This document shows positions 1 to 64,000 of a stretch of 64,000 nt of DNA, in pieces. Each line of letters starts with the position of its first letter. The stretch's first letter is position 1. The stretch is from Patescibacteria group bacterium (lineage in GTDB: Bacteria > Patescibacteriota > Microgenomatia > UBA10105 > UBA927). A program made the translations under genes and the position numbers. The stretch covers positions 472,150 through 536,149 of the forward strand of contig JBMOPU010000012.1 in NCBI GenBank assembly GCA_049322955.1, in the 5' to 3' direction. The notes beneath the pieces were generated by a model. That model was not told where the DNA came from, ran no database searches, and was given only the letters and a program-made list of their open reading frames with translations.

Positions 1-1
1 G

Positions 2-577
2 TACCTCGGGGACACCTACCACGTAGCCATCGGGCAAGGCTATTTACTGACGACCCCACTCGCCGTCAATACCTGGACAAATATCGTGGCAAACGGCGGA
101 TATTTATGCCGGCCGACAATCGGAAAAATAACCAACAGCAGGGCGGAGCGGGAAAACTGTAAAAACCTCGGACTCAAAAAGGAAACCCTTGATCTGGTGT
201 ATAAGGGCATGGAAAGGGCTTGTGCGACGGAAGGAACCGGCTGGCCGTTATTTAATTTCCAGGTGCGAAAAACAACTTCGACTGATACGGTACAATCGGC
301 GTCTCCCTCGGCACAGCCGCCCGGTCTTCATGTCCCCATCGGGTGTAAAACCGGAACGGCTGAATTCGGACATCCGAAAGATCAGACGCATGCATGGTTC
401 ACCGCATTTGCCCCGCTTCCCGACGTGTACATTCCCGACGATATCAAGGCAACGGAAAATTATGTGGACGGACAGCCGGAAATTTCCGTTACGGTACTGG
501 TTGAGGGAGCCGGCGAAGGAAGCAGTGTCGCGGCGCCGATTGCAAAAAAAATATTTGAAGAGTGGTTCTCTCGATAA
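2..577 (+). CDS. Penicillin-binding protein, transpeptidase domain C-terminus (5' partial; ORF runs off the window start)
   Basis: The reading frame is open from base 2. KTGTAE (the KTG motif), HAWF..FAP and GSSVAAPIAKKIFE are typical of the PBP2/FtsI transpeptidase C-terminus. Confidence 0.8.
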   Translation, partial: YLGDTYHVAIGQGYLLTTPLAVNTWTNIVANGGYLCRPTIGKITNSRAERENCKNLGLKKETLDLVYKGMERACATEGTGWPLFNFQVRKTTSTDTVQSASPSAQPPGLHVPIGCKTGTAEFGHPKDQTHAWFTAFAPLPDVYIPDDIKATENYVDGQPEISVTVLVEGAGEGSSVAAPIAKKIFEEWFSR

Positions 578-589
578 GCATACCGTGAC

Positions 590-1942
590 ATGAAACCCAA
601 AAAACACATCGTTATTCTCGGCGCGGGACCGGCGGGGTTGGGAGCCGCGTGGCGGCTTACGGAGCTTGGCTATAATGACTTCACCGTCTATGAACGGCAG
701 GAATACGTCGGGGGACTCGCCGCATCATTTACCGACGAGCAAGGCTTTACCTGGGATATCGGCGGGCATGTATTGCATTCGCACTTTCCGTATTTTGACG
801 CGGTGTTTAAGAAGGTTCTGCGGGGAGCGTATTTTACGCACCGACGGCAAAGCTGGGTGTGGATTGCCGACCGGTTTGTGCCGTATCCTCTGCAAAACAA
901 TATTCATCGATTACCCGAAACGATGCGGGATGATTGTCTTGCCGGGCTGAGAAAAAGAACGTCGCTTCCGCCGAACAAACACGACTTTGCCTCATGGATT
1001 ACCGCGACGTATGGCGATGGGATAGCCGCACATTTTATGGTGCCGTATAACCGCAAGGTATGGGCATACCCGTTGCAAGATATGGGGTACCGATGGGTTG
1101 CCGATCGTGTTGCACCCGTTGATCTTGTTTCGATAGAAAAAAATATAAAAGTCGGCAGAGATGATGCCGGATGGGGACCCAATGCCGTGTTTCACTATCC
1201 CAAAAAAGGAGGAACCGGCGATATCTGGAAACGAGTGGCAAAACGTTTTGCCTCGCATATCCGCGGCAAAAAAGAAGCGATTCGTATCGATGGAAAAAAG
1301 AAACGGGTGTATTTTTCTGACGGTACAACCGACTCATATGATCTGCTTTTCAGTTCGATGCCTCTTGATCAATTGACCGGCCTTACGACGGGGGATCCGA
1401 CAATAAAAAAAACAACCGCATTGCATCACAGCGGGGTAACTATCGTGGGATTGGGTATGAAAGGAAACATACCGCAAATTCTGCAGAAAAAATGCTGGAT
1501 GTATTTTGCCGATCCGAAAATTCCTTTTTTCCGTGCGACGGTACTCTCCAATTATTCATCCCATAATGCGCCGAAAGGCTGTTGGTCGCTCATGACGGAA
1601 CTTTCTTTTTCCGCAACCGTGCCGCTTCCAAAAGAGAATGTTGCCGACGCCGTCATTCGTGCCGCAAAACGTATCGGTCTTATACCGAATTCTGCCACAG
1701 TGATTGACCGATTTGTTTTCACGACACCCTACGGTTATCCCACGCCGACAATCGAACGAGACGGGATTGTGGATCCGTTGCTTTCACAACTGGAAAAATC
1801 GGATATCTATTCGCGGGGACGTTTCGGGATGTGGAAATATGAAATAAGCAATCAGGATCATACCTTTATGCAGGGAGTGGAATGGGTGGATAGAATGCTA
1901 TTGGGCAAGAAGGAATCACTCTTGAAAAGCGCCGGTAAATAG
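590..1942 (+). CDS. FAD-dependent oxidoreductase, UDP-galactopyranose mutase (Glf)-like
   Basis: N-terminal GAGPAGLG Rossmann motif. GGHVLHSHFPYFD, NRKVWAYP and C-terminal RGRFGMWKYEISNQDH resemble UGM blocks (GAHIFHT.., ..QWGR.., GRLAEYKYYDMHQ). At 450 aa it is longer than E. coli Glf. Confidence 0.5.
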   Translation: MKPKKHIVILGAGPAGLGAAWRLTELGYNDFTVYERQEYVGGLAASFTDEQGFTWDIGGHVLHSHFPYFDAVFKKVLRGAYFTHRRQSWVWIADRFVPYPLQNNIHRLPETMRDDCLAGLRKRTSLPPNKHDFASWITATYGDGIAAHFMVPYNRKVWAYPLQDMGYRWVADRVAPVDLVSIEKNIKVGRDDAGWGPNAVFHYPKKGGTGDIWKRVAKRFASHIRGKKEAIRIDGKKKRVYFSDGTTDSYDLLFSSMPLDQLTGLTTGDPTIKKTTALHHSGVTIVGLGMKGNIPQILQKKCWMYFADPKIPFFRATVLSNYSSHNAPKGCWSLMTELSFSATVPLPKENVADAVIRAAKRIGLIPNSATVIDRFVFTTPYGYPTPTIERDGIVDPLLSQLEKSDIYSRGRFGMWKYEISNQDHTFMQGVEWVDRMLLGKKESLLKSAGK

Positions 1943-2763
1943 TGAATAGTAAAAACACTATGGGAGAAGTACCGCAAAATATCGTGGAACAAAAGGGGTT
2001 GGCTCAGCGTCTGCTGAAGATGGAAACACACGATACATACGATGGGCTGAAAACGGCGATTGAACGCTCCAAAAAAGGATTGGGGACGGCGGTTTTTTGC
2101 AGTCATAATACGAAAAACGATATGTTGGCGGCGGTGATGATGTTAAAAAGCGTGCCGGAATTTGCCGATAAGAAGTTTGTACTCCCCATGAACAGTATGT
2201 TATATAAGGCGTATTGGCCGGGCGAAAAGCTTATGAACGTTACTCTCATTCCCGTTCACTCGCCCGAGGTACGGCGCAAACATGCACTCGCCAAAGAAAA
2301 TCCGAAGTCACGGGAGCTAACGCTTGCAGATCGGATTACCGTACCGAAAGAAGACCATCTTGATGTTGAAGGGTCACTTCAAACGTATCTCAAAGCCGCA
2401 AAAGAGGCGTTGGAAAAAGGGGGCATTGTCGTGGTTGCGCCGCAAGCTCAGGGCAATCTCGATAAAATTGACCTCACCCATCAGCGCAAGGCATTTTCCA
2501 AGTTCAGAAATTATATGGCGAAGTATCCTGGTCTTACGTATTCGGTATTGCCGATAGGCGTTTCGTTTCCGGAGCGGGCAAAGAAAGGACAATCGCAAAA
2601 AGGTGCAAATTTCGGTGAAAAAATGCGCATCGACATCGGCGCCTGCTACGATCAGGAGAAAGTCACCCAAGGCGTATCCCTTGCGGGCGGCAATGCCGAC
2701 CTGTGGATGTACGGGCAAATCGCATCGCTCTTACCGAAGGAAGCGGTGAAGCGACCGGCGTAA
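1942..2763 (+). CDS. Putative acyltransferase (HX4D motif, PlsC/LPLAT-like)
   Basis: The 273-aa ORF has a GTG start that overlaps the upstream stop, with an alternative ATG at 1960. It carries an HNTKND (HX4D) motif and no other recognisable motif. Confidence 0.4.
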   Translation: MNSKNTMGEVPQNIVEQKGLAQRLLKMETHDTYDGLKTAIERSKKGLGTAVFCSHNTKNDMLAAVMMLKSVPEFADKKFVLPMNSMLYKAYWPGEKLMNVTLIPVHSPEVRRKHALAKENPKSRELTLADRITVPKEDHLDVEGSLQTYLKAAKEALEKGGIVVVAPQAQGNLDKIDLTHQRKAFSKFRNYMAKYPGLTYSVLPIGVSFPERAKKGQSQKGANFGEKMRIDIGACYDQEKVTQGVSLAGGNADLWMYGQIASLLPKEAVKRPA

Positions 2764-3486
2764 TTATCGGATATCCTTGTAGCTTTGTTTGCGAAGCGGT
2801 TTTTCGAGAAGCACCACTTGGATAACGGTGGGAACAAGCTCGGTAAGATACTGCCAAAATCTTCCCCGTACCCTTCGGTCGGAATTTTTAATCTCCATGG
2901 CGTCCACATGATGTACCGCTCCGACACGACCGGCCCGTTTTCCGAGATCGGTGTCATAGAGTTCATGGAAATTTTCATTGAATCCGCCGATTTGGTCATA
3001 GACCGATTTTCGTATTGCGGAATTACTGCAACGAAATGTCGCGTTCCGGTAAAAAATAAGGCTTAAAAAGTGGGTGATGCCGAGCGCGGTTCGTACCAAG
3101 AAGTGTTCATGTTCGGCCGCCTTGTGAAACGTATATCCTCCGGATATGGCCGCAACTGAAGGGTGTGATTTAAAATAATCCGCAATTGTTTGTACCCAGG
3201 TAGCGGGTACGACACAGTCGGCTTCGGTAAAGCAAAGAATGGTTCCTTTTGCTTCGGCAACACCTCTGATAAACCCGTAAATTTTGCCTTTTTTCGGCTC
3301 ATTCACGTAGCGGACGCCCGCCTTTTTTGCAACCGTTGCCGTTGCATCGGTTGAATTGCTGTCAACCACGATTACCTCATACGGCACCTTTGCTGATTGA
3401 CGGGTGAGTGCCGCGAGGCATTGGGGGAGTAATGCTTCCTCATTTTTTGCGGGGACGATGACGGATACGACAGGTTTTGCGGCCAT
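2764..3486 (-). CDS. Glycosyltransferase family 2
   Basis: VSVIVPAKNEE...VIVVDSNSTD...CFTEADC is the classic GT2 DXD architecture. The start was chosen at the Met preceding the VSVIVP motif. Confidence 0.8.
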   Translation of the reverse strand: MAAKPVVSVIVPAKNEEALLPQCLAALTRQSAKVPYEVIVVDSNSTDATATVAKKAGVRYVNEPKKGKIYGFIRGVAEAKGTILCFTEADCVVPATWVQTIADYFKSHPSVAAISGGYTFHKAAEHEHFLVRTALGITHFLSLIFYRNATFRCSNSAIRKSVYDQIGGFNENFHELYDTDLGKRAGRVGAVHHVDAMEIKNSDRRVRGRFWQYLTELVPTVIQVVLLEKPLRKQSYKDIR

Positions 3487-3529
3487 AGGAAACTGGATAA
3501 TAGTATCGTAGAATACGGGTGGTCGCAAT

Positions 3530-4669
3530 ATGAAAACACGACAAAAAAACCATCGGGCACTGATGCAATCGGAATTGCGCGCCTGTATGACCGAGTCGGG
3601 GTTTGCCGCAGGAAATCATCACTTCGTAGATCTGTGGGCACGGGACAGTCTGTTTGCCACATTGGGCGCGAATGTCAGCGGCATGACCGCTGAGTCAAAA
3701 AAAACAATTGAAACATTTCTTCGGTATCAGCGGGCAGACGGACTTATCCCGTATCTTATCTTGCGAAGCCGGCACACGATCGGCAAATATTTTAATATCC
3801 ATTCGTTCTACAAAGAGCCCGTCGCGCATTTTCGTTCGCATATGTCGTTTGGTATTGTTCCCGACGGAGGACTGATGACCGTTATCGCCGCGGCGGATTA
3901 TGCCAAAGTCACCCGGGATTACCGTTTTTTGACCAGGCAGTACGACAGACTGCACAAAGCACTTTCCTGGTATGAATCGCGATTCGGTTCCGGGCTCATC
4001 CGCGAATGGTTTCAGTGTGAATGGGCAGACGCATTGCTCAAAGTGGGCAACACGCTTTATACCAATGTTTTGTATTATAAAGCGCTTTCCGATATGGCAT
4101 GGATAGCCGGCAAGGTGAAGAAAACCGCCGATCAAAAACGATTTTTCAATCGCGCGGCGCTGATACGAAAGCACATCAATGAAGCACTGTGGACGGGCTC
4201 CTATTTTGCCGACTGGTATGACTATAAGCGGCAGAATTATTTTGCCGTTCACCCAAATATGCTTGCCGTGCTTTTTGGACTTACGACGTCCGAACAGGCA
4301 AACAGTATTCTTGGATATGCCAAACGGTATACGAACAACGGTTGGGCGATGAAAAACAGTTATCCGGAATATCCCTGGTGGCGAGTCCCGCTCCTGCATC
4401 TTGTGATCGGCATGGGCGATTATCATAACGGTCTTATTTGGTTGCAACCAGGTATTTTGTATGCGGGGGCGCTTCATAAAACAGGGTATCGTGCCGAAGC
4501 GAAAAAAACGCTTCGTATGATCGCCGAAAAGATTACGCTGACGAAAGGAGCGCATGAAGTGTATGAACGAAACGGCACCCCCGTTCGTCGGCGTGTGTAT
4601 CGGTCCGAGCATCCGTTTGCCTGGTCAGCGGGACTCTTTTTGTGGATTTCCTCTATACTAGGGAAGTAA
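3530..4669 (+). CDS. Glycoside hydrolase, (alpha/alpha)6-barrel GDE_C/GH63-like
   Basis: DLWARDSLFATLGA and the overall composition resemble the amylo-alpha-1,6-glucosidase / GH63 six-hairpin glycosidase family. Confidence 0.5.
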   Translation: MKTRQKNHRALMQSELRACMTESGFAAGNHHFVDLWARDSLFATLGANVSGMTAESKKTIETFLRYQRADGLIPYLILRSRHTIGKYFNIHSFYKEPVAHFRSHMSFGIVPDGGLMTVIAAADYAKVTRDYRFLTRQYDRLHKALSWYESRFGSGLIREWFQCEWADALLKVGNTLYTNVLYYKALSDMAWIAGKVKKTADQKRFFNRAALIRKHINEALWTGSYFADWYDYKRQNYFAVHPNMLAVLFGLTTSEQANSILGYAKRYTNNGWAMKNSYPEYPWWRVPLLHLVIGMGDYHNGLIWLQPGILYAGALHKTGYRAEAKKTLRMIAEKITLTKGAHEVYERNGTPVRRRVYRSEHPFAWSAGLFLWISSILGK

Positions 4670-4673
4670 TGAT

Positions 4674-5390
4674 ATGAAACAAACCGTTACGGTAATTATT
4701 CCCGCCCACAACGAAGAACGCACCTTGCCTTCGATCGTTGAGATCGTACGTACGTGGAAGAAAGCCGCTGAAATTGTCGTCGTGGATGACGGTTCTACGG
4801 ATCAGACACATCATAGTGTCCGGCAATTTCGCCCCGATGTACGGGTGATCCGTCATAAAAAAAATGAAGGAAAAGCGACCGCCATGGCCAACGGTATCGA
4901 AAAAAGCCACGGCGAAATCATCATGTTCCTTGACGCCGATACGGTGGGGCTCACGCATAAGGACCTTGATGCCATGATAGCTCCCGTCCTTGCAGGCAAA
5001 GCGGCAATGGTTTTAGGTGCCGCACGGTTTTGGTCGGCGGGCAAGTTCGAACCGTTCACCACCCTCACGGGACAACGCGTCGTGCTCAGAAAAGACGTCC
5101 TGCCGATGGTCTCCGCGATTCGCGGGATCGGGTACGGCGTGGAACTTTTTCTCAATAAAAAATATGAGCATCTACCCGTTGCTACGGTACGACTCCCGCA
5201 TGTGTTTATTTTGGGAAAGCTTGAAAAACAATCATTACCCGATGCGTTGGTTTCCTATATTAAGGAAATACGTGAATTATTGCTCCAGCTTGTTACCCAG
5301 TATGCGGATGAAATCGGTCCGCACGCAAAGCGAATCGTCAAAGAAGTCATCCGATACAGCCTTCGTATTATCGATATGATTCTTTCGTGA
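4674..5390 (+). CDS. Glycosyltransferase family 2 (DPM/GpgS-like)
   Basis: VTVIIPAHNEE...VVVDDGSTD...MFLDAD motifs. Confidence 0.8.
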   Translation: MKQTVTVIIPAHNEERTLPSIVEIVRTWKKAAEIVVVDDGSTDQTHHSVRQFRPDVRVIRHKKNEGKATAMANGIEKSHGEIIMFLDADTVGLTHKDLDAMIAPVLAGKAAMVLGAARFWSAGKFEPFTTLTGQRVVLRKDVLPMVSAIRGIGYGVELFLNKKYEHLPVATVRLPHVFILGKLEKQSLPDALVSYIKEIRELLLQLVTQYADEIGPHAKRIVKEVIRYSLRIIDMILS

Positions 5391-5403
5391 TTATTCGAAT
5401 GGT

Positions 5404-6519
5404 ATGGATGCCGACCTGCCCTATTTTGTCGCATTCAGCATGTTTCCCGGTATCGGACCGGTTCGGTTTCAACTCCTCTACGACTACTTTTCGTCGGCAA
5501 AAAATGCCTGGTCAGCGAGTGCAGGGGAGCTACGGCATATCGGGTTAGGTACGACACTCACGGAACGATTTTGCGCATTTCGTAAAACGATCATCATCGA
5601 ATCGTTGTTACCGATGCTTGAAAAAGCGAAGGTAACCGCCCTGTCGTTTTACGATAAACGATACCCGACGCTTCTTTCGGAAGTTTCCGATCGTCCGTTT
5701 GTTTTGTATGTAAAAGGGCATCGGGGCAAACTTCCCATCAATCTTTCTGATACCGTTGCCGTCGTGGGGACGCGAAAAGTGACCCGCTACGGTGCACAGG
5801 TGACTCAAGAAATCGCGGGCGATTTGGCAAGGGCGGGGATCACCGTTGTCTCGGGTCTGGCATACGGGGTGGATGCCATAGCGCACAAAGCGGCGCTTGA
5901 TAGCGGGGGAGCAACTATTGCCGTCTTGGGGTGCGGTGTCGACGTGGTTGCTCCGGCAAGTAATGCGGGACTCTATAAAAATATTATTGAAAGCGGCAGG
6001 GGTGCAATTGTTTCGGAAATGCCTCTTACCATGAAACCGGGCAAAGGACTTTTTCCCGCTCGAAACCGCATTATCTCCGGGTTATCCCGGGGAGTAGTCG
6101 TTACGGAAGGCACCGAACAGAGCGGATCGCTTATTACCGCGCGCTACGCCGCGGAACAGGGACGAGACGTGTTTGCCGTTCCCGGAAGCATTACCAATCC
6201 CTATAGCAAAGGGCCGTCCAAACTTATTCGCGACGGTGCGAGTCTTATCACCTCTGCTCGTGATATTCTTGACGCCATGGGGATCACGCAAGGCAAATCT
6301 TCACCGGGAAACGATTGTCCGAGTCTTTCAACGGATGAGCAAACCGTGTGGCGTTGTCTCACTCGCGGGGATAGCCAGGTTGATGCTATAGTGAGAGAAT
6401 CCGGCTTGACCGCCAGTATGGTCACTGGTATCCTAACGGTCTTTGAAATGAGGGGTATAGCCAGGAATATCGGGGAAAATACGTACAGTTTAATAAAATA
6501 TGAAAGGAATACTACGTAA
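5404..6519 (+). CDS. dprA: DNA processing protein DprA (Smf)
   Basis: VVGTRKVT.YG...VVSGLAYGVDAIAHKAAL..GG.TIAVLGCGVD...VPGSI.N..SKG...LI.DGA reproduces the DprA Rossmann-fold consensus. Confidence 0.9.
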   Translation: MDADLPYFVAFSMFPGIGPVRFQLLYDYFSSAKNAWSASAGELRHIGLGTTLTERFCAFRKTIIIESLLPMLEKAKVTALSFYDKRYPTLLSEVSDRPFVLYVKGHRGKLPINLSDTVAVVGTRKVTRYGAQVTQEIAGDLARAGITVVSGLAYGVDAIAHKAALDSGGATIAVLGCGVDVVAPASNAGLYKNIIESGRGAIVSEMPLTMKPGKGLFPARNRIISGLSRGVVVTEGTEQSGSLITARYAAEQGRDVFAVPGSITNPYSKGPSKLIRDGASLITSARDILDAMGITQGKSSPGNDCPSLSTDEQTVWRCLTRGDSQVDAIVRESGLTASMVTGILTVFEMRGIARNIGENTYSLIKYERNTT

Positions 6520-6606
6520 GTAATAGGCAAAGGAAAAAGTACGGCGCGCATTTTCATTCTGCTGTGCAGGATCGAGCGCCGAGAAAAAACGTAGTTTTGT
6601 CTTAAG

Positions 6607-8640
6607 ATGAAACTTATCATTGTCGAATCACCGACCAAAGCGCGAACCCTAACGCGTTTTTTGGGAAGCTCCGCTTACCGGATTGAGGCGTCTATGGGGC
6701 ATGTTCGGGATTTACCCAAAAGTGCCCTGGGAGTGGATGTGGAGCATGATTTTACCCCGAGCTATATCATTCCCCGTGATAAAACAAAACAGGTCAATGC
6801 GCTGAAAGACGCGGCATTAAAGGCGGATGAGGTTATTCTCGCCACCGACCCTGATCGGGAGGGAGAGGCAATTGCGTTTCATATTGCCGCGATTTTAAAT
6901 GAACTGCGCGAAAAAAAAGCTTCAAAAAAGAAAAAGGAAACCAAAGAAGAAACGACACCCTTCCGCCGCATTGTGTTTCATGAAATCACGGAGTCCGCAA
7001 TCAAAGAAGCGCTTCTGCATCCGCGGGATATCGACCTTCCGCTGGTTGATGCGCAACAGGCACGACGCGTATTGGATCGGCTGGTAGGGTATAAGCTCTC
7101 ACCGCTCCTCTGGAAGAAAATGTCAAAACGATGGCTTTCGGCGGGAAGAGTGCAGTCGGTTGCCGTTCGGCTCATTGTGGAACGGGAACGTGAAATACAA
7201 AAGTTTGCCTCGAAAGAATATTGGACGATCGAAGGCGCTTTCGGCGCCGAATCACAATCGCTTACTGCGGCGCTTATTTCTCTTCACGGGCAGAAATATG
7301 AGAAGACGCTTTCTTTCTCCTTGTTTGACGGTACCTATACCACGACCTCCTCGACCATCGTGACAGGGGAACAGGCGGGGCAGATTATTGCCGATTTTGC
7401 AAAGCCCTTTATCGTCCATGCCGTCGATAAGAAAGAAGTGCGACGGAATCCCGCATCCCCCTATACGACCAGCACGCTTCAGCAGGACGCCGGAAGAAAG
7501 TTATATTTTTCATCAAAGAAAACGATGCAACTCGCGCAAAAATTATATGAGGAAGGGTATATTACGTATCATCGAACGGACAGCGTGAACCTGTCGGAAA
7601 AATTTATCGGCGAGGCAAGGGAGTATATTGCCCGTGAATACGGTGCCGCATATGTCCCCGCTACGGCCAGAAAATTTAAAACAAAATCAAAAGTCGCTCA
7701 GGAGGCGCATGAGGCAATCAGGCCGACGGTTGTTTCGCGGAAAGCCGAAGCGATTACGGAAGGGGAATTCCATCGCGATCATGTGAGGCTGTACGACCTT
7801 ATATGGAAACGGGCGGTGGCAAGCCAGGCGGCGGAAGCGGTATTTGATTCGACGACCATAGGGATAACGAGCGGGAACGGGTACCTATTTGAAACCAGCG
7901 GATCGGTTATTAAGTTTGACGGTTTTTTGAAAGTCGTAGGGAGAGACTCCGAAGAAAAAGTCATTCCGGCAGTCGGAGTCGGGGATGAAGTGACGCTCAT
8001 TGCCGCCACTCCTACCCAACACTTTACTTCGCCGCCACCCCGTTATACCGAAGCGAGTCTCGTGAAAACGCTTGAAGAAAAAGGCATCGGACGACCGTCT
8101 ACCTACGCGCCGATTCTTTCAACGATCGTTGATAGGCAATATGTAACCCGGGAAGAAAAAAAACTGCTCCCCACCGAACTGGGGATTGCCGTAACCGATT
8201 TTCTCGTACGCTATTTTTCGAATATTCTTGATCTTCCCTTTACCGCGCATATGGAAGACGACCTTGACGCCATCGCAAACGGGGAAAAACAATGGGTACC
8301 GGTAATTGCCGATTTCTACGCACCGTTTAGTAAAAGTATCGAGACAACGTACGAGGTTGCCGAAAAAGTAAAACTTTCCGAAGAATCGATAGACGAAAAG
8401 TGCCCCAATTGCGGCCACGAGCTTGTGGTACGAACGGGCAAATTCGGCAAGTTTATCGCCTGTACCAATTTTCCTGAATGTACCTATACCCGACAATACG
8501 GGGAGAAGGTTGACATCAAATGCCCTCGGTGCGGCAGTGATATCGTCGTCAAGAAAAGTAAGCGCGGAAAGAAATTCTACGGTTGCAGTAATTATCCTTC
8601 TTGTACCTTCGCCGCCTGGAAAAAAGAGGATATAAAATAG
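6607..8640 (+). CDS. topA: DNA topoisomerase I
   Basis: N-terminal Toprim domain (MKLIIVESPTKA). It has the catalytic-Tyr-region block and C-terminal C4 zinc ribbons (CPNCGHEL...C..C, CPRCGSD...C..C). Confidence 0.95.
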   Translation: MKLIIVESPTKARTLTRFLGSSAYRIEASMGHVRDLPKSALGVDVEHDFTPSYIIPRDKTKQVNALKDAALKADEVILATDPDREGEAIAFHIAAILNELREKKASKKKKETKEETTPFRRIVFHEITESAIKEALLHPRDIDLPLVDAQQARRVLDRLVGYKLSPLLWKKMSKRWLSAGRVQSVAVRLIVEREREIQKFASKEYWTIEGAFGAESQSLTAALISLHGQKYEKTLSFSLFDGTYTTTSSTIVTGEQAGQIIADFAKPFIVHAVDKKEVRRNPASPYTTSTLQQDAGRKLYFSSKKTMQLAQKLYEEGYITYHRTDSVNLSEKFIGEAREYIAREYGAAYVPATARKFKTKSKVAQEAHEAIRPTVVSRKAEAITEGEFHRDHVRLYDLIWKRAVASQAAEAVFDSTTIGITSGNGYLFETSGSVIKFDGFLKVVGRDSEEKVIPAVGVGDEVTLIAATPTQHFTSPPPRYTEASLVKTLEEKGIGRPSTYAPILSTIVDRQYVTREEKKLLPTELGIAVTDFLVRYFSNILDLPFTAHMEDDLDAIANGEKQWVPVIADFYAPFSKSIETTYEVAEKVKLSEESIDEKCPNCGHELVVRTGKFGKFIACTNFPECTYTRQYGEKVDIKCPRCGSDIVVKKSKRGKKFYGCSNYPSCTFAAWKKEDIK

Positions 8641-8737
8641 CCGGTTTGCAATCCGGGTTACCTGTTACTTCGCGGATTTTTTTTCGCGTCATATATATCA
8701 CCGAGCGCGTTACGATACGCGATGAGTACGCGAAAGT

Positions 8738-9106
8738 ATGCTATACTTTTGCGTACGTATGGAAGATCGGCGAAAAACCATTGCGGCTCTTACTATAATT
8801 ATCTGTGTCATCGTTCTTATTGTCGTAATTATCGGTGCGCTCCTTTCACGGAAAAAAGTAGTTTCTCCCGTTCCCGATGAAGGTGCGATTCGCGTGATAT
8901 TTATGAGCCCGACGCCAATTCTTATCGCGACGGATACGCCGACGCCGACCGCGGCAAAAAACTCAACGACGGCAAAGCCTACCGCCAAACCGCAGAGCAC
9001 ACCAACTCCCACACCGAAACAAAATATAACCCCAACGTCGACAGCAACAACGCCCACTGCCACGCCGACCAAGACGCCTACCGCAACGCCGTCACCCGGC
9101 ACGTAA
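8738..9106 (+). CDS. Membrane-anchored Pro/Thr-rich low-complexity protein
   Basis: A TM helix (IICVIVLIVVIIGALL) is followed by (T/P)-rich repeats (TPTPTAAKNSTTAKPTAKPQSTPTPTP...). A possible alternative start lies at 8759. Confidence 0.55.
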   Translation: MLYFCVRMEDRRKTIAALTIIICVIVLIVVIIGALLSRKKVVSPVPDEGAIRVIFMSPTPILIATDTPTPTAAKNSTTAKPTAKPQSTPTPTPKQNITPTSTATTPTATPTKTPTATPSPGT

Positions 9107-9108
9107 TT

Positions 9109-9660
9109 ATGGATTTCCTGCTCTCACTCGATCGCGCCACGTTCCAGTTCATCAATAATTTTTCGCACACGCCAGTAAATCATGTGATTGCATTGTTTCT
9201 TTCCGGGATCGGTGTCTGGGGAATTGTTTGGATTCTTATCGGCATAGGGTTGTTTATGCAGGTTGAAAAAAAGAATCATTTCTTTTTCTTGCCGCTTGGT
9301 ACGGGACTCTTAGGAAGTTGGTTCTTGGCCGAGATATTGCTTAAGAATCTTATAAAACGCGCACGCCCGTTTGTCGATCTTCCTGCCACCGTCGTCGGGG
9401 GAGAAGCGTCGGGATATTCGTTTCCCTCATCGCATGCGACGGCCGCGTTTGCCATGGCAGTGATATTGTCGAATTTTCAACCGAGACTTCGCACGCTTTT
9501 CTTTTTTCTTGCATTCTGCGTTTCACTTTCACGGGTGTATATGGGCGTACATTATCCTTCGGACATTATTGCCGGGGCACTGGTAGGAATCGGTATCGGC
9601 ATTGCTTCGCTTCGGCTTGTTTCACGGGTGAAGACAAAGAAAACCGCAAAAAAACGGTGA
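9109..9660 (+). CDS. PAP2-family lipid phosphate phosphatase
   Basis: PAP2 motifs KRARPF, SFPSSHA and SRVYMGVHYPSD. Confidence 0.85.
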   Translation: MDFLLSLDRATFQFINNFSHTPVNHVIALFLSGIGVWGIVWILIGIGLFMQVEKKNHFFFLPLGTGLLGSWFLAEILLKNLIKRARPFVDLPATVVGGEASGYSFPSSHATAAFAMAVILSNFQPRLRTLFFFLAFCVSLSRVYMGVHYPSDIIAGALVGIGIGIASLRLVSRVKTKKTAKKR

Positions 9661-9662
9661 CG

Positions 9663-11447
9663 TTACCGTGCCCGGCGTATTTGGTACACTTTCGTTTTTC
9701 CCCGTGCGTACACAAGATCGTATTCCCAGGTTGATGCTTCAGGAAACTCCAGGGCGACGGATTCGGAAAACGGCGTTTCATAGGAGTTAGTTTCACCGAC
9801 AAACACATAACGGGGCAACTCTTTCCTCGTGTTCCTTAGTTGTTCCATATCAACAGGATTTGTGTGATAGGTGGTAATACGTCTTTGTATGATTGCAGGT
9901 ATCCATAGCCCCGCATCGTCATAGCTATTCCAAATTACGTCGGTTTCCGTGGATATGCGGCGAAGGTAGTTCATTGCGGCCAGATCATTTGCCGTCACCA
10001 TATTTTTTTCTCGCGCCACCCGTTCATACTGGAACACGCGCATCCGGGGTGTGCTGATTGCCATAAAAAGGATACACGCCAGAATATACGCCCATGTGTT
10101 TTTTTCCTTCAGGCGGGTGAAAAAAAGCGCAAGCAGGTAACTTATCGGAATAAGCATAAACAATACCAGTCGATACGGGTACAAGAGTGACGAAAACGGG
10201 ACCCACCAATGCCTTGCGTTTGCAACAAAGAAATACAGCCAAGCAACCGTATAGATGATAAACAACGAAAGTTTCGGCAAGCGTTTCCATAAGAAAATGA
10301 AAGCAATGCCTGAAAGGAACAGTAATTGCCGGTCGGTGATGTCACCGATCATTGCCGTTATCTGCCTGAGACCGGCAAGAGAAAACATGCCGTTCCACCG
10401 TGCTGTTTCGTCGGCATGTAACCCCCGAATAAAGGCCGCTGTCGTCTCGGAGAGCGACCAGGACATAGAAAAAAATTTAACCACAAACGGCAGAAGCATT
10501 ACCGTAACCGTGAGGAAAGAAATGGTGATCGGCATTCGAATCGACGGTTGCCTTAGATGTTTCAGAAATAAAACCATGATAACGGGAAGGCCGATATAGA
10601 GGACCGCGATGACAAACATATAATTCGTGAGGAACGAGGCGCATACAAGAACCATTGCCAGAAACCTCGGCCACGCCCGCGATGCACCGGAAAGCAACAA
10701 CGCGACCGCGAGGAATAAAAAAGAAAGGGAAAGCACGGACGGATTGGCGCCCCAGGTGACAAAAAAATGGGGATTCGCACTTGTCCATCCGACGATTCCC
10801 GCGACCATGACGCTCATTGTCGGCGTAAATTTCGAACGAAGCATAAGATACAGCGAGTAATCGAAGAGAAAATGTACCAGTGCGGTAAGCAGGAGCGCAT
10901 TGGCATAGGGGGGCAGGGTATTCACCCTGCTCATGACGGCGATAACGGTGGAAAAGCCGAACGGGTACAGTCCGAACGTGTCGACGGGAACAATCGGCAT
11001 AAGCGTCATCGGGAATGCATTTTTTTGCAAAATAACCGTTGCAATATATGTGTGCATCGACATGTCCTGTCCGCTCGGAACATATTGGCCGGCAAAAAAC
11101 AAAACCTGGGGAACGGCGATAAAAAGAAAAAATAACGGCACGATGCCACTTCCGAAATATGCCGCAAATCCTTTGCTATATGAGGCGTGTTTCCCGAGAG
11201 CAACATACACGATGCCCGTAGCCATGAGGGTTACCACGATAAGTGTCCCGAGCGAAAGGGGAACGAGGGAAAGCCACCAAAATGCGATTATCCAATAACT
11301 CAATGAGACGGCAATACACAGGGGAAGCTTTTCGATGACGGAAAGGGGAGAAAAAATTTCTTTTCTCAAGAGAATCAGGATGCCGGGAAGAAAAAAAACA
11401 CCGAGTGTCGCAAGCGTTGCTCCGATCATGCCCTCATTATCAACCAA
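9663..11447 (-). CDS. Polytopic membrane protein, putative GT-C-type glycosyltransferase (ArnT/PMT-like)
   Basis: The 594-aa protein has more than 12 predicted TM helices and a C-terminal soluble domain. The topology resembles GT39/GT83 lipid-carrier-dependent glycosyltransferases. No sharp motif was identified. Confidence 0.4.
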   Translation of the reverse strand: MVDNEGMIGATLATLGVFFLPGILILLRKEIFSPLSVIEKLPLCIAVSLSYWIIAFWWLSLVPLSLGTLIVVTLMATGIVYVALGKHASYSKGFAAYFGSGIVPLFFLFIAVPQVLFFAGQYVPSGQDMSMHTYIATVILQKNAFPMTLMPIVPVDTFGLYPFGFSTVIAVMSRVNTLPPYANALLLTALVHFLFDYSLYLMLRSKFTPTMSVMVAGIVGWTSANPHFFVTWGANPSVLSLSFLFLAVALLLSGASRAWPRFLAMVLVCASFLTNYMFVIAVLYIGLPVIMVLFLKHLRQPSIRMPITISFLTVTVMLLPFVVKFFSMSWSLSETTAAFIRGLHADETARWNGMFSLAGLRQITAMIGDITDRQLLFLSGIAFIFLWKRLPKLSLFIIYTVAWLYFFVANARHWWVPFSSLLYPYRLVLFMLIPISYLLALFFTRLKEKNTWAYILACILFMAISTPRMRVFQYERVAREKNMVTANDLAAMNYLRRISTETDVIWNSYDDAGLWIPAIIQRRITTYHTNPVDMEQLRNTRKELPRYVFVGETNSYETPFSESVALEFPEASTWEYDLVYARGKTKVYQIRRAR

Positions 11448-12202
11448 TAGGCAGTGGCGGCGATAATTCTATAAATACCAAACCAGGTGAATGTACCGTG
11501 CGCGACAAATTTGATAAAACCTTTTATCACGAAGAGCGCCGTTATCCAGGAAACGATAAATCCGATCGCGAGCAGTCCGTATTCGTTCGGTGTAAAGAAA
11601 TGGGCACTTTTGAGGAGATCCAGACCGGTAGCCGCCGCCATCGTCGGTACCGCCAGCAGGAAAGACAGCTCGACCGCATCTGATCTGCTTAATCCCGAAA
11701 ACATGCCGCCCACAATCGTCGAAGCCGAGCGGGAAACGCCGGGGATCATCGCAAACGCCTGAAATAGACCGATGAGCATAAGTTTCCCCGGGGGAAGGGT
11801 CAGAACCGTTTCCTGAGTTTTTGCCGGGTGTTTTTTCCAATACCATTCGAGTCCGATAAGGAGTGCGCCTATTCCTGCGAGATTAACCACAACCAGCAGG
11901 TCATTTGCCAGCAGATATGTTTTTACTACTTTATACAGCAACAGTCCTCCTATGCCGGTCGGAATAAATGCGATTACGAGCGGTTTAATGAGTGACGGCT
12001 GTTTGACAATTTTTGCAAAATAGAGTGTTACGACCGACATAATCGCGCCGAGTTGAATGATGATGTCAAAACTTTTCGTAAATTCCGTCTCAGGAATACC
12101 CAGCAGTTTTGTGGCAAGAATAAGATGACCCGTCGAGGAGACGGGAAGAAACTCGGTAATACCCTCTATGATTGAGAGCAACAATGCATGGATAGGTTCC
12201 AT
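11426..12202 (-). CDS. uppP: Undecaprenyl-diphosphatase
   Basis: The N-terminus LLSIIEGITEFLPVSSTGHL is the UppP/BacA signature. The protein is 258 aa with multiple TM helices. Confidence 0.9.
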   Translation of the reverse strand: MEPIHALLLSIIEGITEFLPVSSTGHLILATKLLGIPETEFTKSFDIIIQLGAIMSVVTLYFAKIVKQPSLIKPLVIAFIPTGIGGLLLYKVVKTYLLANDLLVVVNLAGIGALLIGLEWYWKKHPAKTQETVLTLPPGKLMLIGLFQAFAMIPGVSRSASTIVGGMFSGLSRSDAVELSFLLAVPTMAAATGLDLLKSAHFFTPNEYGLLAIGFIVSWITALFVIKGFIKFVAHGTFTWFGIYRIIAATAYWLIMRA

Positions 12203-12267
12203 GGTTCACATCATACCAGATTACCCCGCATGATGATGATCGTATATATATCGCGTATAATACGCGT

Positions 12268-12813
12268 ATGTTGAAACTCAAGGCAAAGGAACTACGCACG
12301 ACGGAAGTTGATCCTGTGGTGGCGGCATCTCTTCCTAAAAATCCCGTCACGATCATTTGCGACAATGTGTTGGATACCTACAATGTCGGATCGATTTTTC
12401 GCCTTGCGGATGCGGTGGCGGCGGAGAAAGTGATCCTTTGCGGTGCAACGCTCACTCCTCCCAATTCGCGTATCAAAAAAGCATCGATCAATACGACGGG
12501 ATGGGTGAATTGGGAATATGAGGAGACGGCCGCTCGAGCCATCACCAAACTTAAGGAAAAAACTCCGGAGATTCAGGTGGTTGCGGTGGAACAGGATCCG
12601 CGAAGCAAGGTTTTTTATAAGGTTAACTATGCACTGCCGCTTGCCATCATTGTAGGAAATGAGACGACCGGAGTGACCAAAGAGGTGCTTGATATGGCGG
12701 ATATTATCGTCGAAATGCCCATGTGGGGGATTAATACCTCGCTCAATGTCATGGTTTCAACAGGCATTATTTTATACGAAATCATGAAACGCGCTCCCGA
12801 TCCTGCGTCGTGA
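12268..12813 (+). CDS. SpoU/TrmH-family RNA 2'-O-methyltransferase
   Basis: DNV.DTYNVGSIFR.ADA....VIL.G, GNETTG and NVMVSTGIILYE are SPOUT methyltransferase motifs. Confidence 0.8.
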   Translation: MLKLKAKELRTTEVDPVVAASLPKNPVTIICDNVLDTYNVGSIFRLADAVAAEKVILCGATLTPPNSRIKKASINTTGWVNWEYEETAARAITKLKEKTPEIQVVAVEQDPRSKVFYKVNYALPLAIIVGNETTGVTKEVLDMADIIVEMPMWGINTSLNVMVSTGIILYEIMKRAPDPAS

Positions 12814-12867
12814 TCCACACATATTTGAGGACTACTTTCGTCCGGTTCATTTGTTTATGATTGATGT

Positions 12868-13857
12868 ATGAAAGGCCATGAGATCAGGATTCGCTTCTCT
12901 CCTGCGGTATTTATCGCATCATTCCTATTTGTGAGCGTTTCATTTATCAGTATTGGATACTTATCCATGCGTATTTTTACCCTAGTGCAACGAAACACCG
13001 GAAAAAAACCGTCTGCGATCATCCCGTTTCAAAAAGATACCCTCTCGCGACCGGAATCGGATCTTCCCGGATTTTACGAGCCGAAAGCGAATACCGTCAA
13101 TGAAATAACTCCCGAGTGGCTCGGAAAAAAAGTGGAGCATCATATCAATAGCGACGGGCTAAGGGATAACCGTGAGTATGAAAAGGATAAACCGGAGAAT
13201 GTCTTTCGCATAGCGGTCATGGGGGATTCATTCACGTACGGGCTTTTTGTCGGCGATGATGATCCCTATCCGAAGCAACTTGAAGTGTTGGCGAATACAT
13301 GTGGCGCAGATAAGAAAATTGAAGTGATTAATTTCGGAGTTCCCGGCTACGACCTTGAAATGTCGGCATACCGGTATGATTTTCGGATAAAAGACTATAC
13401 TCCCGACCTTATCGTCTGGTACCTTATCGAGAACGACTTTGATGAGTATAATTCGCTGGTGCAGGATCTTTGGGTCAATATAAAAGAAATGCTCATCGCG
13501 GAAAATATCCCCTATGAACGGTTTGCCCCGGAAACGGCGGAAATACTTGAAAGTGTCATTACCGGAAGATTAGGCGACTCCTTCATTCCCGACCATCAAA
13601 TAGGCAAATTACGCGAGTGGGCAAAGGGCGTCGATATTCCCTTTGTTATCGTGACGGATAGCAAGTTGCCCAAAAGGTACCATGATGCGGTAGCAGGGGT
13701 GATAGCGGAATACCCTAACGGAAAATACCTGGATACCATTCGTTACGATAACGCTTTTTCCGAAGGGCATCCGAGTCCAGCGAGTCATGCCATTATCGCA
13801 AAATCAATAATTAGCTATCTCAGAAAAGAATCATTACTTCCGTGCTCTCTCCGGTAG
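12868..13857 (+). CDS. Membrane-anchored SGNH/GDSL hydrolase (paralog 1)
   Basis: An N-terminal TM helix is followed by the MGDSFTYG GDSL block and a C-terminal SEGHPSPASH region. It is a paralog of the two downstream copies. Confidence 0.75.
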   Translation: MKGHEIRIRFSPAVFIASFLFVSVSFISIGYLSMRIFTLVQRNTGKKPSAIIPFQKDTLSRPESDLPGFYEPKANTVNEITPEWLGKKVEHHINSDGLRDNREYEKDKPENVFRIAVMGDSFTYGLFVGDDDPYPKQLEVLANTCGADKKIEVINFGVPGYDLEMSAYRYDFRIKDYTPDLIVWYLIENDFDEYNSLVQDLWVNIKEMLIAENIPYERFAPETAEILESVITGRLGDSFIPDHQIGKLREWAKGVDIPFVIVTDSKLPKRYHDAVAGVIAEYPNGKYLDTIRYDNAFSEGHPSPASHAIIAKSIISYLRKESLLPCSLR

Positions 13858-13879
13858 AACGTGCAACATATTATCTTAT

Positions 13880-14872
13880 ATGACAAGAAACTCTCATAGA
13901 TGTTTCGTCGTGGTTTTGATATTTCTTTCCTTGCTTCTTACGGGATCTTCTTTGTGGATAGGAATAACCATATTGATCAATTTACTAAAAAAAACACAGA
14001 TAGTAATACCCCTTGCCGTCGGGCAAATTGATGTGCCTTCTGGCAGTTCACTCAAGCATTACTATAGCTTTACGTCCGAAAAAGAGCTTATTTATAGAAT
14101 ACCATGGTCGGATGAGTATAAAAAAAATACAACCAACAAGGACGGTCTTGTAGATCGGTTCGATTATGAAACTGCCAAGCCAGCAAGGTCATTCCGCATT
14201 ATTTCATTGGGAGACTCATTTACACAGGGCATTATGGTAGAAACCGAGGAGAGTTACCCGGAACGGTTGGAAGAATTCTTGCGCTATGAAGATTTTCCCT
14301 GGACGCGGCAAGTTGAAGTGCTTAATTTTGGTGTCGGAGGTTATGACATAGAGTATAGTGTGAATAAGTTAAGAGTACAGGGAATTAAATATAATCCAGA
14401 TTTGCTTATTTGGTTGGTTAAATTTGATGATTTTTTTCTCATAAATGAAAAAATGATACAAGCGCGCGGCTCTTTTCAGGAGGAGTTAGAATCAGCCGGT
14501 ATCCAATTAGAAAACGGTAAATTGGCAAATTTCTACGGTGTAATAGATCGGGTAGGAGAGTTATATGCCCGTTCATATAATGCAAAGTCGCTATTGAATT
14601 ACCAAATCAATAAACTTGCGAAAGTCCGTACTTTTTACCATAAAAAAATACTTTTTTTATATTTTGAAAACGAGCATCCGCTCATTATTGATATACTCAA
14701 TTCTTTGAGAAAAAATGATGAGAATATCGCAGTCCTTGCCCTTCCTTCTGATATTTCGAGGTTTCCCGACGGTCATCCGAATGCGAATGGATATGAAAAG
14801 ATTGCCAATGTTCTTGTACCAAATGTATCAGCAATTATTCGTCACCATGATAATATGATTACGTTACCATAG
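13880..14872 (+). CDS. Membrane-anchored SGNH/GDSL hydrolase (paralog 2)
   Basis: TM anchor, LGDSFTQG block and C-terminal DGHPNANG. It is collinear with paralogs 1 and 3. Confidence 0.75.
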   Translation: MTRNSHRCFVVVLIFLSLLLTGSSLWIGITILINLLKKTQIVIPLAVGQIDVPSGSSLKHYYSFTSEKELIYRIPWSDEYKKNTTNKDGLVDRFDYETAKPARSFRIISLGDSFTQGIMVETEESYPERLEEFLRYEDFPWTRQVEVLNFGVGGYDIEYSVNKLRVQGIKYNPDLLIWLVKFDDFFLINEKMIQARGSFQEELESAGIQLENGKLANFYGVIDRVGELYARSYNAKSLLNYQINKLAKVRTFYHKKILFLYFENEHPLIIDILNSLRKNDENIAVLALPSDISRFPDGHPNANGYEKIANVLVPNVSAIIRHHDNMITLP

Positions 14873-14875
14873 AAT

Positions 14876-15553
14876 ATGGCGAAAATTATATTTTTAATTG
14901 CCTGCATAAGCCTTATAGCTTTCGGAGTGTTATCAAAATATGAGGATAGGCAATTTATGAGGAATCTTGACTATGCCGTAACGGTCAAGGTGCAGGATCG
15001 CATTGATACATCGTCCCATCTTCGTCTCGCATCACTGGTGGGGAACACCATGGAAGGAGCGACGTTTTTCGCAAGCCCCGGATTTACGGTACTGGTAACC
15101 CTTATCGTTACGGGTATCCTTTTATACGATCGACGGAAGAAATCCTGTCGAGTATCCGGTCTTATTGTTCCCTTAGCGCTTATTGCCATCGTCGTTTTTG
15201 AGATATACGGAAAATCCATCGTGCATCATCCGTCGCCGCCGTTTGCTATGGTGAAGCATCCGACCACGATATTTCCCGCCGATTACGTAAACGAGCAATA
15301 TTCGTATCCGTCGGGGCACGCGGCACGATCGCTATTTATGGCGATTATCATCGGAATCGCACTGTGGCGTGAAGGGATACGAAAAAAGTATATATACACC
15401 GGTGCAATCCTGTTGTTATCAGGATATGTGTTGCTCGTTTCCGTAAGCAAGGTCTATCTCGGGCATCATTGGTTTTCCGATGTCGTGGGCGGATTACTGC
15501 TCGGGGCATCCTTTGGGTTGTTGAGCGCAATCACCGTATTGCGAAAGATATGA
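14876..15553 (+). CDS. PAP2-family phosphatase (membrane)
   Basis: YPSGHAARS and SKVYLGHHWFSDV PAP2 motifs, with multiple TM helices. Confidence 0.8.
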   Translation: MAKIIFLIACISLIAFGVLSKYEDRQFMRNLDYAVTVKVQDRIDTSSHLRLASLVGNTMEGATFFASPGFTVLVTLIVTGILLYDRRKKSCRVSGLIVPLALIAIVVFEIYGKSIVHHPSPPFAMVKHPTTIFPADYVNEQYSYPSGHAARSLFMAIIIGIALWREGIRKKYIYTGAILLLSGYVLLVSVSKVYLGHHWFSDVVGGLLLGASFGLLSAITVLRKI

Positions 15554-16566
15554 AATTGTCGCGGAGACGTGTTGCCGTTCTATTCGTTGGGTTTGTCGAA
15601 ATTTTCCTTATCATCGCCCTTTTGCTTCTTATTACCGGTAAAGCAAAATCCCTTATCCCTGATCCGCAATATGCCATTCACCTGAAAAGCGACCATTACC
15701 GTACCGTGATAAAAAGCGACCGGTTTCCTCATTATTATGAACCGCAACCGGACACCGTCATAAATGATCACCCTGTCTGGCTCGGTGAGCACGTGAGTTA
15801 CTCCATCAACCACGACGGTTTGAATGAGCGAATGGATTACCCCGTGGCACGGGTGCCCGGCGTGAATCGGATCATCACGTTGGGTGATTCATTCACCTAC
15901 GGTCTTTTCGTCAATACGACGGAAAATTATTCCGAACGATTGGAAGATCTGCTGAATTCCGAGGTGTGTAAAGAGAACGGCGAAAGTTTTGAGGTTATAA
16001 ACCTCGGGGTACCGGCATACGATATCGGGTATGCCGCCGAACGATACCGGCTTCGCGGGACAAAATATCATCCCGATCTTGTAATCTGGTGGTTCAATTC
16101 ATTTACCATGGGGATTGATGCGGAACGAAAGACCGCGCTGGAAGAACAATATCTGAATGAAATACCCGAAGGAGATCGGTGGCGAACGGTTGACGGAAAG
16201 GAACAATTTTATCCGGGGATGCTCGCATGGCTGACGCATACAAAAGAAGCCACGCTCGAAAAGCGTGAAATGCGGCAAGCGTTCTATCTACGGGAATTCC
16301 TGCAATCCTTTGAAGGATCGCTGTTAATCGTGGCCAACGATTGGGACACCTGGTCGGCTTCCTCGCGGAAAGCACTTACTTCGGCACTTTTGTATCGGGA
16401 TAATGTACGATTACTTCCCGTATCGAAGCTGTTACGAAGAGGTGAAACGCTGTTAGCGGATGAACACCCAAATAGAGAAGGGCATAGGCGTATGGCTAAT
16501 CTGCTCTATGAAACGCTTCTCGATATGAGGCTCTTGCCGTGTCTCAACACGCACCTTGACGAATAG
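15550..16566 (+). CDS. Membrane-anchored SGNH/GDSL hydrolase (paralog 3)
   Basis: The start ATG overlaps the PAP2 stop (ATGA). It has a TM anchor, an LGDSFTYG block and a C-terminal DEHPNREGH region. Confidence 0.75.
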   Translation: MKLSRRRVAVLFVGFVEIFLIIALLLLITGKAKSLIPDPQYAIHLKSDHYRTVIKSDRFPHYYEPQPDTVINDHPVWLGEHVSYSINHDGLNERMDYPVARVPGVNRIITLGDSFTYGLFVNTTENYSERLEDLLNSEVCKENGESFEVINLGVPAYDIGYAAERYRLRGTKYHPDLVIWWFNSFTMGIDAERKTALEEQYLNEIPEGDRWRTVDGKEQFYPGMLAWLTHTKEATLEKREMRQAFYLREFLQSFEGSLLIVANDWDTWSASSRKALTSALLYRDNVRLLPVSKLLRRGETLLADEHPNREGHRRMANLLYETLLDMRLLPCLNTHLDE

Positions 16567-16585
16567 GATAGTTGCCTCGTATAAT
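16556..16585 (+). promoter_or_regulatory. Near-consensus sigma70-type promoter (TTGACG-N18-TATAAT)
   Basis: TTGACG lies at 16556-16561 and TATAAT at 16580-16585. The element spans the SGNH stop codon, about 300 nt upstream of the 16S 5' end and about 50 nt upstream of a terminator. Confidence 0.4.
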
Positions 16586-16635
16586 ACGAAAACAATGAGT
16601 GATTAGGAGCTACGCCAAGGATTTCTCAACAGAAA

Positions 16636-16658
16636 CCCCGCATGGCGGGGCTTTTTTT
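16636..16658 (+). terminator. Rho-independent terminator (CCCCGC-AUG-GCGGGG + U7)
   Basis: A perfect 6-bp GC stem with a 3-nt loop is followed by CTTTTTTT. Confidence 0.75.
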
Positions 16659-16879
16659 CGCTCTTGTGATAATCGAATCTGTCCAGAAGAGATAAAGAGT
16701 ATTTGAATAGAAACAGCGCAGTGCCCTTGCTTTCGCGCGAAAGCGAAAGTCAGCTTGGCTGAGGCACGTCGAGCAAAACGCAAGTTTTCTCTCGAGATTG
16801 CCCTTTAACAATCGAATGGTGATAGGTATTTTTTTGATGTAGTCAGTTTTAGTCAAACTAAAGCTCCTACGTCAATTTT

Positions 16880-18379
<1,500 letters not shown>

Positions 18380-18587
18380 CTATTTGAAAAATATCGATCG
18401 ATCGAGATATCTCGCAATTAGCGGGATGGTCTTTGATATTTTTCTCTCAAAACCCTAGATCCTATGCATCTATCTATGCGTTGCTTCCGCTTTATGCGGT
18501 GTGACCGTACCTATGTGCTCTGGATCCCTATCACCATCCGGTTGTTAAAGGCCGATGACCCGACAAAACGTCGGGTGTAACAAATAG

Positions 18588-18611
18588 TCCGCCCTTTGTG
18601 GCGGATTTTTT
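18588..18611 (+). terminator. Rho-independent terminator just 3' of 16S
   Basis: TCCGCC-CTTTGT-GGCGGA is followed by TTTTTTG. No 23S or tRNA follows. Confidence 0.7.
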
Positions 18612-18658
18612 GTGGCTATCGTTGTGTTTTATTGCGGATATGCCATAATATTCCGAGT

Positions 18659-19348
18659 ATGAAGAAGCAGGCTACCGATCTTTCAACATTATTCGCTGAT
18701 GCCTATGCCGTTATATGGGATATGGATGGCGTGTTGATCGATTCCGAATCCTATCATTTTGCCGCGCACGTAGCCGCTCTTGCGGAGTTTGGTGTGCCCC
18801 TTACTGAGGATTACTATAAAGAACACGGTGTCGCGGTTGATCCCCAACAGTTTTATCAAAAAGCATTTGCTTCTGCGGGCAAACCGTTTGATGACCGTAT
18901 TTTTCTCAAAGCGCATTATCGGAAAATCGCGTTGTATCAAAAGTCACAGCGGGAACAGGGGATCAAGCTTATCGCTCCCGCGGCAACCATTGTGAAGCGT
19001 CTCTACAACAACGGTGTTCTCATGGCTATCGCCTCGCAGGTTGATCGTGAGGAGGTAACAAGAAATCTTCGCGGGACGGGACTGTTGGAATTTTTCCCCA
19101 TTGTCGTTTCGGGAGGGGATTTCGGGCTCAAAAAAAAGCCTGCGCCCGATATCTATAACAAAGCGGTGGAAATATTAAACGTCGAACCTGAAAAATGTGT
19201 CGCCATTGAAGATTCGCTCGTCGGAGTCAAATCGGCCCTTGCGGCGGGTGTTCCATGCCTTGCCGTTCCCAACGCATTTACCAGACACCAAAAATTTCCC
19301 GGTGAAGCGATCATCACCGATTTTTCCGCCATTGCCAAAGCAATATAG
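18659..19348 (+). CDS. HAD-family hydrolase (beta-phosphoglucomutase-like)
   Basis: VIWDMDGVLIDSE (DxDG), ..ASQV.. and EDSLVGVKSALAAG HAD motifs. The start was moved to the Met after the 16S terminator. Confidence 0.8.
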   Translation: MKKQATDLSTLFADAYAVIWDMDGVLIDSESYHFAAHVAALAEFGVPLTEDYYKEHGVAVDPQQFYQKAFASAGKPFDDRIFLKAHYRKIALYQKSQREQGIKLIAPAATIVKRLYNNGVLMAIASQVDREEVTRNLRGTGLLEFFPIVVSGGDFGLKKKPAPDIYNKAVEILNVEPEKCVAIEDSLVGVKSALAAGVPCLAVPNAFTRHQKFPGEAIITDFSAIAKAI

Positions 19349-19363
19349 TAGAATACAAGAGCA

Positions 19364-21730
19364 ATGATTCGTCGGCATCGCGGAATAATCGTACTTCTCG
19401 GGCTCACCATCCTCCTTACATTGGCAGTCTTTCGGCAATTTTTTTTGTACGGCAATATCCCCGTGCCGGCAAGTTTTCAAATGGCGTGGTATGAGCCATG
19501 GAAATCTGCTTTTAGTACAAACGGAATCCCTACAATCGTGCACAAGGCGGTAGGAGATGACGTTTTTCGACAGATTTTTCCGTTTCGCGATCTGGCCGCC
19601 GAAATACTCACTTCACGGGAAGTGCCTCTGTGGAATCCGTACGGAGGCGCGGGGCAACCGCTACTCGCCACACTGCATACGGGTATCGCCAATCCGCTAT
19701 CATTCCTGCAGTTGTTTGACGGGATAACGGGTTGGGCTTGGTTTATCATCCTTCAGCTTCCTCTGCTTTTTTTGAGTACGTATTGGTATATGCGGGCGAT
19801 TGGCATAGGGAGAGAGGGCGCAATGCTTGCCGCAATAAGCCTTTGTCTTTCGGGGGTGGCGATAGTCCGCTACATCTACGGTGATTATCTCTACGCATTG
19901 GCTTCACTCCCGTTACTCCTGGGATGTATTGAGCGGGCAAGAACAAATCGCAGGATATTACTCGCTGTCCCGTGGATAACGGCGTTTCTTCTCGTTTCGG
20001 TACAGCCGCAGATTTCCGGGTATGTGCTGATTGCCGTTTTTTCCTATGGAGCCATCCTGGCCCGACCTTTCATACTATCATTCATACTCTTTGTCGCAAT
20101 GGGAATAGGATTGTCCCTCATACAACTTATCCCGACGCTTGAGTTGTACCGGGCGGCAAACGTTACCGCTACTTCCTCCGCATTTATTTTTGAAAAATTT
20201 CTTATGCCCGTCCAGCATCTTATTACGATTGCGCTTCCGAACTTTTTCGGCAATATCGGCACGTATAACTTTTGGGGAACGACCGACTATGTCGAAACGG
20301 CGGCAAGTATCGGTTTGGTGCCGCTTACGTTGGCCGTTATTGCGGTCGTGCTTATCCGCACGTCATCCCGGCTTTTTCGGACCACGCGTTTTCTCACGTG
20401 GGCGACCGTCCTGTGTATCATTGCAACCCTTGATTTTACGGTGACGGCATGGGTGTATCGGTTGCCGCTTCCCGTGCTTGCAACCAGTATTCCGACAAGA
20501 ATATATTTGCTTTCTACTTTTTTTCTTGCCGTCTTAGGAGGCATAGGATTTGACTATGTCAGGACACAAAAAGGGAGGAATATGCGAGGGATCATAAAAA
20601 TATACGGCACACTTCTTATCACAGCACTCTGCATCATCGCGGTAACATACGGCATGGGCAGGGGGGGAATGCTTCCCTGTCCTTCCGGAGTGCCTCATTG
20701 TATCAGCGTTGCCGTAAGGAACGGCCTGTTTGAAATAGGTGTCTTTATAACCGTTGGGATGATATTTTTTGCAGGCTCCATCGGTCGTTCACAATTGTTC
20801 CGGAAAGCCGTTCCTGTTTTTACGGTAATCGTCCTCATCGGTGCGGGTCTGTATAATGCCTCGAAATTTTTGCCGATGAGTCCTCGGGAATACGTTGCAA
20901 AATCACACCCGGTAATGGAACGACTGCGTTCTCTTGCACCCGCGCGTGTTGCCGGGATCGGGAGCGGTGCGTTTGCTACCGACCTAAGCACCCAATACCG
21001 CTATTTTGACACCAACTATTATGACCCGTTATATATACGAAGATACGGCGAGCTCGTATCCTATGTGAACACGGGTGATGAGAAACAGGGCATCACCCGT
21101 AGTGATGTGGCGGTTGTTTCCGACGCAACGGTGAGTGCTACCCTTTCGTCACGGCGTGAACGGTTTTGGGATATGACGGGAACGTCAGTTCTTATCACGA
21201 AAAAATCGGAAATCGCTACGTATCCGGGAATCCCGATAGGGGAAGATACCGTGTGGCGTTTGTATGGACGTCCGTCAGTAATGCCGCGGGCGTATCTTGT
21301 GAATTCTCTTACGGTAGAATCAGATTCGCAAAAGATGCTAGCCCGCATGTTTGCGCCCGATACGGATCTTACCAAAACCGCCTTTGTCGATACCTCAATC
21401 CTTCTTGTTCCCGATCCCAAGAAACCGCAGGGAGGAACGGTAACGATTGACCGTTATGAAACACAGCGGATCACTCTTAGTGTAGAAGCCGCACAAGATT
21501 CGTTTCTTGTTTTATCCGACACGTATTATCCCGGATGGAAAGCGGATATTGACGGCAATGAAGTGCCGGTGTATCGAACCAACTATGCGTTCCGGGGCAT
21601 TTCAGTGCCGGAAGGAACTCATATTGTCCGTTTCTATTATGATCCGCTTTCATGGCGGATAGGGCTATTGGGAACACTGGTTTCCCTTATCGTATGGCTC
21701 TTATTTTTTGTAAGAAAAAGTAGCAAGTGA
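19364..21730 (+). CDS. YfhO-family polytopic membrane protein (putative glycosyltransferase)
   Basis: The 788-aa protein has many TM helices. The conserved C-terminal block LSDTYYPGWKADIDGNEVPVYRTNYAFRGISVPEGTHIVRFYY is the YfhO signature. Confidence 0.7.
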   Translation: MIRRHRGIIVLLGLTILLTLAVFRQFFLYGNIPVPASFQMAWYEPWKSAFSTNGIPTIVHKAVGDDVFRQIFPFRDLAAEILTSREVPLWNPYGGAGQPLLATLHTGIANPLSFLQLFDGITGWAWFIILQLPLLFLSTYWYMRAIGIGREGAMLAAISLCLSGVAIVRYIYGDYLYALASLPLLLGCIERARTNRRILLAVPWITAFLLVSVQPQISGYVLIAVFSYGAILARPFILSFILFVAMGIGLSLIQLIPTLELYRAANVTATSSAFIFEKFLMPVQHLITIALPNFFGNIGTYNFWGTTDYVETAASIGLVPLTLAVIAVVLIRTSSRLFRTTRFLTWATVLCIIATLDFTVTAWVYRLPLPVLATSIPTRIYLLSTFFLAVLGGIGFDYVRTQKGRNMRGIIKIYGTLLITALCIIAVTYGMGRGGMLPCPSGVPHCISVAVRNGLFEIGVFITVGMIFFAGSIGRSQLFRKAVPVFTVIVLIGAGLYNASKFLPMSPREYVAKSHPVMERLRSLAPARVAGIGSGAFATDLSTQYRYFDTNYYDPLYIRRYGELVSYVNTGDEKQGITRSDVAVVSDATVSATLSSRRERFWDMTGTSVLITKKSEIATYPGIPIGEDTVWRLYGRPSVMPRAYLVNSLTVESDSQKMLARMFAPDTDLTKTAFVDTSILLVPDPKKPQGGTVTIDRYETQRITLSVEAAQDSFLVLSDTYYPGWKADIDGNEVPVYRTNYAFRGISVPEGTHIVRFYYDPLSWRIGLLGTLVSLIVWLLFFVRKSSK

Positions 21731-21889
21731 AGATGATACTTGGTACAATAAATACCTTGGCGCGTCAGCGAAGTGCTGATTGGTTGCTTAATGATCCGAC
21801 GTTTGAGAGGAGAGTTTAGCAACCATCAATCCCAGAAGCGAAGCGGAAGGGAGGAACGCGTTAACAAGAGTTTTTGAGTCTTACTAAAT

Positions 21890-21964
21890 GGCGCGTTGGC
21901 GAAGTGGTAACGCAGGAGTCTGCAAAACTCCCATGCGCCGGTTCAATTCCGGCACGCGCCTCCA
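21890..21964 (+). tRNA. tRNA-Cys (GCA)
   Basis: A cloverleaf was folded by hand. It has a 7-bp acceptor GGCGCGU/ACGCGCC, anticodon loop CUGCAAA, T-arm GCCGG-UUCAAUU-CCGGC, U73 discriminator and an encoded CCA. Confidence 0.9.
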
Positions 21965-22101
21965 AGGCATAAGTGAACTTCCCTTCCTATAAATACTTTA
22001 GCAATAGTAATGCCTACGAACCGGAGGTTCACAATCCAGCAGTTAACGAGCCGATTCTGAGAGGTGAGTCGTACTGCTGGTGAGTGCCGAGTAATCTCGG
22101 C

Positions 22102-22118
22102 ATTCCGGCACGCGCCTC
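22102..22118 (+). repeat. 17-bp direct repeat of the tRNA-Cys 3' end (ATTCCGGCACGCGCCTC)
   Basis: The repeat is identical to 21946-21962 and lies 139 bp downstream. It abuts the stop codon of the convergent YfhO gene and is preceded by a 10-bp hairpin at 22082-22105. Confidence 0.8.
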
Positions 22119-24504
22119 ACGATTTTTTTGATCGCTTCATCAAAAGCAGAAGTCCGCACAGTATCACTCCCGTCACCGAACCGACGACACCCACGGTAAA
22201 TGATAAAGGCTGATACGTGAACGTCACGGTATGTGTGCCTTCGGGTACTGCGACGCCTCGGAAAGTATAGTTTGTCCGATAAAGTGTTGCGGGTTTTTCA
22301 TCCAGCGTTACCTTCCATCCCGGATAGTAGGTGTCGGAAAGAAACAACAGCATGCGTCCGGTCGTCTTTGTATGTACGGTAACTTCATGGGAATGATATG
22401 CGGTTATTGTGGCAGAACCGGTCGCTGAGGTGTCAAACAATACGTCGGGACTTTGTTCGACAAACACCGTTTTATATATGTCGGTTGTCGGTGCAAAAAG
22501 CGAAGCGAGTAATGTCGCATCATCGGTTGCCGTTCGAACATCCGAGTAGAGATGCACTCTTGGCAATGCCTGCGGATAATCGTAGATCGCATAAGTGCCG
22601 TCGCTCCATACCTTGGTAAGTCCGGCGGTGTCCGTTTCAATGGTTTGCCTGTTTTTATCGGGAACAAGTTTTCTCGCAATAGAACGCACCCCCAAAAGAG
22701 AAAGCGTTCTTGCCCGATACGGATCGTTTAAGATATCGTCCATATGATCCGTTGATCGGATAAGCGCATTTGCCCGATCAGGCTCCGTCGTTTCACCTTG
22801 TGAGTTTGCATACGCGAGAAACTCCGCATACCGCCTGATGATAATAGAGTCGTATCCCTCGGGGGAGAACAATCCGAATTGCGTGGCAAAGTTTTTTTCG
22901 ATATAGCCGTTATCGTACGTCCAAAACCGGTCATATTTTTTTGTCGCCAATTGTTGCAATACCGGAACGGCGGGATACACAAACCGCCGTTCGGAGAAGT
23001 ATAGATATTTTTTTGCAAACAATACGACCGTAACAAGTTCAATACCCACCAGCATCCCGAACCCCGCCCGTTTCATTCGGGGAAAGCGAAGCGCTCCCCA
23101 AAGAGCGACCAAGCCGAATACGAAACTTACGGCGGGGATCACCATATTCCGAAGCGAAATCGCATACGCGGTGTTATCGCGGTCAACGTATTTTGCCAAA
23201 ACAGGGAAACCTATGGCCAAAGCGACCGAAAGCATAACAATACCGCTTACCCTTGCTAATGTTTTTCGGGGTAATCCTTTCCGGTAAGCGGCGGCGCCGT
23301 AGGCGGTAAGCACGCTTCCTATGAACGTAACGAGCATCATCATGCGGGAAGGCGTCATGGTCGAAAGCAGAGGAAGTTTGAGGTAGTAAAGAAGCAACCA
23401 TGTCGTAGGAAGAGAAAGGACTAGCGAAAGAGTGATGAGGAAGCAGATACGGAAAAATGCATGGTGTTCATCCTGTTTTTTTATAAAAAACTGACTTGCG
23501 ATAAGCATAAACGGTACGACTCCCAAGAACATAAGACGCTCGTGATAGAACCCGGTTCCGAAATAGTTATACGTTGCGGGATTGCCAAAATAGTCCGGGG
23601 CAAACAGCGTTACCAATTGTTGGAAGGGAAGGAGATACGCATCGAATATATACTTCACGTCAGTAGCGATACGCGTTGACTGACCGTATGCTTCGATATT
23701 GGGAATAAGATGGATAGCCGCAAGGAGTAATGAGGTTATATACGAAAGAAGAAACGCAACCCCGACCGACACCCTGTCCGCGGATTTTCTTAGCCTATAC
23801 GCGATCCACAGCAACGAAAAGGCATATACGTAGAACGTCATCTGAAATGCTCCGGAAAATACGGAAAACGCCAAACTCAACGAGAGGAGTGCAAGCCAAA
23901 CTCCCTTTTTGTCGCGGATATATTGTTCGATTGCCGAAAGCGCAAGCGGCAGAAACAATGCGGAATAGGTGAAAAGGTAACTTTCCTGCCACCACGTCAT
24001 AAAAAAACCGGAAAACGCGTACGATACCGTTCCCAACAGCCGGGGCCCGCGGGAAAATCCCATAATGCCGAGAAACACATACATGGCAATAGCCGAAAGG
24101 ATCGGTTGCAGGATGATAAGCGTCGTCCAGGCATCAACGGTGGGGAGTATGAAAAACATCCATCCCAACGGGTGAAAAATAGCCGACTGATAGGTGGCAT
24201 GAAGGATCGTTCCGGAGAAATTGTACGGATTCCAAAGAGGGAAGAATCCCTGTTTTACCGCCTCGGCGGCGGCGGTTTTTAGGGGAAAGTAGATGCGGAG
24301 ATTATCAAACCCCATGGCTTTGTTGGGAGGACCGTTGGGATACTCGGGAGAAGGGTACGATTTCCACGGTTCGTAGTACGAAACCAGCAGATTGGCGGGG
24401 AAGGGCACGGTATGTGCAACGAAGCTGTCGCGGAAAAGAAAAAGTGAAAAAACGATAATAAATACAACGGGAAGCGCCGCTTCCCACCGTTTAGACATAC
24501 CCAA
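22117..24504 (-). CDS. YfhO-family polytopic membrane protein (paralog 2)
   Basis: The 795-aa protein has the C-terminal block LSDTYYPGWKVTLDEKPATLYRTNYTFRGVAVPEGTHTVTFTY. It is a paralog of 19364-21730. Confidence 0.7.
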   Translation of the reverse strand: MGMSKRWEAALPVVFIIVFSLFLFRDSFVAHTVPFPANLLVSYYEPWKSYPSPEYPNGPPNKAMGFDNLRIYFPLKTAAAEAVKQGFFPLWNPYNFSGTILHATYQSAIFHPLGWMFFILPTVDAWTTLIILQPILSAIAMYVFLGIMGFSRGPRLLGTVSYAFSGFFMTWWQESYLFTYSALFLPLALSAIEQYIRDKKGVWLALLSLSLAFSVFSGAFQMTFYVYAFSLLWIAYRLRKSADRVSVGVAFLLSYITSLLLAAIHLIPNIEAYGQSTRIATDVKYIFDAYLLPFQQLVTLFAPDYFGNPATYNYFGTGFYHERLMFLGVVPFMLIASQFFIKKQDEHHAFFRICFLITLSLVLSLPTTWLLLYYLKLPLLSTMTPSRMMMLVTFIGSVLTAYGAAAYRKGLPRKTLARVSGIVMLSVALAIGFPVLAKYVDRDNTAYAISLRNMVIPAVSFVFGLVALWGALRFPRMKRAGFGMLVGIELVTVVLFAKKYLYFSERRFVYPAVPVLQQLATKKYDRFWTYDNGYIEKNFATQFGLFSPEGYDSIIIRRYAEFLAYANSQGETTEPDRANALIRSTDHMDDILNDPYRARTLSLLGVRSIARKLVPDKNRQTIETDTAGLTKVWSDGTYAIYDYPQALPRVHLYSDVRTATDDATLLASLFAPTTDIYKTVFVEQSPDVLFDTSATGSATITAYHSHEVTVHTKTTGRMLLFLSDTYYPGWKVTLDEKPATLYRTNYTFRGVAVPEGTHTVTFTYQPLSFTVGVVGSVTGVILCGLLLLMKRSKKS

Positions 24505-24582
24505 AGGGTAACAGTTGGCGGCCTAAAGTTCAATTGAGGATACACGGGTTATTGTGTTACAATTATCCCTATTGTTCTTGCC

Positions 24583-24596
24583 TTGGGTGCGTAGTT
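24583..24596 (+). repeat. 14-bp direct repeat (TTGGGTGCGTAGTT) duplicating the 5' end of tRNA-Ile
   Basis: The second copy lies at 24878-24891 and includes the first 12 nt of tRNA-Ile. The two copies bracket the GIY-YIG ORF. Confidence 0.75.
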
Positions 24597-24611
24597 TCTG
24601 GCAAAGCCAGA
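24597..24611 (+). repeat. Hairpin motif TCTGGC-AAA-GCCAGA (copy B)
   Basis: A perfect 6-bp inverted repeat lies 24 nt upstream of the GIY-YIG ATG. The same stem occurs at 44229-44243 and 47484-47498. Confidence 0.6.
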
Positions 24612-24634
24612 TCGGGCTTCGCCTGACAGTGGGT

Positions 24635-24889
24635 ATGTATTATGTCTATGTACTGAAAAGCAAAGTGAATGATGACCTATATATTGGGTCTAGCGAAGAT
24701 TTACGAGTACGTTTTAAACAGAATAATAATGGCGAGGTTCAGTCAACAAAAGGATATAGACCGTGGGTATTAGCATAATACGAAGCGTATAAGAGTAAAA
24801 AAGATGCATTGGTAAGAGAAAAGAAATTAAAAATGCATGCAGTAAAAAGCGAGCTAAAAACTCGATTAACAAATAGTTTGGGTGCGTAG
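24635..24889 (+). pseudogene. GIY-YIG nuclease-family gene interrupted by an in-frame TAA
   Basis: MYYVYVLKSKVNDDLYIGSSEDLRVRFKQNNNGEV.STKGYRPWVLA is followed by TAA, then the reading frame continues with YEAYKSKKDALVREKKLK... The stop replaces the conserved Tyr of the ..YYEAY.. block, a single-base change from TAT or TAC. The 3' end overlaps tRNA-Ile. Confidence 0.7.
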
Positions 24890-24951
24890 TTCAGTGGTAG
24901 AACGCTTTCCTGATAAGAAAGAGGTCCATAGTTCGATTCTATGCGCACCCA
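24880..24951 (+). tRNA. tRNA-Ile (GAU)
   Basis: A cloverleaf was folded by hand. It has acceptor GGGUGCG/CGCACCC, anticodon loop CUGAUAA, T-arm CAUAG-UUCGAUU-CUAUG and A73. CCA is not encoded. Confidence 0.9.
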
Positions 24952-25363
24952 CACAACGTATTCGATGTGGATCTTCCAGAGTGATGGGTAGATCCTGCAA
25001 ATAATTGACTGAATCAACCGTCGCTACTTAAGCGCTTACGCGTCGTTACTCACCAGAGCGGGTGTCGGCATTTCCGCAAGATGATCGGGGTCGAATTCGC
25101 GTTTCTTTGCACCCCCGCGTGGCGATAAGAAGCTTCGAAGATTTTCCCGGGCAACTCCGGCATACAGACTTCCGCGGGCCAGATCGTCCGGATTTCCTTC
25201 AGACAGCTCTTTTGATATCGGGAGGAAATCTTGCCTTTTTTTGGGCTTTTCCTTACGTTTTGCTCTTGTTCGTGGTGCGGTTTCTATCTTTGTCATATGC
25301 ACCTATTATACACCTCTCGTCAAATATTATAGGATATTATGTGAGGTATATTACACAGGAGTT

Positions 25364-26764
25364 TTACTGATAAATGACGACGGGTGTTCCTATGTCGGCG
25401 AACTGATACACCTCCTTGGCATCTCCCACGTCAAGGGCGACGCAGCCTCCCGTATTGGGTGCCCCGATAAACTCACGGGGTCGCTGAATCTTGTTTGCCC
25501 CGGAGTAAAAGTAGGGAAGTTCGTGGATGCCGAAATAGGCATGGAGTTCTTTGGAAAATTCAAATCCCATCCAGTAGGGCATCCATACATTGTAGATGTT
25601 GGAAAATCCCAATCCCGTTTTATTGAGTATCTTAAATGTTCCCGTCGGCGTCGGATAATCTTTGCCGGTGGATACCCGGTAAGTTTTGACCAGGGCTTTG
25701 CTTTTAAAGGTAAAGAGTTTTTGTTGGGATATATCGACTTCGATATATTTATCCGCAATTTCACCTTCCGTATTCGGTCCGCTGTCGATACCTACCTTTA
25801 CCGAATCCGCAGGGCCTCCGTCATACCGCGTCGTCAACGCGTTGGTAATGCCGTTGCCGACTTTTTCGAACGCGGTTGCAGGATTAAAGTTCGCGCGATA
25901 GACTCGTAGCGCGGTGGTAAGATCGGGGAAAAATTTATCGGTATTTACGTCAAAATGCACATTGCCGGTTTCCGCGCTGATGCTTGCCGTCGTGTATTTG
26001 CGCAGATCTTCGGGCGAGAGCGTGATGAATTGGTTTTCGCCGTTTAACCCTACGATCACGGTAAGCGGCGTGCTATAGGCACGGGCAAGATTGTTGTTGG
26101 TGTTGGCGACTTTTTCGACAAGATCGTTCGGCGCTTCGACAAGCGGCACGATGAGAGGGATTTCCATGCTCCCGAAGTGCGAAAGAAGCGCTTCCTGAAA
26201 TTGTTCCGTCGCAACCCGATATCGCTGTTGCGGCGCATAGAGCGTCGCCCGTTTATTGTCCTGATCCATATAGACGATATCATCGCTTGTCGCTCCCGCC
26301 GCGTTTATTTTTTCGATATATTCGTAAAACTCCTGCGAGAAGGAAAGAGGAATACGGATCTGTCGCGGGGTGAATATTTGGCGCGTCAGTTGCACGAAAC
26401 GGGGAAACAATGGGAGGGTATTGGGGAGAAATATCTCACGGATGGATACTTCAGGATCCATATATACCCCGATATGCTCGTACGTAAGATCGTATGACTG
26501 GGCATTAATCGTGAGCGGAAGTGAAGCCGCGTAATATTTTGCAAGCCGTTCCCGTACCGCATTTTTGGTCATGAGCCCGACATTGGCGTTTCCTACCATC
26601 GTGTTGGGGAAACTTAATATGTTTGTCCCGATCACGAGGATAAATATGAGATTGATAGCGGAAAGAAATGTCAAAAGCTTCCGTCGCGTCAGGATACCTT
26701 TATGACGCAAGTGGTGCGTGATTTTTTTGGCGTGATGGACCGCATGCTGGACATGACGCTTCAT
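25364..26764 (-). CDS. L,D-transpeptidase-family protein (YkuD domain) with N-terminal membrane anchor
   Basis: C-terminal YkuD motifs ...YFGIHELPY...GGCVAL..., an N-terminal TM helix and a long middle domain. Confidence 0.65.
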   Translation of the reverse strand: MKRHVQHAVHHAKKITHHLRHKGILTRRKLLTFLSAINLIFILVIGTNILSFPNTMVGNANVGLMTKNAVRERLAKYYAASLPLTINAQSYDLTYEHIGVYMDPEVSIREIFLPNTLPLFPRFVQLTRQIFTPRQIRIPLSFSQEFYEYIEKINAAGATSDDIVYMDQDNKRATLYAPQQRYRVATEQFQEALLSHFGSMEIPLIVPLVEAPNDLVEKVANTNNNLARAYSTPLTVIVGLNGENQFITLSPEDLRKYTTASISAETGNVHFDVNTDKFFPDLTTALRVYRANFNPATAFEKVGNGITNALTTRYDGGPADSVKVGIDSGPNTEGEIADKYIEVDISQQKLFTFKSKALVKTYRVSTGKDYPTPTGTFKILNKTGLGFSNIYNVWMPYWMGFEFSKELHAYFGIHELPYFYSGANKIQRPREFIGAPNTGGCVALDVGDAKEVYQFADIGTPVVIYQ

Positions 26765-26807
26765 GATACTAGGCTAGCAGAACCGATAGCAATGAACAAT
26801 TTGGCAA

Positions 26808-27899
26808 TTACGGACGAGGGGGTGTCGGAGATTGCAAAGACTGAAGGATATCGGGGAGCCTGGTAAGAATATGCTTTGCTTCACCCTTATCATTTATGAT
26901 GCCCCAGTTAAGTACACCGAATTCCTTGTCATCAAAAAGTTCATAAAAACCGATATTGCGAACCTTGTATTCATTTACCAAAGGAAGCATTGCATCGGTT
27001 ATTTTATCGACGGCATACGTCTGTAGTGCTTCATGACGCGGGTTCCGTTTCTGCAATGGATTGAAGGTGGGGAAGCCGAATTCGCCGATATCGATAGCCA
27101 TATGGGGAAAAAGGGTGGTCGTTTTGGCAAGGAGCGAACGGAAGTGTCGCATATCGGTGAGTTGATCGGTAAGGAGAGAAAGAAAATCCCGGCGGGCGTC
27201 TTTTGTGCCCTTTGTCGCAATCGCCTCCAAGGTCTGGTGGGCGACGGTCGCCGCCCCCATGGGCGAAATCATTTTACGGTTGTATTGATAACTTCCCGGA
27301 TAAAAGTCGAGGCCGATACTGGAGAGTCCGGAAAGTTCTGCCATATGTTTGGTGAGAAATTTTTCCGCATTCGCCAAGGGCTTAGAAAGCACAACGGTTG
27401 CCGTGACGTCGGTGCTTTCCCCGAATACCTCGCGGGTTGCGCTCACCAGCTGGGGCATCTCGCGGAGTAATTTCTTTGGCGTGTATATGGGGTTATTCAG
27501 TTCGTTGAGGATCTGAACTGTTTTTATGGGAACACCTAACCTGTCAAAATGACGTTTCACATTTTTGGCATGATCGGTATATGCCTGTCGAATTGCCTCC
27601 GATGATTTGCCATAATACGCCCAGCGCGGCGGCGTTGAGAGAATAACAATCGGTTCCAATCCGTGTGTCATACCGGACTTGGCCAAAAGCGCCGCTTTTC
27701 CGAGATAGGTGTCATTTACCTCACCAGCTTTAGGGGATGCGGTCTTCCATCGAATGTCAAAGCGATGCTTGGTAAAGCCGAGTTTGCGTATTTCCGGCGC
27801 AATTTTTTCGAATTGCATGACGGTAATATTTTCCATGTCCGGTATATGGTGGGTGATAAAAAGCGATCGTTCTGTTGGAGGAGCGAGTGTTTCCGACAT
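26808..27899 (-). CDS. Putative glycoside hydrolase (TIM-barrel, clan GH-A-like)
   Basis: The QILNELNNP block resembles the GH5/GH-A NEP acid/base motif. The start was trimmed to avoid overlapping the upstream MFS gene. Confidence 0.4.
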   Translation of the reverse strand: MSETLAPPTERSLFITHHIPDMENITVMQFEKIAPEIRKLGFTKHRFDIRWKTASPKAGEVNDTYLGKAALLAKSGMTHGLEPIVILSTPPRWAYYGKSSEAIRQAYTDHAKNVKRHFDRLGVPIKTVQILNELNNPIYTPKKLLREMPQLVSATREVFGESTDVTATVVLSKPLANAEKFLTKHMAELSGLSSIGLDFYPGSYQYNRKMISPMGAATVAHQTLEAIATKGTKDARRDFLSLLTDQLTDMRHFRSLLAKTTTLFPHMAIDIGEFGFPTFNPLQKRNPRHEALQTYAVDKITDAMLPLVNEYKVRNIGFYELFDDKEFGVLNWGIINDKGEAKHILTRLPDILQSLQSPTPPRP

Positions 27900-27939
27900 A
27901 CGGATGGCGGGTGGGCAGTGAATCCTATTATACACAATC

Positions 27940-29163
27940 TCACTTGGCGGCTTTATACTCCCGGAGTATCCGTAGCGTACTCCCCATGACGAGAACGACC
28001 GCAAGTGTGCCGATTCCGCCTATCACCACCGTGAGCGGGGCGCCTACGAGACCTGCAAGTAATCCCGCTTCCACCTCGCCGAGTCGGGGGCCGCCCGCAT
28101 AAAATATCTGATTAATCGCGGTCATCCGGCCCCGGATGTGGTCGGGGGTGGAAAGCTGGCGGATGATATTGCGGATGATCGAGCTCATCCCGTCACCCGC
28201 ACCGACGACGGTTAATGCAATGAGTGAGAGGATATAGTTTTTGGAAATGCCGAACGTGATGGTGCCGATCGCATATAACACGATGCTCATTAGCAGGATC
28301 TTACCGGTATGCAGTCGTTTTCCCACGCTGGCGGCGACAACGCCGGTTACGGTCGCCCCGAGAAAGGGGGCGGCATACAGAAACCCGACATACTGTGGTC
28401 CGATGTGCAGGATATCCTGGGCAAACACGGGGATAAGAATGGTGGCTTCGGCAAAAAGTGTTGAGAAGAAATCCAAAAGCATGGTTGACCAGATAAGCGT
28501 TTTTGACTTTACAAACCGTAATCCTTCCAAAATTGCGGCAATACTTGCCGGCTTTTTTACGCCTTCGATTTTTCCGTGTGCTTTCATACCGAGTAAGGCA
28601 AAAAGCAAAATCAGATACGATCCGGCGTCAAGAAGATAAACGGCACCGATACCCGCGTAAGCGATAATAAATCCCGCAATAGCCGGACCCGCAACAGTCG
28701 AGACGTTGTAACCGATGATGTTAAGACTCACCGCATTGCCGTAATGTTCGCGGGCAACCAGGCTCGGAAGAAAGGCGGATCTCGCGGGGCCGTCCAGGCT
28801 ATATACCGCGATGAGGAGTCCGTTTAACACGAGCAGATTCACCGGATTGGCAAGTCCCGTAACGGTAAGTATGCCCTGGGCAAATGCGATACCTGCCTGG
28901 AGCAATTGGGTCATATAGAGGATTTTTTTCCTGTTATGGGCATCGACAATTGCTCCGCCGATTAATGAAAAAAGAATGACGGGGATAATTCGCGAGGCGC
29001 CGACGAGTGCCAGGACGTATGGCGAACCTGTCATTTCGTACAATTGCCAATTGATTGCCACAATCTGCATTTGTGTGCCTGCATTGGAAATAAACTGTCC
29101 GATCCACTGCAGGACATAATCGTGGGAGGAAAGTGCGGGATATTTCGCCAGTAACCGATGCAT
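27940..29163 (-). CDS. MFS transporter
   Basis: Twelve-TM architecture with an MFS loop motif (GGAIVDAHNRKK). The start is uncertain (29163 or 29220). Confidence 0.75.
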   Translation of the reverse strand: MHRLLAKYPALSSHDYVLQWIGQFISNAGTQMQIVAINWQLYEMTGSPYVLALVGASRIIPVILFSLIGGAIVDAHNRKKILYMTQLLQAGIAFAQGILTVTGLANPVNLLVLNGLLIAVYSLDGPARSAFLPSLVAREHYGNAVSLNIIGYNVSTVAGPAIAGFIIAYAGIGAVYLLDAGSYLILLFALLGMKAHGKIEGVKKPASIAAILEGLRFVKSKTLIWSTMLLDFFSTLFAEATILIPVFAQDILHIGPQYVGFLYAAPFLGATVTGVVAASVGKRLHTGKILLMSIVLYAIGTITFGISKNYILSLIALTVVGAGDGMSSIIRNIIRQLSTPDHIRGRMTAINQIFYAGGPRLGEVEAGLLAGLVGAPLTVVIGGIGTLAVVLVMGSTLRILREYKAAK

Positions 29164-29255
29164 AGAATGGAATATTGTAGCACTTCCCGGGTGATAACTC
29201 TTGTTTGTAAGATGCCTCACATCTTGTTATAGTGAAATGAAGAAAGGACGGGACT

Positions 29256-29618
29256 ATGCTGAATTTTAATTCAATTTTACTTTCAACGGATCAGCCGAAA
29301 GCGATGGTCGAGTTTTACGCAAAGGTATTTGATAAAAAAGCCGATTGGGCCGAGGGTGACTGGGCGGGGTTTCAGGTGGGAAGCGGATTTTTCAGTATCG
29401 GGCCGCACGACAAAGTGAAAGGTACCGCCAAACAGCCCGAAAGGATTCTGGTTAACTTTGAAACCGCCGAAGTGGCAAAAGAATTTGATCGGATAAAAGC
29501 CGCGGGAGCAACCGTTATTGCCGAGCCGTACCAGATGGAAGGCATGAACGACATGTGGATCGCAACGTTTGCCGATCCCGACGGAAATTATTTCCAGCTC
29601 ATGAGCCCGATGAAATAA
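29256..29618 (+). CDS. VOC/glyoxalase-family protein
   Basis: A 120-aa single glyoxalase-like beta-alpha-beta-beta-beta module (..FQVGSGFFSIGPHD...DPDGNYFQLM). Confidence 0.7.
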   Translation: MLNFNSILLSTDQPKAMVEFYAKVFDKKADWAEGDWAGFQVGSGFFSIGPHDKVKGTAKQPERILVNFETAEVAKEFDRIKAAGATVIAEPYQMEGMNDMWIATFADPDGNYFQLMSPMK

Positions 29619-29659
29619 TTTCACTTCGGGAGTGAGGGACTATTCGCACATCGGGACAG

Positions 29660-30271
29660 TTAGAATAAACCTATTTGTCGGGTGGAGTCGATGACTTCCT
29701 TGGGGTACGAAAAATCGACGGGAAAACTCGCCACAGTGTTCCAATTATCGATATATTTTAGTTCGCGGTTCACGACGCCGTAATCATAAAGATCCCGGGT
29801 AAGCATGACATCCGCTTCGCAATATTCCCTGAGCAGTTTCAGGCTCTCGGGATCGTGTTTGTTCCAGTACATGACCGCGTTAGTGCCGACATCCGTTTTG
29901 TCTCTTCCTAAGGTGTATTTGCCGAGTGTGGAAAGGCTCAGGTAATGCCCCAGCTTTGCTTTGACATGCACCATAATGTCGAAGTGGGGAAGTTTGGCAA
30001 AATTTTCCGGAGCGTACGGAAGCAGTGCCGGCACATCAAATTTCAGGGTGTTAAAGCCGATAATGCGTTTTGCCTGGCTCATGAGCGAAAACATTTCCGG
30101 AAAATCGTCTTCCCAAAAACTTCGAAGTTGTCCCGATATTTCATGCTGTTCTTCATCGACCTGACGTATATACGCGCTGACGATGGAGACGCCCAACAGG
30201 GACGGTTCATTACCCTCTACCTCCGAAAACAGCCTCTTTGTTTCGACATCAAAAATGACTTCGGTAATCAT
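29660..30271 (-). CDS. RNase H-like 3'-5' exonuclease (DEDD; PolB-exonuclease/YprB-like)
   Basis: Exo I FDVETK, Exo II GFNTLKFDVPAL and Exo III YCEADVMLTRDLYDYG. The start was placed at Met 44 of the longest ORF. Confidence 0.7.
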   Translation of the reverse strand: MITEVIFDVETKRLFSEVEGNEPSLLGVSIVSAYIRQVDEEQHEISGQLRSFWEDDFPEMFSLMSQAKRIIGFNTLKFDVPALLPYAPENFAKLPHFDIMVHVKAKLGHYLSLSTLGKYTLGRDKTDVGTNAVMYWNKHDPESLKLLREYCEADVMLTRDLYDYGVVNRELKYIDNWNTVASFPVDFSYPKEVIDSTRQIGLF

Positions 30272-30387
30272 AGCCTGGGTAGTATAGGAAATATGCTGTA
30301 TAAGAGCAAGAGAGCGCTCCCGAGAGAAATTTTGACAATACCTGTACGGTACGGACAAGCGCGTATCTGCTACAATAAATCCCTTGT

Positions 30388-31560
30388 ATGAAAAAAACAC
30401 TCTGGGTAATCGCGCTTATCGCTATCGTGAATGCATTAGGGTACGGGATCATTATCCCGATTTTGTATTCGTATTCGCGAAAGTTCGGTCTTACTGATTT
30501 TCAAAACGGGCTGTTGTTTTCGATATTTTCGGTATTCCAATTTATCGCAACGCCGCTTATCGGGAGATTGTCCGATGCGTATGGCAGGCGACCGCTTCTC
30601 CTTATATCGCTTTTGGGGACATCCGCATCATTTTTCACGATGGCGTTTGCGCAAAATGCCGCATGGCTTTTTATCGCACGGGCGCTCGACGGAATAACGG
30701 CGGGAAATATTCCCGTGGCACTTGCAGTCATTTCCGATACGACGGAAGCAAAAAATCGCGCAAAGGGTTTTGGCATTATCGGAGCGTCATTCGGATTCGG
30801 ATTTACGTTCGGTCCCGCCATTTCCGCATTCACCTTACACCTCGGTGAATCCGCGCCGTTTATCATCGCCGGTGTTATCGCGCTCGTTGCCTTTTTGCTT
30901 ACGGCGGTGTTCCTTCCGGAAACCAACATGCATAAAGGATCACAGGTTTCCCGTCATGTATTTGATTTTCGGCACTTATTCCATGCGCTGGTTGATCCCG
31001 CGATAGGGAAAACCCTTATCGTTTCTTTTTTGGTGATGCTCGCATTTTCAATTTTCATCTACGCGTTTCAACCGATGTCAGTAGAGGTACTCAGGCTTTC
31101 CCCTCAACAGATATCGGTCATTTTCACGATTATGGGGGTAATCGGTCTTATATCGCAGGGGATGGTTATTCCCCGCGTTATCCGGTTGTTTGGAGAGCGC
31201 GTAACCCTGGTCGGGGCGATGGCGGTATCGGTAGTGACCTATACGGTTTTATACTTTATGCGCGCATATCCGCTCTTTCTTACGGTGGTACTTATCCAAT
31301 CATTTGCCAACGGATTTGCCAATCCGATTATCCAGGCGTTGCTTTCCAAAGAGGCCGATGCTAAAAGTCAGGGGTCGATTTTGGGGGTGAACGCTTCGTA
31401 TCAAAGTATCGGACAAATTGTGGGTCCGGTCATCGGCGGCACGTTATCGACGTTTTTTATTCCGCTTCCGTTTTTGGCGGCGGCGATGGTCATGGGAGCG
31501 GCCATGCTCCTCTCGTTCGGCATGCTGAAACAGCATCTGCGTGCCAGGTCATTGGTATAA
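30388..31560 (+). CDS. MFS transporter (Tet/TCR-like)
   Basis: GRLSDAYGRRPLLLISL MFS motif A, with 12 TM helices. Confidence 0.8.
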   Translation: MKKTLWVIALIAIVNALGYGIIIPILYSYSRKFGLTDFQNGLLFSIFSVFQFIATPLIGRLSDAYGRRPLLLISLLGTSASFFTMAFAQNAAWLFIARALDGITAGNIPVALAVISDTTEAKNRAKGFGIIGASFGFGFTFGPAISAFTLHLGESAPFIIAGVIALVAFLLTAVFLPETNMHKGSQVSRHVFDFRHLFHALVDPAIGKTLIVSFLVMLAFSIFIYAFQPMSVEVLRLSPQQISVIFTIMGVIGLISQGMVIPRVIRLFGERVTLVGAMAVSVVTYTVLYFMRAYPLFLTVVLIQSFANGFANPIIQALLSKEADAKSQGSILGVNASYQSIGQIVGPVIGGTLSTFFIPLPFLAAAMVMGAAMLLSFGMLKQHLRARSLV

Positions 31561-31621
31561 GCTTCGCGTTCGTGCAATCACTTCACAAACGGCGTATAAT
31601 ACCGTGCAACGAGACCATTAT

Positions 31622-32422
31622 ATGTATCCTTTTATCGAACGCCGATCCTCACCGCAACGGGAACTCCTTAATCGCAACAACCTCATTATGACTATCGACG
31701 GGTCAACGACCGCGGGCAAACGGGTGATCGCGGAGCACCTTGCCGACCGATATAATTTGACGGTATTAAATACCGGAACCTCCATACGTGCCATGGCGCT
31801 CTTATCGATAGAAAACGGACTCGTCAATACCAACGATACCAATGTGACCATGATCCCTTCCGACTTTGCCGATAGAGTTGCGGATCTGTATGATCAGATG
31901 CCCGAAAAGCTAACCATTACCAAACCCCGCGACGGCGAACATACGGCTCGGGTGATGGTGGGTGCACGTGATATGCGCGGCGAGCTCCTTGCCTACGAGA
32001 AGCAAAAGGCCATTGAAAATCTTTCCTCCGTGATTGCGGCGAGCCCCGTGATTCGTTGGAAATTGTATCAGTTGTGGCGCAAAGCCGCGGAGGAATTGGG
32101 CGGCACGATTGTGATCGGGAGAAAAACCGGGATCGATCTGTTTCCCAACGCCCCGATTAAAATGTATTTTTTTGCCAGTCCGGAAGCATCCGCCGCGTAT
32201 CGGGTGACGCATGACCCGACTGCCACCATGCATCAGACCACCGAGGAACTTTATGTTCGCGAACGGGACGGACAGGATCAGGAGAATGGCTTGCTTGATA
32301 GGCCCGCCGGAGCAATGGTGATCGATACGAGTAATTACATCAGTCGTACGGACGGGAAGGGACTTGCGGAGTTGGAAGCGCAGATAGCAAAAAACATTGA
32401 AGCCCGCTGGGACATCAGGTAA
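31622..32422 (+). CDS. Cytidylate kinase-like family protein (paralog 1)
   Basis: MTIDGSTTAGKRV resembles Cmk ITIDGPSGAGKGT. The later block GTIVIGRKTGIDLFPNAPIKMYFFASPEASAAYR resembles Cmk DGRDMGTVVFPDAPVKIFL.AS.EERA.RR. The start was set at the Met after the MFS stop. Confidence 0.6.
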   Translation: MYPFIERRSSPQRELLNRNNLIMTIDGSTTAGKRVIAEHLADRYNLTVLNTGTSIRAMALLSIENGLVNTNDTNVTMIPSDFADRVADLYDQMPEKLTITKPRDGEHTARVMVGARDMRGELLAYEKQKAIENLSSVIAASPVIRWKLYQLWRKAAEELGGTIVIGRKTGIDLFPNAPIKMYFFASPEASAAYRVTHDPTATMHQTTEELYVRERDGQDQENGLLDRPAGAMVIDTSNYISRTDGKGLAELEAQIAKNIEARWDIR

Positions 32423-32993
32423 GCGTTGCTCTGCTATTTGACTGGACGACTGTTAGGGGATGTTTGGTTCCTTTTTCCCAGAGTTTGAAGCCGACGTAAT
32501 TGTATTGCGGTGTTTTCAGTTTTCCGTCTTTATACAGTTGTTCTACCTCCTCCGGTGTAAAGAAACCGTAATTTTGAATTTCGTCTTCCTGCATAATGAA
32601 CGTGCCGTCGAGGATAGTGCCGCGATATGAATAGCCGATATGCATATGCGCTTTATCAACGGCTGTCTCACTACTTTCTTTTCCGTAGGCCACCGCATCT
32701 TTGTCATCGTCGGCGTAGTAATGCCAGACGCCGATTAACTCATCCAGGCGTATCGTGAGTCCGAGTTCTTCTTTTGCCTCACGAAGTGCCGCCATCTCGG
32801 GTTCCTCGTTATATGCCACATCCACAAATCCGGCAATGGGAGACCATTTACCGCCATACTGATCCACATCCTGGACCATGAGAAGTCTTCCCAGCTTGTC
32901 GCTTAAGAAAATTGATACGGACGCGGACGCTTTGGTATGTTCTTTCCAAACCGCCTGTTCTTTGGGAACCGGTGAAAATTCTTTTCCTGCCAT
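32415..32993 (-). CDS. NUDIX hydrolase
   Basis: Nudix box GFVDVAYNEEPEMAALREAKEELGL. Confidence 0.85.
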   Translation of the reverse strand: MAGKEFSPVPKEQAVWKEHTKASASVSIFLSDKLGRLLMVQDVDQYGGKWSPIAGFVDVAYNEEPEMAALREAKEELGLTIRLDELIGVWHYYADDDKDAVAYGKESSETAVDKAHMHIGYSYRGTILDGTFIMQEDEIQNYGFFTPEEVEQLYKDGKLKTPQYNYVGFKLWEKGTKHPLTVVQSNSRATLT

Positions 32994-33367
32994 ATGAGAA
33001 GGGTATTATACTCCAAGCGGGGGATGAATCAAAAATCTGCCCTATCCATATAGAGAGCGGGGTTTTTTATGATATCGCGGCAAAGCGCGGAGTCTGGGTA
33101 ATGACCTGACGCATCCCGGTTGGGGAGGGTGTAATAATGCACAGACTCGACCACGACGGTATGTTCCGTTGCCATGTCGGGTGCTGATTCAACTTGAGTC
33201 GTCACGCAGGAGTGACTTTCGGGTTTTGGAGAAGGGGGTGTCGTCGGGGTGTCCCGCATGTCGTGCGTGTGCGGAGTATGTTCTTGCCATGACATACCAA
33301 TGCCATTATACACCCCGTGTCCAGAGAACGATCACTTGACACGTCTTCTCCAAACAGTGCCACACTG

Positions 33368-34405
33368 ATGGGTGGTATGGCAAAAATAGTGAAAAAGAAA
33401 AAAATCGCAAAAAAAGCACACAAATCAAGCGCTTCCGTACCTCGTGCCGTAAAGGACTCATGGACGATCAAACGGATCTATATTCCGTTAGGGCTCGCCG
33501 TGGTGGCGCTTGTTGCGTCGTCTCAGCTGACGTACACACAAAGTTTTCGAAGCGATGTATTGGGTGATGAAGATAAGGTAGCGCAAGAAGAACAGAAAGA
33601 AGCGGAGGATCGCCGAAAAGAGGAAGAGAAGCTGCACGAAGAGGAGGCCAAGCGGGAAGAAGAGCGGGAACAAGAGCGGGAACAAGAACAGGAGCAGGAA
33701 CAGGAAAAAGATGGCACTACGAGCACTTCCGCGGTACGGGTGAAATCAGAACGGGAAATGGAGACGAAAAACGGTGTCAAGATCAAATCCAAAGTAGAAG
33801 ACGACGGGGCAAGAAAAATTGAGGTAGAAGGGGAAGGTGTGCATTTTAAGTTTGAAGAAGAAAACGGTGAAGTACGCCTTAAAGTCGAAAATGAAGAGGG
33901 TAAAGAGCTGGAGACGCGTAAACATCTGAGTGTCGTGGATGAGCTTGAGGACGCATTGGATGAGGAAGAGATAGAAATCTCAAGCGATGAGGGGCACCTC
34001 GAGCTGAAACATAACGCCGTTCGTGCCCGGGTGAATTTCCCCTTATCTATCGATCCGGTTACCAAGGAACTGATCGTCACTACGCCCGCAGGTGAAAAAA
34101 CCGTCGCCGTCCTTCCCGACGCCGCACTCAAAAACCTGCTTATCAAGGGATTCCTTACCGAAGTAGCCTCCGGCTCGGCCACGGTTGCCGATGCCAGCGG
34201 CTCTGCCGGCATGGCAAACGCATTTGAATTAAAGGTCCATAACGGAAATCTGGTCTACGAAATTAGAGGAACCAAGAAGCAGAAGTTTTTTGGAATCATG
34301 CCGGTGTCCATCCCCAAAACCATGACGGTATCGGCATTAAGCGGCGAAGTGCTTTCGGAAACACAGTCGATATTCTCCCGAATGCTCGGTCTGTTCTCCT
34401 TTTAA
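33368..34405 (+). CDS. Membrane-anchored Glu-rich low-complexity protein
   Basis: Basic N-terminus and a TM helix, followed by an acidic EEEKLHEEEAKREEEREQEREQEQEQEQEK tract encoded by short tandem DNA repeats. An ordered C-terminal domain follows. No homolog was recognised. Confidence 0.6.
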   Translation: MGGMAKIVKKKKIAKKAHKSSASVPRAVKDSWTIKRIYIPLGLAVVALVASSQLTYTQSFRSDVLGDEDKVAQEEQKEAEDRRKEEEKLHEEEAKREEEREQEREQEQEQEQEKDGTTSTSAVRVKSEREMETKNGVKIKSKVEDDGARKIEVEGEGVHFKFEEENGEVRLKVENEEGKELETRKHLSVVDELEDALDEEEIEISSDEGHLELKHNAVRARVNFPLSIDPVTKELIVTTPAGEKTVAVLPDAALKNLLIKGFLTEVASGSATVADASGSAGMANAFELKVHNGNLVYEIRGTKKQKFFGIMPVSIPKTMTVSALSGEVLSETQSIFSRMLGLFSF

Positions 34406-34440
34406 CCTGCCTCTTTTCTTCCCGTGAATGAGTTGCAGAG

Positions 34441-34449
34441 TGCTATAAT
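34441..34449 (+). promoter_or_regulatory. Extended -10 promoter element TGcTATAAT
   Basis: A perfect TGnTATAAT ends 9 nt before the ATG at 34459, which implies a leaderless or near-leaderless transcript. Confidence 0.4.
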
Positions 34450-34458
34450 CTGCCGGAT

Positions 34459-35229
34459 ATGGCATTTTCCGAACATATTTCCGCCTCCGCCTCTATCGGC
34501 ATTCACGGTGCGAGTGCCGTTGGCAAAGAACAAACCGCCGATGTCTTGGCACCGATATTGGGAATGCGCGTTATCAATACGGGAAGGTCCATTCGTGGTA
34601 CGGCGCTTATGGCGCACGTGCTCGGGCAGTTTGAAGAGGGAAAGGGAAAAAATATCCGGCTTCGCGATGGGGCGGTTGAGCGGATCGCCGACTGGGTCAG
34701 CGCGGGATCCAAAGGATTGCACTTTGAAACCCGAGCCCCCGATACTTCAGCTCCCATATTTTTTGCCGATGCGGATCTTACCGATGCCATCCGACCCAAA
34801 CGAAGGGGATTTACCCGCCAGTCCGTTATGGAGCCCGCCGCCGCGCTCATCGCTACAAACCCGCATATCCGAACGGCACTGTTATCAATGTGGCGGGATA
34901 CCTCGATCGCGTTGGGCGGCGCCGTCATAATAACGAAAAACATCGACGAATATCTGCCCGAAGCACGTGGGGTGTTTCACTTAATTGTTTCCGATCCCGC
35001 GGTATCTGCTACCTATCGTCTAAGGCGGCATATTGCGGCAACGAGATCGTTAGAGGATGAAATTGCCTATCTCAAAGAACGGGACAGATTGCATTTGGAT
35101 AACGGGCTGGAGCAGATTCCCAAACGGGCGGTGAAGATCGACATGACGCCGCTCCTTCTCAAGCGGAACGGATTTTTCAAGGCGGCGCACCTAATAAAAG
35201 GTTCGCTGGCGAAAACCTTTACATCCTGA
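34459..35229 (+). CDS. Cytidylate kinase-like family protein (paralog 2)
   Basis: The IGIHGASAVGKEQ P-loop-like block and overall collinearity with 31622-32422. Identity to paralog 1 is low. Confidence 0.55.
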   Translation: MAFSEHISASASIGIHGASAVGKEQTADVLAPILGMRVINTGRSIRGTALMAHVLGQFEEGKGKNIRLRDGAVERIADWVSAGSKGLHFETRAPDTSAPIFFADADLTDAIRPKRRGFTRQSVMEPAAALIATNPHIRTALLSMWRDTSIALGGAVIITKNIDEYLPEARGVFHLIVSDPAVSATYRLRRHIAATRSLEDEIAYLKERDRLHLDNGLEQIPKRAVKIDMTPLLLKRNGFFKAAHLIKGSLAKTFTS

Positions 35230-35232
35230 CCT

Positions 35233-35472
35233 ATGCTGAAAGAAGTACTTTCGTCCCGCGCAAAACAACGCCTTATCCTTGCCGCTCGTGCCATGGATAA
35301 AAGCGAGGAAAAAAGTTTGGCGCTCATTACCGAAGAAGTCGATGCGATCACGCAACCTAATGTCCCTGCCATTGAAATGGCCACGGGGATAGTAAGCATT
35401 GTGGGGCAACGGATGATGAAAAAGCCTGCGGCAATCGTTGCCGGGATCGAAGAATTGCTAAGGAAACGGTAA
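35233..35472 (+). CDS. Hypothetical small protein (79 aa)
   Basis: It lies 4 nt after the upstream stop on the same strand and has plausible composition. No homology was recognised. Confidence 0.35.
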   Translation: MLKEVLSSRAKQRLILAARAMDKSEEKSLALITEEVDAITQPNVPAIEMATGIVSIVGQRMMKKPAAIVAGIEELLRKR

Positions 35473-35477
35473 TACCT

Positions 35478-35822
35478 CTATTTGGTAATCGGCGGGCGGG
35501 AGAGGCGGGTGATGCGGACATCTGCCATGCCGCTGGCGACCGCAGACTCCTTTGGCACCCGGGCGATAGTGCGGGAATAGTCATCCAAACGAACGGGAAA
35601 TCTGCCTTGTAACGCATAGGTTACCGTACACTCGCTATCCGGTCCTTCGGTGACCACGACTTCTATTGCTGAAGCATCGCCCGTCCTATTTTTGACTCGT
35701 GCGTCGGGAAACCCTTTTACCCATCCGATATTCCGGCGTTTGGTGTTTGATCCGATGAGACTGGTTTCTTCCACTTCAACCACATCAGCTATCATCAGGC
35801 TCAGTTCTTTGGCGGCTCGCAT
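35478..35822 (-). CDS. Hypothetical protein (114 aa)
   Basis: An ORF with protein-like composition, convergent with 35233-35472. No motif was recognised. Confidence 0.4.
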   Translation of the reverse strand: MRAAKELSLMIADVVEVEETSLIGSNTKRRNIGWVKGFPDARVKNRTGDASAIEVVVTEGPDSECTVTYALQGRFPVRLDDYSRTIARVPKESAVASGMADVRITRLSRPPITK

Positions 35823-35942
35823 GGGGAGATAGTAGAGTTCTACGCTATTGCTGTCAAGAAAGCGGGGAAAAACTTTTGGGAATGTGATGTCGTGCTCGTA
35901 TGTCGACTTGTTTGCGGGGGAATAATTAGCTATACTTCCCCC

Positions 35943-36512
35943 ATGATTTTGTCTGATCGGGATATTGTGGCTTCTCTAAAATCCGGGCGTATAAAGATTG
36001 TTCCTGCCGTTAACCAAAAAACACAACTCGGTTCCTGTTCCGTCGATCTTCGCCTGGGCAAACATTTCCGCGTCTTTAATCACAGTAAATTTGCGTATAT
36101 TGATCCCAATAATCCCAAACTTGCAACCGGGATGATGGCGGAAGTGAAGCTCAAAGACGGCGAGCCCTTCATTCTCCAGCCGGGGGATTTTGTCCTGGCG
36201 ACAACCATGGAAAAAGTGACATTGCCCGATGACCTTGTGGGGCGATTGGAGGGCCGTTCCAGTTTGGGGAGACTCGGTATTGTCGTCCATTCCACCGCAT
36301 CCGTGTTTGATCCCGGTTGGTCGGGGATGGTGGTTATGGAGCTTGGGAACCTCGGTCGTATGCCCGTAGCGCTGTACCCCGGGATGCGAATCTGCAGTAT
36401 GACGTTTGAAGAATTAAGTTCTCCTGCCCTTGTGCCGTACACGAAGAAAAAAACGGCGAAATATATCGGGCAAAACGCCCCGCTTGCCAGCAAAATAGGT
36501 GATGACCGATAA
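35943..36512 (+). CDS. dcd: dCTP deaminase
   Basis: MILSDRDI..., VDLRLG..FR, ILQPGDFVLATT.E.V.LP.DLVGRLEGRSSLGRLG and DPGWSG.VV.EL.N.G..P..L.PGMRI align along the full length with E. coli Dcd. Confidence 0.9.
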   Translation: MILSDRDIVASLKSGRIKIVPAVNQKTQLGSCSVDLRLGKHFRVFNHSKFAYIDPNNPKLATGMMAEVKLKDGEPFILQPGDFVLATTMEKVTLPDDLVGRLEGRSSLGRLGIVVHSTASVFDPGWSGMVVMELGNLGRMPVALYPGMRICSMTFEELSSPALVPYTKKKTAKYIGQNAPLASKIGDDR

Positions 36513-36514
36513 CT

Positions 36515-38047
36515 ATGAGTGATTGGCCGATTCTCTACAAGCAAGTATTGCACGTCAAAGACCCCAAAAATCCCGTGGGGGTGGCGATCATGTGGACGGA
36601 ACGACAAGTGGTTGCCGACATGTTAAAAAGTGAAAGCTACTGTGCCGTCGGCAACCTGTATTCTTCGGCCGGAATCTCCGCAATGATCAGAAACGTCTAT
36701 GCCAACCCGCACATTCGGAAAATCGTCTTATGGGGCGCCGATCTTTCCCGAAGCGGTTCGGCACTCATGGCGCTTATGGCAAACGGGGTGGACGAAAACT
36801 TCTTTATCATCGGCGATGAAAAGGGCGGGCAGATCGAAAAAGAAATCGGACACGAGGCGATTGATCTTTTCAGAAAATCGGTTGAGGTCATTAATCTTCG
36901 CGGCAAATCACCCGATGAGTTACGCAGTACGGTGGCCAGACTGGGGAGTGAGCCGCCCGTTCCCTTTACCGAACCCAAGGTGTTTCCGACCTCACGCCCC
37001 AAACCCTTCACCTATCCGTCGGAACAAATCGGTTTCCGTATCCACGGGCAGACCGCGGCACAGACCTGGCTTAAAATCCTCCATAACATCATGCGCTACG
37101 GGCGAAACAAGACGACGCGCTACACTCAGGAAAACGAACTCAAAGAGCTCTTAAATGTTATGGCGGTGGTCTATGACGAAGATCCCGAAAAACCGTACCT
37201 TCCCAAATTTTTCCCCTTCTCGGAAAAAGACTTACAAACCTACTACCCGCAGGTACTTTCCGCCAAACAGATTCCTGGTATCGCCTACACGTACGGACAA
37301 CGCCTCCGTGATCATGACGGGGTTGATCAGATCCAGAACATCATCGATCTTATTAAGACCCGCCCGTTCTCCAAAAAAATGGTGGCATTCACCGCAAAGA
37401 TCAAAGAAGACTGGTCGGTCGTCAATAAAGGAGATACCCCGTGTCTTACGCAGATCTTGTGTAGCATCCAGGACAATAAATTGTTTATGACCACGCATTT
37501 TCGCAGTCAGGATATGGTGCACGGATGGCCGCGCAACGTGTTTAGTCTCAGAAAACTCCAGAAACTTATCTCCGATGAATCGGGAGTTCCCATGGGCACG
37601 TTTGTCATGATTACCCACAGCGCGCACATCTATAGTGACGATTACGAATTGGTGGAAAAAATCCTTGCGGAAAATTTTGAGCATGAACTGGGGTACACCA
37701 GCCGCCAGATGTTTGAAGACGATCCCCGCGGCAATATCACGGTGGAAATAGAGGAGTGCGGCAAAAAACCGGTCGGCAGACCCACCAAATATGCCGAGAA
37801 ACCCACGGATAAAGAGTATGAAATCGTAGTCAAACTCTATGCACCCAACGGCGGATTACTGCTCAAGGAATGGCGGGGGAAAACCGCGATGGAAGTGTAT
37901 ATCGAAATGGTCAATATCGGTGAATTTTTGGTACTTCCCAGTCACGCCATCTATATCGGTACCGAACTACAACGGGCCGAATATTATATAAAGTTAGGCA
38001 TCCCCGAAAAATACAATCAGGATCCCGCCGCCAATAAGGCGCTCTAA
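36515..38047 (+). CDS. Fusion protein: MtrA-like N-terminal domain + thymidylate-synthase (ThyA)-like domain + uncharacterised C-terminal extension
   Basis: Residues 1-150 contain DWPIL..., NPHIRKIVLWGADLSRSGSALMALMANG and FIIGDEKGGQIEKEI...VEVINL. These parallel MtrA blocks GWPI.., NPNIR..L.GSEV.GH..GQ...L..NG and IIGAKGAIPF.EN...V.LID. Residues ~180-400 contain ThyA blocks AYTYGQRLR, PCLTQIL (Cys nucleophile), HFRSQDMVHGWPRNVFS (cf. YQRSCDVFLGLPFNIAS) and ITHSAHIYSDDYE. The last ~110 aa match nothing recognised. The stop of dcd lies 2 nt upstream. Confidence 0.7.
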   Translation: MSDWPILYKQVLHVKDPKNPVGVAIMWTERQVVADMLKSESYCAVGNLYSSAGISAMIRNVYANPHIRKIVLWGADLSRSGSALMALMANGVDENFFIIGDEKGGQIEKEIGHEAIDLFRKSVEVINLRGKSPDELRSTVARLGSEPPVPFTEPKVFPTSRPKPFTYPSEQIGFRIHGQTAAQTWLKILHNIMRYGRNKTTRYTQENELKELLNVMAVVYDEDPEKPYLPKFFPFSEKDLQTYYPQVLSAKQIPGIAYTYGQRLRDHDGVDQIQNIIDLIKTRPFSKKMVAFTAKIKEDWSVVNKGDTPCLTQILCSIQDNKLFMTTHFRSQDMVHGWPRNVFSLRKLQKLISDESGVPMGTFVMITHSAHIYSDDYELVEKILAENFEHELGYTSRQMFEDDPRGNITVEIEECGKKPVGRPTKYAEKPTDKEYEIVVKLYAPNGGLLLKEWRGKTAMEVYIEMVNIGEFLVLPSHAIYIGTELQRAEYYIKLGIPEKYNQDPAANKAL

Positions 38048-38056
38048 CCGTACGCT

Positions 38057-38800
38057 ATGCATACACCGGTCATTGAAGTCGTGAGTGAAACTCACGGCAA
38101 ACCTTCCGTCGTCAGAGTACTTCTTGTTATGCAGACATTTTTGTACCGATATCCGCGATTCGGGGTATGGTGTTATCTTATCCGTTCGGGGAAAAAAGTC
38201 GTGGTATTTGACGCGGGACCTCGGTTCTCGTCGCTGTTGGGCGGGAAATGGGGCAGGGATGTCGATAATACCGCGCGAATTTTGTATGCCCTCGATAGGT
38301 ATTTCCCGGATATGCCGGTATCGTTTATCGCCGCGTCGCATTATCACTTTGATCATGTCGAAAACGCACCGCATTTACAACAGCGGCTGGCGAAACGTCA
38401 GAAGACAGTGCCGCCGATACGACTTCATACGAACGAGTACGAACCCAAACGATTTTTACACGTGTTTCCGCATTCGCTCATACGGGTATTTCAACAGGCG
38501 GGTTATAGCGATTGGAGGCTGGGAAAGCCTATTTGCGACGGTGAAAGAATTGCCGGTTCGTCATATCGATTCGTGCATTGCCCGGGGCATACAAGCGGCA
38601 ATTTGGCACTGCGAAGCGACATAGAAAAGGTATTTATCGGCGGGTATTGGGCGATCCCAAAACAGCGGGTCGGGATACTCGCACGGATTATTACTTCCTT
38701 TGTTGATGAATCGACGGCATGTTTCCCCGTCACGATACGCCACATGCAGGGATGTGAATCATACCGTATCGCCACCTATCATCCGACACTCGGCAGATAG
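38057..38800 (+). CDS. MBL-fold metallo-hydrolase
   Basis: ASHYHFDH (HxHxDH) plus downstream His/Asp ligands (HCPGHTSGN). Confidence 0.75.
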   Translation: MHTPVIEVVSETHGKPSVVRVLLVMQTFLYRYPRFGVWCYLIRSGKKVVVFDAGPRFSSLLGGKWGRDVDNTARILYALDRYFPDMPVSFIAASHYHFDHVENAPHLQQRLAKRQKTVPPIRLHTNEYEPKRFLHVFPHSLIRVFQQAGYSDWRLGKPICDGERIAGSSYRFVHCPGHTSGNLALRSDIEKVFIGGYWAIPKQRVGILARIITSFVDESTACFPVTIRHMQGCESYRIATYHPTLGR

Positions 38801-38846
38801 CGGGGTTTCTTGACAACACCCGCTACGGGTCTGCATACTGGTAGCA

Positions 38847-39581
38847 ATGTTTGACTATCTGTTTGGCCTTCTGCTTTTTGTGCTCGGACTCGGTCGTCCC
38901 TCCGTACTGGGTGAACAGGCTTCCGATTCGGCAAAACCTTCCGCACAACTGAAACTCATGCGTCCCAAGTTTTCCGCCGAACAACAGGAAGCATTTCAGA
39001 AGGAACGCATGAAACAGGAAGCAAACATAAAGCGGATCAGCGATGCGAGAATGAAGGAACTGGAAAAAACTTATGCCGAAAAACAAAAATCCAGGAGCGA
39101 AAAAGATGCGGTAACCAAGCAAGTACTTGCGGAAAAACTGGCCGGGTTTAAGGACGCCCAAAAACGACAAAAAGTGCAGGCCATGGCGGATACATATCAG
39201 AAAACCGTTCCCGCCATGCTTGCCGGCATGCAAAAGAAATTAACCGACATGATGTCGCTTTTGGATCGGATCACCGCGGCCGCTGGTGCGATGAAAACAC
39301 AAGGTGTTGACGTTGCGGAAATAGAATCCAATGTCGCGGCGGCACAAGCGAAGGTGAGCAGTGTGTTGTATGCCGTCGAGGCACTCACCGAGTCTGTTCC
39401 GACCGTGCTTACCGTAAGCGGTGAAGATGCGGCCGGTGAAGACATTAAAAACGCGGTACGCGAGCTAAAGGAATCAGTACGTGATGTCCGCTCCGCATTT
39501 GCCGAAGCGCATAAAGCCGTGGGAATTGCCTTGGAGAATCTTGAGGAAATAACAAATGCCGTAGAGGTCGGGGAGCGATAA
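38847..39581 (+). CDS. Secreted/membrane-anchored coiled-coil protein
   Basis: N-terminal hydrophobic signal/anchor, then K/E/A-rich heptad-like sequence. No enzymatic motif. Confidence 0.5.
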   Translation: MFDYLFGLLLFVLGLGRPSVLGEQASDSAKPSAQLKLMRPKFSAEQQEAFQKERMKQEANIKRISDARMKELEKTYAEKQKSRSEKDAVTKQVLAEKLAGFKDAQKRQKVQAMADTYQKTVPAMLAGMQKKLTDMMSLLDRITAAAGAMKTQGVDVAEIESNVAAAQAKVSSVLYAVEALTESVPTVLTVSGEDAAGEDIKNAVRELKESVRDVRSAFAEAHKAVGIALENLEEITNAVEVGER

Positions 39582-39584
39582 TAT

Positions 39585-39881
39585 ATGAAAAAATCATCGG
39601 TTCTTGTCATCATCGTTCCGCTTCTTATCGCAGGAATTGTCGTGGGGAGCGTTCTTGTGGTGCGGTATTTTTCACCGGTGCCCGAAGAAAGCAAAGCCGC
39701 ACTCAACCCTGTGCCCTCCGTGTATCCGGAACTCATCGACCCGACCGGAAAGCCGGAAGTGGGATTTGAAGGCTTACAGCCGAGCGAGCCTGTATCCGAT
39801 CTCCGCATGGAATTCGAAACCGCAAGTGACAGTTCCGGAGAAGCTATCGAAATCCTCGAACGGGAAGCCGATTCGTTTTAG
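39585..39881 (+). CDS. Small membrane-anchored protein (98 aa)
   Basis: It starts 4 nt after the upstream stop. It has a TM helix (VLVIIVPLLIAGIVVGSVLVV) and an acidic tail. Confidence 0.45.
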   Translation: MKKSSVLVIIVPLLIAGIVVGSVLVVRYFSPVPEESKAALNPVPSVYPELIDPTGKPEVGFEGLQPSEPVSDLRMEFETASDSSGEAIEILEREADSF

Positions 39882-41122
39882 GCGGTTCTGATAACCCGTT
39901 CATACGCTTCACTCATCTTTTTGGCGACACTGTCCCAGTTCAGTCTGTCGAGTTGCGGTACGGTGAGCGAACGATGGTGGGGGGTTCTCAACACCGCGTC
40001 GATTTCATGTGCGAGCACCAGGGGGTTGTTGGCACTGATGATGTGTCCTTGGGGAAGTTCCTTTAATATCGGTGAAATTCCGGTCACATCAGTGGCGATC
40101 ACCGGCGTATTACATGCAAGCGCTTCGAGCGCTACCATACCGAATGATTCGTAATGACTCGGCATGACAAGCACGTCCGCGGCATTGTAATAGTAGGGAA
40201 GTTCTTCCTGAGGTTTGGGACGGATAAATTTTACCGTGGCCAATAACCCCAATTCCTGCCGCAGATGCTCCAGTTTTTTTAGCTCGCGAGACCATAATGC
40301 TTTATCCTGCCCGATGTCGCCGCCGACAATCCACAAACAAACGTTATCAAGATATTCGGGATGTCGTTTGATAAGCGTCTTGAGTGCGACGAGCAGTACG
40401 TCAAATCCTTTGACGGGATCCATACGTCCCACCGCCAGGATAATATGATGGTCCGGGTCGGCACCGATATGTTTTTTTGCAACGTCCCGGGGCATGGGTG
40501 CAAAAAGACCGGTGTCCACTCCCGGAGGGATAGTGACAATCTTATCTGTCGGTGTGTCGTAGAGGGTCGTTAAATACTCTTTGCCCATATCACTCGAGGT
40601 AAAAAACAAATCGAGTGAGCCGGCGAGCCGTCGTTCCATGGGAATTCGCTCTTTGGGATCCTCGCTATTGCTCGATCGGGACACAAGGGCTTTCATGAGC
40701 CCCAACGTGTGAAACGTCATCACGACCGGGATAGGATGTGTTTGTCGCACCATTGAAGCCACTTCGCCCGAGAGATAGTAATGTCCGTGCATGAGATCGT
40801 AGCTTTTTCCTTCCGATTCGATAAATGCGCGCATGTTTGCGGCAAATTCCGGAAGGGCTTGTAGAATTGCGTCTTTGGAAAGCGGGGTGTGGGGACCATT
40901 TTCGATGTGGATGACGCGAAACCCGCCACCCACGTTCACGATCCGCGGGTTGACGTCATCCTGTACGCGGGTAAAGGCATCGACCTGCCATCCTTGGCGG
41001 GCGAGCGCCTTGGATAACTCGTAAACATAGACATTAATACCTCCGCGTTCCTTCCCCTCACTGGACGCAAGAGGGCATTCGTGGACGGAGATCATGGCAA
41101 TCCGCTTCTGCATGGAACTCAT
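39878..41122 (-). CDS. GT4 glycosyltransferase (MshA/BshA-like)
   Basis: RIAMIS.HE.PLA..GG.NVYV.ELS.ALA..G..V is the MshA-like N-terminus. E..PYYY..ADV.V.PS.YESFG.V.LEA.A.G.PVIAT is the GT4 C-terminal motif. Confidence 0.8.
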   Translation of the reverse strand: MSSMQKRIAMISVHECPLASSEGKERGGINVYVYELSKALARQGWQVDAFTRVQDDVNPRIVNVGGGFRVIHIENGPHTPLSKDAILQALPEFAANMRAFIESEGKSYDLMHGHYYLSGEVASMVRQTHPIPVVMTFHTLGLMKALVSRSSNSEDPKERIPMERRLAGSLDLFFTSSDMGKEYLTTLYDTPTDKIVTIPPGVDTGLFAPMPRDVAKKHIGADPDHHIILAVGRMDPVKGFDVLLVALKTLIKRHPEYLDNVCLWIVGGDIGQDKALWSRELKKLEHLRQELGLLATVKFIRPKPQEELPYYYNAADVLVMPSHYESFGMVALEALACNTPVIATDVTGISPILKELPQGHIISANNPLVLAHEIDAVLRTPHHRSLTVPQLDRLNWDSVAKKMSEAYERVIRTA

Positions 41123-41151
41123 TGTACTCCGTTTTCGGGATTCGAGGAAGC

Positions 41152-42006
41152 TTATGCCCTATGAGGACGGGCATTGATTACGCGGGCAATATCGTGGGTT
41201 GTTATGGCCGTAACTTTCGTCGCTTCGGTTCGAAGGAACGAAGACGGATTTTTGGATGAAATCTCACCAAAAAGGGCTTCTCCCATATCATGCTGGTACT
41301 GCGGGTCAAAATCAATAAAAATAATTTTTTTGGCTTTGAGTATGGTGGAAATACCCTGGGTAATGGCCTGATCGGGTGAGGTTTGTTTGCGAACCACCTG
41401 ATCACGATGTATTGTCTCGGGAGACAGTGTTGCCAGATGGGTAGGGAGGTCCTTGGGGGTTCCCGTTTCATTAAATCCCATATGGCCGCCGCATCCTATG
41501 GGGTGAAGGACGAGATCTATTTCCTGTTTTGCCAGAAGCGCTTCGTAGTTTTTGGCCACTTCACTGCCGTTTGTACCCGGATCGGCGGGGATTTCATGAA
41601 TGTTTTGGGGAGACAGTCCCAACGGACCCCACACATTTTCGCGAAGGTATCGTCGGAAACTGTCCGGGTGATCAGCGGAAATAGGGAAATATTCATCCAA
41701 ATGAAATGCTTTGACCTTGTCAAACGAAACACTTCGTTCCTTGGCTATTTTTGCCAGCTGTTCATAGACGGATTTTGCCTGATTTCCCGTGGGGAAGGAT
41801 ATTGCCGCGTCGGGCTTTTCTTTCACCACATCAAGGATCATTTCGGCGGCCAATCTGGCCGCTTCTTCGCGCGTCGGGAGCGAATAGACGTGCGGAATTT
41901 CCGGGTGCGGAATCTCACGGATACGATCTTCCCAATAACCCAACGGTACCCCTTCCGTGCTGGGAAGGGTATGAATTGCCACCCGTTCGTAAGAAATGAC
42001 GCTCAT
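41152..42006 (-). CDS. nagB: Glucosamine-6-phosphate deaminase / 6-phosphogluconolactonase-family protein
   Basis: FPTGNQAKSVYEQL...SF..V.AFHLDEY...HP.SF..Y...V and ...GCGGHMGFNETG parallel NagB blocks LPTGGTP, FNMDEYVGLP and GGVGNDGHIAFNEP. Confidence 0.7.
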   Translation of the reverse strand: MSVISYERVAIHTLPSTEGVPLGYWEDRIREIPHPEIPHVYSLPTREEAARLAAEMILDVVKEKPDAAISFPTGNQAKSVYEQLAKIAKERSVSFDKVKAFHLDEYFPISADHPDSFRRYLRENVWGPLGLSPQNIHEIPADPGTNGSEVAKNYEALLAKQEIDLVLHPIGCGGHMGFNETGTPKDLPTHLATLSPETIHRDQVVRKQTSPDQAITQGISTILKAKKIIFIDFDPQYQHDMGEALFGEISSKNPSSFLRTEATKVTAITTHDIARVINARPHRA

Positions 42007-42082
42007 AGAAGTACCCGGCTACTCTTAAAAGACCCATAGTATATTCCTTTACGGCCAAAATAGCAAGTACGGTCAATACCCG

Positions 42083-43888
42083 TCACTTCACCGTGACGCT
42101 TTTGGCCAGATTTCTCGGCATATCGGGATCAAAACCTCGTTCCATCGTGAGGTAATATGCCATCAGCTGGCCGATCACCACATTGGGAATGATGGTCACT
42201 TCACCCACGTCGGGGACGGGGATATACTCGTCAAATACTTCCTCCCGCACCGGCGAAATACCGATGATATGTGCTCCCCGAGCCTTCATTTCCATCGCAT
42301 TGGCGATAGCGCTCGCGTGATGGATGTCATTGGGTGCGTACACGATACACGTAGCACTTTTGGTAATTAACGCCAGCGGTCCGTGTTTGAGTTCTCCCGC
42401 CGAGACTCCTTCCGCGTGGATATAGGATATTTCCTTTATCTTAAGCGCACATTCAAGTACGGTGCTGTACGATATACCCCGACCTACCACGAAAAGATGC
42501 TCGCTGTTTTTAAGCGTATGCGCGATATCCTGGATTTTTGCGACGGTTTCGTTCTTTAACACCTCACGACAAGCTTTGGCCGCCTGCGCAACAAGTGATT
42601 GCCCGGTGCGGATGTCGCCCCGCATGGCATACGCCATCAGAAGCAGTTGTGCTACCATCGCGGTAAATGCTTTTGTGGAAGCGACTCCTTTTTCCGGACC
42701 CGCTCCTATGGGGAGCGCCATATCGGATGTCCGCCACAGTGACGAATTGACGACATTAACAAGCGAAAGGACTTTGGCATGATTCGCTTTTGCGTGTTTG
42801 ACTACGTCCAAAAGATCCATGGTTTCGCCCGATTGGGATAAAAAGAGCATGACCGAGTCCTTCGGCAGTATGTCGATATGGTGATGCATTTCCGTCGGAC
42901 TGCTCCAGTTGGTTATCTTTTTGGCGACCGTCGCGAAATAATACGAACCGGCCTGCGCCGCATATCCGCTGGTACCGCTACCCACAAGATAAATGCGGGA
43001 AGCGCTTTGCAATACTTTAGCCATCTCGGTTGCCTGGTGGGTTGATTCCGCGGCAATTTCAGTGAGTAATCCCGGCTGTTCATAAATCTCTTTCAGCATA
43101 AAGTACGGGTATTTGCCTTTTTCGGCCTCATCGGCCGTCCACGTGAGCAGTTGTTTCTTGGGTCGCACGCGTTCGCCGGTATAGGCGTTAAAGATATGGA
43201 TGTTTTCGCGCGTGACGACGACCATCTCGTCATCTTCAAGGAAATGTACCTGTTTGGTGTGCGGGAGCAGGGCCACCGGATCGCTTGCGAGGTAATTTTC
43301 CCCGTCGCCGAATCCCACGACCAACGGCGATCCGTTTCGTGCGGCTACCATTTCGTTTGCTGACGTATTGATGACGATGATGGCGTTTAACCCCTCCAGA
43401 TCCTTAAACGTCGCCTGGACGGCCTTGGAAAATGCCGGTGCCGCATCGCGGGGGAGCACGGTGAAATTTTTCAAATATTCTTCGACCAAATGGGCGATCA
43501 CCTCGGTATCGGTTTCGGATACGAATACGTGCCCCTGTTTCTTGAGGCGTTCACGCAGAACTTCATGATTCTCGACGATACCGTTATGGATGACGGCGAT
43601 CGTTTTCGTGCAATCAAGGTGCGGGTGGGCATTTTTGTCCGTTACGCCGCCGTGGGTGGCCCAACGGGTGTGGCCGAAGGCAAGCGCTCCTTCAGGCATG
43701 TCCGTAACGGTCGCTTTGCCGATTTTTCCCGCCTTCTTTTTGACCACTATTTTTTTGTCATTTTCATTCGACGGAACAACCGCGACACCCCAACTGTCGT
43801 AGCCACGATACTCCAGTGTTTTTAGTCCCGTAAGAACAATAGACGGCGCCGATTTTTTGGTACCGATATACCCGAAAATACCACACAT
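42083..43888 (-). CDS. glmS: Glutamine--fructose-6-phosphate aminotransferase
   Basis: MCGIFGY N-terminal Cys-amidotransferase domain and two SIS domains. AAGGAGG lies 8 nt upstream of the ATG. Confidence 0.95.
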   Translation of the reverse strand: MCGIFGYIGTKKSAPSIVLTGLKTLEYRGYDSWGVAVVPSNENDKKIVVKKKAGKIGKATVTDMPEGALAFGHTRWATHGGVTDKNAHPHLDCTKTIAVIHNGIVENHEVLRERLKKQGHVFVSETDTEVIAHLVEEYLKNFTVLPRDAAPAFSKAVQATFKDLEGLNAIIVINTSANEMVAARNGSPLVVGFGDGENYLASDPVALLPHTKQVHFLEDDEMVVVTRENIHIFNAYTGERVRPKKQLLTWTADEAEKGKYPYFMLKEIYEQPGLLTEIAAESTHQATEMAKVLQSASRIYLVGSGTSGYAAQAGSYYFATVAKKITNWSSPTEMHHHIDILPKDSVMLFLSQSGETMDLLDVVKHAKANHAKVLSLVNVVNSSLWRTSDMALPIGAGPEKGVASTKAFTAMVAQLLLMAYAMRGDIRTGQSLVAQAAKACREVLKNETVAKIQDIAHTLKNSEHLFVVGRGISYSTVLECALKIKEISYIHAEGVSAGELKHGPLALITKSATCIVYAPNDIHHASAIANAMEMKARGAHIIGISPVREEVFDEYIPVPDVGEVTIIPNVVIGQLMAYYLTMERGFDPDMPRNLAKSVTVK

Positions 43889-44262
43889 AGAAGCCTCCTT
43901 TGGCAGGTGATCCTATACGATGATAGGAAATAGTACGTTTTGAAGAATGTTGGGAGAGTAACGGACTCCGTTGTTTGTCGTTCTATGCCTCGCATTACTG
44001 CGGGGTTTCTCGCAAACATTGCGGTGGGGAGTGCCACCGAGGGGTTTCCGCAGATACTACTCCTTCCTGGGTTACCCGACTACTGGTTTTCCCATCTCCT
44101 CCCTGAAAACGGGAAGAAGAGAAAGAATGTCCGATTTCTCCCGCCGTGGCGGGAGACCCCTTCCTCGTATCCCTCCTCTCAGTCTGGCTTTGCCGGACAG
44201 TGAGGGCGGGCCACACGCTTATATATTCTCTGGCGAAGCCAGATCCCGCTGTGCGGGACAAT
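43889..44262 (-). promoter_or_regulatory. Long structured 5' leader of glmS; candidate glmS-ribozyme-like element (unverified)
   Basis: A 474-bp ORF-free spacer sits in an otherwise tightly packed genome. The leader-strand sequence contains ACGAGGAAGGGG (cf. the GACGAGGAUGGAGG core of the glmS ribozyme), several GC hairpins and GCGGG/CCCGC pseudoknot-capable pairs. No confident full alignment to the ribozyme was possible by eye. Confidence 0.25.
44229..44243 (+). repeat. Hairpin motif TCTGGC-GAA-GCCAGA (copy A)
   Basis: A perfect 6-bp inverted repeat lies 93-120 nt upstream of the deoxynucleoside kinase start. A degenerate copy, TCTGGC-TTT-GCCGGA, is at 44183-44197. Confidence 0.6.
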
Positions 44263-44362
44263 TACCGTTCTCTTTATGCTCCTTCCTTTCCGTATCCTAC
44301 CGTTCCCGTTCTTGTATTGTCAAGAAATATAACCTGTGATACAACCACAGAAAGCAAATGTC

Positions 44363-44998
44363 ATGAAAGAACAAAACGAATATATTGCGGTCATGGGGAC
44401 GATGGGCAGTGGAAAAACGACAGCCGCCCAACTCTTAAGCAAAGAACTCCGATTTTCCCTTATTGAAGAAAACGTTAAAGAAAACGCGTTTTTACCCCGG
44501 TTTTACAAGGATATGAAACGATGGGCATTCCATTCTCAGGTATTTTTTCTGATGGAAAAGATTCGGCAGATGCTGGAAACAAAAAACATGCTGGTAAAAA
44601 CTTCTGTTGTGCAGGATACGCCGATCACGCAGGATGTCTTTTCGTACGCCAGGGCACAGCATGAATTGGGAAATATGGATGATGCCGAATGGGCGCTATA
44701 CCAGAAAATATATCATGAGTTCACTCCGCACTTTCCTCAGCCAGATCTTATCGTATTTTTGGATACCTCGATTCCCGCCATTGAACAGCGTATCGCCGCG
44801 CGCGGCAGGGGATTTGAACAGACGATTCCCACCGACTACCTGGAGCTTTTGGATAAACTCAACCGTCGTTGGCTGGAACAAAACACCACGATTCCCGTCG
44901 TCCGAATCCCTACCGATACCCTTGACATTGCACGAAACAGAGACGCCCAGGAACAATTTGTTTCCATCGTTCGTTCCGCGTTAAGTCGCAAAAAGTAG
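44363..44998 (+). CDS. Deoxynucleoside kinase (dAK/dCK/dGK family)
   Basis: IAVMGTMGSGKTT P-loop, ERS-like (FARAQ) and LID-region organisation typical of the dNK family. An alternative start lies at 44336. Confidence 0.8.
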   Translation: MKEQNEYIAVMGTMGSGKTTAAQLLSKELRFSLIEENVKENAFLPRFYKDMKRWAFHSQVFFLMEKIRQMLETKNMLVKTSVVQDTPITQDVFSYARAQHELGNMDDAEWALYQKIYHEFTPHFPQPDLIVFLDTSIPAIEQRIAARGRGFEQTIPTDYLELLDKLNRRWLEQNTTIPVVRIPTDTLDIARNRDAQEQFVSIVRSALSRKK

Positions 44999-45015
44999 TG
45001 TACACTACGAAAACT

Positions 45016-45666
45016 ATGCAAAAAATTTCCGGCATTTCGGTTTGTATATGGGATTTCGACGGCACCTTGTACAAACAACAGCCTGAGTTATGGGACAATA
45101 TCCGCGAATCGGAAATACGGGTCGTGCAAAAATACACGGGCTGGAGTGAGGAAAAGGCAAAAGCGGAGTTTTATAAGATTTACGGGGTACAAACTCCCAG
45201 CGGGACAAAAACGACCGCGTTGCTTACCGGGATTACCAATGCGCAGGCGTCCATCGAATCATCAGCGGGCACGAGTTATGAGAAGTACCTCAAAAAAGAT
45301 TCCAAGCTTACCGAACTCTTTGCCAAACTTTCGCATCTTACCCACTATATGCTTGTTAACGGGTCGCAGAGTTCCGTTCGAAGGGGAGCGGATCTGTTGG
45401 GCCTTGATACCGGGATATTTACCGAAATAGTGACGAGCGAAATAGTGGGAGAAACAAAACCCAGCCAAAAAGGATTCCGGTATATCCTCGAAAAAACGGG
45501 ACTTCCCGCCACGTCACATCTGATGGTCGGGGACAGGGAAAAAGTTGATTTGGCACCTGCCCGGGAATTGGGCATACGAACCTGTCTCGTGTGGCAGGAT
45601 ACGCCGGGTGACATTGCAGAGGTTACTCTTCCGACGGTGTATGATGTGGTAAGTGTGCTAGGATAA
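45016..45666 (+). CDS. HAD-family hydrolase (nucleotidase-like)
   Basis: VCIWDFDGTLY (DxDGT), ..LVNGS.. and MVGDREKVDLAPA HAD motifs. An alternative GTG start at 44998 overlaps the dNK stop. Confidence 0.75.
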   Translation: MQKISGISVCIWDFDGTLYKQQPELWDNIRESEIRVVQKYTGWSEEKAKAEFYKIYGVQTPSGTKTTALLTGITNAQASIESSAGTSYEKYLKKDSKLTELFAKLSHLTHYMLVNGSQSSVRRGADLLGLDTGIFTEIVTSEIVGETKPSQKGFRYILEKTGLPATSHLMVGDREKVDLAPARELGIRTCLVWQDTPGDIAEVTLPTVYDVVSVLG

Positions 45667-45670
45667 CACT

Positions 45671-46780
45671 ATGCGGATTTTCTTTACTGCGGCAACTACC
45701 AATAACGGTGATTACCTTACTCAGGAAAAAGCGATTGTTGCGGGTATAAAAAAGTTCGGTCACACCCTCACCTCCGGCGAACAGATACTCGACCACAAAA
45801 AACTTGCCAAAGATGCGGCTACCACGGCGGAAGAAATTTTTTACCGGGAAAAACAAGCCATTGACGAGGCCGATTGCGTCATTGCCGAAGTGACGAAACC
45901 CAGTAGCGGGGTCGGCGGAGAGTTGGTGTATGCGCTGACGCATCACAAACCGGTCTTGGCGCTTTTTTACAAAGATGCCCCGAATGAACTTTCAACCATG
46001 ATTTCCGGGAATCCTTCCGACCACTTATTTCTCGAGCATTACGATGAAGACAGCTTATCGATCATCATGAAGCATTTTCTGGAACAAGTTGAAGTGGAAA
46101 AAAACAGGCGCGGCAAACTGATCGTGATCGACGGCGGGGACGGATCGGGGAAAACCACCCAGGCACAGCTTTTGACGTCCTATTTTACCGACCGGGGAGT
46201 ACCGGTGAAATCATTTGATTTCCCGAGGTATTATAGTTCCTTCCACGGAAAAATGGCGGGGAGGTTTTTGGCGGGAGAATTCGGTGAAAACGTATCTCCC
46301 TACCTTGCATCGCTTGCCTATGCGCTTGATCGGGCGAGTGCGAAAGAAGAAATGGATTTATGGCTTTCCCACGGAGGAATTATCGTCTCTAACCGCTATG
46401 CGACCAGTAATATGGCGCACCAGGGAGCACGCCTTCCGGAAAAAGATCGGAAAGAATTTTTGGCATGGATCGATGAGCTGGAGTACAAAGTTCACAAAAT
46501 TCCCCGTGAAGATATCGTGATTTATCTGCATGTCCCGTGGCAAATAGGGATGGAGCTTACCAAGAAAAAAGGAGAGCGGGCATATCTGGGTGAGAAAAGC
46601 GATATTTTGGAAGCCGATGTCCGCCATCGGCAGGCCTCCGAGGATATGTATCTGACACTTGCCCGTGAACGAGTTGGCTGGGAGCTTATTGAATGTGCGG
46701 AAAACGGTTTAATTCTTCCGAAAGAGGCAATTCACCAAAAAGTGCTCGATGTTTTAAAAAAACGCGGTATCATTACGTAA
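45671..46780 (+). CDS. tmk: Fusion: nucleoside 2-deoxyribosyltransferase/DNPH1-like domain + thymidylate kinase
   Basis: The N-terminal ~150 aa carry KPSSGVGGELVYA (cf. DNPH1/Rcl PSLGVGYELGRA). The C-terminus has the Tmk P-loop LIVIDGGDGSGKTTQ, the DRY-like VSNRYATS block and lid residues. Confidence 0.75.
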   Translation: MRIFFTAATTNNGDYLTQEKAIVAGIKKFGHTLTSGEQILDHKKLAKDAATTAEEIFYREKQAIDEADCVIAEVTKPSSGVGGELVYALTHHKPVLALFYKDAPNELSTMISGNPSDHLFLEHYDEDSLSIIMKHFLEQVEVEKNRRGKLIVIDGGDGSGKTTQAQLLTSYFTDRGVPVKSFDFPRYYSSFHGKMAGRFLAGEFGENVSPYLASLAYALDRASAKEEMDLWLSHGGIIVSNRYATSNMAHQGARLPEKDRKEFLAWIDELEYKVHKIPREDIVIYLHVPWQIGMELTKKKGERAYLGEKSDILEADVRHRQASEDMYLTLARERVGWELIECAENGLILPKEAIHQKVLDVLKKRGIIT

Positions 46781-47380
46781 ATGACGACCATTTATCTTGT
46801 TCGCCACGGTCACTATGACAGTCCCTCTCCCGTAGCCCCGTACCGCCTTCCCGGATTCCACCTGTCCGCGCTCGGCAAGACGCAGGTGGCGGCACTCGCG
46901 GAGACACTCAAATCCGTCAAGCTCTCTGCGATATTTACCAGCCCCATGGAACGGACGCAGGAAACGGCGGCGATGATCGGCAAGCCCCATACTATTCACC
47001 CCATCGTCGATACCCGTCTGCTTGAGGTCCGTTCACCCCTTCAGGGGAAGACGCTAGAGGAAATTGAGGCTTTGGGAGGCTGGAATTGGCAAATCTATGA
47101 AACGGCATGGTATGCATCGCAAAAAGGTGAAACCATAAAAGAAATACAGGCGCGGGTGATATCGTGCATTGAAGAAAAACGCAAGGAATACCGCAACAAC
47201 GGGGTCGTGCTTGTTTCACACGGCGATCCGATTATGCTGGCTGTGGCCTATTATCGGGGGATAACGCCTACGATCGAACACCTGACCGCATTGCAACCGT
47301 ATGTGGCTATGGCAACCGGGTTCCGCATCATTTTTGAGGCTAAATCGGTTGTCGGAATATATCCTATAGTTGCTTCTTGA
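46781..47380 (+). CDS. Histidine phosphatase family protein (PGAM-like)
   Basis: IYLVRHGH (RHG motif) ... VLVSHGD. Confidence 0.8.
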   Translation: MTTIYLVRHGHYDSPSPVAPYRLPGFHLSALGKTQVAALAETLKSVKLSAIFTSPMERTQETAAMIGKPHTIHPIVDTRLLEVRSPLQGKTLEEIEALGGWNWQIYETAWYASQKGETIKEIQARVISCIEEKRKEYRNNGVVLVSHGDPIMLAVAYYRGITPTIEHLTALQPYVAMATGFRIIFEAKSVVGIYPIVAS

Positions 47381-47411
47381 CAAGAATGTTTTCGGGTGGT
47401 ATAAATATAAA

Positions 47412-47450
47412 AAGCGCCAAAAAGCTTTTTGAGGCGCCTTTTTTATTTTT
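47412..47450 (+). terminator. Rho-independent terminator
   Basis: AAGCGCCAAAAAGC/TTTTTGAGGCGCC stem followed by TTTTTTATTTTT. Confidence 0.7.
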
Positions 47451-47483
47451 AACAACGTACGGTATTTTTCTCAAGTAACGCCA

Positions 47484-47498
47484 TCTGGCTCAGCCAGA
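47484..47498 (+). repeat. Hairpin motif TCTGGC-TCA-GCCAGA (copy C)
   Basis: A perfect 6-bp inverted repeat lies 14 nt upstream of the ATG at 47512. Confidence 0.6.
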
Positions 47499-47511
47499 CG
47501 TAGGACACCAA

Positions 47512-48360
47512 ATGAAAAATCTGGAACAACAGTCGTCGCTTCAGTTTTCCCCTCAGTCTTTCACGCGCACGGAAAAATTACCCATTACCTTTGTGACCAG
47601 CTCCGACGGACACAACAAGGCCGCGGTATTTCAAAAATGGCTTCCCGATTGGGAAATCGGGCATCGCGAACCGCTGTTTAATGAGGATAAAATTCACCAA
47701 ACCGCTCCCCGGGACGAACACCGTCCGCAGGTGATTGCCGAGCACAAGGCAAAGGATGATATTGCCATGGCGCAAGCCATTTCGGGGATTGCCAATGCGA
47801 TCGTCGAGAATGCCGATTTATACACCGACGGTGATGAAAAAATGCTTCTTTACACCGACACGGTACAATTGGTGCACGTTTCCGATACGGAAACGGCAAT
47901 CCTCGAAAAGCCGGTGGGAGATCCCCTCGAGTGGGCGACCAATTCTCCGGAGGCAATGATTCAATCGGGCAAGGATATAGAGATCATCAATGCCTTAACG
48001 GGCATTCGTGCGGGCAAAAACGGTATTTCGGAACCGGCAACCGTTATCTTACACGTTAAAGCCACGATGCGTCCCTTCACCCGCGAAGATATCATCGCGT
48101 ATGCCAAAACCCCGGGTAATACCATTGCGCAAACATCGGGAGGCATCTCCATGGCAAACGGAGGACGGTCATTTTTGGATATGGATAAACCGTTAATTGT
48201 CAGTGTCGCCGATTCCATGGACGATATTCCTACCGAAATCATCCGGTACGATACCTGGCACCATGTTCCCAATGCCGCATTAAAGCCCTTCATTTGCGGT
48301 GCGGTAGAGCCCGCCGTTGAACGCCTGGTTGCAAAAACCAAGGTAGCCCCCCTAACGTAA
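47512..48360 (+). CDS. Hypothetical protein, possibly divergent Maf/Ham1-like nucleotide pyrophosphatase
   Basis: Weak block similarity to Maf: KLPITFVTSSDGHNKAAVFQ (N-terminal Rossmann-like), MRPFTREDIIAYAKTPGNTIAQTSGGISMANGGRSF (cf. F..LS.EEI..YV.TGEPLDKAGAYGIQG) and DKPLIVSVAD (cf. NVVGLPL). This is a low-confidence assignment. Confidence 0.35.
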   Translation: MKNLEQQSSLQFSPQSFTRTEKLPITFVTSSDGHNKAAVFQKWLPDWEIGHREPLFNEDKIHQTAPRDEHRPQVIAEHKAKDDIAMAQAISGIANAIVENADLYTDGDEKMLLYTDTVQLVHVSDTETAILEKPVGDPLEWATNSPEAMIQSGKDIEIINALTGIRAGKNGISEPATVILHVKATMRPFTREDIIAYAKTPGNTIAQTSGGISMANGGRSFLDMDKPLIVSVADSMDDIPTEIIRYDTWHHVPNAALKPFICGAVEPAVERLVAKTKVAPLT

Positions 48361-48363
48361 CGT

Positions 48364-48858
48364 ATGACAAGCCGATATGAATTGGCACAGCGTGCGGCGG
48401 ATGCCTACGATATCTATCGCGCCTATTTCGGTGTTCCCGAGGATCACGAGGCCTATGCCCGTTTTTTTACGCCGCCGGTGTGTAATAAGGCCGAACCCCG
48501 AATGCGCCGAATGATGGAAACAACAACCCGGCAGGGGGAACGGTTACTTTTGGGTACCCGCGTATGGGGACTTATGGAGAAGCGATATGTGTACGGACTT
48601 GAACGTTGGATACCGCATGCCCCGCAACGGGCACACCTTACGGTTGTGGTGAAAAATCCTCTTGCCGAAATAGCGGATGCCCTTTGTGAACGACTCGGGG
48701 TCCGGAACGCGCTTATCGTCTATGACAAATTGCCCATACCGCAAGTGCTCATGGGGGGAGTGATACGAAAAAGCGTCTATGCGATTCGTCCGGTGCTTGA
48801 AGGAGATGTCAAACAGGCTCTGCTTGCCCTCTGGAAAAAGCATGAAGTACTCCGATGA
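48364..48858 (+). CDS. Hypothetical protein (164 aa)
   Basis: It starts 4 nt after the upstream stop and has protein-like composition. No motif was recognised. Confidence 0.45.
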   Translation: MTSRYELAQRAADAYDIYRAYFGVPEDHEAYARFFTPPVCNKAEPRMRRMMETTTRQGERLLLGTRVWGLMEKRYVYGLERWIPHAPQRAHLTVVVKNPLAEIADALCERLGVRNALIVYDKLPIPQVLMGGVIRKSVYAIRPVLEGDVKQALLALWKKHEVLR

Positions 48859-50176
48859 TATAATGCGATATATGGATACGGATATCGCCTCCCTTATTGC
48901 GGAAGAAACCCGCCGCCAACAGGAAACACTTGCCATGATTCCGTCGGAAAACATCGTCTCTCCCGCGGTGCGCGACGCGTTGGGATCGGTCTTAACCAAT
49001 AAGTACTCCGAAGGATATAGCCACAAACGGTATTATCAGGGAAACAAAACGATCGATAAAGTGGAGGATATCGCAATAGAGCGTGCCAAAACATTGTTCA
49101 GCGTGCCGCACGTCAACGTACAACCGTATTCGGGTTCGCCGGCAAATAGTGCCGTATATTTCGGCTTGCTCAATCCCGGCGACACCATTATGGGGTTAAA
49201 ACTATCCGGCGGCGGGCATTTGACGCACGGACATCCCGACATCACCTTCTCCGGCAGGTATTTCCGTTCGGTGCAATATGACGTTACAAATGAGGGTTTC
49301 ATCGACATGGAGGCGGTAGCCCGACAGGCAACACAGGAAAAACCCCATCTTATCGTCGTTGGGACGACCGCATACCCTCGGATGTATGATTGGGCGGCGT
49401 GGCGTGCGGTTGCCGACTCGGTGGGAGCGCTCCTTCTTGCCGATATTTCACACATTGCGGGCTTGGTGGTCGGCGGCGTTCATCCGTCGCCCGTGCCTTT
49501 TGCCGACGTTGTGATGACGACCACGCATAAATCGTTGCGAGGACCGCGAGGCGCCATGCTCATGGTGACAGAGCGGGGACTCAAAAAAGATCCCGCCATG
49601 GCGGACAAAATCGACAAGGCGGTGTTTCCCGGTCTTCAGGGAGGACCCCATGACAATGTGACCGCCGCGATAGCGGTAGCACTGTATGAAGCAAGCCAGC
49701 CTTCTTTTACCGAGTACGCCAAACAAGTCGTACTCAACGCCAAAACACTGGCCGATACACTGCTGAGTGGCGGGATAACACTTACGACCGGCGGCACCGA
49801 TAACCATCTCATGGTTATCGATCTGCGTCCGCAAGGCACGGTAGGGAATGTTGTTGCCGAGGCGCTTGAATATGCGGGTATCGTGGTCAATAAAAACAGT
49901 GTGCCCCACGACACCAATCCGCCGTTTTATCCTTCCGGTATTCGTCTCGGCACTCCCGCACTCACGACCCGCGGTATGAAGGAAAAAGAAATGGCACAAA
50001 TAGGAAAATGGATTATTGATGTTATTGTTCGCATGCGTGCGTTTCAGCTTCCCGAAACAAAAGATGCACGTCGAACTTTTATGAGTTCGGTACGGAAGGA
50101 ACTTGCCGATGATGCGATTTTGCATGAAATCGCGGTTCAGGTTGCCAAATTGTGCGCGGCATTTCCGCTTCGCTGA
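48842..50176 (+). CDS. glyA: Serine hydroxymethyltransferase
   Basis: SENIVSPAVRDALGS.LTNKY.EGY...RYY.G, the PLP-Lys block VVMTTTHKSLRGPRG, and GG.DNHL..IDL. An alternative start lies at 48863. Confidence 0.95.
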   Translation: MKYSDDIMRYMDTDIASLIAEETRRQQETLAMIPSENIVSPAVRDALGSVLTNKYSEGYSHKRYYQGNKTIDKVEDIAIERAKTLFSVPHVNVQPYSGSPANSAVYFGLLNPGDTIMGLKLSGGGHLTHGHPDITFSGRYFRSVQYDVTNEGFIDMEAVARQATQEKPHLIVVGTTAYPRMYDWAAWRAVADSVGALLLADISHIAGLVVGGVHPSPVPFADVVMTTTHKSLRGPRGAMLMVTERGLKKDPAMADKIDKAVFPGLQGGPHDNVTAAIAVALYEASQPSFTEYAKQVVLNAKTLADTLLSGGITLTTGGTDNHLMVIDLRPQGTVGNVVAEALEYAGIVVNKNSVPHDTNPPFYPSGIRLGTPALTTRGMKEKEMAQIGKWIIDVIVRMRAFQLPETKDARRTFMSSVRKELADDAILHEIAVQVAKLCAAFPLR

Positions 50177-50398
50177 CGAATTTTGTATCATGACGTAAGG
50201 TGAATTGGACGGTGACACCTTTCGTATCCATCACCTGGATACCGGAAGTAGATTCGAACATCAGGGATTGGGGCTCACTTTCTTCTTGAAAAACACGGCA
50301 GATTCCGCTATACTCCCTATATTCCGCACATCAGGAAGTATCTCTGAGAAGCAATTCTTTCCCTGATGGAGGTTATAAAAGAGATACGCCGGACATTC

Positions 50399-50426
50399 AA
50401 ACGCCGTCGTATCGGCGTTTTTTTTA
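50399..50426 (+). terminator. Rho-independent terminator
   Basis: AACGCCG-TCGTAT-CGGCGTT followed by TTTTTTT. Confidence 0.7.
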
Positions 50427-50482
50427 TGGTTTGCTATAAAAAGTATTCATTCCAAAATTTGGAATAAGAAAGGAAGTTATTT

Positions 50483-51316
50483 ATGAAAGACATAACACTT
50501 GAGCAGTTATTGGAAGCGGGATGCCATTTCGGTCACAAAGCAGAGCGTTGGCACCCGAAAGCCTCGGAGTTTATCTGGGCGGAAAAAGACGGTATCCATA
50601 TTATCGATCTTGCCAAGACCAAACTCGGCCTTGATGCCGCGATTGGGTTCGTGCGCACGCTTGCCGAACAGGGGGGAACTCTCTTGTTTGTCGGTACCAA
50701 ACGGCAGGCACGGGGAGTCGTAAAATCCGCGGCGCTTACCGCCGGTGCAAGTTATCTTACCCAGCGTTGGATCGGCGGATTCATGACCAACTGGGAAGGA
50801 GTCCACAAAAACATCCAACGGATCGTCAAAATGATGGATGATCAGAAAAACGGTGGATGGAAGAAATTTCCCAAACACGAACAAACCAAAATGGGACGGG
50901 AACTTAATCGTTTAAACGTCGATTACGAAGGAGTATTGTCCTTAAACGAACTTCCCAAAGCGATTTTTGTCGTTGACGTCAAGAAAGAACAACTTGCCGT
51001 TCGTGAGGCAAAACGACTCAACATCCCGGTCATCGGGGTCGTTGATACCAATGCGGATCCGTCGCTTATCGATTATGTGATCCCCGCAAATGATGACGCC
51101 GTAGGATCCGTCGAGCTTGTCGTGAATGCGATTGCCGAAAGCTATCGCGAAGGGCGCGAAGTAGTGGAAAAGGAAGCGGCAAAAGCAAATCCTGCACCGG
51201 TCGCTAAGCCTGAAACAGCGGCGGCAAAGACCGAAGAAGTAGCGGAAAAAAAGGATGAACAACCCGCCAAAAAAGCGACAAAAACCAAAAAAGAAGCCAC
51301 TCCGGAAACCAAGTAA
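50483..51316 (+). CDS. rpsB: 30S ribosomal protein S2
   Basis: LLEAGCHFGH.....P, ...IHIIDL.KT and a GGAAG Shine-Dalgarno sequence. The C-terminus has a basic/acidic tail. Confidence 0.95.
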   Translation: MKDITLEQLLEAGCHFGHKAERWHPKASEFIWAEKDGIHIIDLAKTKLGLDAAIGFVRTLAEQGGTLLFVGTKRQARGVVKSAALTAGASYLTQRWIGGFMTNWEGVHKNIQRIVKMMDDQKNGGWKKFPKHEQTKMGRELNRLNVDYEGVLSLNELPKAIFVVDVKKEQLAVREAKRLNIPVIGVVDTNADPSLIDYVIPANDDAVGSVELVVNAIAESYREGREVVEKEAAKANPAPVAKPETAAAKTEEVAEKKDEQPAKKATKTKKEATPETK

Positions 51317-51343
51317 TACCGGGGAGAATAGGAGATAATGCAT

Positions 51344-51802
51344 ATGCAAATTAATCTTGACGATCTCAAAAAACTTCGCGCCGAAACGAGTGCCGGAGTG
51401 TCCGATTGCCGACAGGCGCTTGAAGACGCCGAGGGCAATTACGAAAAAGCCAAAAAGCTCATAACCGAGCGCGGACTTGAGAAAGCGGCCAAAAAAGAAG
51501 GCAAAGAAACGTCGCAAGGGTTAGTGGCTTCCTATGTTCATGCCACGGGCAAAGTCGGCGTGCTGGTGGAACTGCGGTGCGAAACCGATTTTGTGGCAAG
51601 GACCGATGAATTCAAAAATCTCGCGCATGAGATGGCGCTACAGATTACGGCAATGAATCCCGAAAACGTGGAATCGCTTCTTGCGAGCGCCTACATTCGC
51701 GATGCAGGCAAAAGTATGGCGGATTTGGTGAAGCTCACGATTGCAAAAGTCGGAGAAAACATCACGGTTGCCAGATTTACTCGCATGCAACTGGGGGAGT
51801 AA
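51344..51802 (+). CDS. tsf: Elongation factor Ts (short form)
   Basis: LKKLRAETSAGVSDCRQAL UBA-like N-terminus and the ELRCETDFVAR block. At 153 aa it is a short EF-Ts. Confidence 0.85.
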   Translation: MQINLDDLKKLRAETSAGVSDCRQALEDAEGNYEKAKKLITERGLEKAAKKEGKETSQGLVASYVHATGKVGVLVELRCETDFVARTDEFKNLAHEMALQITAMNPENVESLLASAYIRDAGKSMADLVKLTIAKVGENITVARFTRMQLGE

Positions 51803-51938
51803 ATCCTTTTTATTGATAAGAAACAAATATTTCTCGGACATGCCGTCTCGGAAATCGTGATGCAGTTCTGCATGAGTCTTTTTCCTCGTATATAAGATAC
51901 CCTTGACTGGGTTGTTCGGGTCGCCTACACTAATACAC

Positions 51939-52502
51939 ATGATAGACGCACTCTTAAACAGTACCCGCGAACGGATGCGCAAGGCAATTGAAGTGACCCG
52001 TGTTGATCTTTCTTCGATCCGGTCGGGACGGGCGACGCCGGCGTTAGTCGAAAACATCGTGGTGGCAGTCTACGGCGGTACCCAACACCTTAAAGTGATG
52101 GAACTTTCCACAATATCGACTGCCGATAGCAAGACCCTGGTCATTGCACCCTATGACCCCTCAATTATTGCGGAAATCGAACGCGGCATCGCCGCGGCTA
52201 ATGTCGGGTTGAATCCCGTGGTGGACGGAGAAGTCCTCCGTATCTCCATTCCTCCGCTTTCCGAAGAGCGCAGGCAGGAATACATCAAGCTTGCCAAAGT
52301 CAAAATTGAGGCAGGTAAAGTGATGGTGAGGCAGGTGCGTCATGATGCCATGAAGGAGCTTGCGGGCGCCCTTGCCAGCAAAGACGTCGGGGAAGATGAA
52401 AAGAAAAGCGGAGAAAAGAAAGTACAGGAATTGACCGATGAGATGATTGCCGAGCTCGAATCCATGGAAGAGAAGAAGGAATCGGAACTCATGCAGGTAT
52501 AA
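51939..52502 (+). CDS. frr: Ribosome recycling factor
   Basis: RM.KAIE....DLS.IR.GRA.P.L...I.V.YYG and LT.E.R.E..K. The start was set at MIDALL... Confidence 0.9.
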   Translation: MIDALLNSTRERMRKAIEVTRVDLSSIRSGRATPALVENIVVAVYGGTQHLKVMELSTISTADSKTLVIAPYDPSIIAEIERGIAAANVGLNPVVDGEVLRISIPPLSEERRQEYIKLAKVKIEAGKVMVRQVRHDAMKELAGALASKDVGEDEKKSGEKKVQELTDEMIAELESMEEKKESELMQV

Positions 52503-52585
52503 TTGGTCATCCCGGACGTGATCCGGGGTCCGTCAGGATTCTCGAGCGCCGTATTCCGGCTCAAGGGCCTCCGTGACATCATACT

Positions 52586-53671
52586 ATGATCCTCACTGCC
52601 ATTACATTTTTTGTCATCTTAACCATTCTTGTTCTGATCCATGAACTCGGCCATTATATGGTTGCCCGTATCGTGGGAGTGCGGGTGGAGGAATTCGGGT
52701 TAGGACTGCCCCCCCGTATTTTCGGCAAAAAAATCGGCAACACCGTCTATTCGCTAAACTGGCTTCCAATCGGCGGGTTTGTACGACTTGCCGGAGAAGA
52801 CGACGAGATACATGATCCGAAACTTGCCAAGTCCGCAAAATACCGGGAATTTTTTTGGGCACGGAGCAAAAAAGAACGGTCGGCGATATTGGTCGCCGGC
52901 GTATTTATGAATTTCGTACTTGCCGTGGGTATTACCGTGGCACTTTTGGTTACCGGAGTCAAAGAACCGTCGGGTAAGGTGCAGGTGGAAAAAGTAGCCG
53001 CAAACAGCCCTGCCGCCGCGGCGGGACTCCGTGAGGGGGATACCATCCTCTCCGTTGCAGAGCGTCCGGAAGCGCCCCGATCCGTAACGACGCCTCCCGA
53101 ACTTATCGCTTTTGTAAAGGATCGTGCGGGACGCGAGATAGTACTTGTCATCGAACGGGAAGGAAAAATCATGGCGGTTTCTTTATCACCGCGGAAAGAA
53201 GTTCCTCCGGGAGAAGGGCCGTTGGGTGTTTCGGTTACCGGCATGGAAACCAAACGTTATAGCCTTAAAGAAGCGCCGATGAAGGCGGTCTCCATTAACC
53301 TCGACAGGATGCGGGACATGTTCACGTCTTTGGGGGGTATGGTGTGGCGGCTTATAACCCTTCGTCCTCCGGAATCCGATGTTGCGGGTCCTATCGGAAT
53401 TGCCCAGGTGACGGGACAGGCGGTGAAATTCGGATGGTCGGCTGTCCTTGAATTCGCCAGTATTCTTTCCCTCAATCTTGCCGTATTAAATATTCTTCCT
53501 ATTCCGGCGCTGGACGGGGGAAGACTCGCCTTTGTGTTCTTGGAAAAAATTATGGGCCGAAAAGTTCGCCCCGCGTTTGAAAAATCAACCCATCAGATCG
53601 GGATGCTTATCCTTTTGGGGCTTATTGTTCTTGTTTCCATTAACGATATCCTTCGTCTTGTCCGCGGATAA
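52586..53671 (+). CDS. rseP: RIP metalloprotease RseP (site-2 protease)
   Basis: HELGHYMVAR (HExxH), a PDZ domain (GLREGDTILSV) and LNILPIPALDGG (LDG motif). Confidence 0.9.
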   Translation: MILTAITFFVILTILVLIHELGHYMVARIVGVRVEEFGLGLPPRIFGKKIGNTVYSLNWLPIGGFVRLAGEDDEIHDPKLAKSAKYREFFWARSKKERSAILVAGVFMNFVLAVGITVALLVTGVKEPSGKVQVEKVAANSPAAAAGLREGDTILSVAERPEAPRSVTTPPELIAFVKDRAGREIVLVIEREGKIMAVSLSPRKEVPPGEGPLGVSVTGMETKRYSLKEAPMKAVSINLDRMRDMFTSLGGMVWRLITLRPPESDVAGPIGIAQVTGQAVKFGWSAVLEFASILSLNLAVLNILPIPALDGGRLAFVFLEKIMGRKVRPAFEKSTHQIGMLILLGLIVLVSINDILRLVRG

Positions 53672-53700
53672 TTTCTTCCTGTGTTGACAGTTTCCGTGAA

Positions 53701-54711
53701 GTGTCTTACGGTTATAGTGTGCAAAAGGTTCTTGATTACGTAAGTTGGGGATTCATCGGACTCCTGGCCCTTCCTACGGTCATGATTATCGCCACATGGG
53801 GAAGTGTCCCCGGCGATATGGGGTACGGTGTCAAACGGGCATTCGAGCAGACCCTCCTTGTTATGGCGCGCCCCTCCTACGATGCGGAAGCCCAACTCAA
53901 CGCCCAATACACCAAACGACGACTCGAGGAAGCCAAGGCGCTTTTGGCCAACAACCAATCATCCGCAGGGTTGGCATACCTGTCGCAACAGGTTACCGCA
54001 ACCAAAAAGTTGATCGAACGGGCACCGACCGCCGAAAAAAAACGCGAAGCGGCCAAAAACTATCTTTCAACGTTAAAAACGGTTTCCAAAGAACTGAAGG
54101 CGCAACAAACAAAGCCGAGGAGCATCGCGGTGAAGACAAAATCAAAGGGCACATTAAGCGGTGCTACGGTTGCGAGTCTGCAGTCTGATTTAGCCCGGCA
54201 AATTCAGGAGATACAAACCCTGCAGACGCAACTGGAGCAACAAGTGAATAGCTCCCCGCAGACACAACAACTGCTGTCACAGCTCTCTGCACAGGAGCAA
54301 CAGCTACGGCAGTTACAACAGCAGGTGCAATCTCAGTCCGTCACCGCCCCGGAACAGGTACAGCAAATCCAATCGCAGATGGAAACGGCTCAGGAACAAA
54401 CCCAATCGATCGTTTCGGAGATCACTACTCCGGAAAACGCGCAGGAATCACAGGGACAGGAAGTCATTGATCTGTCTATTGATAACACCGCAAGTCAGAT
54501 TGATGAAGCAATTGAAGAATTGGAGACTATTGTTGCGGAATCAGCCGATCAACAGCCGGAAATGGAAACAGAAACGGAGATCACCCCTGAGCCATCGGAA
54601 AATGACAACGGCGGAGAAAATAACGGCAACGGCCAGAATGGTAACGGCAACAATAACGCCGATAATAACGGCAACAATAGCGGGGAAAACGGCAACGGAT
54701 CGGAGAACTGA
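53701..54711 (+). CDS. Membrane-anchored Gln-rich coiled-coil protein with Asn/Gly-rich tail
   Basis: TM helix, a long Q-rich heptad region, and C-terminal NGNGQNGNGNNNADNNGNNSGENGNG low complexity. Confidence 0.55.
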   Translation: MSYGYSVQKVLDYVSWGFIGLLALPTVMIIATWGSVPGDMGYGVKRAFEQTLLVMARPSYDAEAQLNAQYTKRRLEEAKALLANNQSSAGLAYLSQQVTATKKLIERAPTAEKKREAAKNYLSTLKTVSKELKAQQTKPRSIAVKTKSKGTLSGATVASLQSDLARQIQEIQTLQTQLEQQVNSSPQTQQLLSQLSAQEQQLRQLQQQVQSQSVTAPEQVQQIQSQMETAQEQTQSIVSEITTPENAQESQGQEVIDLSIDNTASQIDEAIEELETIVAESADQQPEMETETEITPEPSENDNGGENNGNGQNGNGNNNADNNGNNSGENGNGSEN

Positions 54712-54725
54712 TCATCCGATATTTG

Positions 54726-54754
54726 TTGACTCTTGTACCCCTCTGCGATACCAT
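54726..54754 (+). promoter_or_regulatory. Sigma70-like promoter TTGACT-N17-TACCAT
   Basis: It sits about 30 nt upstream of the structured leader in front of csaA-like/proS. Confidence 0.4.
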
Positions 54755-54779
54755 ATCCCTAAGCAAATACACGCGATCG

Positions 54780-54979
54780 TTCCGTGATCCGACCGGAATA
54801 ACCCTTTTTGGGACGCGGCTCTGCCAATAACAGAGACGGGGAATGCCCGTGATAGCTGACAATGAGACGCTCGTCTTGGCGGTGTAAGACGAACGAGATA
54901 AGGTGGTACCGCGAGCATACCCTCGCCCTTATCTACGGGAAATATTATGTTCCGTAGGTGTATGGGGAGGGATTTTTTT
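54780..54979 (+). promoter_or_regulatory. T-box riboswitch-like leader (antiterminator/terminator) upstream of csaA-like-proS
   Basis: AAGGTGGTACCGCGAG at 54899-54915 matches the T-box consensus AGGGUGGNACCGCG in 13 of 15 positions. Immediately 3' lies a terminator, CCCTCGCCC...(inner CTACGG/CCGTAG)...GGGGAGGG + ATTTTTTT at 54921-54979. Its 5' strand, CUCGC, can pair instead with GCGAG of the T-box in an antiterminator. The gene start abuts the U-tract. Confidence 0.5.
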
Positions 54980-55315
54980 ATGGCTGTTTATGATAATTTT
55001 CAAGCGCTTGATATCCGTGTCGGCGTAATCATCGGAGTTGAGGATTTTCCCGAGGCAAAAAAACCGGCGTATAAGCTTACCATCGATTTTGGCCAAGAGA
55101 TCGGTATAAAACGGTCGAGTGCCCAATTGGTCAAACACTATACAAAAGACCTCCTCATGGGTAAAAAGGTATTGGGAGTCGTAAATTTTGCACCACGACA
55201 GATCGGCCCGTTCATTTCCGAAGTGCTGACCCTGGGAGTACCCGATGCCGCCCACGAGTGTGTCTTGATTGTTCCTGATAAAGATGATGCAATAGTTGGA
55301 GGAAAACTTTATTAA
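54980..55315 (+). CDS. tRNA-binding protein CsaA-like (EMAP/Trbp111 domain)
   Basis: MAVYDNFQALDIRVGVI...AYKLTIDFG.EIGIK.SSAQ...Y aligns residue by residue with B. subtilis CsaA (MAVIDDFEKLDIRTGTI...AIKLVIDFGTEIGIKQSSAQ). Confidence 0.85.
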   Translation: MAVYDNFQALDIRVGVIIGVEDFPEAKKPAYKLTIDFGQEIGIKRSSAQLVKHYTKDLLMGKKVLGVVNFAPRQIGPFISEVLTLGVPDAAHECVLIVPDKDDAIVGGKLY

Positions 55316-55359
55316 AACATTTACCCTGCAACAGCTAACTGTTAACAGTCAACGGTTAC

Positions 55360-56820
55360 TTGCACCTTTCTATGAAACAACAATTTGAAAAAAAGGAACT
55401 GAAGAAAAAAAGCGACGATTTATCCGCCTGGTACACCGACGTCATTTTGAAAGCAACGATAGCAGATTATGCTCCGGTTAAAGGATGTATGGTCATTCGT
55501 CCGTACGGCTATGCGTTGTGGGAATCCGTACAGGAAGCGTTAAATCGCATGATGAAAAGTGCGGGTATCGAAAACGCGTATTTTCCTCTTTTCATTCCAT
55601 ATTCGCTTCTTGAAAAAGAAAAACAACACGTTGCGGGGTTTTCACCGGAACTTGCGGTGGTCACTATAGGAGGAGGAGAAGAATTGAAGGATCCGTTGGT
55701 GGTGCGACCGACGTCGGAAACCATCATGTATGAAATGTACGGTAAATGGGTGCAGAGCTGGCGGGATCTGCCGGTGCTTATTAACCAGTGGAACAACGTC
55801 GTGCGGTGGGAAAAACGTACCTATCTCTTTTTACGAACGACGGAGTTCCTGTGGCAGGAAGGTCATACCGCCCATGAGACCGAGGAAGAAGCGGTCGCTA
55901 TGGTGATGAAAGCGCTTGACTGGTATCGGCAAGTGTATGAAGACTATTTTGCCGTCCCCGTCGTTATGGGGCAAAAGAGTGAGTCGGAAAAATTCGCCGG
56001 GGCGAAAACCACCTTCACCGTGGAAGCGCTCATGCCGGACGGTAAGGCACTGCAGGGCGGCACCAGTCACAACCTCGGACAAAACTTTTCGAAATCGTTT
56101 GACATCTCCTTCCAAACCCGGGATGGGAAGAGTGATTTTGTCTGGCAGACATCCTTCGGGTTTTCCACCCGGAGTCTCGGGGGATTATTTCTGACGCACG
56201 GGGATGATAGCGGCTTAGTATTGCCCCCCAAAATCGCTTCGATTCAGGCAATCATCATCCCGATTTTTAAGGGTGATGATACGAAGGAAGGGCTCCTTGA
56301 ATACTGCGGCGAAATTCGTGATGCGCTGGTGGGACAGGGTATTCGCGCGAGACTTGACGATCGTGACAGCCAATCGGTCGGAAGAAAGTTTAATGAATGG
56401 GAAGTGAAGGGGGTGCCGATCCGATTGGAAATCGGACCCAAGGAGATGGCGGATAGGGCACTTACCGTTGCCCGTCGTGACACGGGGGAAAAGTCGGTCG
56501 TGGAACGCAAGGAAATGATTCCTACGGTTGAAAAATTGCTGGAAACCATCCAGGAATCGCTTTTTGCAAAGGCCAAAAAACATCTTTCCGACAACACACA
56601 CGAGGTAACGGAATTTGCCGAATTTGAAACGATCATGCAAACAACCCGCGGTTTTATCCGTGCCTTCTGGTGCGAGGAAGCGGCGTGCGAAGCGGCCATA
56701 AAGGAAAAAACCAAAGCAACCACCCGGTGTTTGCCGCTTACGGCGGAAAAAGGAAAAGGGAACTGTGTTCACTGCGGCAAAGAGGCAACCCGAAAGTGGC
56801 TGTTCGGACAGTCCTATTAA
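55360..56820 (+). CDS. proS: Proline--tRNA ligase (archaeal/eukaryal-type class II)
   Basis: WY.DVI.KA.I.DY.PVKGC.V.RPYGY..WE, class-II motifs 2 and 3, and a C-terminal Zn-binding tail (CVHCGKEA). Confidence 0.9.
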   Translation: MHLSMKQQFEKKELKKKSDDLSAWYTDVILKATIADYAPVKGCMVIRPYGYALWESVQEALNRMMKSAGIENAYFPLFIPYSLLEKEKQHVAGFSPELAVVTIGGGEELKDPLVVRPTSETIMYEMYGKWVQSWRDLPVLINQWNNVVRWEKRTYLFLRTTEFLWQEGHTAHETEEEAVAMVMKALDWYRQVYEDYFAVPVVMGQKSESEKFAGAKTTFTVEALMPDGKALQGGTSHNLGQNFSKSFDISFQTRDGKSDFVWQTSFGFSTRSLGGLFLTHGDDSGLVLPPKIASIQAIIIPIFKGDDTKEGLLEYCGEIRDALVGQGIRARLDDRDSQSVGRKFNEWEVKGVPIRLEIGPKEMADRALTVARRDTGEKSVVERKEMIPTVEKLLETIQESLFAKAKKHLSDNTHEVTEFAEFETIMQTTRGFIRAFWCEEAACEAAIKEKTKATTRCLPLTAEKGKGNCVHCGKEATRKWLFGQSY

Positions 56821-57173
56821 GCCAAACTATCGACTCAAAATTGACTACATGTGTGAGGTATGATACACTTTGTGTCCTATGGCACTGACTGCTGAATCTG
56901 TTCAGGTTGACGGGAAAAGTTTTCGCATATTGCCCTTCGATGTCGAGCGTATCAACGCCAATATGAATGAAGGGGTGCTTCATATTTGGCATGGGGTAGC
57001 GGCCGCACGAGGCGATGAACAAGCCGAATCCGGCATTTTTGCGTCCGCAACCGTCAGATATTCACGGGAAAGCGGAAGATATCCGGAAATAAAAGAAGTT
57101 ACGACAAGAAAAATCGGATAAGTGTCCACATTTTGCTCTTTCTTCACTGTACGAAAACGGCTATACTAGCCTC

Positions 57174-58004
57174 ATGAAAACCGTTGTTACTCACATAGGG
57201 CCCGATCTTGATGCCATCACAAGTACCTGGCTCGTCAAAACGTTTTTCCCCGGGTGGGAAGAGGCGGAGATCGTGTTTGTTCCGGCGGGTACGACGCTCA
57301 ATAAAACGGATCCCGACGGTAATCCGGAAATTCTTCACGTTGATACGGGTTTCGGACGTTTTGACCATCACCAAACCGACGCGGACACCTGCGCCGCAAT
57401 GCTCGTCTATGAGGAAATCAAAAAACAACACGGGCCCGACCCGGTACTTGAACGAATGGTAGAAGTCGTTAACGACGTCGACCACTTTAAGGAAGTGTTT
57501 TACCCCAATGCGAGTGCGGATTACTGGGAATTTTGGATAGTGGGGCAAATTGACGGATGGCGGCTCCTTTTTAGCGATAACCCGTTAAAGATTATGGAAC
57601 TCGGGTTTGCCTCGCTGGACGGTATTTACAAAGTGATGCTCAACAAAATATGGGCCGAAAAGGAACTTGATCAGGCGTCCCCGTTTGAAACGAGATGGGG
57701 GAACGGTTTGGGCTTTGAAACCGTCAATGATGAGGTCATTCATCAGGCACAAAAACGAGGATATAGCGTCGTCATACGAAAAGATCCGAAAAAAGGATAC
57801 GTGCGGATCAAAACCCTCCCCAAACCGGAAATTGATCTCACCCCGCTGTATGAACGGCTCAAAAGCGACGAGCCGGAATCAACCTGGTTTCTCCACGCAT
57901 CGCGTCATATGCTATTAAACGGCAGTGCAAAAAACCCCGAGATGAAGCCCACAAAACGCACGCTTGCCGAGCTTATTAGCGTCATCAAGGAGGTGTTGGC
58001 ATGA
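57174..58004 (+). CDS. DHH-family phosphoesterase-like protein
   Basis: HIGPDLDAITS (motif I DxD), LHVDTG (motif II) and FDHHQTD (motif III DHH). No clear DHHA1 GGGH motif. Confidence 0.55.
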   Translation: MKTVVTHIGPDLDAITSTWLVKTFFPGWEEAEIVFVPAGTTLNKTDPDGNPEILHVDTGFGRFDHHQTDADTCAAMLVYEEIKKQHGPDPVLERMVEVVNDVDHFKEVFYPNASADYWEFWIVGQIDGWRLLFSDNPLKIMELGFASLDGIYKVMLNKIWAEKELDQASPFETRWGNGLGFETVNDEVIHQAQKRGYSVVIRKDPKKGYVRIKTLPKPEIDLTPLYERLKSDEPESTWFLHASRHMLLNGSAKNPEMKPTKRTLAELISVIKEVLA

Positions 58005-58417
58005 GCGAATGTATCTTTTGTAAGATTGTGAACAACGAAATCCCTTCGTACACGGTGTATGAAGATACGGACACCCGTTCATTTCTGGACATCTTCGGGG
58101 CAACCGACGGACATGCCATGGTCATCTTAAAAAAACACGGTGTTACCATTCATGACTATTCGCAAAGTGAGCTCGGGGCACTATGGGAAACTGCCAAAAA
58201 AGTGGCGGCCGCGATTGAAAAAGCGTTTGGGACCACGATCCTGAGTATCGGGATAAATCACGGTGAACCTGACGGGGTCAAACACTTGCACGTCCATATT
58301 ATGCCTCGCTTTGCGGGTGATGGAGGTGGTATAATACAGTCACTCCCGGGAAAAAAAAGGGAAATCCAAGATTTTTCCGGCGTGGCGGAGCAAATCCGCT
58401 CACAGATAGGAAAGTGA
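58001..58417 (+). CDS. HIT-family hydrolase
   Basis: CIFCKI......Y.D......D......H..V..K.H and histidine triad HLHVHIMP. Confidence 0.85.
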   Translation: MSECIFCKIVNNEIPSYTVYEDTDTRSFLDIFGATDGHAMVILKKHGVTIHDYSQSELGALWETAKKVAAAIEKAFGTTILSIGINHGEPDGVKHLHVHIMPRFAGDGGGIIQSLPGKKREIQDFSGVAEQIRSQIGK

Positions 58418-58432
58418 GGTGTTTTTATTTCT

Positions 58433-58630
58433 ATGGTATTTGTTAAAGCACAACCAGGCGATACATCAGATGCATTAATTCGAAAATTCATGCGGAAGGT
58501 CCTCAACGAAGGAATTCTGCAGGATCTTAAAAAGCGGGAACATTACGTCAAACCCGCCGAAAAGCGAAAAGAGCAAAAGAAAGAATTAGCACGCCGTATG
58601 CGAAGAAACCGCAAGACGGGACGAACGTAA
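58433..58630 (+). CDS. rpsU: 30S ribosomal protein S21
   Basis: The 65-aa basic protein reads ...ALRKF.R......L...+KREHY.KP.E+RK...K...R. Confidence 0.85.
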   Translation: MVFVKAQPGDTSDALIRKFMRKVLNEGILQDLKKREHYVKPAEKRKEQKKELARRMRRNRKTGRT

Positions 58631-58642
58631 AAATACACGGGT

Positions 58643-59089
58643 ATGCTTCTTGATACGCTGAAATCACAACTGACGAGCGCGATGAAAGCGCATGACGCCG
58701 TAACGGTGGAAACCGTGCGGTTTCTTCTTGCCGCGGTAAGAAACATCGCCATCGATAAATACGGCGCCGAAGGGGAAGCAAAGGTGACCGATCAGGATGT
58801 TCTGGATGTTGTCAAAAAGCAGGTAAAAACCCACAACGAATCAGTTGAGGCATTTACGAAAGCGGGAAGAACCGAACTTGCCGAGCAGGAACGTGCGCAA
58901 TTAGCAGTGCTTTCGCAATACCTGCCCAAACAAATGAGTGATGGTGAATTACGTGCCGTTTTAGCGCCGGTCGCGGCAGGAGGCGGTGACTTCGGTCCGC
59001 TCATGGGGAAGGCCATGGCGGCGGTGAAAGGTCAGGCGGACGGGGGAAATGTCTCCCGTATCTTAAAGGAACTGCTCTCTTCCCAATAA
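58643..59089 (+). CDS. GatB/YqeY-domain protein
   Basis: L...L...MKA.D......R.L.A...N..I.......D.....V+K......ES...+..GR..LA..E......L..YLP. Confidence 0.8.
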   Translation: MLLDTLKSQLTSAMKAHDAVTVETVRFLLAAVRNIAIDKYGAEGEAKVTDQDVLDVVKKQVKTHNESVEAFTKAGRTELAEQERAQLAVLSQYLPKQMSDGELRAVLAPVAAGGGDFGPLMGKAMAAVKGQADGGNVSRILKELLSSQ

Positions 59090-59117
59090 ACGCTCATTGG
59101 TATATGGTGAAAGTCAC

Positions 59118-59513
59118 ATGATTGCCGTTCTTTTTACCACCGAATCGCATTTCCCCGTTAAGAAATCCACCGTTACCCAAGCGATAGAGAAATCTCTCGA
59201 AGGCAGAGTTAAACGCGATACCGAAGTGAGTGTGTCGATTATCGGAGATCGGAGGATGCAGGAACTGAACCGCACCTATCGGCAGAAAGATTATCCCACG
59301 GATGTCCTGTCGTTTCCGCAATACGATCCAAGTCAGCCGGGAGCTCCTTTTGTCGACTCCCCGGACGGAATTTTACGATTGGGTGACATCGTCGTGTCCT
59401 ATCCGCAGGCCGTACGGGAAGCTACCGAGGAAAACAAATTGGTTGATGAGAAAATCGTGGAACTTGTTCTGCACGGCCTGGAACACCTTTTGGGGAATCA
59501 CCACGAAGAATAA
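59118..59513 (+). CDS. ybeY: rRNA maturation endoribonuclease YbeY
   Basis: DVLSFP...... and HGLEHLLGNHHE (the H3xH5xH metal site). A GGTGA Shine-Dalgarno sequence lies 8 nt upstream. Confidence 0.85.
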   Translation: MIAVLFTTESHFPVKKSTVTQAIEKSLEGRVKRDTEVSVSIIGDRRMQELNRTYRQKDYPTDVLSFPQYDPSQPGAPFVDSPDGILRLGDIVVSYPQAVREATEENKLVDEKIVELVLHGLEHLLGNHHEE

Positions 59514-59628
59514 AGACGAGTGTATATGGTATATAGTTCAGAGGGGATCGTCATCGGAAACGGCGCGAGATTTGAATACCTTACCGTTTGATGAACGAGT
59601 CCCATAAGTGTTGAACCGGTAACTCAAT

Positions 59629-61089
59629 ATGTCGTTTTATCGCATCTATCGCCCTCAGGTTATTGATGAAATTGATAACGGTGCCGTTCGCGAGCAGTTA
59701 TTGACGCTTTTAGCGAAGGACCGGAGCAGGTTACCCCATGCGTTTTTCTTCACGGGGCCCAAAGGGACGGGAAAAACGACTGCCGCCCGGGTGATTGCAA
59801 AATTATTTAACTGCACGAACCTTTCTCCCACTGGCCCGTGCGGCAATTGTGATCAGTGCATGAGTATCACCAAGGGCATGAATCTCGACGTCATTGAGAT
59901 GGATGCGGCAAGTAATCGGGGCATTGATGAAATACGGCAACTGCGAGACCGCATCAACCTTACGCCGACGTCATCTTCTTTCACGGTTTATATTATCGAT
60001 GAAGTGCATATGTTAACGACTGAGGCGTTTAATGCACTCTTAAAGACCCTCGAAGAGCCGCCCCCGCACGCGGTATTTGTGCTCGCCACCACCGACGCGC
60101 ATAAGGTTCCCGCCACCATAAAGTCACGGTGTCTCGAGCTGAATTTTCATAAGGCAACCACGGCAGAAATCGTGCACGCGTTACAGCGAATCGTTGATGC
60201 GGAAAAAATAGCCATATCCGCGGACGGCTTAACCTACATTGCCGGACTTGCCGACGGATCATTCAGGGACGCGGTCAAATACCTTGAACAGGCAAGTTTG
60301 CAGGCAGGCAAAGTCACCGAGGAATCACTGCAAAAGCTATTTGCGACCCCGCAATACACCAAACTTCGGACATTCATTAGCGTATTGTTCCGTCGTGATA
60401 TAGAAGGTGTTTTGAAAAATCTTGATGAGGTGGTCGGACAGGGTATTGATCTTCGGTCATTTCTCACCTTTGTCCTTCAGGCATTGGAAGCCGACATGGT
60501 AAGTCTGGTAAAAGGGGAGAAGGATGCTGTTGCGGGTTCTCTTGATGACATCAAGCTTGCCGTCCGGCTCTTGGGACGCGCGTACGAAGAGTTACGGTTA
60601 AGTCCCGTACCGAAGTTGCCACTGGAACTTGCCGTCATTGAATTTTGTTACGCGGACACGCAACAGACTCTCCAAAAGCAGGGGGCACCCCGACCGACAT
60701 CCGCACCGGTGTCACCCGTGATACACCATGCGACTTCCGCAATGCCGTCTTCATCCGCAACAAACCATGCGCCTGCACCCGAGCCGACTCCCGCGCCGGA
60801 AGCATCCGTAGCCCCTGCGGAGTCATTGGGATTGCTGACACTCGAAAAACTCATCGAGCACTGGCCGGATTTTATCGCGACAACCAAGCCTATCAATCAT
60901 TCGGTTGCTGGTGTTCTTCGGTCCTCTAGACCGAAAGCGGTGGACAATGGTATAGTAACAATCGAAGCGTTCTATAAATTTCATCAGGAAAAACTGGCGG
61001 ATATTCACACCAAACAGATTCTTTCCGATGTCTTGAAAAAACTCTTCGGAGAAAAGGTAAAAATAGAAATTGTGTTAGGAAAAAAATAA
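59629..61089 (+). CDS. dnaX: DNA polymerase III subunit gamma/tau
   Basis: YR...F.E.....V...L........HA.LF.GP.G.GKTT.AR..AK..NC, Zn module C..C..C, and SRC motif ATTDAHKVPATIKSRC. Confidence 0.9.
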   Translation: MSFYRIYRPQVIDEIDNGAVREQLLTLLAKDRSRLPHAFFFTGPKGTGKTTAARVIAKLFNCTNLSPTGPCGNCDQCMSITKGMNLDVIEMDAASNRGIDEIRQLRDRINLTPTSSSFTVYIIDEVHMLTTEAFNALLKTLEEPPPHAVFVLATTDAHKVPATIKSRCLELNFHKATTAEIVHALQRIVDAEKIAISADGLTYIAGLADGSFRDAVKYLEQASLQAGKVTEESLQKLFATPQYTKLRTFISVLFRRDIEGVLKNLDEVVGQGIDLRSFLTFVLQALEADMVSLVKGEKDAVAGSLDDIKLAVRLLGRAYEELRLSPVPKLPLELAVIEFCYADTQQTLQKQGAPRPTSAPVSPVIHHATSAMPSSSATNHAPAPEPTPAPEASVAPAESLGLLTLEKLIEHWPDFIATTKPINHSVAGVLRSSRPKAVDNGIVTIEAFYKFHQEKLADIHTKQILSDVLKKLFGEKVKIEIVLGKK

Positions 61090-61099
61090 AGGAGGATCT

Positions 61100-61366
61100 A
61101 TGTTTAACCCGTTTAAAGCCTTAGGTGATGTCAATGCGATGCGCAAACAGGCGCTACAGATTCAGGCGGCATTGGAAGCAGAGGAATTTGAAGTTGTGAA
61201 AGGGAATGTGCGGATAGTGATTTCCGGAAATCAAAACGTGAAAACGGTTGAAATAGACGGCGTAGCCAACGATGATGTGAAAAACGCCTTAAACGAAGTC
61301 ATCAAAAAGAGCCAGCAGGCCGCCGCGATGAAACTTGCAGAAATTTCCAAAAACTTTCAGCAATAA
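61100..61366 (+). CDS. ybaB: Nucleoid-associated protein YbaB/EbfC
   Basis: An 88-aa protein (MFNPFKALGDVNAMRKQALQIQAALEAEEFE..G) in the conserved position after dnaX, with a GGAGGA Shine-Dalgarno sequence. Confidence 0.8.
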   Translation: MFNPFKALGDVNAMRKQALQIQAALEAEEFEVVKGNVRIVISGNQNVKTVEIDGVANDDVKNALNEVIKKSQQAAAMKLAEISKNFQQ

Positions 61367-61452
61367 TCGCGTTGTCTCCTGAGCTTGTTTCAGAATCCGT
61401 CCGGTAGTCTGGTGGATTCAGGCTCGGTGGTCGGAATGATCCGACGAAGTAT

Positions 61453-62394
61453 ATGAGGATAATCGTTACCGGATCGCTAGGGTACGACTACATCATGAAT
61501 TTTTCCGGCCGGTTTGCCGACCGGATTATGCCGGATAAACTGCATCAGATTTCCTTAAGTTTTCTTGCCGACAAACTTTCCAAAAACCTTGGGGGCACGG
61601 CGGGGAATCTTGCCTATACGCTCAAACTTCTCGGTGAAGAGCCCGTGATTCTTTCGTCCGCGGGTAATGATTTTACGGATTATCGTGATTTTCTGGAGAA
61701 ACACGGTATATCGCTTGAGGGGATTACCGTGGCAAACGACGAACCCTGCGGTTCCTATCATGTCATAACGGATAGCGACGATAACCAGATCGGTGCGTTT
61801 TATACCGGTGCGACAAAATATAACAAAAACCTTTCCCTCGAAAGTACCAAACAATCGGATTTTGTGGTGATCGGACCCAACGACCCGAAAGCAATGAAAA
61901 ATTTTGTAACCGAATGCATCAAGCGGAAATTCCGTTACATGTATGATCCCGCATTTCAGATAGGAAATTTTTCTCCGGAAGAGCTGAAAAGCGCGATTGA
62001 AAATGCAGAATTGGTTATCGGAAATGATTATGAGATAGCACTTATTGAGCAGAAATTGGAAATATCTCATGAGGAGCTTATTCTCATGGGACCCAAAGCG
62101 GTGATTACGACATTAGGTGCCAAAGGAGCGATTATCGAGACACGCCATGAGGCGATACATATAAAGCCCGCGAAAGCAAAAAATGTATCCGATCCGACCG
62201 GTGCGGGGGACGCATTCCGCGGCGGATTTCTTGCCGGGTATCTCAACGGTATGGATTTACCGGTTGCGGGACAGATGGGTGCGGTTGCGGCGGTCTATAC
62301 GGTGGAAAAATACGGTACCGTCACGCATCACTACTCGAAAGAACAATTCCGAAAACGGTACGAAGAAAATTATATGCTTCCGCTTCCGCTCTGA
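61453..62394 (+). CDS. PfkB-family carbohydrate/nucleoside kinase (adenosine-kinase-like)
   Basis: N-terminal GG.AGN.A and C-terminal DPTGAGDAF..GFL.G (the PfkB signature 2). Confidence 0.75.
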   Translation: MRIIVTGSLGYDYIMNFSGRFADRIMPDKLHQISLSFLADKLSKNLGGTAGNLAYTLKLLGEEPVILSSAGNDFTDYRDFLEKHGISLEGITVANDEPCGSYHVITDSDDNQIGAFYTGATKYNKNLSLESTKQSDFVVIGPNDPKAMKNFVTECIKRKFRYMYDPAFQIGNFSPEELKSAIENAELVIGNDYEIALIEQKLEISHEELILMGPKAVITTLGAKGAIIETRHEAIHIKPAKAKNVSDPTGAGDAFRGGFLAGYLNGMDLPVAGQMGAVAAVYTVEKYGTVTHHYSKEQFRKRYEENYMLPLPL

Positions 62395-62395
62395 T

Positions 62396-62956
62396 ATGGA
62401 AACTTCACGTATCGTCAAAACATTTACGAGTAAAAAAGGAACGGAAGTAACGTTTCGGTACCCCTCTCCGACCGATTTTGACCGGCTGTGGTCATTTGCC
62501 TGCGATATCGGCGCGGAAGATACCTATGTTGCCCTGTCGGCGCCTCCCACCGAAGAGGAAGAGCGCACGTTTTTTGACGGGATGATACAGGATGTGACCA
62601 AGCGTGAGTCCGTGTATCTCCTCGCGTTTGTCGGCGATACGCTCATCGGCAACGGACGGGTAACCAGAGGGAAAGGAAGACATCACCACGTGGGAAATAT
62701 GGGAATTTCGCTTCGTGCGCCGTATCGGAACGAGGGGATTGGATTTGCCCTTATGCAATCACTTATTGACGAAGCGCGCGCCTTGGGATTACGATTGCTC
62801 ACGTTAACGTGCTTTGAAACAAACGCGCCGGCACTTCATGTCTATGAGAAGTTAGGGTTTCGGAAGGCAGGCGTGATACCGGAAGCGATCCGATTCAAAG
62901 AACAGTACGTCGGTGAAGTTCATTTATACCTGCCCCTTACCGAGAAAGAAAAATAA
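62396..62956 (+). CDS. GNAT-family N-acetyltransferase
   Basis: The RNEGIGFALMQSLIDEA acetyl-CoA-binding motif (R/Q-x-x-G-x-G/A). The start ATG overlaps the upstream TGA. Confidence 0.75.
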   Translation: METSRIVKTFTSKKGTEVTFRYPSPTDFDRLWSFACDIGAEDTYVALSAPPTEEEERTFFDGMIQDVTKRESVYLLAFVGDTLIGNGRVTRGKGRHHHVGNMGISLRAPYRNEGIGFALMQSLIDEARALGLRLLTLTCFETNAPALHVYEKLGFRKAGVIPEAIRFKEQYVGEVHLYLPLTEKEK

Positions 62957-62964
62957 TCATATAA

Positions 62965-64000
<1,036 letters not shown>

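Follow-up and report, generated by a model that had tools for sequence, protein, structure and literature searches.

The closest known system to the locus described here is the Ssn nuclease with its hairpin repeat (Chenal 2025, PMC11893778). SsnA of Neisseria meningitidis, a 94-aa single-domain GIY-YIG protein, cuts single-stranded DNA 5′ of a hairpin repeat, about 8-9 nt from its own hairpin. In Ssn loci the gene stands between repeats (repeat-gene-repeat), and no base is more critical for binding than the C following the palindrome; the words tRNA and Patescibacteria have no occurrence in that paper. UPF0213 and prokaryotic Slx1-like proteins are also minimal GIY-YIG domains of similar length to the present family and, like it, devoid of the C-terminal Asn extension, but no link to hairpin repeats or tRNA genes has been described for UPF0213, the function of which is unknown or assumed to be repair (PMC1564403). 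SegB, a GIY-YIG homing enzyme, lies in the tRNA gene cluster of phage T4 and targets it (PMC2330249). It is similar to the present family in its GIY-YIG domain, its position among tRNA genes, its inheritance together with adjacent tRNA sequence, and its presence/absence polymorphism. However, it is a phage gene rather than one of a cellular genome, it has a separate DNA-binding region, cuts double-stranded DNA, and comes with neither hairpin repeats nor target stubs. To our knowledge, REPs neither target tRNA genes nor leave gene stubs. In other respects, REP/BIME-RAYT systems are comparable, in that a small nuclease gene lies between palindromic repeats of its own, which are dispersed and clustered intergenically, and that hairpins are presumably recognised in single-stranded DNA, but RAYT is an IS200/IS605-like HUH Y1 enzyme acting by covalent transesterification, and not by hydrolysis as GIY-YIG enzymes do (general knowledge, and discussion in PMC11893778).

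The window, that is the whole 64,000-nt stretch of Patescibacteria DNA that was analysed, contains a GIY-YIG mini-nuclease cassette of the Ssn-like or UPF0213-like kind, single-domain, promoterless and decayed. It is placed inside a tRNA-Ile(GAT) transcription unit, between the tRNA promoter and the intact tRNA (Table 1). Upstream of the cassette is a stub of the tRNA 5′ end (nt 1-20), into which a 30-nt double hairpin is precisely inserted. The nuclease gene is dead or dying, and the tRNA is intact.

Table 1. Positions of the features found in the window.
Feature	Position	Strand	Basis or context
Promoter-like site, TTGAGG, 18-nt spacer, TACAAT with TG extension	24534-24563	+	consensus scan
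Upstream 14-mer, TT and tRNA-Ile nt 1-12, first part of the 5′ stub	24583-24596	+	repeat search
30-nt double hairpin	24597-24626	+	inserted precisely between stub tRNA nt 12 and 13
Second part of the stub, CAGTGGGT, tRNA nt 13-18, extra G, T	24627-24634	+	tRNA comparison
GIY-YIG mini-nuclease pseudogene, 84 codons	24635-24889	+	ORF translation, Pfam, homologue alignment
Downstream 14-mer, last 2 nt before the tRNA and tRNA-Ile nt 1-12	24878-24891	+	repeat search
Intact tRNA-Ile(GAT)	24880-24951/24952	+	ARAGORN; Rfam 72.5 bits
Single hairpin TCTGGCtttGCCGGA, one T.G pair	44183-44197		tip of glmS ribozyme stem P1
Second double hairpin, perfect, same type, TCTGGCgaaGCCAGA TCCCGCtgtGCGGGA	44229-44258		hairpin scan
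Single hairpin TCTGGCtcaGCCAGA, then C	47484-47498		hairpin scan

The original prediction, made from the sequence of the window, had described a GIY-YIG gene broken by a single in-frame TAA, and this was borne out. With the stop read as Tyr, the product scored 55.9 bits against Pfam GIY-YIG (PF01541, cut-off 22.6), over residues 1-67, and domain searches found no second domain in the 84-codon protein. From the ATG at 24635, the frame translates as MYYVYVLKSKVNDDLYIGSSEDLRVRFKQNNNGEVQSTKGYRPWVLA, a stop, then YEAYKSKKDALVREKKLKMHAVKSELKTRLTNSLGA and a second stop. The first stop (GCA TAA TAC, with TAA at 24776-24778) replaces near-invariant Tyr48, conserved in at least 90% of 40 homologues; as proposed, it is one base away from a Tyr codon, and codon 48 is TAT in the syntenic ortholog (protein P0001, locus L001, 93% identical). 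The 47-aa truncated product still reached 36.3 bits against the same Pfam family and cut-off. Public data contain this product as P0010, encoded on a Patescibacteria contig of 990,597 bp. Recoding of TAA was ruled out, as it is the commonest stop in the window and terminates 27 of its 53 long ORFs, which agrees with the choice first offered between a nonsense mutation and a sequencing error.

A second lesion had been missed: codon 30 is AAT (24722-24724), changing a near-invariant His into Asn (H30N). As this His is lost besides the TAA, the window copy appears to be decaying. The stop at codon 48 removes the invariant E50, R61, E62 and K66. The complete catalytic core (two Tyr, Arg, His and the metal-binding Glu), present in P0001, is missing from the window copy, which is therefore a pseudogene of a GIY-YIG superfamily member. 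Among the 20 codons that differ between the window ORF and L001, seven are non-synonymous, including the His loss and the Tyr to stop change. No further GIY copy was found by tblastn in the 64-kb window.

Beyond the TAA, the frame is open to 24889 and runs into the start of the tRNA, as had been noted. It ends with TTG GGT GCG TAG, the TAG (24887-24889) being tRNA-Ile nt 8-10, an overlap of 9-10 nt. Both ARAGORN and Rfam found the tRNA complete and uninterrupted, 3′ of the ORF, and its sequence is identical to that of tRNA-Ile at two sites lacking the cassette (L087 and L088). In an Rfam scan of 24400-25100, with E values up to 10, tRNA was the sole match. This ruled out a ribozyme, an intron or another known RNA in the cassette, at E≤10. 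Similarly, a tRNA intron, group I or other, carrying the nuclease gene was ruled out, the tRNA being uninterrupted and no ribozyme being matched.

Filled and empty versions of this site were found among loci syntenic for YfhO. The window and L001-L004/L085 are filled. In L087, L088 and L089, a promoter is followed by tRNA-Ile, with no GIY gene, stub or hairpin, and the 14-mer is not found upstream of tRNA-Ile in these three loci that lack the gene. The comparison of these sequences supports the inserted cassette that had been proposed. The empty sites may, however, have lost the cassette by recombination between the repeats instead of never having gained it. The promoter-like site of the window lies about 21 nt 5′ of the tRNA stub, and its TGnTACAAT box has the same position in L001, L005 and L006. 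We infer a promoter function for this site. The TGnTACAAT box also stands directly before tRNA-Ile in the three empty sites. In all likelihood the site is the former promoter of tRNA-Ile alone, from which the stub, the hairpins, the GIY ORF and tRNA-Ile would now be transcribed.

The 14-mer TTGGGTGCGTAGTT is exact at the two sites initially reported, without any other copy in 64 kb, and is confined to them, so that a chance repeat was ruled out; our rough estimate, not a computed value, is that ~1e-6 recurrences of an exact 14-mer would be expected within ~300 nt. The upstream copy derives from the tRNA 5′ end, as claimed. The interpretation given to it, a 14-bp target-site duplication around a 281-bp unit, did not survive: the repeated segment is in fact tRNA nt 1-20, and a small distinct element interrupts it. 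Past the hairpin, the tRNA sequence resumes as CAGTGG-G-TA, which is nt 13-20 with one extra G, and the A of the ORF's ATG prolongs the match (GGTA). The corresponding sequence is CAGTGGTAGAAC in the intact tRNA, CAGTGGTATG in L005, and CATCGGTATG in L007, where it is of the L089-type allele. The insert, which the original prediction had not noted, is made of two halves, TCTGGCaaaGCCAGA (24597-24611) and TCGGGCttcGCCTGA (24612-24626, one G.T pair). It is identical at 29 of 30 positions to the L005/L006 copy, at loci where third codon positions of the ORF are only 59-61% identical. The same type of insert splits the tRNA stubs of many relatives. Hairpins occur on the 5′ side only of the window GIY gene, and on both sides of its ortholog in L001. 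Because the window stub is identical to the intact tRNA, this locus, taken alone, may be a simple duplication on insertion.

A family survey covered 81 loci with GIY-YIG homologues. The 15-mer pattern TC-NNNC-nnn-GNNN-GA was matched 26 times between −20 and −70 from the ATG and 22 times between +340 and +400, above a background of about 1 per 50-nt bin elsewhere. The first peak is immediately 5′ of the gene, the second immediately 3′ of the tRNA. A C directly followed the hairpin unit in 25 of 38 cases. Hairpins found by such a pattern scan are selected for complementarity, which makes covariation counts circular, and only the inserts defined by interruption of a tRNA are free of this bias. 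In those inserts, both halves were always 6-bp stems, with at least eight stem sequences. Of six single mismatches, four were G.T pairs on the gene strand and none was A.C. This count fits folding of the gene-sense strand, as RNA or as single-stranded DNA alike.

Association with tRNA genes, also overlooked in the window's first description, was a property of the family. The count took in tRNAs whose start lay between −30 and +130 nt from the ORF stop. A same-strand tRNA lay just downstream in 27 of the 81 loci, where 0.67 would be expected from the tRNA density of those loci themselves. At least nine tRNA species adjoin homologues (Ile-GAT, Cys, Val, Ser, Pro, Glu, Ala, Lys and Ile-TAT). In 7 of the 81 loci, the ORF stop is a TAG inside the tRNA, with an overlap of exactly 9 nt, as for the ORF of the window. 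Most tRNA-adjacent loci have a 5′ stub of the same tRNA upstream of the ORF. Stub lengths ranged from 8 to 60 nt, and in nearly all loci examined the stub started within a few nt of tRNA +1; this argues against a fixed staggered cut. The exception is L050, where the repeat starts some 15 nt further upstream, within the 3′ end of a second GIY ORF. Tandem arrays were present at L050 and L009. In the literature searched, most of it outside subscription papers, we found no description of a tRNA association of GIY-YIG mini-nucleases. A profile search gave 7092 clusters, and the best 120 of these 7092 had generic names only.

In several loci (L007, L020/L022, L092 and L095), the stub or remnant is another tRNA allele than the intact tRNA next to the gene. 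In L020/L022/L018, the outer remnants, 5′ GGTCGCG and 3′ CGCGACC, pair together, unlike the inner intact tRNA-Cys, which has GGTCCGA/TCGGACC. The L007 stub matches the L089-type tRNA-Ile allele and not its own inner tRNA, and in L092 and L095 remnant and inner tRNA differ likewise, with a GCGCGC allele. As stub and intact tRNA are different alleles, there was no target-site duplication in those loci. In a second group of relatives, cassettes as well as miniatures without an ORF have the inverted ends CCCTCAC...GTGAGGG and lie between 8-12 nt repeats of tRNA nt 1-8/11. As far as sequence comparison goes, the survey shows that such hairpin-associated mini-elements form a widespread family, which settles in tRNA genes and leaves behind stubs of them studded with hairpins. 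For annotation, stubs and hairpins beside small GIY-YIG genes should be taken neither for assembly errors nor for simple target-site duplications.

How does this family compare with Ssn? Both have a single-domain GIY-YIG protein of about 85-95 aa (84 codons for the window ORF). In both, short hairpin repeats bracket the gene and recur elsewhere across the genome, and these repeats have an orientation, with a C placed right after the palindrome. One of the stems used by the present family, TCCCGC/GCGGGA, is the NTS core stem of Ssn. However, the present hairpins differ from NTS by their 6-bp stem, their 3-nt loop, their usual arrangement as a tandem pair without spacer and their lack of a conserved GTC arm. 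The lodging in tRNA genes, the tRNA stubs, the hairpins precisely inside tRNA-derived sequence and the accompanying tRNA copy are found in the present family and not in the Ssn paper. For profile comparison, the gonococcal SsnA ortholog was recovered from the gonococcal chromosome, where 9 NTS repeats surround the gene. A profile of 40 relatives scored 52.1 bits against it (hhalign probability 98%), equal to the 52.2 bits obtained with the UPF0213 structure 1ZG2. By profile score, the Ssn clade (cd10448) and UPF0213 thus appear equally close to the present family. Best matches among solved structures were UPF0213 proteins, 1ZG2 (52 bits) and 1YWL (39 bits). The published SRM motif, HGTCWY..YYVSBRH..WNVSBRG..RNCYNB, matched none of the TC..GA hairpins; its one match in the window (54576-54607, minus strand) is apart from all of them. 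Among the 81 loci, a canonical NTS-like repeat was present beside the homologue in L033 only.

We consider it rather likely that the locus is an Ssn-like, hairpin-linked GIY-YIG cassette, its nuclease now decayed, of a kind that enters tRNA genes by hairpin-guided cuts in single-stranded DNA. By analogy with SsnA, the hairpins would be the cognate repeat of the present nuclease family, and the intact protein would bind them in single-stranded form, the C next to the palindrome being of importance, and cut a few nt 5′ of them. GIY-YIG enzymes only hydrolyse DNA. If the SsnA analogy holds, such cuts, followed by host repair or recombination, might give the cassette access to tRNA genes. It would bring a tRNA copy of its own in several lineages, and hairpin-studded remnants would be what is left of the resident tRNA gene, while the new tRNA keeps the cell viable. 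The cassette would ride on the strong tRNA promoter, and RNase P processing might hold nuclease levels low, since with an ORF stop inside the tRNA it would strip the stop codon from the mRNA. This scheme bears on the role of Ssn-type nucleases outside Neisseria and on the way Ssn hairpin repeats multiply. The family offers natural before/after pairs, with empty and filled tRNA-Ile sites and resident and imported tRNA alleles, and its hairpins are inserted, with single-nt precision, in a sequence of known original state, so that the sites of insertion, the strand and the preferred targets can be read directly.

A bolder version of the same scheme is that these are a distinct class of selfish elements replacing essential tRNA genes. 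A hairpin-guided single-stranded DNA nuclease would bring its own tRNA copy, the resident single-copy tRNA would be broken and seeded with hairpins, and the host would come to depend on the incoming copy, with the nuclease gene placed on the tRNA promoter. We put this forward tentatively, as somewhat unlikely. Conserved tRNA sequence would provide a landing site in almost any genome, and the nuclease may mistake hairpins of tRNA genes in single-stranded DNA for its own repeat. An SsnA-like offset of about 8-9 nt from the D-arm would then fall at tRNA +1, where nearly all stubs begin. If true, a ~300-nt element with one 84-aa protein would have a new way of being hard to lose from very small genomes, and the debris of tRNA genes in Patescibacteria assemblies would be accounted for.

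A free-standing homing endonuclease of the T4 Seg type was also considered, and seems unlikely. It would cut double-stranded DNA of tRNA genes that lack it, and repair would copy the gene together with the adjacent tRNA; the tRNA sequence would serve as homology arms, and the hairpins would be passengers, or blocks to cleavage sites in the stubs. The T4 precedent of an enzyme sitting in and targeting a tRNA cluster (PMC2330249) speaks for this, and so do the presence/absence polymorphism at a conserved site and the imported tRNA allele beside the gene in some lineages. The stubs could serve as left homology arm. Against this scheme, clean homing would remove the resident gene entirely, whereas here its remnants usually persist, and the intact tRNA beside the gene would stay a target. 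Hairpins tied to cassette ends, and conserved above silent sites, fit poorly with passengers. Seg and Tev enzymes carry a DNA-binding domain, whereas the present protein is a bare 84-aa catalytic domain.

Compared with these schemes of cutting followed by repair, the mechanism implied by the original prediction is that of a transposon-like or homing cassette (24597-24877) inserted at a 14-bp staggered cut; filling in the gaps would have doubled the 14-mer and so restored the tRNA 5′ end. We find this very unlikely. The exact 14-bp direct repeat and the absence of both gene and repeat from the empty sites are as expected from it, and the CCCTCAC...GTGAGGG units with their 8-12 nt repeats resemble a classical TIR-plus-TSD layout. 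However, the tRNA match resuming after the 30-nt insert makes the repeat nt 1-20 and the ‘281-bp cassette’ a composite, the repeats of 8-60 nt nearly always begin at about tRNA +1, and stub and intact tRNA are of different alleles in the four cases named above. Moreover, there is no transposase: the sole ORF encodes a hydrolytic GIY-YIG domain, which cannot carry out strand transfer.

Finally, it is highly improbable that the gene is a domesticated host nuclease of the UPF0213/Slx1 type, co-transcribed with tRNAs for its expression, with stubs left by local duplication or unequal crossing-over and REP-like regulatory or terminator hairpins spread by another enzyme: although among solved structures the nearest are UPF0213 proteins and SLX1, the L050 and L009 arrays are such as unequal crossing-over would yield, and hairpins also lie far from GIY genes (glmS ribozyme, 5′ UTR), the gene is patchy among close relatives, its window copy decays without apparent harm, the tRNA species next to it are varied, foreign tRNA alleles accompany it and hairpins peak exactly at the cassette borders, all of which argues for a selfish element rather than a housekeeping gene.

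The hairpins distant from the GIY gene were located in the window (Table 1). The second double hairpin abuts the 5′ end of the glmS ribozyme, with no GIY gene adjoining. The single hairpin at 47484-47498 has a terminator-like hairpin on one side and, on the other, the ribosome-binding site of an ORF at 47512. In all four hairpin units of the window, a C directly follows the last hairpin.

The 14-mer TTGGGTGCGTAGTT that brackets the GIY-YIG unit was found at 24583-24596 and 24878-24891, with no third copy in the 64-kb window. The original prediction had correctly reported both copies, and had taken them for a target-site duplication left by a mobile-type cassette that landed on the tRNA gene. 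Past the double hairpin that directly follows the upstream copy, the match to tRNA-Ile picks up again as CAGTGG-G-TA (in the intact tRNA, GTAGTT directly followed by CAGTGGTAGAAC), and the final matching base is the A of the GIY start codon. Because the tRNA sequence restarts after these 30 nt, the upstream element is nucleotides 1-20 of tRNA-Ile, carrying a precise 30-nt insert between nucleotides 12 and 13. The mobile-type cassette on a tRNA gene stands, whereas the "14-bp duplication" is in fact a hairpin-split tRNA stub. Given the position of tRNA-Ile, the other end of the ORF runs into it: the three final sense codons, TTG GGT GCG, and the stop TAG overlap the tRNA, TAG being its nucleotides 8-10.

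Features of the cassette locus and of related hairpins (window positions; strand where reported)
Feature	Position	Strand	Remarks
tRNA-Cys	21890-21964		
Promoter-like box	24534-24563		same box as in empty sites; about 21 nt upstream of the stub
Double hairpin, 30 nt	24597-24626		abutting TCTGGCaaaGCCAGA and TCGGGCttcGCCTGA, directly after the upstream 14-mer
GIY-YIG ORF	ATG 24635; in-frame TAA 24776-24778; frame continues to TAG 24887-24889		begins MYYVYVLK; sequence reading
tRNA-Ile(GAT)	24880-24951/2		ARAGORN and Rfam
glmS ribozyme	43962-44230	minus	upstream of the glmS gene (42083-43888, minus)
Single hairpin	44183-44197		remote from any GIY gene; tip of P1 in the glmS ribozyme
Perfect double hairpin	44229-44258		remote from any GIY gene; abuts the 5' end of the glmS ribozyme
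Single hairpin TCTGGCtcaGCCAGA, then C	47484-47498		remote from any GIY gene

In the window, stub and intact tRNA are identical, and for that locus alone duplication by a staggered cut is still formally tenable. It is disfavoured by the relatives, because repeat length varies among them and the alleles are not identical. The region upstream of the ORF regularly contains a 5' stub, 8 to 60 nt long, from the same tRNA. Its start is no more than a few nt away from tRNA position +1 in nearly all loci, the exception being L050, where the repeat reaches about 15 nt further upstream. A 3' tRNA remnant is often found downstream of the intact tRNA. In some lineages the GIY gene is accompanied by imported tRNA alleles. 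The stub of L007 (GGGGCGGCTAGTT...CATCGG) corresponds to the tRNA-Ile allele of L089, a syntenic site devoid of GIY gene, and not to the inner tRNA of L007 itself; L092 and L095 show the same mismatch between stub and inner tRNA, here with a GCGCGC allele. Three Moranbacteria loci have an outer 5' stub (GGTCGCG...) and an outer 3' remnant (...CGCGACC) that pair as an acceptor stem and enclose an intact tRNA-Cys with GGTCCGA/TCGGACC. These outer pieces are a single old resident tRNA gene that was split when a GIY-plus-tRNA unit came in.

A comparison of tRNA-Ile loci with and without the cassette had been suggested along with the original prediction. When metagenomes were scanned with the N-terminal portion of YfhO, the neighbouring protein, syntenic loci were obtained from three relatives: L087 and L088, each at 61% identity, and L089, at 68%. 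In all three, a TGnTACAAT box is directly followed by tRNA-Ile, which in L087 and L088 is identical to that of the window, and no GIY gene, upstream 14-mer or hairpin is present at this tRNA. Since empty sites run from the box straight into tRNA-Ile, the cassette has come to lie downstream of the tRNA promoter and ahead of the tRNA, amid tRNA stubs and remnants. Most likely, it depends on the tRNA-Ile promoter.

The GIY-YIG family is very large (7092 clusters at E ≤ 1e-6, using a profile built from 40 relatives). A scan of species-representative genomes gave at least 556 confirmed GIY loci, of which 80 were taken for analysis. A same-strand tRNA started between -30 and +130 nt from the ORF stop in 27 of 81 loci, against 0.67 expected from the tRNA density of these same loci. 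The tRNAs concerned were Ile-GAT, Cys, Val, Ser, Pro, Glu, Ala, Lys and Ile-TAT. The exact 9-nt overlap of ORF and tRNA, with the stop TAG inside the tRNA, was present in 7/81 loci, and likewise in the window. Tandem structures were also observed: in L050 (1240-1400) the stub follows on the 3' end of a second GIY ORF, and in L009 (2830-2972) 3' remnants with hairpins occur repeatedly and take in the 20-nt 3' flank of the tRNA. L008 (2826-2960) contains three 45-nt repeats, in which the T-arm of tRNA-Cys is replaced by a single hairpin.

Cassette-linked hairpins are inserted precisely into tRNA stubs and remnants, the tRNA sequence being exactly regained once they are excised. They have the form TC-NNNC-nnn-GNNN-GA, mostly as a tandem pair, and interrupt the D-stem between nucleotides 12 and 13 (Ile), the anticodon between 34 and 35 (Cys, Ser) or 35 and 36 (tRNA-Glu of L055), and further positions between 26 and 27 and, in the T-loop, 54 and 55. 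When inserts were defined solely by the interrupted tRNA sequence, avoiding circularity, every half had a 6-bp stem, with at least 8 different stem sequences. Single stem mismatches were G.T on the gene strand in 4/6 cases and A.C in 0/6; the base after the unit was C in 25/38, and the base before it G in 21/38. Counted over all loci relative to the ATG, such 15-mers numbered 26 between -20 and -70 and 22 between +340 and +400, for a background of about 1 per 50-nt bin elsewhere. The hairpins belong to the GIY cassette. The double hairpin of the window is identical to the L005/L006 copy at 29/30 positions, while third codon positions of the ORF are only 59-61% identical, so that it is either under constraint or repeatedly renewed.

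The closely related locus L001 has an intact GIY gene and, just past the tRNA (4320-4392), an additional 3' fragment of tRNA-Ile. This duplicated 3' piece carries a second window-type double hairpin in the T-loop (CCATAGTT[30 nt]CGATTCTATGCGCACCCA); the local sequence there, TAGTT^C, is that of the 5' one too. The fragment is absent from the window (24952-24960), where GIY is broken, and from the more distant L005/L006. Either it was lost from the window by recombination between two 19-nt tRNA 3' ends, whose expected product matches the window junction, or it may be a recent gain in the L001 lineage, with its putatively active gene.

The GIY-YIG gene of the window is broken, as predicted. Once repaired, it encodes a clear GIY-YIG domain (55.9 bits). 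The shortened 47-aa product exists in public data (P0010, on a 990,597-bp Patescibacteria contig), as does an intact 84-aa ortholog, 93% identical (P0001), which four other assemblies (L001-L004) carry in the same YfhO / GIY / tRNA-Ile context. Relative to L001, the ORF has 13 synonymous and 7 non-synonymous codon differences. Two of the latter affect positions kept in at least 90% of the 40 relatives. At 24722-24724, CAT has become AAT (His30 to Asn); at codon 48, TAT has become TAA, and Tyr is replaced by a stop that eliminates invariant E50, R61, E62 and K66. As these are independent, one sequencing error would be a poor explanation, and the gene appears to be decaying. Recoding is not an option, since TAA is the commonest stop of the window (27/53 long ORFs), as had been argued. 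The copy in the window has decayed; the significance of the locus resides in the family architecture it reveals, not in this dead copy.

The Ssn family of Chenal et al. 2025 (PMC11893778) is the closest known system. Its members (cd10448) have a single GIY-YIG domain, measure about 94 aa, bind the NTS/SRM hairpin repeat solely as ssDNA, on one strand only, and cleave a few nt 5' of it (PMC11893778). The most important base for binding is the cytosine directly after the palindrome, and the typical layout is repeat-gene-repeat, which the authors liken to insertion sequences and REP/RAYT systems (PMC11893778). The gonococcal SsnA ortholog was recovered with nine surrounding NTS copies from L091 (N. 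gonorrhoeae NZ_CP119140.1, 1880787-1883978), on a 2.17-Mb chromosome entered as a plasmid in a plasmid collection, in which gene and repeats are unannotated. Our 40-relative profile scored SsnA at 52.1 bits (hhalign probability 98%) versus 52.2 bits for the UPF0213 structure 1ZG2; the family is therefore a candidate member of the Ssn clade. The NTS core stem TCCCGC/GCGGGA also occurs among the stems of the present hairpins, and L033 has a canonical NTS-like repeat. In that locus, from a MAG labelled Syntrophaceae, the homolog shares 52% identity with the protein of the window. The repeat, of the Neisseria NTS/SRM type (TGTCATTCCCGCGAAAGCGGGAATCCCC, ~640-690), is found about 280 nt away on the 3' side of this homolog and links the present family to the published repeat type. 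None of the present TC..GA hairpins matches the published degenerate SRM motif. Neither tRNA nor Patescibacteria is mentioned by Chenal et al. (PMC11893778), and no description of this tRNA association was found in the other literature searched. The split stub is typical of a large tRNA-associated branch of Ssn-like GIY-YIG elements, apparently undescribed.

If SsnA is a guide, the intact protein would bind its own hairpins in single-stranded DNA and nick 5' of them. Such DNA would become accessible at replication forks, or when a highly expressed tRNA gene opens into a transcription bubble. Host repair and recombination would then place hairpins and cassette, the tRNA sequence itself supplying homology in any recipient. 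To our knowledge, GIY-YIG enzymes perform DNA hydrolysis only. Because the ORF stop lies within the tRNA, RNase P processing would yield a stop-less mRNA, which may limit nuclease production.

A second dialect of the family (L019, L031, L043, L082 and L038, at locus positions ~2420-2900 near the GIY ORF) has its ORF bracketed by inverted ends CCCTCAC...GTGAGGG and an 8-12-nt direct repeat, which is tRNA nucleotides 1-8/11 (Val, Ile-TAT, Lys, Ala). ORF-less miniatures occur in L038 (~66 nt) and L082 (a 41-nt palindrome), and the end motif is found in about 11/81 loci.

The glmS ribozyme scored 36.6 bits (E 4e-7), just below the Rfam gathering score of 37, because two variable loops carry 16- and 100-nt insertions. 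As cassette-type hairpins sit at its P1 tip and 5' end, they settle in another structured-RNA gene also, leaving its core intact. A longer TC..GA hairpin lies within its span, at 44137-44156. The hairpin at 47484-47498 is located between a terminator-like hairpin (~47414-47445) and the ribosome-binding site of an ORF starting at 47512.

The usual place of tRNA-Ile(GAT) is the 16S-23S spacer. The 16S rRNA gene of the window (16877-18379) has no 23S gene beside it, and tRNA-Ile(GAT) forms a separate transcription unit 6.5 kb downstream.

Follow-up and report, generated by a model that had tools for sequence, protein, structure and literature searches.

Two mechanisms of thymidylate synthesis are known, that of ThyA, in which folate donates both the carbon and the hydride, and that of ThyX, which uses flavin. 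Within the ThyA fold, Asn177 confers specificity for uracil rather than cytosine, and the dCMP/CMP hydroxymethylases (T4 gp42, MilA) carry Asp in its place for cytosine recognition. In MtrA, Glu54 and a GAIPF/YxEN meander relay the hydrogen-bond network of His84, the lower axial cobalt ligand. MtrA itself (PF04208; PDB 5laa/5l8x; Wagner et al. 2016, PMC4915002) is the subunit that binds the corrinoid in methyl-H4MPT:coenzyme M methyltransferase, and the function of 'orphan' MtrA/MtrH genes in non-methanogens has been described as unclear (PMC11291895, PMC9635834). For archaeal-type ThyA there are no biochemical data, and the C1 donor has never been settled experimentally (PMC9931769).

We analysed 64,000 nt of patescibacterial DNA (the window, meaning this whole stretch), in which one open reading frame of 510 aa joins homologues of MtrA and ThyA to a third domain:

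35943–36512, + strand: dcd, dCTP deaminase, 189 aa (TIGR02274, 207.3 bits, cut-off 92.8; PF22769, 158.9 bits)
36515–38047, + strand: three-domain MtrA-like::ThyA::DUF4346 protein, 510 aa (profile matches, AF2 model)
36515–36964, + strand: its N-domain, aa 1–150, an MtrA fold without the cobalt ligand
37031–37690, + strand: its ThyA core, aa 173–392, with the codon of the nucleophile Cys310 at 37442–37444
37721–38029, + strand: its C-domain, aa 403–505, DUF4346 (PF14251), with a clade-specific loop at aa 415–434
38057–38800, + strand: MBL-fold hydrolase, 247 aa (PF00753, 49.3 bits), outside the conserved system
45671–46780, + strand: nucleoside 2-deoxyribosyltransferase::thymidylate kinase fusion (PF02223, 62.2 bits; PF05014, 33.4 bits), context for the steps from dTMP onward
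48779–50176, + strand: serine hydroxymethyltransferase, SHMT (PF00464, 495.6 bits), context as a source of methylene-tetrahydrofolate

The open reading frames, spacing and motifs described in a sequence-only reading of this DNA were all confirmed in place. The dcd stop codon (TAA) is followed by a 2-nt spacer, CT, and then by the ATG at 36515, and the 510-aa protein carries DWPIL (aa 3–7), NPHIR (64–68) and WGADLSRSGSALMALMANG (73–91), with PCLTQ (309–313), RSQD (330–333) and HIYSDDYE (371–378) in its core. The coupling to dcd also held up: the upstream dcd gene is translationally coupled to the fusion in this DNA, and its presence there is conserved in close relatives. SHMT and the thymidylate kinase (tmk) fusion lie at most 12 kb from the 510-aa gene within the window, where neither a canonical thyA nor a FolA-like sequence was found; MtrH was absent from both the window and 80 fused loci. 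A promoter and terminator scan of 35200–39700 gave a site count not above that of shuffled sequence.

The triple fusion is no oddity: it forms a widespread family, found in no fewer than 589 species genomes of Patescibacteria, DPANN archaea and Chloroflexota, and its host genomes have very small gene sets. These genomes were retrieved with a pattern built from 20 sequences, which missed the query's own clade because that clade's motif is FRSQDMVHGW. All three domains are kept in 128 of 129 diverse representatives, with mean identities to the query of 34% (N-domain), 35% (core) and 35% (C-domain). The AF2 model of the 510-aa protein (pLDDT 92.6) has a pTM of 0.90, which indicates a fixed predicted arrangement of the domains. 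Because two-domain MtrA::DUF4346 proteins exist with only a short linker, ThyA is an insertion into an MtrA/DUF4346 module. In bifunctional DHFR-TS of protozoa and plants, a cofactor-related domain likewise precedes a thymidylate synthase on the same chain, but here the N-domain is MtrA-like without a PF00186 match, the core is of the trimmed archaeal type and a C-domain is added. Triple fusions are always annotated as plain "thymidylate synthase", and so the concern that the same fusions were already recorded as ThyA with a characterised accessory domain applied as far as the annotation went; the finding stands because the accessory domains are uncharacterised in the literature searched, which held no description of an MtrA-like::ThyA::DUF4346 enzyme.

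The genomic context of the family is that of deoxynucleotide metabolism. Among 80 distant loci, the commonest neighbours were tmk, dcd/dut and tdk; dcd or dut adjoins the fusion in close relatives and in 13 + 10 of the distant loci, and tmk lies directly downstream in 16/80, often overlapping. In many Patescibacteria, DPANN archaea and Chloroflexota, the fusion appears to be the sole gene of thyA type in the vicinity of those for nucleotide metabolism.

The proposed ThyA-like core was borne out by PF00303 (Thymidylat_synt; aa 258–387, 67.5 bits, cut-off 24.3), which aligned over model positions 92–225 of 266 only, and by a PDB sequence search that returned ThyA 4dq1 (E 2e-12). Its best-scoring model was the methanogen-type ThyA TIGR03283 (aa 176–378), matched over nearly the full model length but at 143.5 bits, below the cut-off of 174.55. 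The catalytic Cys (C146 in E. coli) is C310 in P309-C310 and is Cys in 59/60 aligned fused sequences, the dUMP phosphate and sugar contacts R166, S167, H207 and Y209 are R330, S331, H371 and Y373, and the pterin contact D169 is retained as D333. In place of the partner-subunit contacts R126'/R127', this clade has K286/K287, where the family consensus is Arg-Arg. Both the 510-aa protein and no less than 90% of the family keep the catalytic and dUMP-binding residues.

What canonical ThyA uses to hold its folate is largely missing: the classical binding loop (I79/W80/W83) falls in gap columns, the folate-contact residues L172 and F176 are His and Arg (both positions being variable in the family), and the core ends about 20 aa past the H-x-Y motif, without the classical C-terminal tail. 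Judged by alignment, the core is a trimmed archaeal-type mini-ThyA with a full dUMP-binding and catalytic set. It shares with the TIGR03283 enzymes (M. jannaschii type) the trimmed fold, the lack of folate loop and C-terminal tail, and the Cys/Arg-Ser-x-Asp/Asn/His-x-Tyr residues, but differs from them in sitting between two extra domains and in its sub-cut-off score. The earlier suggestion that its C1-donor handling is unlike that of canonical ThyA is therefore reasonable, given these missing elements and flanks that are as conserved as the core.

The residue equivalent to Asn177 is N341 (Asn in 58/60 fused sequences), which points to uracil specificity. The sequence-only reading had offered as an alternative that this ThyA-fold enzyme modifies C5 of a pyrimidine nucleotide in some other way, as a dUMP hydroxymethylase would, and the fusion does co-occur with canonical ThyA in two DPANN loci (L068, L052). 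We regard this as very unlikely: the protein has Asn rather than the Asp of the dCMP/CMP hydroxymethylases, which it resembles structurally only as any ThyA-fold protein would, tmk follows directly in relatives, the family's many cellular genomes with tiny gene sets need an essential source of dTMP, and the window holds no second thyA. At L068 and L052, a full-length canonical ThyA and DHFR (FolA) lie right beside the fusion, and the fusion may therefore not be simply redundant with ThyA there. DHFR adjacency was rejected as proof that the fusion produces dihydrofolate, since the canonical ThyA at both loci accounts for the FolA gene.

As had been proposed, the N-domain is genuinely homologous to MtrA. 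It matched PF04208 (aa 2–130, 42.9 bits, cut-off 25) and a PDB sequence search agreed (MtrA 5laa, E 8e-11); the MtrA equivalog TIGR01111 was not reached (46.5 bits, cut-off 249.15). His84, present in 4/4 reference MtrAs, has been removed by a two-residue deletion in the 510-aa protein and in 127/128 diverse family members. Glu54 is Ser here and Lys, Pro, Arg or Ala elsewhere among the fused family, and Asn55 is deleted or replaced along with the rest of the cobalt-ligation network in the fused proteins examined. The meander is also lost, with G109-A110 mostly gaps in the family (Lys-Gly in the 510-aa protein) and P112/E115/N116 not conserved. In total, the His84/Glu54/meander network was lost in 127/128 fused proteins, compared with 16/16 ThyA-linked unfused MtrAs that keep it; the N-domain further differs from MtrA in lacking both a membrane anchor and the mtr operon. 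Because of these losses, cobamide binding by the N-domain, implicit in the sequence-only reading, cannot be assumed.

At the positions of the corrinoid nucleotide-tail pocket, the fused family keeps Thr53 as Ser/Thr in 112/128 (88%), Gly57 in 126/128 (98%) and Asn64 in 111/128 (87%), and the nucleotide-tail sandwich positions 18 and 61 are hydrophobic in the fused N-domain. This pattern is compatible with a retained putative nucleotide-tail pocket, and a nucleotide-like ligand would fit it better than a pure scaffold would. Invariant polar residues of the N-domain are Trp27, Tyr49 and Arg59.

The C-terminal ~110 aa, in which nothing had been recognised, turned out to be a defined Pfam family, PF14251 (PterinBD-DUF4346; aa 432–503, 39.8 bits, cut-off 29.6). 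The protein shares with stand-alone members the motifs D-x-x-G, H-A-x-Y-x-G-x-E-L and Y-x-Q-D (aa 403–407, 475–489 and 500–503), and Asp403, Arg405, His477, Glu484 and Gln502 are invariant polar residues. We did not take the Pfam name as evidence of pterin binding, as it is a label only, probably derived from co-occurrence with Pterin_bind domains. The fusion partners of DUF4346 are many and diverse, and include Fer4 (Fer4::DUF4346). The MtrA-DUF4346 pairing recurs in NF002128 proteins (Cys-rich::MtrA::DUF4346, ~390 aa), and DUF4346 in TIGR00284 proteins (DUF6513::Pterin_bind::DUF4346, 'dihydropteroate synthase-like'); unlike the 510-aa protein, both are without a ThyA domain, their function is uncharacterised, and the NF002128 members examined keep His84.

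Such a variety of partners is expected of a docking domain, and the extra domains could be non-catalytic, serving oligomerisation, stability or nucleotide allostery on an ordinary folate-dependent mini-ThyA. The loss of the cobalt ligands and the existence of stand-alone archaeal mini-ThyAs of ~200 aa (TIGR03283 model length, 201) are consistent with this. We nevertheless consider it unlikely, as the invariant polar residues of both flanking domains suggest ligand binding or chemistry and the association persists through three gene organisations. Alternatively, the flanking module could bind flavin or NAD(P)H as the reductant, placing ThyX-like logic on a ThyA scaffold with release of tetrahydrofolate instead of dihydrofolate. 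The Rossmann-like N-domain with its conserved pocket, the invariant Tyr49 and Arg59 that differ from the residues of MtrA, and the Fer4::DUF4346 fusions favour a redox cofactor, a prospect that we judge quite unlikely all the same.

The same three parts also occur unfused, as two-gene systems of MtrA::DUF4346 and a ThyA-like protein (L100, L115, L124, L152 and L154; DPANN/Pacearchaeota-type metagenome contigs) and as four-gene systems of MtrA, MtrH, DUF4346 and a ThyA-like protein (L091–L098). All three parts are homologous to the 510-aa protein at 30–49% identity and lie in the same dcd/tmk operon context. These systems differ from it in using separate polypeptides, sometimes with MtrH, and in an MtrA that keeps the cobalt ligand His84 and Glu54. 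Their ThyA-like cores have Lys/Thr/Gln at positions 166/167/207 and a Cys-rich insertion, whereas fused cores keep R166/S167/H207.

These relatives bear on a further explanation, that of a cobamide-dependent thymidylate synthase, in which the MtrA-like domain holds a corrinoid base-off/His-off, as in the corrinoid iron-sulfur protein, and either methyl-cob(III)amide gives CH3+ to the Cys-activated C5 of dUMP or Co(I) gives two electrons; no dihydrofolate would be made and DHFR would be unnecessary. It draws support from operons of the order dcd, MtrA(His84+, Glu54+)::DUF4346, ThyA-like, tmk (L124, L152, L154 and others), from the four-gene operons with MtrH, and from the recurrence of DUF4346 with parts of corrinoid methyl transfer, namely MtrA, MtrH and a MetE-like protein (L085, L090, L101, L103, L108, L112), a pterin-binding domain of MeTr type (TIGR00284, L140) or a B12-radical-SAM neighbour (L086). 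The kept tail-pocket residues and an N-domain conservation equal to that of the core point the same way. For the fused proteins, however, it is doubtful: the cobalt-ligation network is deleted or replaced (His84 in 127/128), the neighbourhoods of fused genes contain neither MtrH nor a MeTr-like loader, fused cores retain the pterin-contacting D169 and have the canonical R166/S167/H207 in place of the K/T/Q of corrinoid-linked split cores, and the hosts are genome-reduced organisms that are probably unable to make cobamides. In its broadest form, the MtrA/DUF4346 module would constitute a third, corrinoid-linked thymidylate route, with a cobamide carrying methyl groups or electrons to Cys-activated dUMP in the unfused systems and bound His-off in the tail pocket of the triple fusion, giving dTMP without pterin oxidation or DHFR; we hold this wider scheme to be a tentative possibility that is somewhat improbable.

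The identity of each domain, the conserved residues, the neighbouring genes, the spread of the family and the missing His84 network were all observed. From them we infer, at about even confidence, that the 510-aa protein is the thymidylate synthase of its Gottesmanbacteria-like host, with a C1-donor site built by an MtrA/DUF4346 module without cobalt ligands. Dcd, translated from the same message, would supply the deoxyuridine nucleotide; the ThyA core would bind dUMP, Cys310 would attack C6, and a one-carbon unit would be joined at C5 to give dTMP, which would pass to thymidylate kinase. The N- and C-domains, which behave as a single conserved module interrupted by ThyA, may provide the missing cofactor-binding lid or a scaffold, and the module would be descended from, or sister to, the corrinoid-binding MtrA::DUF4346 protein that elsewhere partners a separate ThyA-like enzyme. 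Since the cobalt ligand was lost in the fused lineage, the most likely donor would be a methylene-pterin (methylene-tetrahydrofolate, from the nearby SHMT), without a His-on cobamide. Three observations tell against this account: the kept tail-pocket residues, the canonical ThyA and DHFR beside the fusion at L068 and L052, and the Lys-Lys at positions 126/127 in this clade.

In this family, a ThyA core is physically tied to homologues of a B12-binding methyl carrier. Should the module merely replace the folate-binding lid, it would represent a new structural solution in a textbook enzyme. The separate B12-type operon proteins of related uncultured microbes hint at an unstudied methyl-supply route. 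Corrinoid involvement, whether in the unfused relatives or in this protein, would mean a new way to a DNA precursor and a role for the 'orphan' MtrA/MtrH of non-methanogens, and would change how folate and B12 dependence is inferred from the genomes of ultra-small symbionts.

Finally, the MBL hydrolase that follows the fusion had been put forward as an operon partner, which was ruled out by its distribution: homologues occurred in 0/80 distant and 0/6 close-relative loci, including a syntenic relative (locus L172) that is 93% identical and has the same gene order except for the absent MBL gene. The MBL-fold assignment itself stands, and the gene is a strain-specific insertion.

We found the three consecutive open reading frames of the sequence-only reading in the window as it had described them:

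35943-36512: dcd, ATG start, TAA stop
36515-38047: 510-aa fusion ORF, after a two-base spacer
38057-38800: MBL ORF, following the fusion ORF

The best start for dcd is the ATG at 35943, because both the TIGR02274 match and the Pfam matches start at the second residue of its product. The motifs cited for the fusion protein were likewise all in place, both N-terminally (DWPIL, 3-7; NPHIR, 64-68; WGADLSRSGSALMALMANG, 73-91) and in the core (PCLTQ, 309-313; RSQD, 330-333; HIYSDDYE, 371-378). Comparison with Pfam revealed MtrA (PF04208; aa 2-130, 42.9 bits) and Thymidylat_synt (PF00303; aa 258-387, 67.5 bits), both exceeding their curated cut-offs of 25 and 24.3. The C-terminal domain, previously taken to match nothing recognised, was assigned to PterinBD-DUF4346 (PF14251; aa 432-503, 39.8 bits, cut-off 29.6); like the other two matches, this one exceeds its cut-off, and the domain thus belongs to a defined family, as yet uncharacterised. 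The best NCBIfam model for the core was methanogen-type ThyA (TIGR03283), covering aa 176-378 and nearly the full model length, at 143.5 bits, under its 174.55 cut-off. Sequence searches of the PDB retrieved ThyA 4dq1 (E 2e-12) and MtrA 5laa (E 8e-11). An AlphaFold2 model built from 128 diverse homologues reached a pLDDT of 92.6 and a pTM of 0.90, with only the loop at aa 415-434 (window 37757-37816) scoring poorly. This Lys/Pro-rich stretch of 20 residues, GKKPVGRPTKYAEKPTDKEY, is inserted in the first DUF4346 hairpin and is restricted to a Gottesmanbacteria-like clade, being absent from family member P0112 and from distant members.

The fusion most probably acts as a variant thymidylate synthase, and its gene belongs to a large family that is annotated in databases and studied by nobody. 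The 120 nearest database clusters (77-100% identical, from Patescibacteria, Gottesmanbacteria or Microgenomates) all had the same three domains and were named "thymidylate synthase" or hypothetical. A separate search of 1.8 billion representatives returned 311 clusters at E <= 1e-30. Among 129 diverse proteins with lengths of 440-560 aa, 128 carried all three domains. In a scan of species-representative genomes the family was confirmed at no fewer than 589 loci, spread over Chloroflexota, many CPR lineages, DPANN archaea (Woese-, Nano-, Aenigm-, Micr- and Pacearchaeota) and one Planctomycetota, with no named cultured strain among these hosts. Mean identity to the query across the family was nearly uniform (MtrA-like domain, 34%; core, 35%; DUF4346, 35%), and the MtrA-like domain is not decaying. 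Our literature searches returned no paper with "DUF4346" and none connecting thymidylate synthase with MtrA or MtrH.

The interpretation given by the sequence-only reading is supported in part, and gene neighbourhoods bore out only part of the proposed dcd-fusion-MBL operon. The dcd link is real, with dcd directly upstream in relatives at 78-93% identity. The MBL partnership proved spurious: the gene was found at none of 80 distant loci and in no relative examined at 78-93% identity, including L172 (93% identical, gene order otherwise as in the window), in which the fusion is followed at once by the homologue of the window's next gene. This marks the MBL gene as a strain-level insertion. Among the distant loci, thymidylate kinase lay near the fusion in 23 (directly adjacent on the same strand in 16), and other common neighbours were dcd/dut-type genes (13 and 10), a P-loop kinase (13) and thymidine kinase (6). 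No MtrH was found near fused genes.

Two DPANN loci carry FolA beside the fusion, which we considered as a clue to dihydrofolate production; both are uninformative on this point because they also carry full-length canonical ThyA. In L068, canonical ThyA precedes a DHFR::SHMT fusion, which is followed by the triple fusion and tmk; in L052, DHFR and canonical ThyA lie on the strand opposite the triple fusion. The two types can thus coexist, which could reflect redundancy, replacement in progress or different functions. The L068 cluster (3244-8093 of a Woesearchaeota contig, all on one strand; DHFR::SHMT protein, 605 aa) brings together the complete thymidylate cycle and an additional synthase. 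Archaeal thymidylate synthases lack experimental characterisation (PMC9931769).

Within the core, the E. coli residues C146 (C310 in the fusion), R166 (R330), S167 (S331), D169 (D333), N177 (N341), H207 (H371), Y209 (Y373) and Y94 (Y260) are kept and at least 90% conserved across the family. At R126/R127 the family consensus has Arg-Arg, and the query's clade has Lys-Lys. The core lacks three elements: the I79/W80/W83 loop, the hydrophobic pair L172/F176, which packs on both sides of the p-aminobenzoyl ring, and the C-terminal segment of about 50 residues that closes the folate site. This pattern points to a nucleotide side that is canonical and uracil-specific and a cofactor side that is rebuilt; a product other than dTMP seems highly improbable.

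In MtrA, cobalamin is bound through His84 as axial ligand, with Glu54 and Ile111 forming a hydrogen-bond relay (Wagner et al., PMC4915002), a conserved GAIPF/YxEN meander, and a nucleotide-tail pocket comprising Asp17-N, Lys52-N, Thr53, Gly57-O, Asn64, Tyr18 and Val61 (PMC4915002). An alignment of four true MtrAs and 128 diverse members of the family revealed that His84 and the following residue are deleted in 127 of the 128, Glu54 is substituted, and Asn55 and Gly109-Ala110 are mostly deleted. Ser or Thr occupies the Thr53 position in 112/128, Gly57 is unchanged in 126/128 and Asn64 in 111/128, and positions 18 and 61 are still hydrophobic. The domain is genuinely homologous to MtrA but no longer has the cobalt-ligation network; a tail-like pocket may be retained. 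A His-off corrinoid mechanism remains a candidate because overall conservation, and perhaps the pocket, is retained, but with the ligation network lost in the fused form we consider it unlikely for the window's protein; that the module binds a different nucleotide cofactor is very unlikely.

The cobamide idea, weakened for the fusion by loss of the His84 network, received unexpected support from unfused relatives. The role of MtrA/MtrH in non-methanogens has been termed "unclear" (PMC11291895; PMC9635834). A profile search with the C-terminal domain returned 3630 proteins, including many stand-alone forms of about 100-130 aa and some ferredoxin::DUF4346 fusions, and we analysed 80 loci from a metagenome scan seeded with stand-alone DUF4346. 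Six organisations emerged: MtrA, MtrH, DUF4346 and ThyA-like as separate genes (L092-L098); a 270-290-aa MtrA::DUF4346 followed by a ThyA-like gene of about 257 aa, without MtrH (eleven loci); triple fusions resembling the window's (L151, L159, L161); MtrA, MtrH, MetE-like and DUF4346; Cys-rich::MtrA::DUF4346 (NCBIfam NF002128); and DUF6513::Pterin_bind::DUF4346 (TIGR00284), whose pterin-binding domain also matches methyl-THF:corrinoid methyltransferase models. Notable arrangements, from tracing where stand-alone copies are encoded (L085, L086, L090) and from elsewhere, were:

L085 679-4339, L090 1361-4306 (Thermoplasmata-type contigs), L101, L103, L108, L112: (MTHFR), MtrA, MtrH, MetE-like methyltransferase (Meth_synt_2), DUF4346
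L086 2230-4579: ferredoxin (Fer4_15/Fer4_13)::DUF4346 directly after a B12-binding radical-SAM gene
L093 5308-6084, L115 5350-6132, others: unfused ThyA-like genes with a Cys insertion

The recurrent archaeal MtrA-MtrH-MetE-like-DUF4346 cluster resembles a corrinoid-dependent methionine synthase system in which DUF4346 would be a fifth, unrecognised component, and L086 is another link between DUF4346 and a cobalamin enzyme; stand-alone loci L087-L089 had none of these methyl-transfer or cobalamin neighbours.

Operon context in the unfused systems matched that of the window's fusion gene, with dcd, MtrA::DUF4346, ThyA-like and tmk in L124, L152 and L154, and dcd upstream (L132, L138, L166, L122) or downstream (L098, L099, L100, L115) elsewhere. 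L091 consecutively encodes SHMT (divergent), MtrA, MtrH, DUF4346 and a 259-aa ThyA-like protein, with parts about 30-49% identical to the matching fused domains. Unlike fused cores, unfused ThyA-like cores have R166 replaced by Lys, S167 by Thr, H207 by Gln/Asn and R127 by Ser/Thr, and carry about 35 inserted residues, among them three invariant cysteines (R-C-Y-P-D-C ... G-K-C). The insertion is absent from the fused family and canonical ThyA and may be a metal site. Glu54 and His84 were kept in MtrA of all 16 ThyA-linked unfused cases with sequence and lost in all triple fusions examined.

MtrA and DUF4346 are thus a recurrent pair. Three independent gene arrangements within operons of the dTMP pathway connect this pair with ThyA-like enzymes, and the cobalt ligand is lost specifically in the fused form. 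We infer that the pair acts on the C1-donor side, the side on which the core no longer has classical folate contacts. Our preferred reading of the window's protein, at about an even chance, is a cobamide-independent reaction with methylene-pterin in which the module would serve as cofactor lid or scaffold, because nothing is left of the His84 network, the neighbourhood contains no methyltransferase for corrinoid loading, and canonical residues persist in the core, among them the Asp that contacts pterin. It is rather improbable that the module is purely structural or regulatory, and a corrinoid mechanism is more plausible for the unfused relatives.

The window's gene content is typical of CPR, some of which encode functional folA, glyA and folD (PMC11974145). 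Canonical thyA, folA and dut were absent from the 64 kb; a deoxynucleoside kinase, a deoxyribosyltransferase::thymidylate-kinase fusion and SHMT lie within 12 kb. Other features were:

16877-18379 (+): complete bacterial 16S rRNA gene (Rfam RF00177, 1347.6 bits)
19364-21730 (+) and 22117-24504 (-): YfhO-family large membrane proteins, 788 and 795 aa
31541-32422 (+) and 34459-35229 (+): cytidylate-kinase-like genes, close together
33317-34405 (+): 362-aa protein without Pfam match
45671-46780 (+): single 369-aa ORF, nucleoside 2-deoxyribosyltransferase-like (aa 17-104)::thymidylate kinase (aa 153-309)

Mechanical ORFs at 17782-18162 and 18154-18417 are spurious, lying within the 16S gene. No 23S or 5S gene occurs in the 64-kb window, and the tRNAs closest to the 16S gene are tRNA-Cys (21890) and tRNA-Ile (24880), the YfhO pair flanking tRNA-Cys just downstream of it. 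A histidine-phosphatase gene follows the 45671-46780 ORF. With 17.3 bits against PF02224, under the cut-off, the second cytidylate-kinase-like gene is highly divergent, and a NUDIX gene lies between the two on the opposite strand. A hydrophobic segment lies at the N-terminus of the 362-aa protein, which also contains a long low-complexity stretch rich in Glu and Lys with an EQEQEQEQ run.

Follow-up and report, generated by a model that had tools for sequence, protein, structure and literature searches.

A putative tRNA-Pro-specific T-box of strongly reduced architecture upstream of a csaA-proS operon in Patescibacteria

The T-box is the textbook RNA-RNA sensing system, and the structural rules that describe it come from Firmicute and actinobacterial cases. 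As set out in a 2020 review (PMC7583486), these rules hold that transcriptional T-boxes require a long, elbow-binding Stem I for fast capture of the tRNA, that the K-turn is nearly universal, that Stem III is indispensable, and that, where Stem I is truncated, the S-turn of Stem II becomes essential; in the T-boxes studied, tRNA binding depends on the K-turn, on the distal platform of Stem I and on the S-turn of Stem II. The actinobacterial ileS T-boxes with ultrashort Stem I (Mycobacterium, Nocardia; TBDB class II) are translational, with a Shine-Dalgarno (SD) sequestrator and no terminator; they keep a K-turn and depend on the S-turn purine string of a long Stem II; in glyQS T-boxes, independence from Stem II has been ascribed to the all-G/C codon-anticodon helix GGC:GCC (PMC7583486). 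We found no literature on T-boxes in the Candidate Phyla Radiation (CPR)/Patescibacteria, or on a T-box associated with proS. The leader analysed here is located in a 64-kb stretch of Patescibacteria DNA (referred to throughout as the window). Sequence comparison makes it very probable that this is a genuine tRNA-sensing T-box, though an unusually reduced one, which lacks several parts considered near-essential and has for this reason been missed by the standard databases. The window leader and its relatives appear to violate together all four rules of the review (long Stem I, K-turn, S-turn, Stem III).

An initial annotation of the window had proposed a T-box antiterminator/terminator switch over csaA-proS in a CPR-like genome. 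This core reading stands: the host belongs to the Patescibacteria, and the architecture and covariation of the leader are shared by its relatives. All features described here are on the + strand. The first regulated gene (54980-55315) encodes a CsaA/Trbp111-like tRNA-binding protein of 111 aa (PF01588; NF007495, 151 bits at a cutoff of 117; NCBI MFZ5535067.1, 'tRNA-binding protein [Patescibacteria group bacterium]'), and the second (55372-56820) an archaeal/eukaryotic-type (family I) ProRS of 482 aa (TIGR00408, 599 bits at a cutoff of 437; PF09180 ProRS-C_1; NCBI MFZ5535068.1), so that the original assignment of both products is borne out. The spacing of 44 nt first given for the two genes is obtained only from TTG 55360; the most likely proS start is ATG 55372, 56 nt past the csaA stop. 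A csaA-like gene also separates the leader from proS at 8 related genome loci. The sigma-70-type promoter (54726-54754) is present as annotated, with a TTGACT −35 box (54726-54731), a 17-nt spacer and a TACCAT −10 box (54749-54754), and would place the start of transcription near 54761, about 7 nt past the −10 box. By itself this promoter is at chance level in a consensus scan (3 sites vs 3.0 expected in shuffles); in 14 of the 16 orthologous leaders, a site of the type TTGAnn-16/18-nAnnnT, mostly TTGACN ... TAnnnT, occurs at the equivalent position. On comparative grounds, we consider it likely that the leader between this promoter and the operon is a tRNA-Pro-specific T-box riboswitch.

The match of the leader to the Rfam model RF00230 extends over the full model (positions 1-219) with a score of 34.9 bits vs a gathering score of 93, and an E value of 2.7e-6 locally and 4.4e-4 over the whole window. 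The score is low because Stem I is truncated: in the alignment, 37 nt stand where the model has 90 Stem I positions. A Firmicute proS T-box used as control (Fredinandcohnia humi, L050) scored 98.8-106.8 bits, and every leader with a short Stem I that was tested, including those of ileS and alaS, scored 30-50 bits; the threshold of RF00230 therefore excludes this whole architecture, and the cmsearch suggested with the initial annotation, although it falls below threshold, is no valid refutation. The T-box sequence itself, originally placed at 54899, is present as AAGGUGGUACCGCGAG at 54900-54915, with one mismatch vs AGGGUGGNACCGCG. Taken alone, a 14-mer of this kind is not significant, as one match with up to 2 mismatches was found in the window vs 1.56 expected, and 78 of 100 shuffles contained a match. 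Together with a promoter scan that does not differ from shuffles, these numbers are what one would expect of a simple terminator or attenuator accompanied by a fortuitous T-box-like 14-mer. We hold this reading to be extremely improbable, and the comparative data effectively refute it: RF00230 aligns over its full length, the multi-helix architecture is both conserved and covarying, and the codon displayed fits the regulated synthetase.

The comparison was based on the leaders of 16 orthologues from Gottesmanbacteria and relatives; leaders upstream of csaA-proS or proS were drawn from 9 genome loci recovered by ProRS similarity alone and from 5 unique metagenome loci, and all have this architecture in common. 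Since Stem IIA and the T-box are fixed in the search pattern through which part of the comparison set was selected, the corresponding columns are invariant by construction. With the fold laid on a structure-blind MAFFT alignment, 91.1% of the cells were paired vs 25-45% for slid partners, and 21 pairs showed compensatory changes vs 2-10 in the slid controls; neither measure was reached in any of the shuffles (0/500). In a set of 44 short-Stem-I leaders the corresponding values were 89.8% vs 22-44%, with 195 compensatory cells. As the initial annotation had asked, the orthologous proS leaders do conserve the GGUGGUACC block, and with it the 7-nt bulge, the covarying antiterminator helix A2, the covarying specifier hairpin and the terminator.

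Two hairpins lie within the truncated Stem I domain (54772-54817): P1, which carries the specifier, and a variable insert. The basal helix of the domain, P0, is formed by CGCG (54772-54775) and CGCG (54814-54817) and shows compensatory changes in 4 of 4 pairs, with the variants CGC/GCG, CGU/ACG, CAC/GUG and AUGC/GCAU across the leaders. The insert hairpin inside P0 (CCC-UUUUU-GGG, 54802-54812) is missing from 7 of 13 aligned leaders (L002-L005, L119, L182, L185). P1 (54779-54799) consists of 6 bp, GUUCCG (54779-54784) with CGGAAU (54794-54799), closed by a 9-nt apical loop, UGAUCCGAC (54785-54793); the helix covaries extensively (GUUCCG/CGGAAC, AUUCCG/CGGGAU, GUUUCG/CGGAAC, GCGCCG/CGGCGC, GUUUG/CGAAC, UUGG/CCAA, CCAAAAG/CUUUUGG). 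The loop contains the predicted specifier, CCG (Pro, 54789-54791), followed by a conserved purine, A54792. CCN is the sole frame of the loop that codes for a single amino acid: proline is found in 16/16 leaders, followed by a purine in 16/16. The frames GAU, AUC, UCC and CGA were rejected, as either the amino acid varies among orthologues or the next base is C. At the equivalent position of the apical loop, related leaders carry AUC before ileS and GCC before alaS. The last base of the specifier is G, contrary to the 'C rule'. Neither of the two CCC triplets first considered as specifiers can be retained: the one near 54809 adjoins the variable, dispensable hairpin, the nearest CCC (54802-54804) being in the stem of that hairpin, and there is no CCC at 54856, the nearest (54846-54848) being in the 3' strand of Stem IIA.

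The content of the loop also bears on whether a protein rather than a tRNA could be the ligand. As the operon codes for two tRNA-binding proteins, ProRS or the CsaA-like protein might bind a tRNA-like feature of the leader, in an autoregulation of the type known for E. coli thrS. A mimic, however, should present a Pro anticodon (NGG), while the loop presents the codon CCG, complementing tRNA-Pro instead of imitating it, and tRNA binding is therefore favoured over synthetase mimicry; moreover, one locus (L003) has the leader without csaA, and the discriminator is the canonical NCCA-binding T-box bulge. We thus attach very little credence to a protein operator.

Folding of Stem I, recommended by the initial annotation as a way to locate the K-turn, the specifier bulge and the distal AG bulge, revealed an ultrashort stem with none of the three. 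There is no conserved tandem G.A at the P0/P1 junction of the window leader and its relatives: the junction strands read AUC, UAAC or none on the 5' side and AAG, AAA or UAU on the 3' side, with no 5' bulge in L004 and apparently none in L182 and L185. The elbow-binding distal part of Stem I (interdigitated T-loops, formed by the AG bulge and the distal loop) is absent from the window leader.

Stem II is reduced to a mini hairpin, P2 (54819-54835), of 5 Watson-Crick pairs (CUCUG with CAGAG) and a 7-nt loop, CCAAUAA, which directly adjoins Stem IIA. In this hairpin 100% of the cells are paired, compensatory changes occur in 3 of 5 pairs, and the loop has the consensus YYAAKAA; the mini Stem II occurs in 14 unique leaders, each of them CCG/proS. 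P2 of the proS leaders has no S-turn (loop E, AGUA/GAA purine string). The Stem IIA hairpin, ACGGG-GAAUG-CCCGU (54836-54850), is aligned by RF00230 and is followed by a conserved GAUAGC tail that extends to 54856; the segment 54836-54856 thus corresponds to the IIA/B ('F-box') region, with an invariant Stem IIA and a conserved CCCGUnAUAGC. A candidate pseudoknot pairing for IIB, between AAG of the IIA loop and a downstream CUN, is only 47.7% paired overall, with a single consistent G-C pair. In the MFE fold, a Stem III hairpin occupies 54868-54895, with outer pairs C54868-G54895 and G54869-C54894 and the strands 54871-54878 and 54885-54892; it stands between two purine-rich segments, AAUGAGA (5') and AGAUAAGG (3'). 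Other hairpins stand at this position in L005, L006, L007 and L026, and no Stem III hairpin is present in 8 of the 16 relatives (L001-L004, L119, L144, L182, L185), which nonetheless keep the purines AAUGAAG..AAGUAAGG.

The loss of so many parts raises the question of whether the leader is a decayed T-box, in which tRNA binding has disappeared and a constitutive attenuator or partial terminator is left. The low RF00230 score and the absence of the K-turn, distal Stem I and S-turn, reportedly essential in the T-boxes studied, are what such a relic would display. Against this reading, which we regard as quite improbable, the specifier, the purine after it, UGGU, the bulge and the mini-Stem-II loop are all conserved, although the stems covary and the flanking DNA diverges quickly, the leader being no more than 73% identical where ProRS identity is 96%; and a Pro codon in 16/16 loops is not expected of a relic. 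The leaders appear from these comparisons to be under clear purifying selection.

The discriminator core, or antiterminator (54899-54931), is aligned by RF00230 with high posterior probability. It comprises helix A1 (UAAGG 54899-54903, CCUUA 54927-54931), the 7-nt T-box bulge UGGUACC (54904-54910), with UGGU (54904-54907) at its 5' edge beside A1, and helix A2 (GCGAG 54911-54915, CUCGC 54922-54926), closed by the loop CAUACC. The core UAAGG / UGGUACC / GCGAG (54899-54915) is invariant across the 16 orthologues. Helix A1 is comparatively uninformative because it does not vary; helix A2 has compensatory changes in 5 of 5 pairs, and 98% of its cells are paired. The bulge-proximal pair of A2 in the window is G54911-C54926 and not the canonical G.U steric sensor; among the 44 short-Stem-I leaders this pair is A-U in 28, G-C in 15 and G.U in 1. 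The predicted partner would be a tRNA-Pro with anticodon CGG or UGG and, as is general for bacterial tRNA-Pro, the discriminator A73, with which UGGU would pair. ARAGORN detected no tRNA-Pro in the window or in about 40 loci, the only tRNAs of the window being tRNA-Cys and tRNA-Ile.

The intrinsic terminator (54920-54979) consists of a hairpin (54920-54971) and a run of seven U (54973-54979). The 3' strands of A2 (CUCGC) and A1 (CCUUA) are part of its 5' arm and pair alternatively with GCGAG and UAAGG, so that the two folds are mutually exclusive, in agreement with the switch originally annotated. Calculated energies are −8.7 kcal/mol for the antiterminator vs −28.6 for the terminator (folds of −27 to −29 kcal/mol). 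An SD sequence, GGAGG (54966-54970), lies within the 3' arm of the terminator, and the U-run adjoins ATG 54980 of the csaA-like gene, again as first described. Attenuation by a leader peptide was considered and rejected: the only upstream ATG (54947) is in the terminator loop, without an SD, and is apparently lacking in most orthologues.

The position of the SD suggests that the T-box could be purely translational, as in Actinobacteria, with the hairpin 54920-54971 serving as SD sequestrator and the U-run as a mere spacer between SD and AUG. The window leader shares this arrangement, an SD in the 3' arm and a U-tract adjoining the AUG, with L001, L005, L007, L101, L144, L182 and L185, and to date the ultrashort Stem I is linked to translational T-boxes (PMC7583486). 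We nevertheless judge this alternative unlikely. In the other 8 of 16 orthologues (L002, L003, L004, L006, L008, L011, L026, L119) the hairpin is followed by U5-U7 and then by a separate SD, 15-150 nt past the U-tract, where sequestration would be impossible; the related ileS and alaS leaders of the CPR also have the hairpin and U-runs upstream of unsequestered starts. As the hairpin and the U-tract are kept in 16/16 orthologues, with the SD farther downstream in 8, it is termination that represents the conserved output; as the hairpin of the window leader contains the SD, sequestration may act there in addition to termination.

A mechanism can be proposed on this basis, in which the binding of tRNA and the distinction between its charged and uncharged states are inferred by homology to characterised T-boxes. 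As the leader is transcribed, the very short Stem I would offer CCG (54789-54791) and the following A in its apical loop, after which the mini Stem II with its A-rich loop, Stem IIA and Stem III would fold. Uncharged tRNA-Pro would pair at two places, by its anticodon at CCG and by its free NCCA 3' end at UGGU (54904-54907), and the bound tRNA would stabilise the weak antiterminator (A1 and A2, about −9 kcal/mol), allowing the polymerase to enter csaA and proS. With tRNA-Pro charged or absent, the terminator (about −28 kcal/mol) and the U-run would form, and transcription would end at about 54979. The terminator hairpin would also bury the SD, so that read-through RNA, once refolded, may be silenced translationally as a second layer. 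An all-G/C codon-anticodon helix and the A-rich mini-Stem-II loop presumably make up for the lack of a K-turn, an S-turn and contact with the tRNA elbow.

In the proS leaders, the core, from the basal helix to A1, is only about 130-170 nt, to which the terminator is added. We see roughly even odds that these Gottesmanbacteria-type leaders are the most reduced natural T-boxes so far that still act co-transcriptionally through an intrinsic terminator. If this is true, the minimal proS T-box would have just two grips on its tRNA, a codon-anticodon helix of G/C pairs in an apical loop and the helix of NCCA with the bulge, and transcriptional T-box control would be possible without a long Stem I; considered with the ileS and alaS leaders, T-boxes would be widespread in the CPR, undetected by RF00230 and by TBDB class II. 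Annotation based on thresholds overlooks such leaders systematically. For structural studies and engineering, the leaders could serve as a naturally minimal scaffold on which to find out which contacts are truly required. A near-threshold glmS ribozyme occurs elsewhere in the window; together with it, the leader would extend T-box regulation to the Patescibacteria, with a bearing on the origin and spread of riboregulators regarded as 'Gram-positive'.

These features can be compared with those of known T-boxes. With the Firmicute T-boxes of RF00230 (for example, L050) the leader shares the T-box sequence, the 7-nt bulge with UGGN beside A1, the competition of an A1/A2 antiterminator with a terminator that takes up the 3' strands of both helices and ends in a U-tract, default-OFF energetics, the Stem IIA region, a purine-flanked Stem III, and a specifier that matches the synthetase and is followed by a purine. 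It differs in Stem I, which has 6 bp and a 9-nt apical loop vs about 90 nt with a K-turn, a specifier bulge and an elbow-binding double T-loop, in the absence of a Stem II S-turn, in the A2 pair (G-C or A-U, not G.U) and in a specifier ending in G. Like the actinobacterial ileS T-boxes, it has a short Stem I with the specifier in the apical loop, no elbow-binding platform, and a conserved Stem IIA and discriminator; unlike them, it has a conserved terminator with U-tract, no K-turn and a 5-bp Stem II, and it is found in Patescibacteria with proline specificity. The CPR ileS and alaS leaders (Paceibacterota/Nomurabacteria; for example, GCA_001787205.1, L204 1312-1443) share the ultrashort Stem I with apical specifier, the GACGGG...CCCGU Stem IIA, AAGGUGGUACC, an optional Stem III, and the hairpin with U-tract, but keep the K-turn (GC-GUU-GA / GA-GC) and the S-turn Stem II (GAA...AGUAGAA), both of which are missing in the proS leaders. 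The ileS gene of Nomurabacteria GW2011_GWA2_41_25 (L201/L202) was discarded as a further T-box case, as there is no leader and the argS-ileS gap is 32 nt. Finally, the lack of an S-turn Stem II is shared with the glyQS T-boxes, and, by analogy, the CCG:CGG helix would be equal in strength to their GGC:GCC helix; glyQS, however, combines a long Stem I, a K-turn and an elbow platform with the absence of Stem IIA/B, whereas the window leader shows the reverse, with Stem IIA and no long Stem I.

The promoter, the T-box-like sequence and the terminator proposed by the initial annotation are all present in the window: a promoter-like TTGACT-N17-TACCAT lies at 54726-54754, the T-box-like sequence reads AAGGUGGUACCGCGAG at 54900-54915, and after a long hairpin (54920-54971) comes U7 (54973-54979), next to the ATG at 54980. 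Neither the promoter consensus (3 sites in the window vs 3.0 expected from shuffles) nor the T-box 14-mer (1.56 expected in the window with up to 2 mismatches) is significant alone, and for this reason the case for a T-box has to be made from the element as a whole and from comparison with relatives.

The leader (+ strand) consists of a basal helix, P0 (54772-54775 paired with 54814-54817), a specifier hairpin, P1 (54779-54799; GUUCCG, loop UGAUCCGAC, CGGAAU), a dispensable insert hairpin (54802-54812), a mini Stem II, P2 (54819-54835; CUCUG-CCAAUAA-CAGAG), Stem IIA (54836-54850; ACGGG-GAAUG-CCCGU) followed by GAUAGC, a purine-rich linker, and Stem III (54868-54895). The antiterminator helices A1 (54899-54903 with 54927-54931) and A2 (54911-54915 with 54922-54926) flank the bulge UGGUACC (54904-54910); the terminator hairpin includes the 3' strands of both, and the two structures are mutually exclusive.

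At Rfam gathering thresholds no T-box is reported in the window. A search with RF00230, the Rfam T-box model, had been suggested as a check: it falls short of the gathering score (34.9 bits vs 93), but with E-value reporting the full model (1-219) aligns to 54767-54933 (local E = 2.7e-6, whole-window E = 4.4e-4). In this alignment 37 nt stand for 90 Stem I model positions, and the discriminator has high posterior probability. In a panel test with the same model, the classical T-box ahead of proS in a Bacillaceae control locus (L050) scores 106.8 bits and three more T-boxes in that locus 98.8-105.6 bits; 6 of 9 short-Stem-I leaders, including those of ileS and alaS, score 30.7-49.5 bits, and those of L003, L008 and L011 have no match at E < 0.01. 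These scores indicate that the threshold shuts out an architecture rather than marking false positives, and thus a sub-threshold score does not refute the T-box reading.

Since the genome loci compared were collected by ProRS similarity alone, they are unbiased as to RNA. The block GGUGGUACC is found at the equivalent place ahead of csaA-proS in L001, L002, L004-L008 and L026, and directly ahead of proS in L003, which lacks csaA, and in L011, a Woesebacteria locus; more distant ProRS loci (e.g. L009 and L015) are without the leader. The leader of L001 is 73% identical to that of the window for a ProRS 96% identical, and by this sequence comparison the proS leader is evolving fast. A metagenome scan with a pattern limited to Stem IIA and the T-box gave 120 loci, 11 of them csaA/proS leaders, with 5 new sequences among these. 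We aligned 13 distinct leaders (5 of them found by the metagenome pattern, in which Stem IIA and the T-box are fixed) with MAFFT, without fitting to any structure, the structure having first been drawn on the window sequence. Standard pairs occupy 91.1% of the cells, vs 25-45% when the 3' partners are slid by 1-3 columns, and compensatory changes occur at 21 of 43 pairs, vs 2-10 in the slid controls; 0 of 500 shuffles reach any of these measures. P0, P1, P2 and A2 covary, and A1 and Stem IIA are invariant; in the metagenome sequences the search pattern, which prescribed those bases, accounts for part of this. Searched with the covariance model derived from this alignment, the window has exactly one match, at 120 bits. 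With this model proS leaders reach 100-147 bits, the divergent L026 and L008 reach 82 and 47, second-tier leaders (related ultrashort-Stem-I leaders ahead of ileS or alaS) 45-67, and classical T-boxes 20-40. When 44 short-Stem-I leaders are aligned under guidance of the model, pairs fill 89.8% of the cells (22-44% with slid partners), and 195 cells are compensatory; since this alignment leans toward the model structure, we take the MAFFT result as the primary evidence. A fortuitous motif, which the expected count of the 14-mer would allow, is hardly credible beside this covariation.

Two CCC triplets had been offered as specifiers, and both were dropped: one is beside the dispensable hairpin, and the CCC nearest to the other belongs to the 3' strand of Stem IIA. 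The codon is found in the apical loop of P1, which is (A/U)GAUCCGAC in most leaders, with variants CACCGAA (L007), UGUACCGAC (L182), AGUCCGAC (L185), UUUCCGG (L008) and CUCCCAA (L011). CCN is the sole loop frame that encodes one amino acid (Pro) in 16/16 leaders, while the other frames vary, and a purine stands directly 3' of it in every case. Second-tier leaders have AUC ahead of ileS and GCC ahead of alaS at the same apical position, an independent validation of the specifier position; together with CCN ahead of proS, the codon fits the synthetase for three amino acids. That the conserved structure is the operator of a protein seems most improbable.

The antiterminator (-8.7 kcal/mol) is weak and the competing hairpin (-28.6 kcal/mol) strong, so that the default state is OFF. 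The hairpin is followed by U5-U7 in 16/16 leaders. In the window and seven other leaders the U-tract adjoins the AUG and the SD is inside the 3' arm, an arrangement that would also suit control of translation only; the other 8 have a separate SD 15-150 nt further downstream. With a terminator in all 16 leaders and a separate downstream SD in 8 of them, termination is the conserved output, and we regard translational-only control as unlikely; SD occlusion is probably a second layer in the window genome. We consider it likely that the leader is a functional T-box for tRNA-Pro: it would bind this tRNA, reject it when charged, and work chiefly through antitermination of transcription, backed up in the window genome by SD occlusion.

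The terminator has another topology in L003 (2914-2990), L004 (2537-2600), L006 (2539-2600) and L119 (7041-7105), in which the T-box bulge GGUACC, sometimes with the A2 5' strand, pairs with a GGUACC repeat just ahead of U7; this closing helix encloses the intact A2 hairpin in a three-way junction, and here the 3' end of the tRNA would be in direct competition with formation of the terminator. In L002, L003, L004, L006, L008, L026 and L119, (A/G/U)UGG comes right after the U-tract despite a start further downstream; in L003 an ORF of 12 codons starts there, and its stop overlaps the AUG of proS. This feature may be left over from the window arrangement, or may be a coupling uORF.

The regulated genes encode a CsaA/Trbp111-type tRNA-binding protein (54980-55315, +; PF01588; NF007495, 151 bits, cutoff 117) and a family-I (archaeal-type) ProRS (55372-56820, +; TIGR00408, 599 bits; ProRS-C_1), both listed at NCBI for a MAG of a 'Patescibacteria group bacterium'; the nearest ProRS relatives (82-96% identity) are from Candidatus Gottesmanbacteria or Patescibacteria MAGs. 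The 64-kb window contains genes for tRNA-Cys and tRNA-Ile only, and none for tRNA-Pro; about 40 further loci yielded no tRNA-Pro gene either. The CsaA/Trbp111-like gene is kept between T-box and proS in the window, L001, L002, L004-L008 and L026, and is missing in L003. Trbp111-type proteins bind the tRNA elbow, the contact that the modeled window T-box appears to lack. Upstream of the leader, a 336-aa ORF (53701-54711, +) without a Pfam match is Q-rich, and its end is a long low-complexity stretch rich in N and G (NGNGQNGNGNNN...); in L001, L002 and L004-L006 the leader likewise comes after a tail of this kind, rich in N, G and D.

A K-turn (GC-GUU-GA / GA-GC) and an S-turn Stem II are retained in second-tier leaders, whose Stem I is ultrashort and whose Stem III is often missing; a hairpin with U-tract is also present. 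The only named relatives of their IleRS belong to Paceibacterota, Nomurabacteria, Pacebacteria and Patescibacteria, and a leader of this type is confirmed in Candidatus Nomurabacteria RIFOXYB1_FULL_39_16 (L204, 1312-1443). These observations indicate that T-boxes of the terminator type with an ultrashort Stem I are widespread in CPR; the form ahead of proS looks reduced further still. They occur in many metagenomic and named Paceibacterota/Nomurabacteria genomes (L083-L200, e.g. L092 5029-5157, L121 and L088, and L204), and those of ileS and alaS in these loci are all under the Rfam threshold. The truncated-Stem-I model of TBDB was run on Actinobacteria only; full-text literature searches that combined T-box with CPR or Patescibacteria gave no result, which is no proof of novelty. 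The CPR IleRS behind second-tier leaders has ~1,160 aa with PF00300 His_Phos_1 and tRNA-synt_1 domains (L201-L204, gene 1501-5070; P0009-P0138). In the metagenome contig L171 (Ga0209542-type), a short T-box-like leader (~1214-1339, -; 49.5 bits with R1, the covariance model of the short-Stem-I architecture) stands not before an aaRS gene but before one that resembles adenosine deaminase (TIGR01430, 182 bits, below cutoff). A glmS ribozyme match (RF00234; window 43962-44230, -; 36.6 bits vs gathering score 37) spans the full model with insertions of 100 nt and 16 nt; a bona fide glmS (42083-43888, -; TIGR01135, 613 bits) follows 74 nt downstream. This match is a second 'Gram-positive-type' cis-regulatory RNA in the window narrowly missed by threshold-based annotation.

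These results can be compared with the defining T-box features of a review (PMC7583486). The proS leader has UGGN at the 5' edge of a 7-nt bulge adjoining A1, an A1/A2 antiterminator against a competing terminator, a purine-followed specifier fitting the regulated gene, a Stem IIA region, and a Stem III with purine flanks; the A2 base pair is G-C in the window, not G.U (A-U 28, G-C 15, G.U 1 in 44 leaders). For the IIB pseudoknot, the candidate pairing has a single consistent G-C pair, and 47.7% of its cells are paired. The proS leader has no K-turn, distal elbow-binding platform or Stem II S-turn. These absences would suit a relic that has lost tRNA binding, a reading that we find quite improbable next to the Pro codon conserved in all leaders. 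The actinobacterial ileS T-boxes also have an apical-loop specifier on an ultrashort Stem I, but they are translational, keep the K-turn and depend on an S-turn Stem II (PMC7583486), whereas the proS leaders have a conserved terminator and neither turn. Stem II ranges from 10 to 200 nt (PMC7583486), and the classical leader of L115 has a 5-bp hairpin in its place, so a short Stem II alone is not unique to proS leaders; among the loci compared, only CCG/proS leaders combine a mini Stem II with a YYAAKAA loop and an ultrashort Stem I. The proS specifier ends in G, against the 'C rule', which has been put down to the S-turn (PMC7583486), itself missing here. If the leader is a functional T-box, other parts may make up for the missing contacts: the A-rich loop of the mini Stem II may supply minor-groove contacts, and the CCG:CGG helix is all-G/C, like GGC:GCC in glyQS, an analogy by which it may make the S-turn dispensable.
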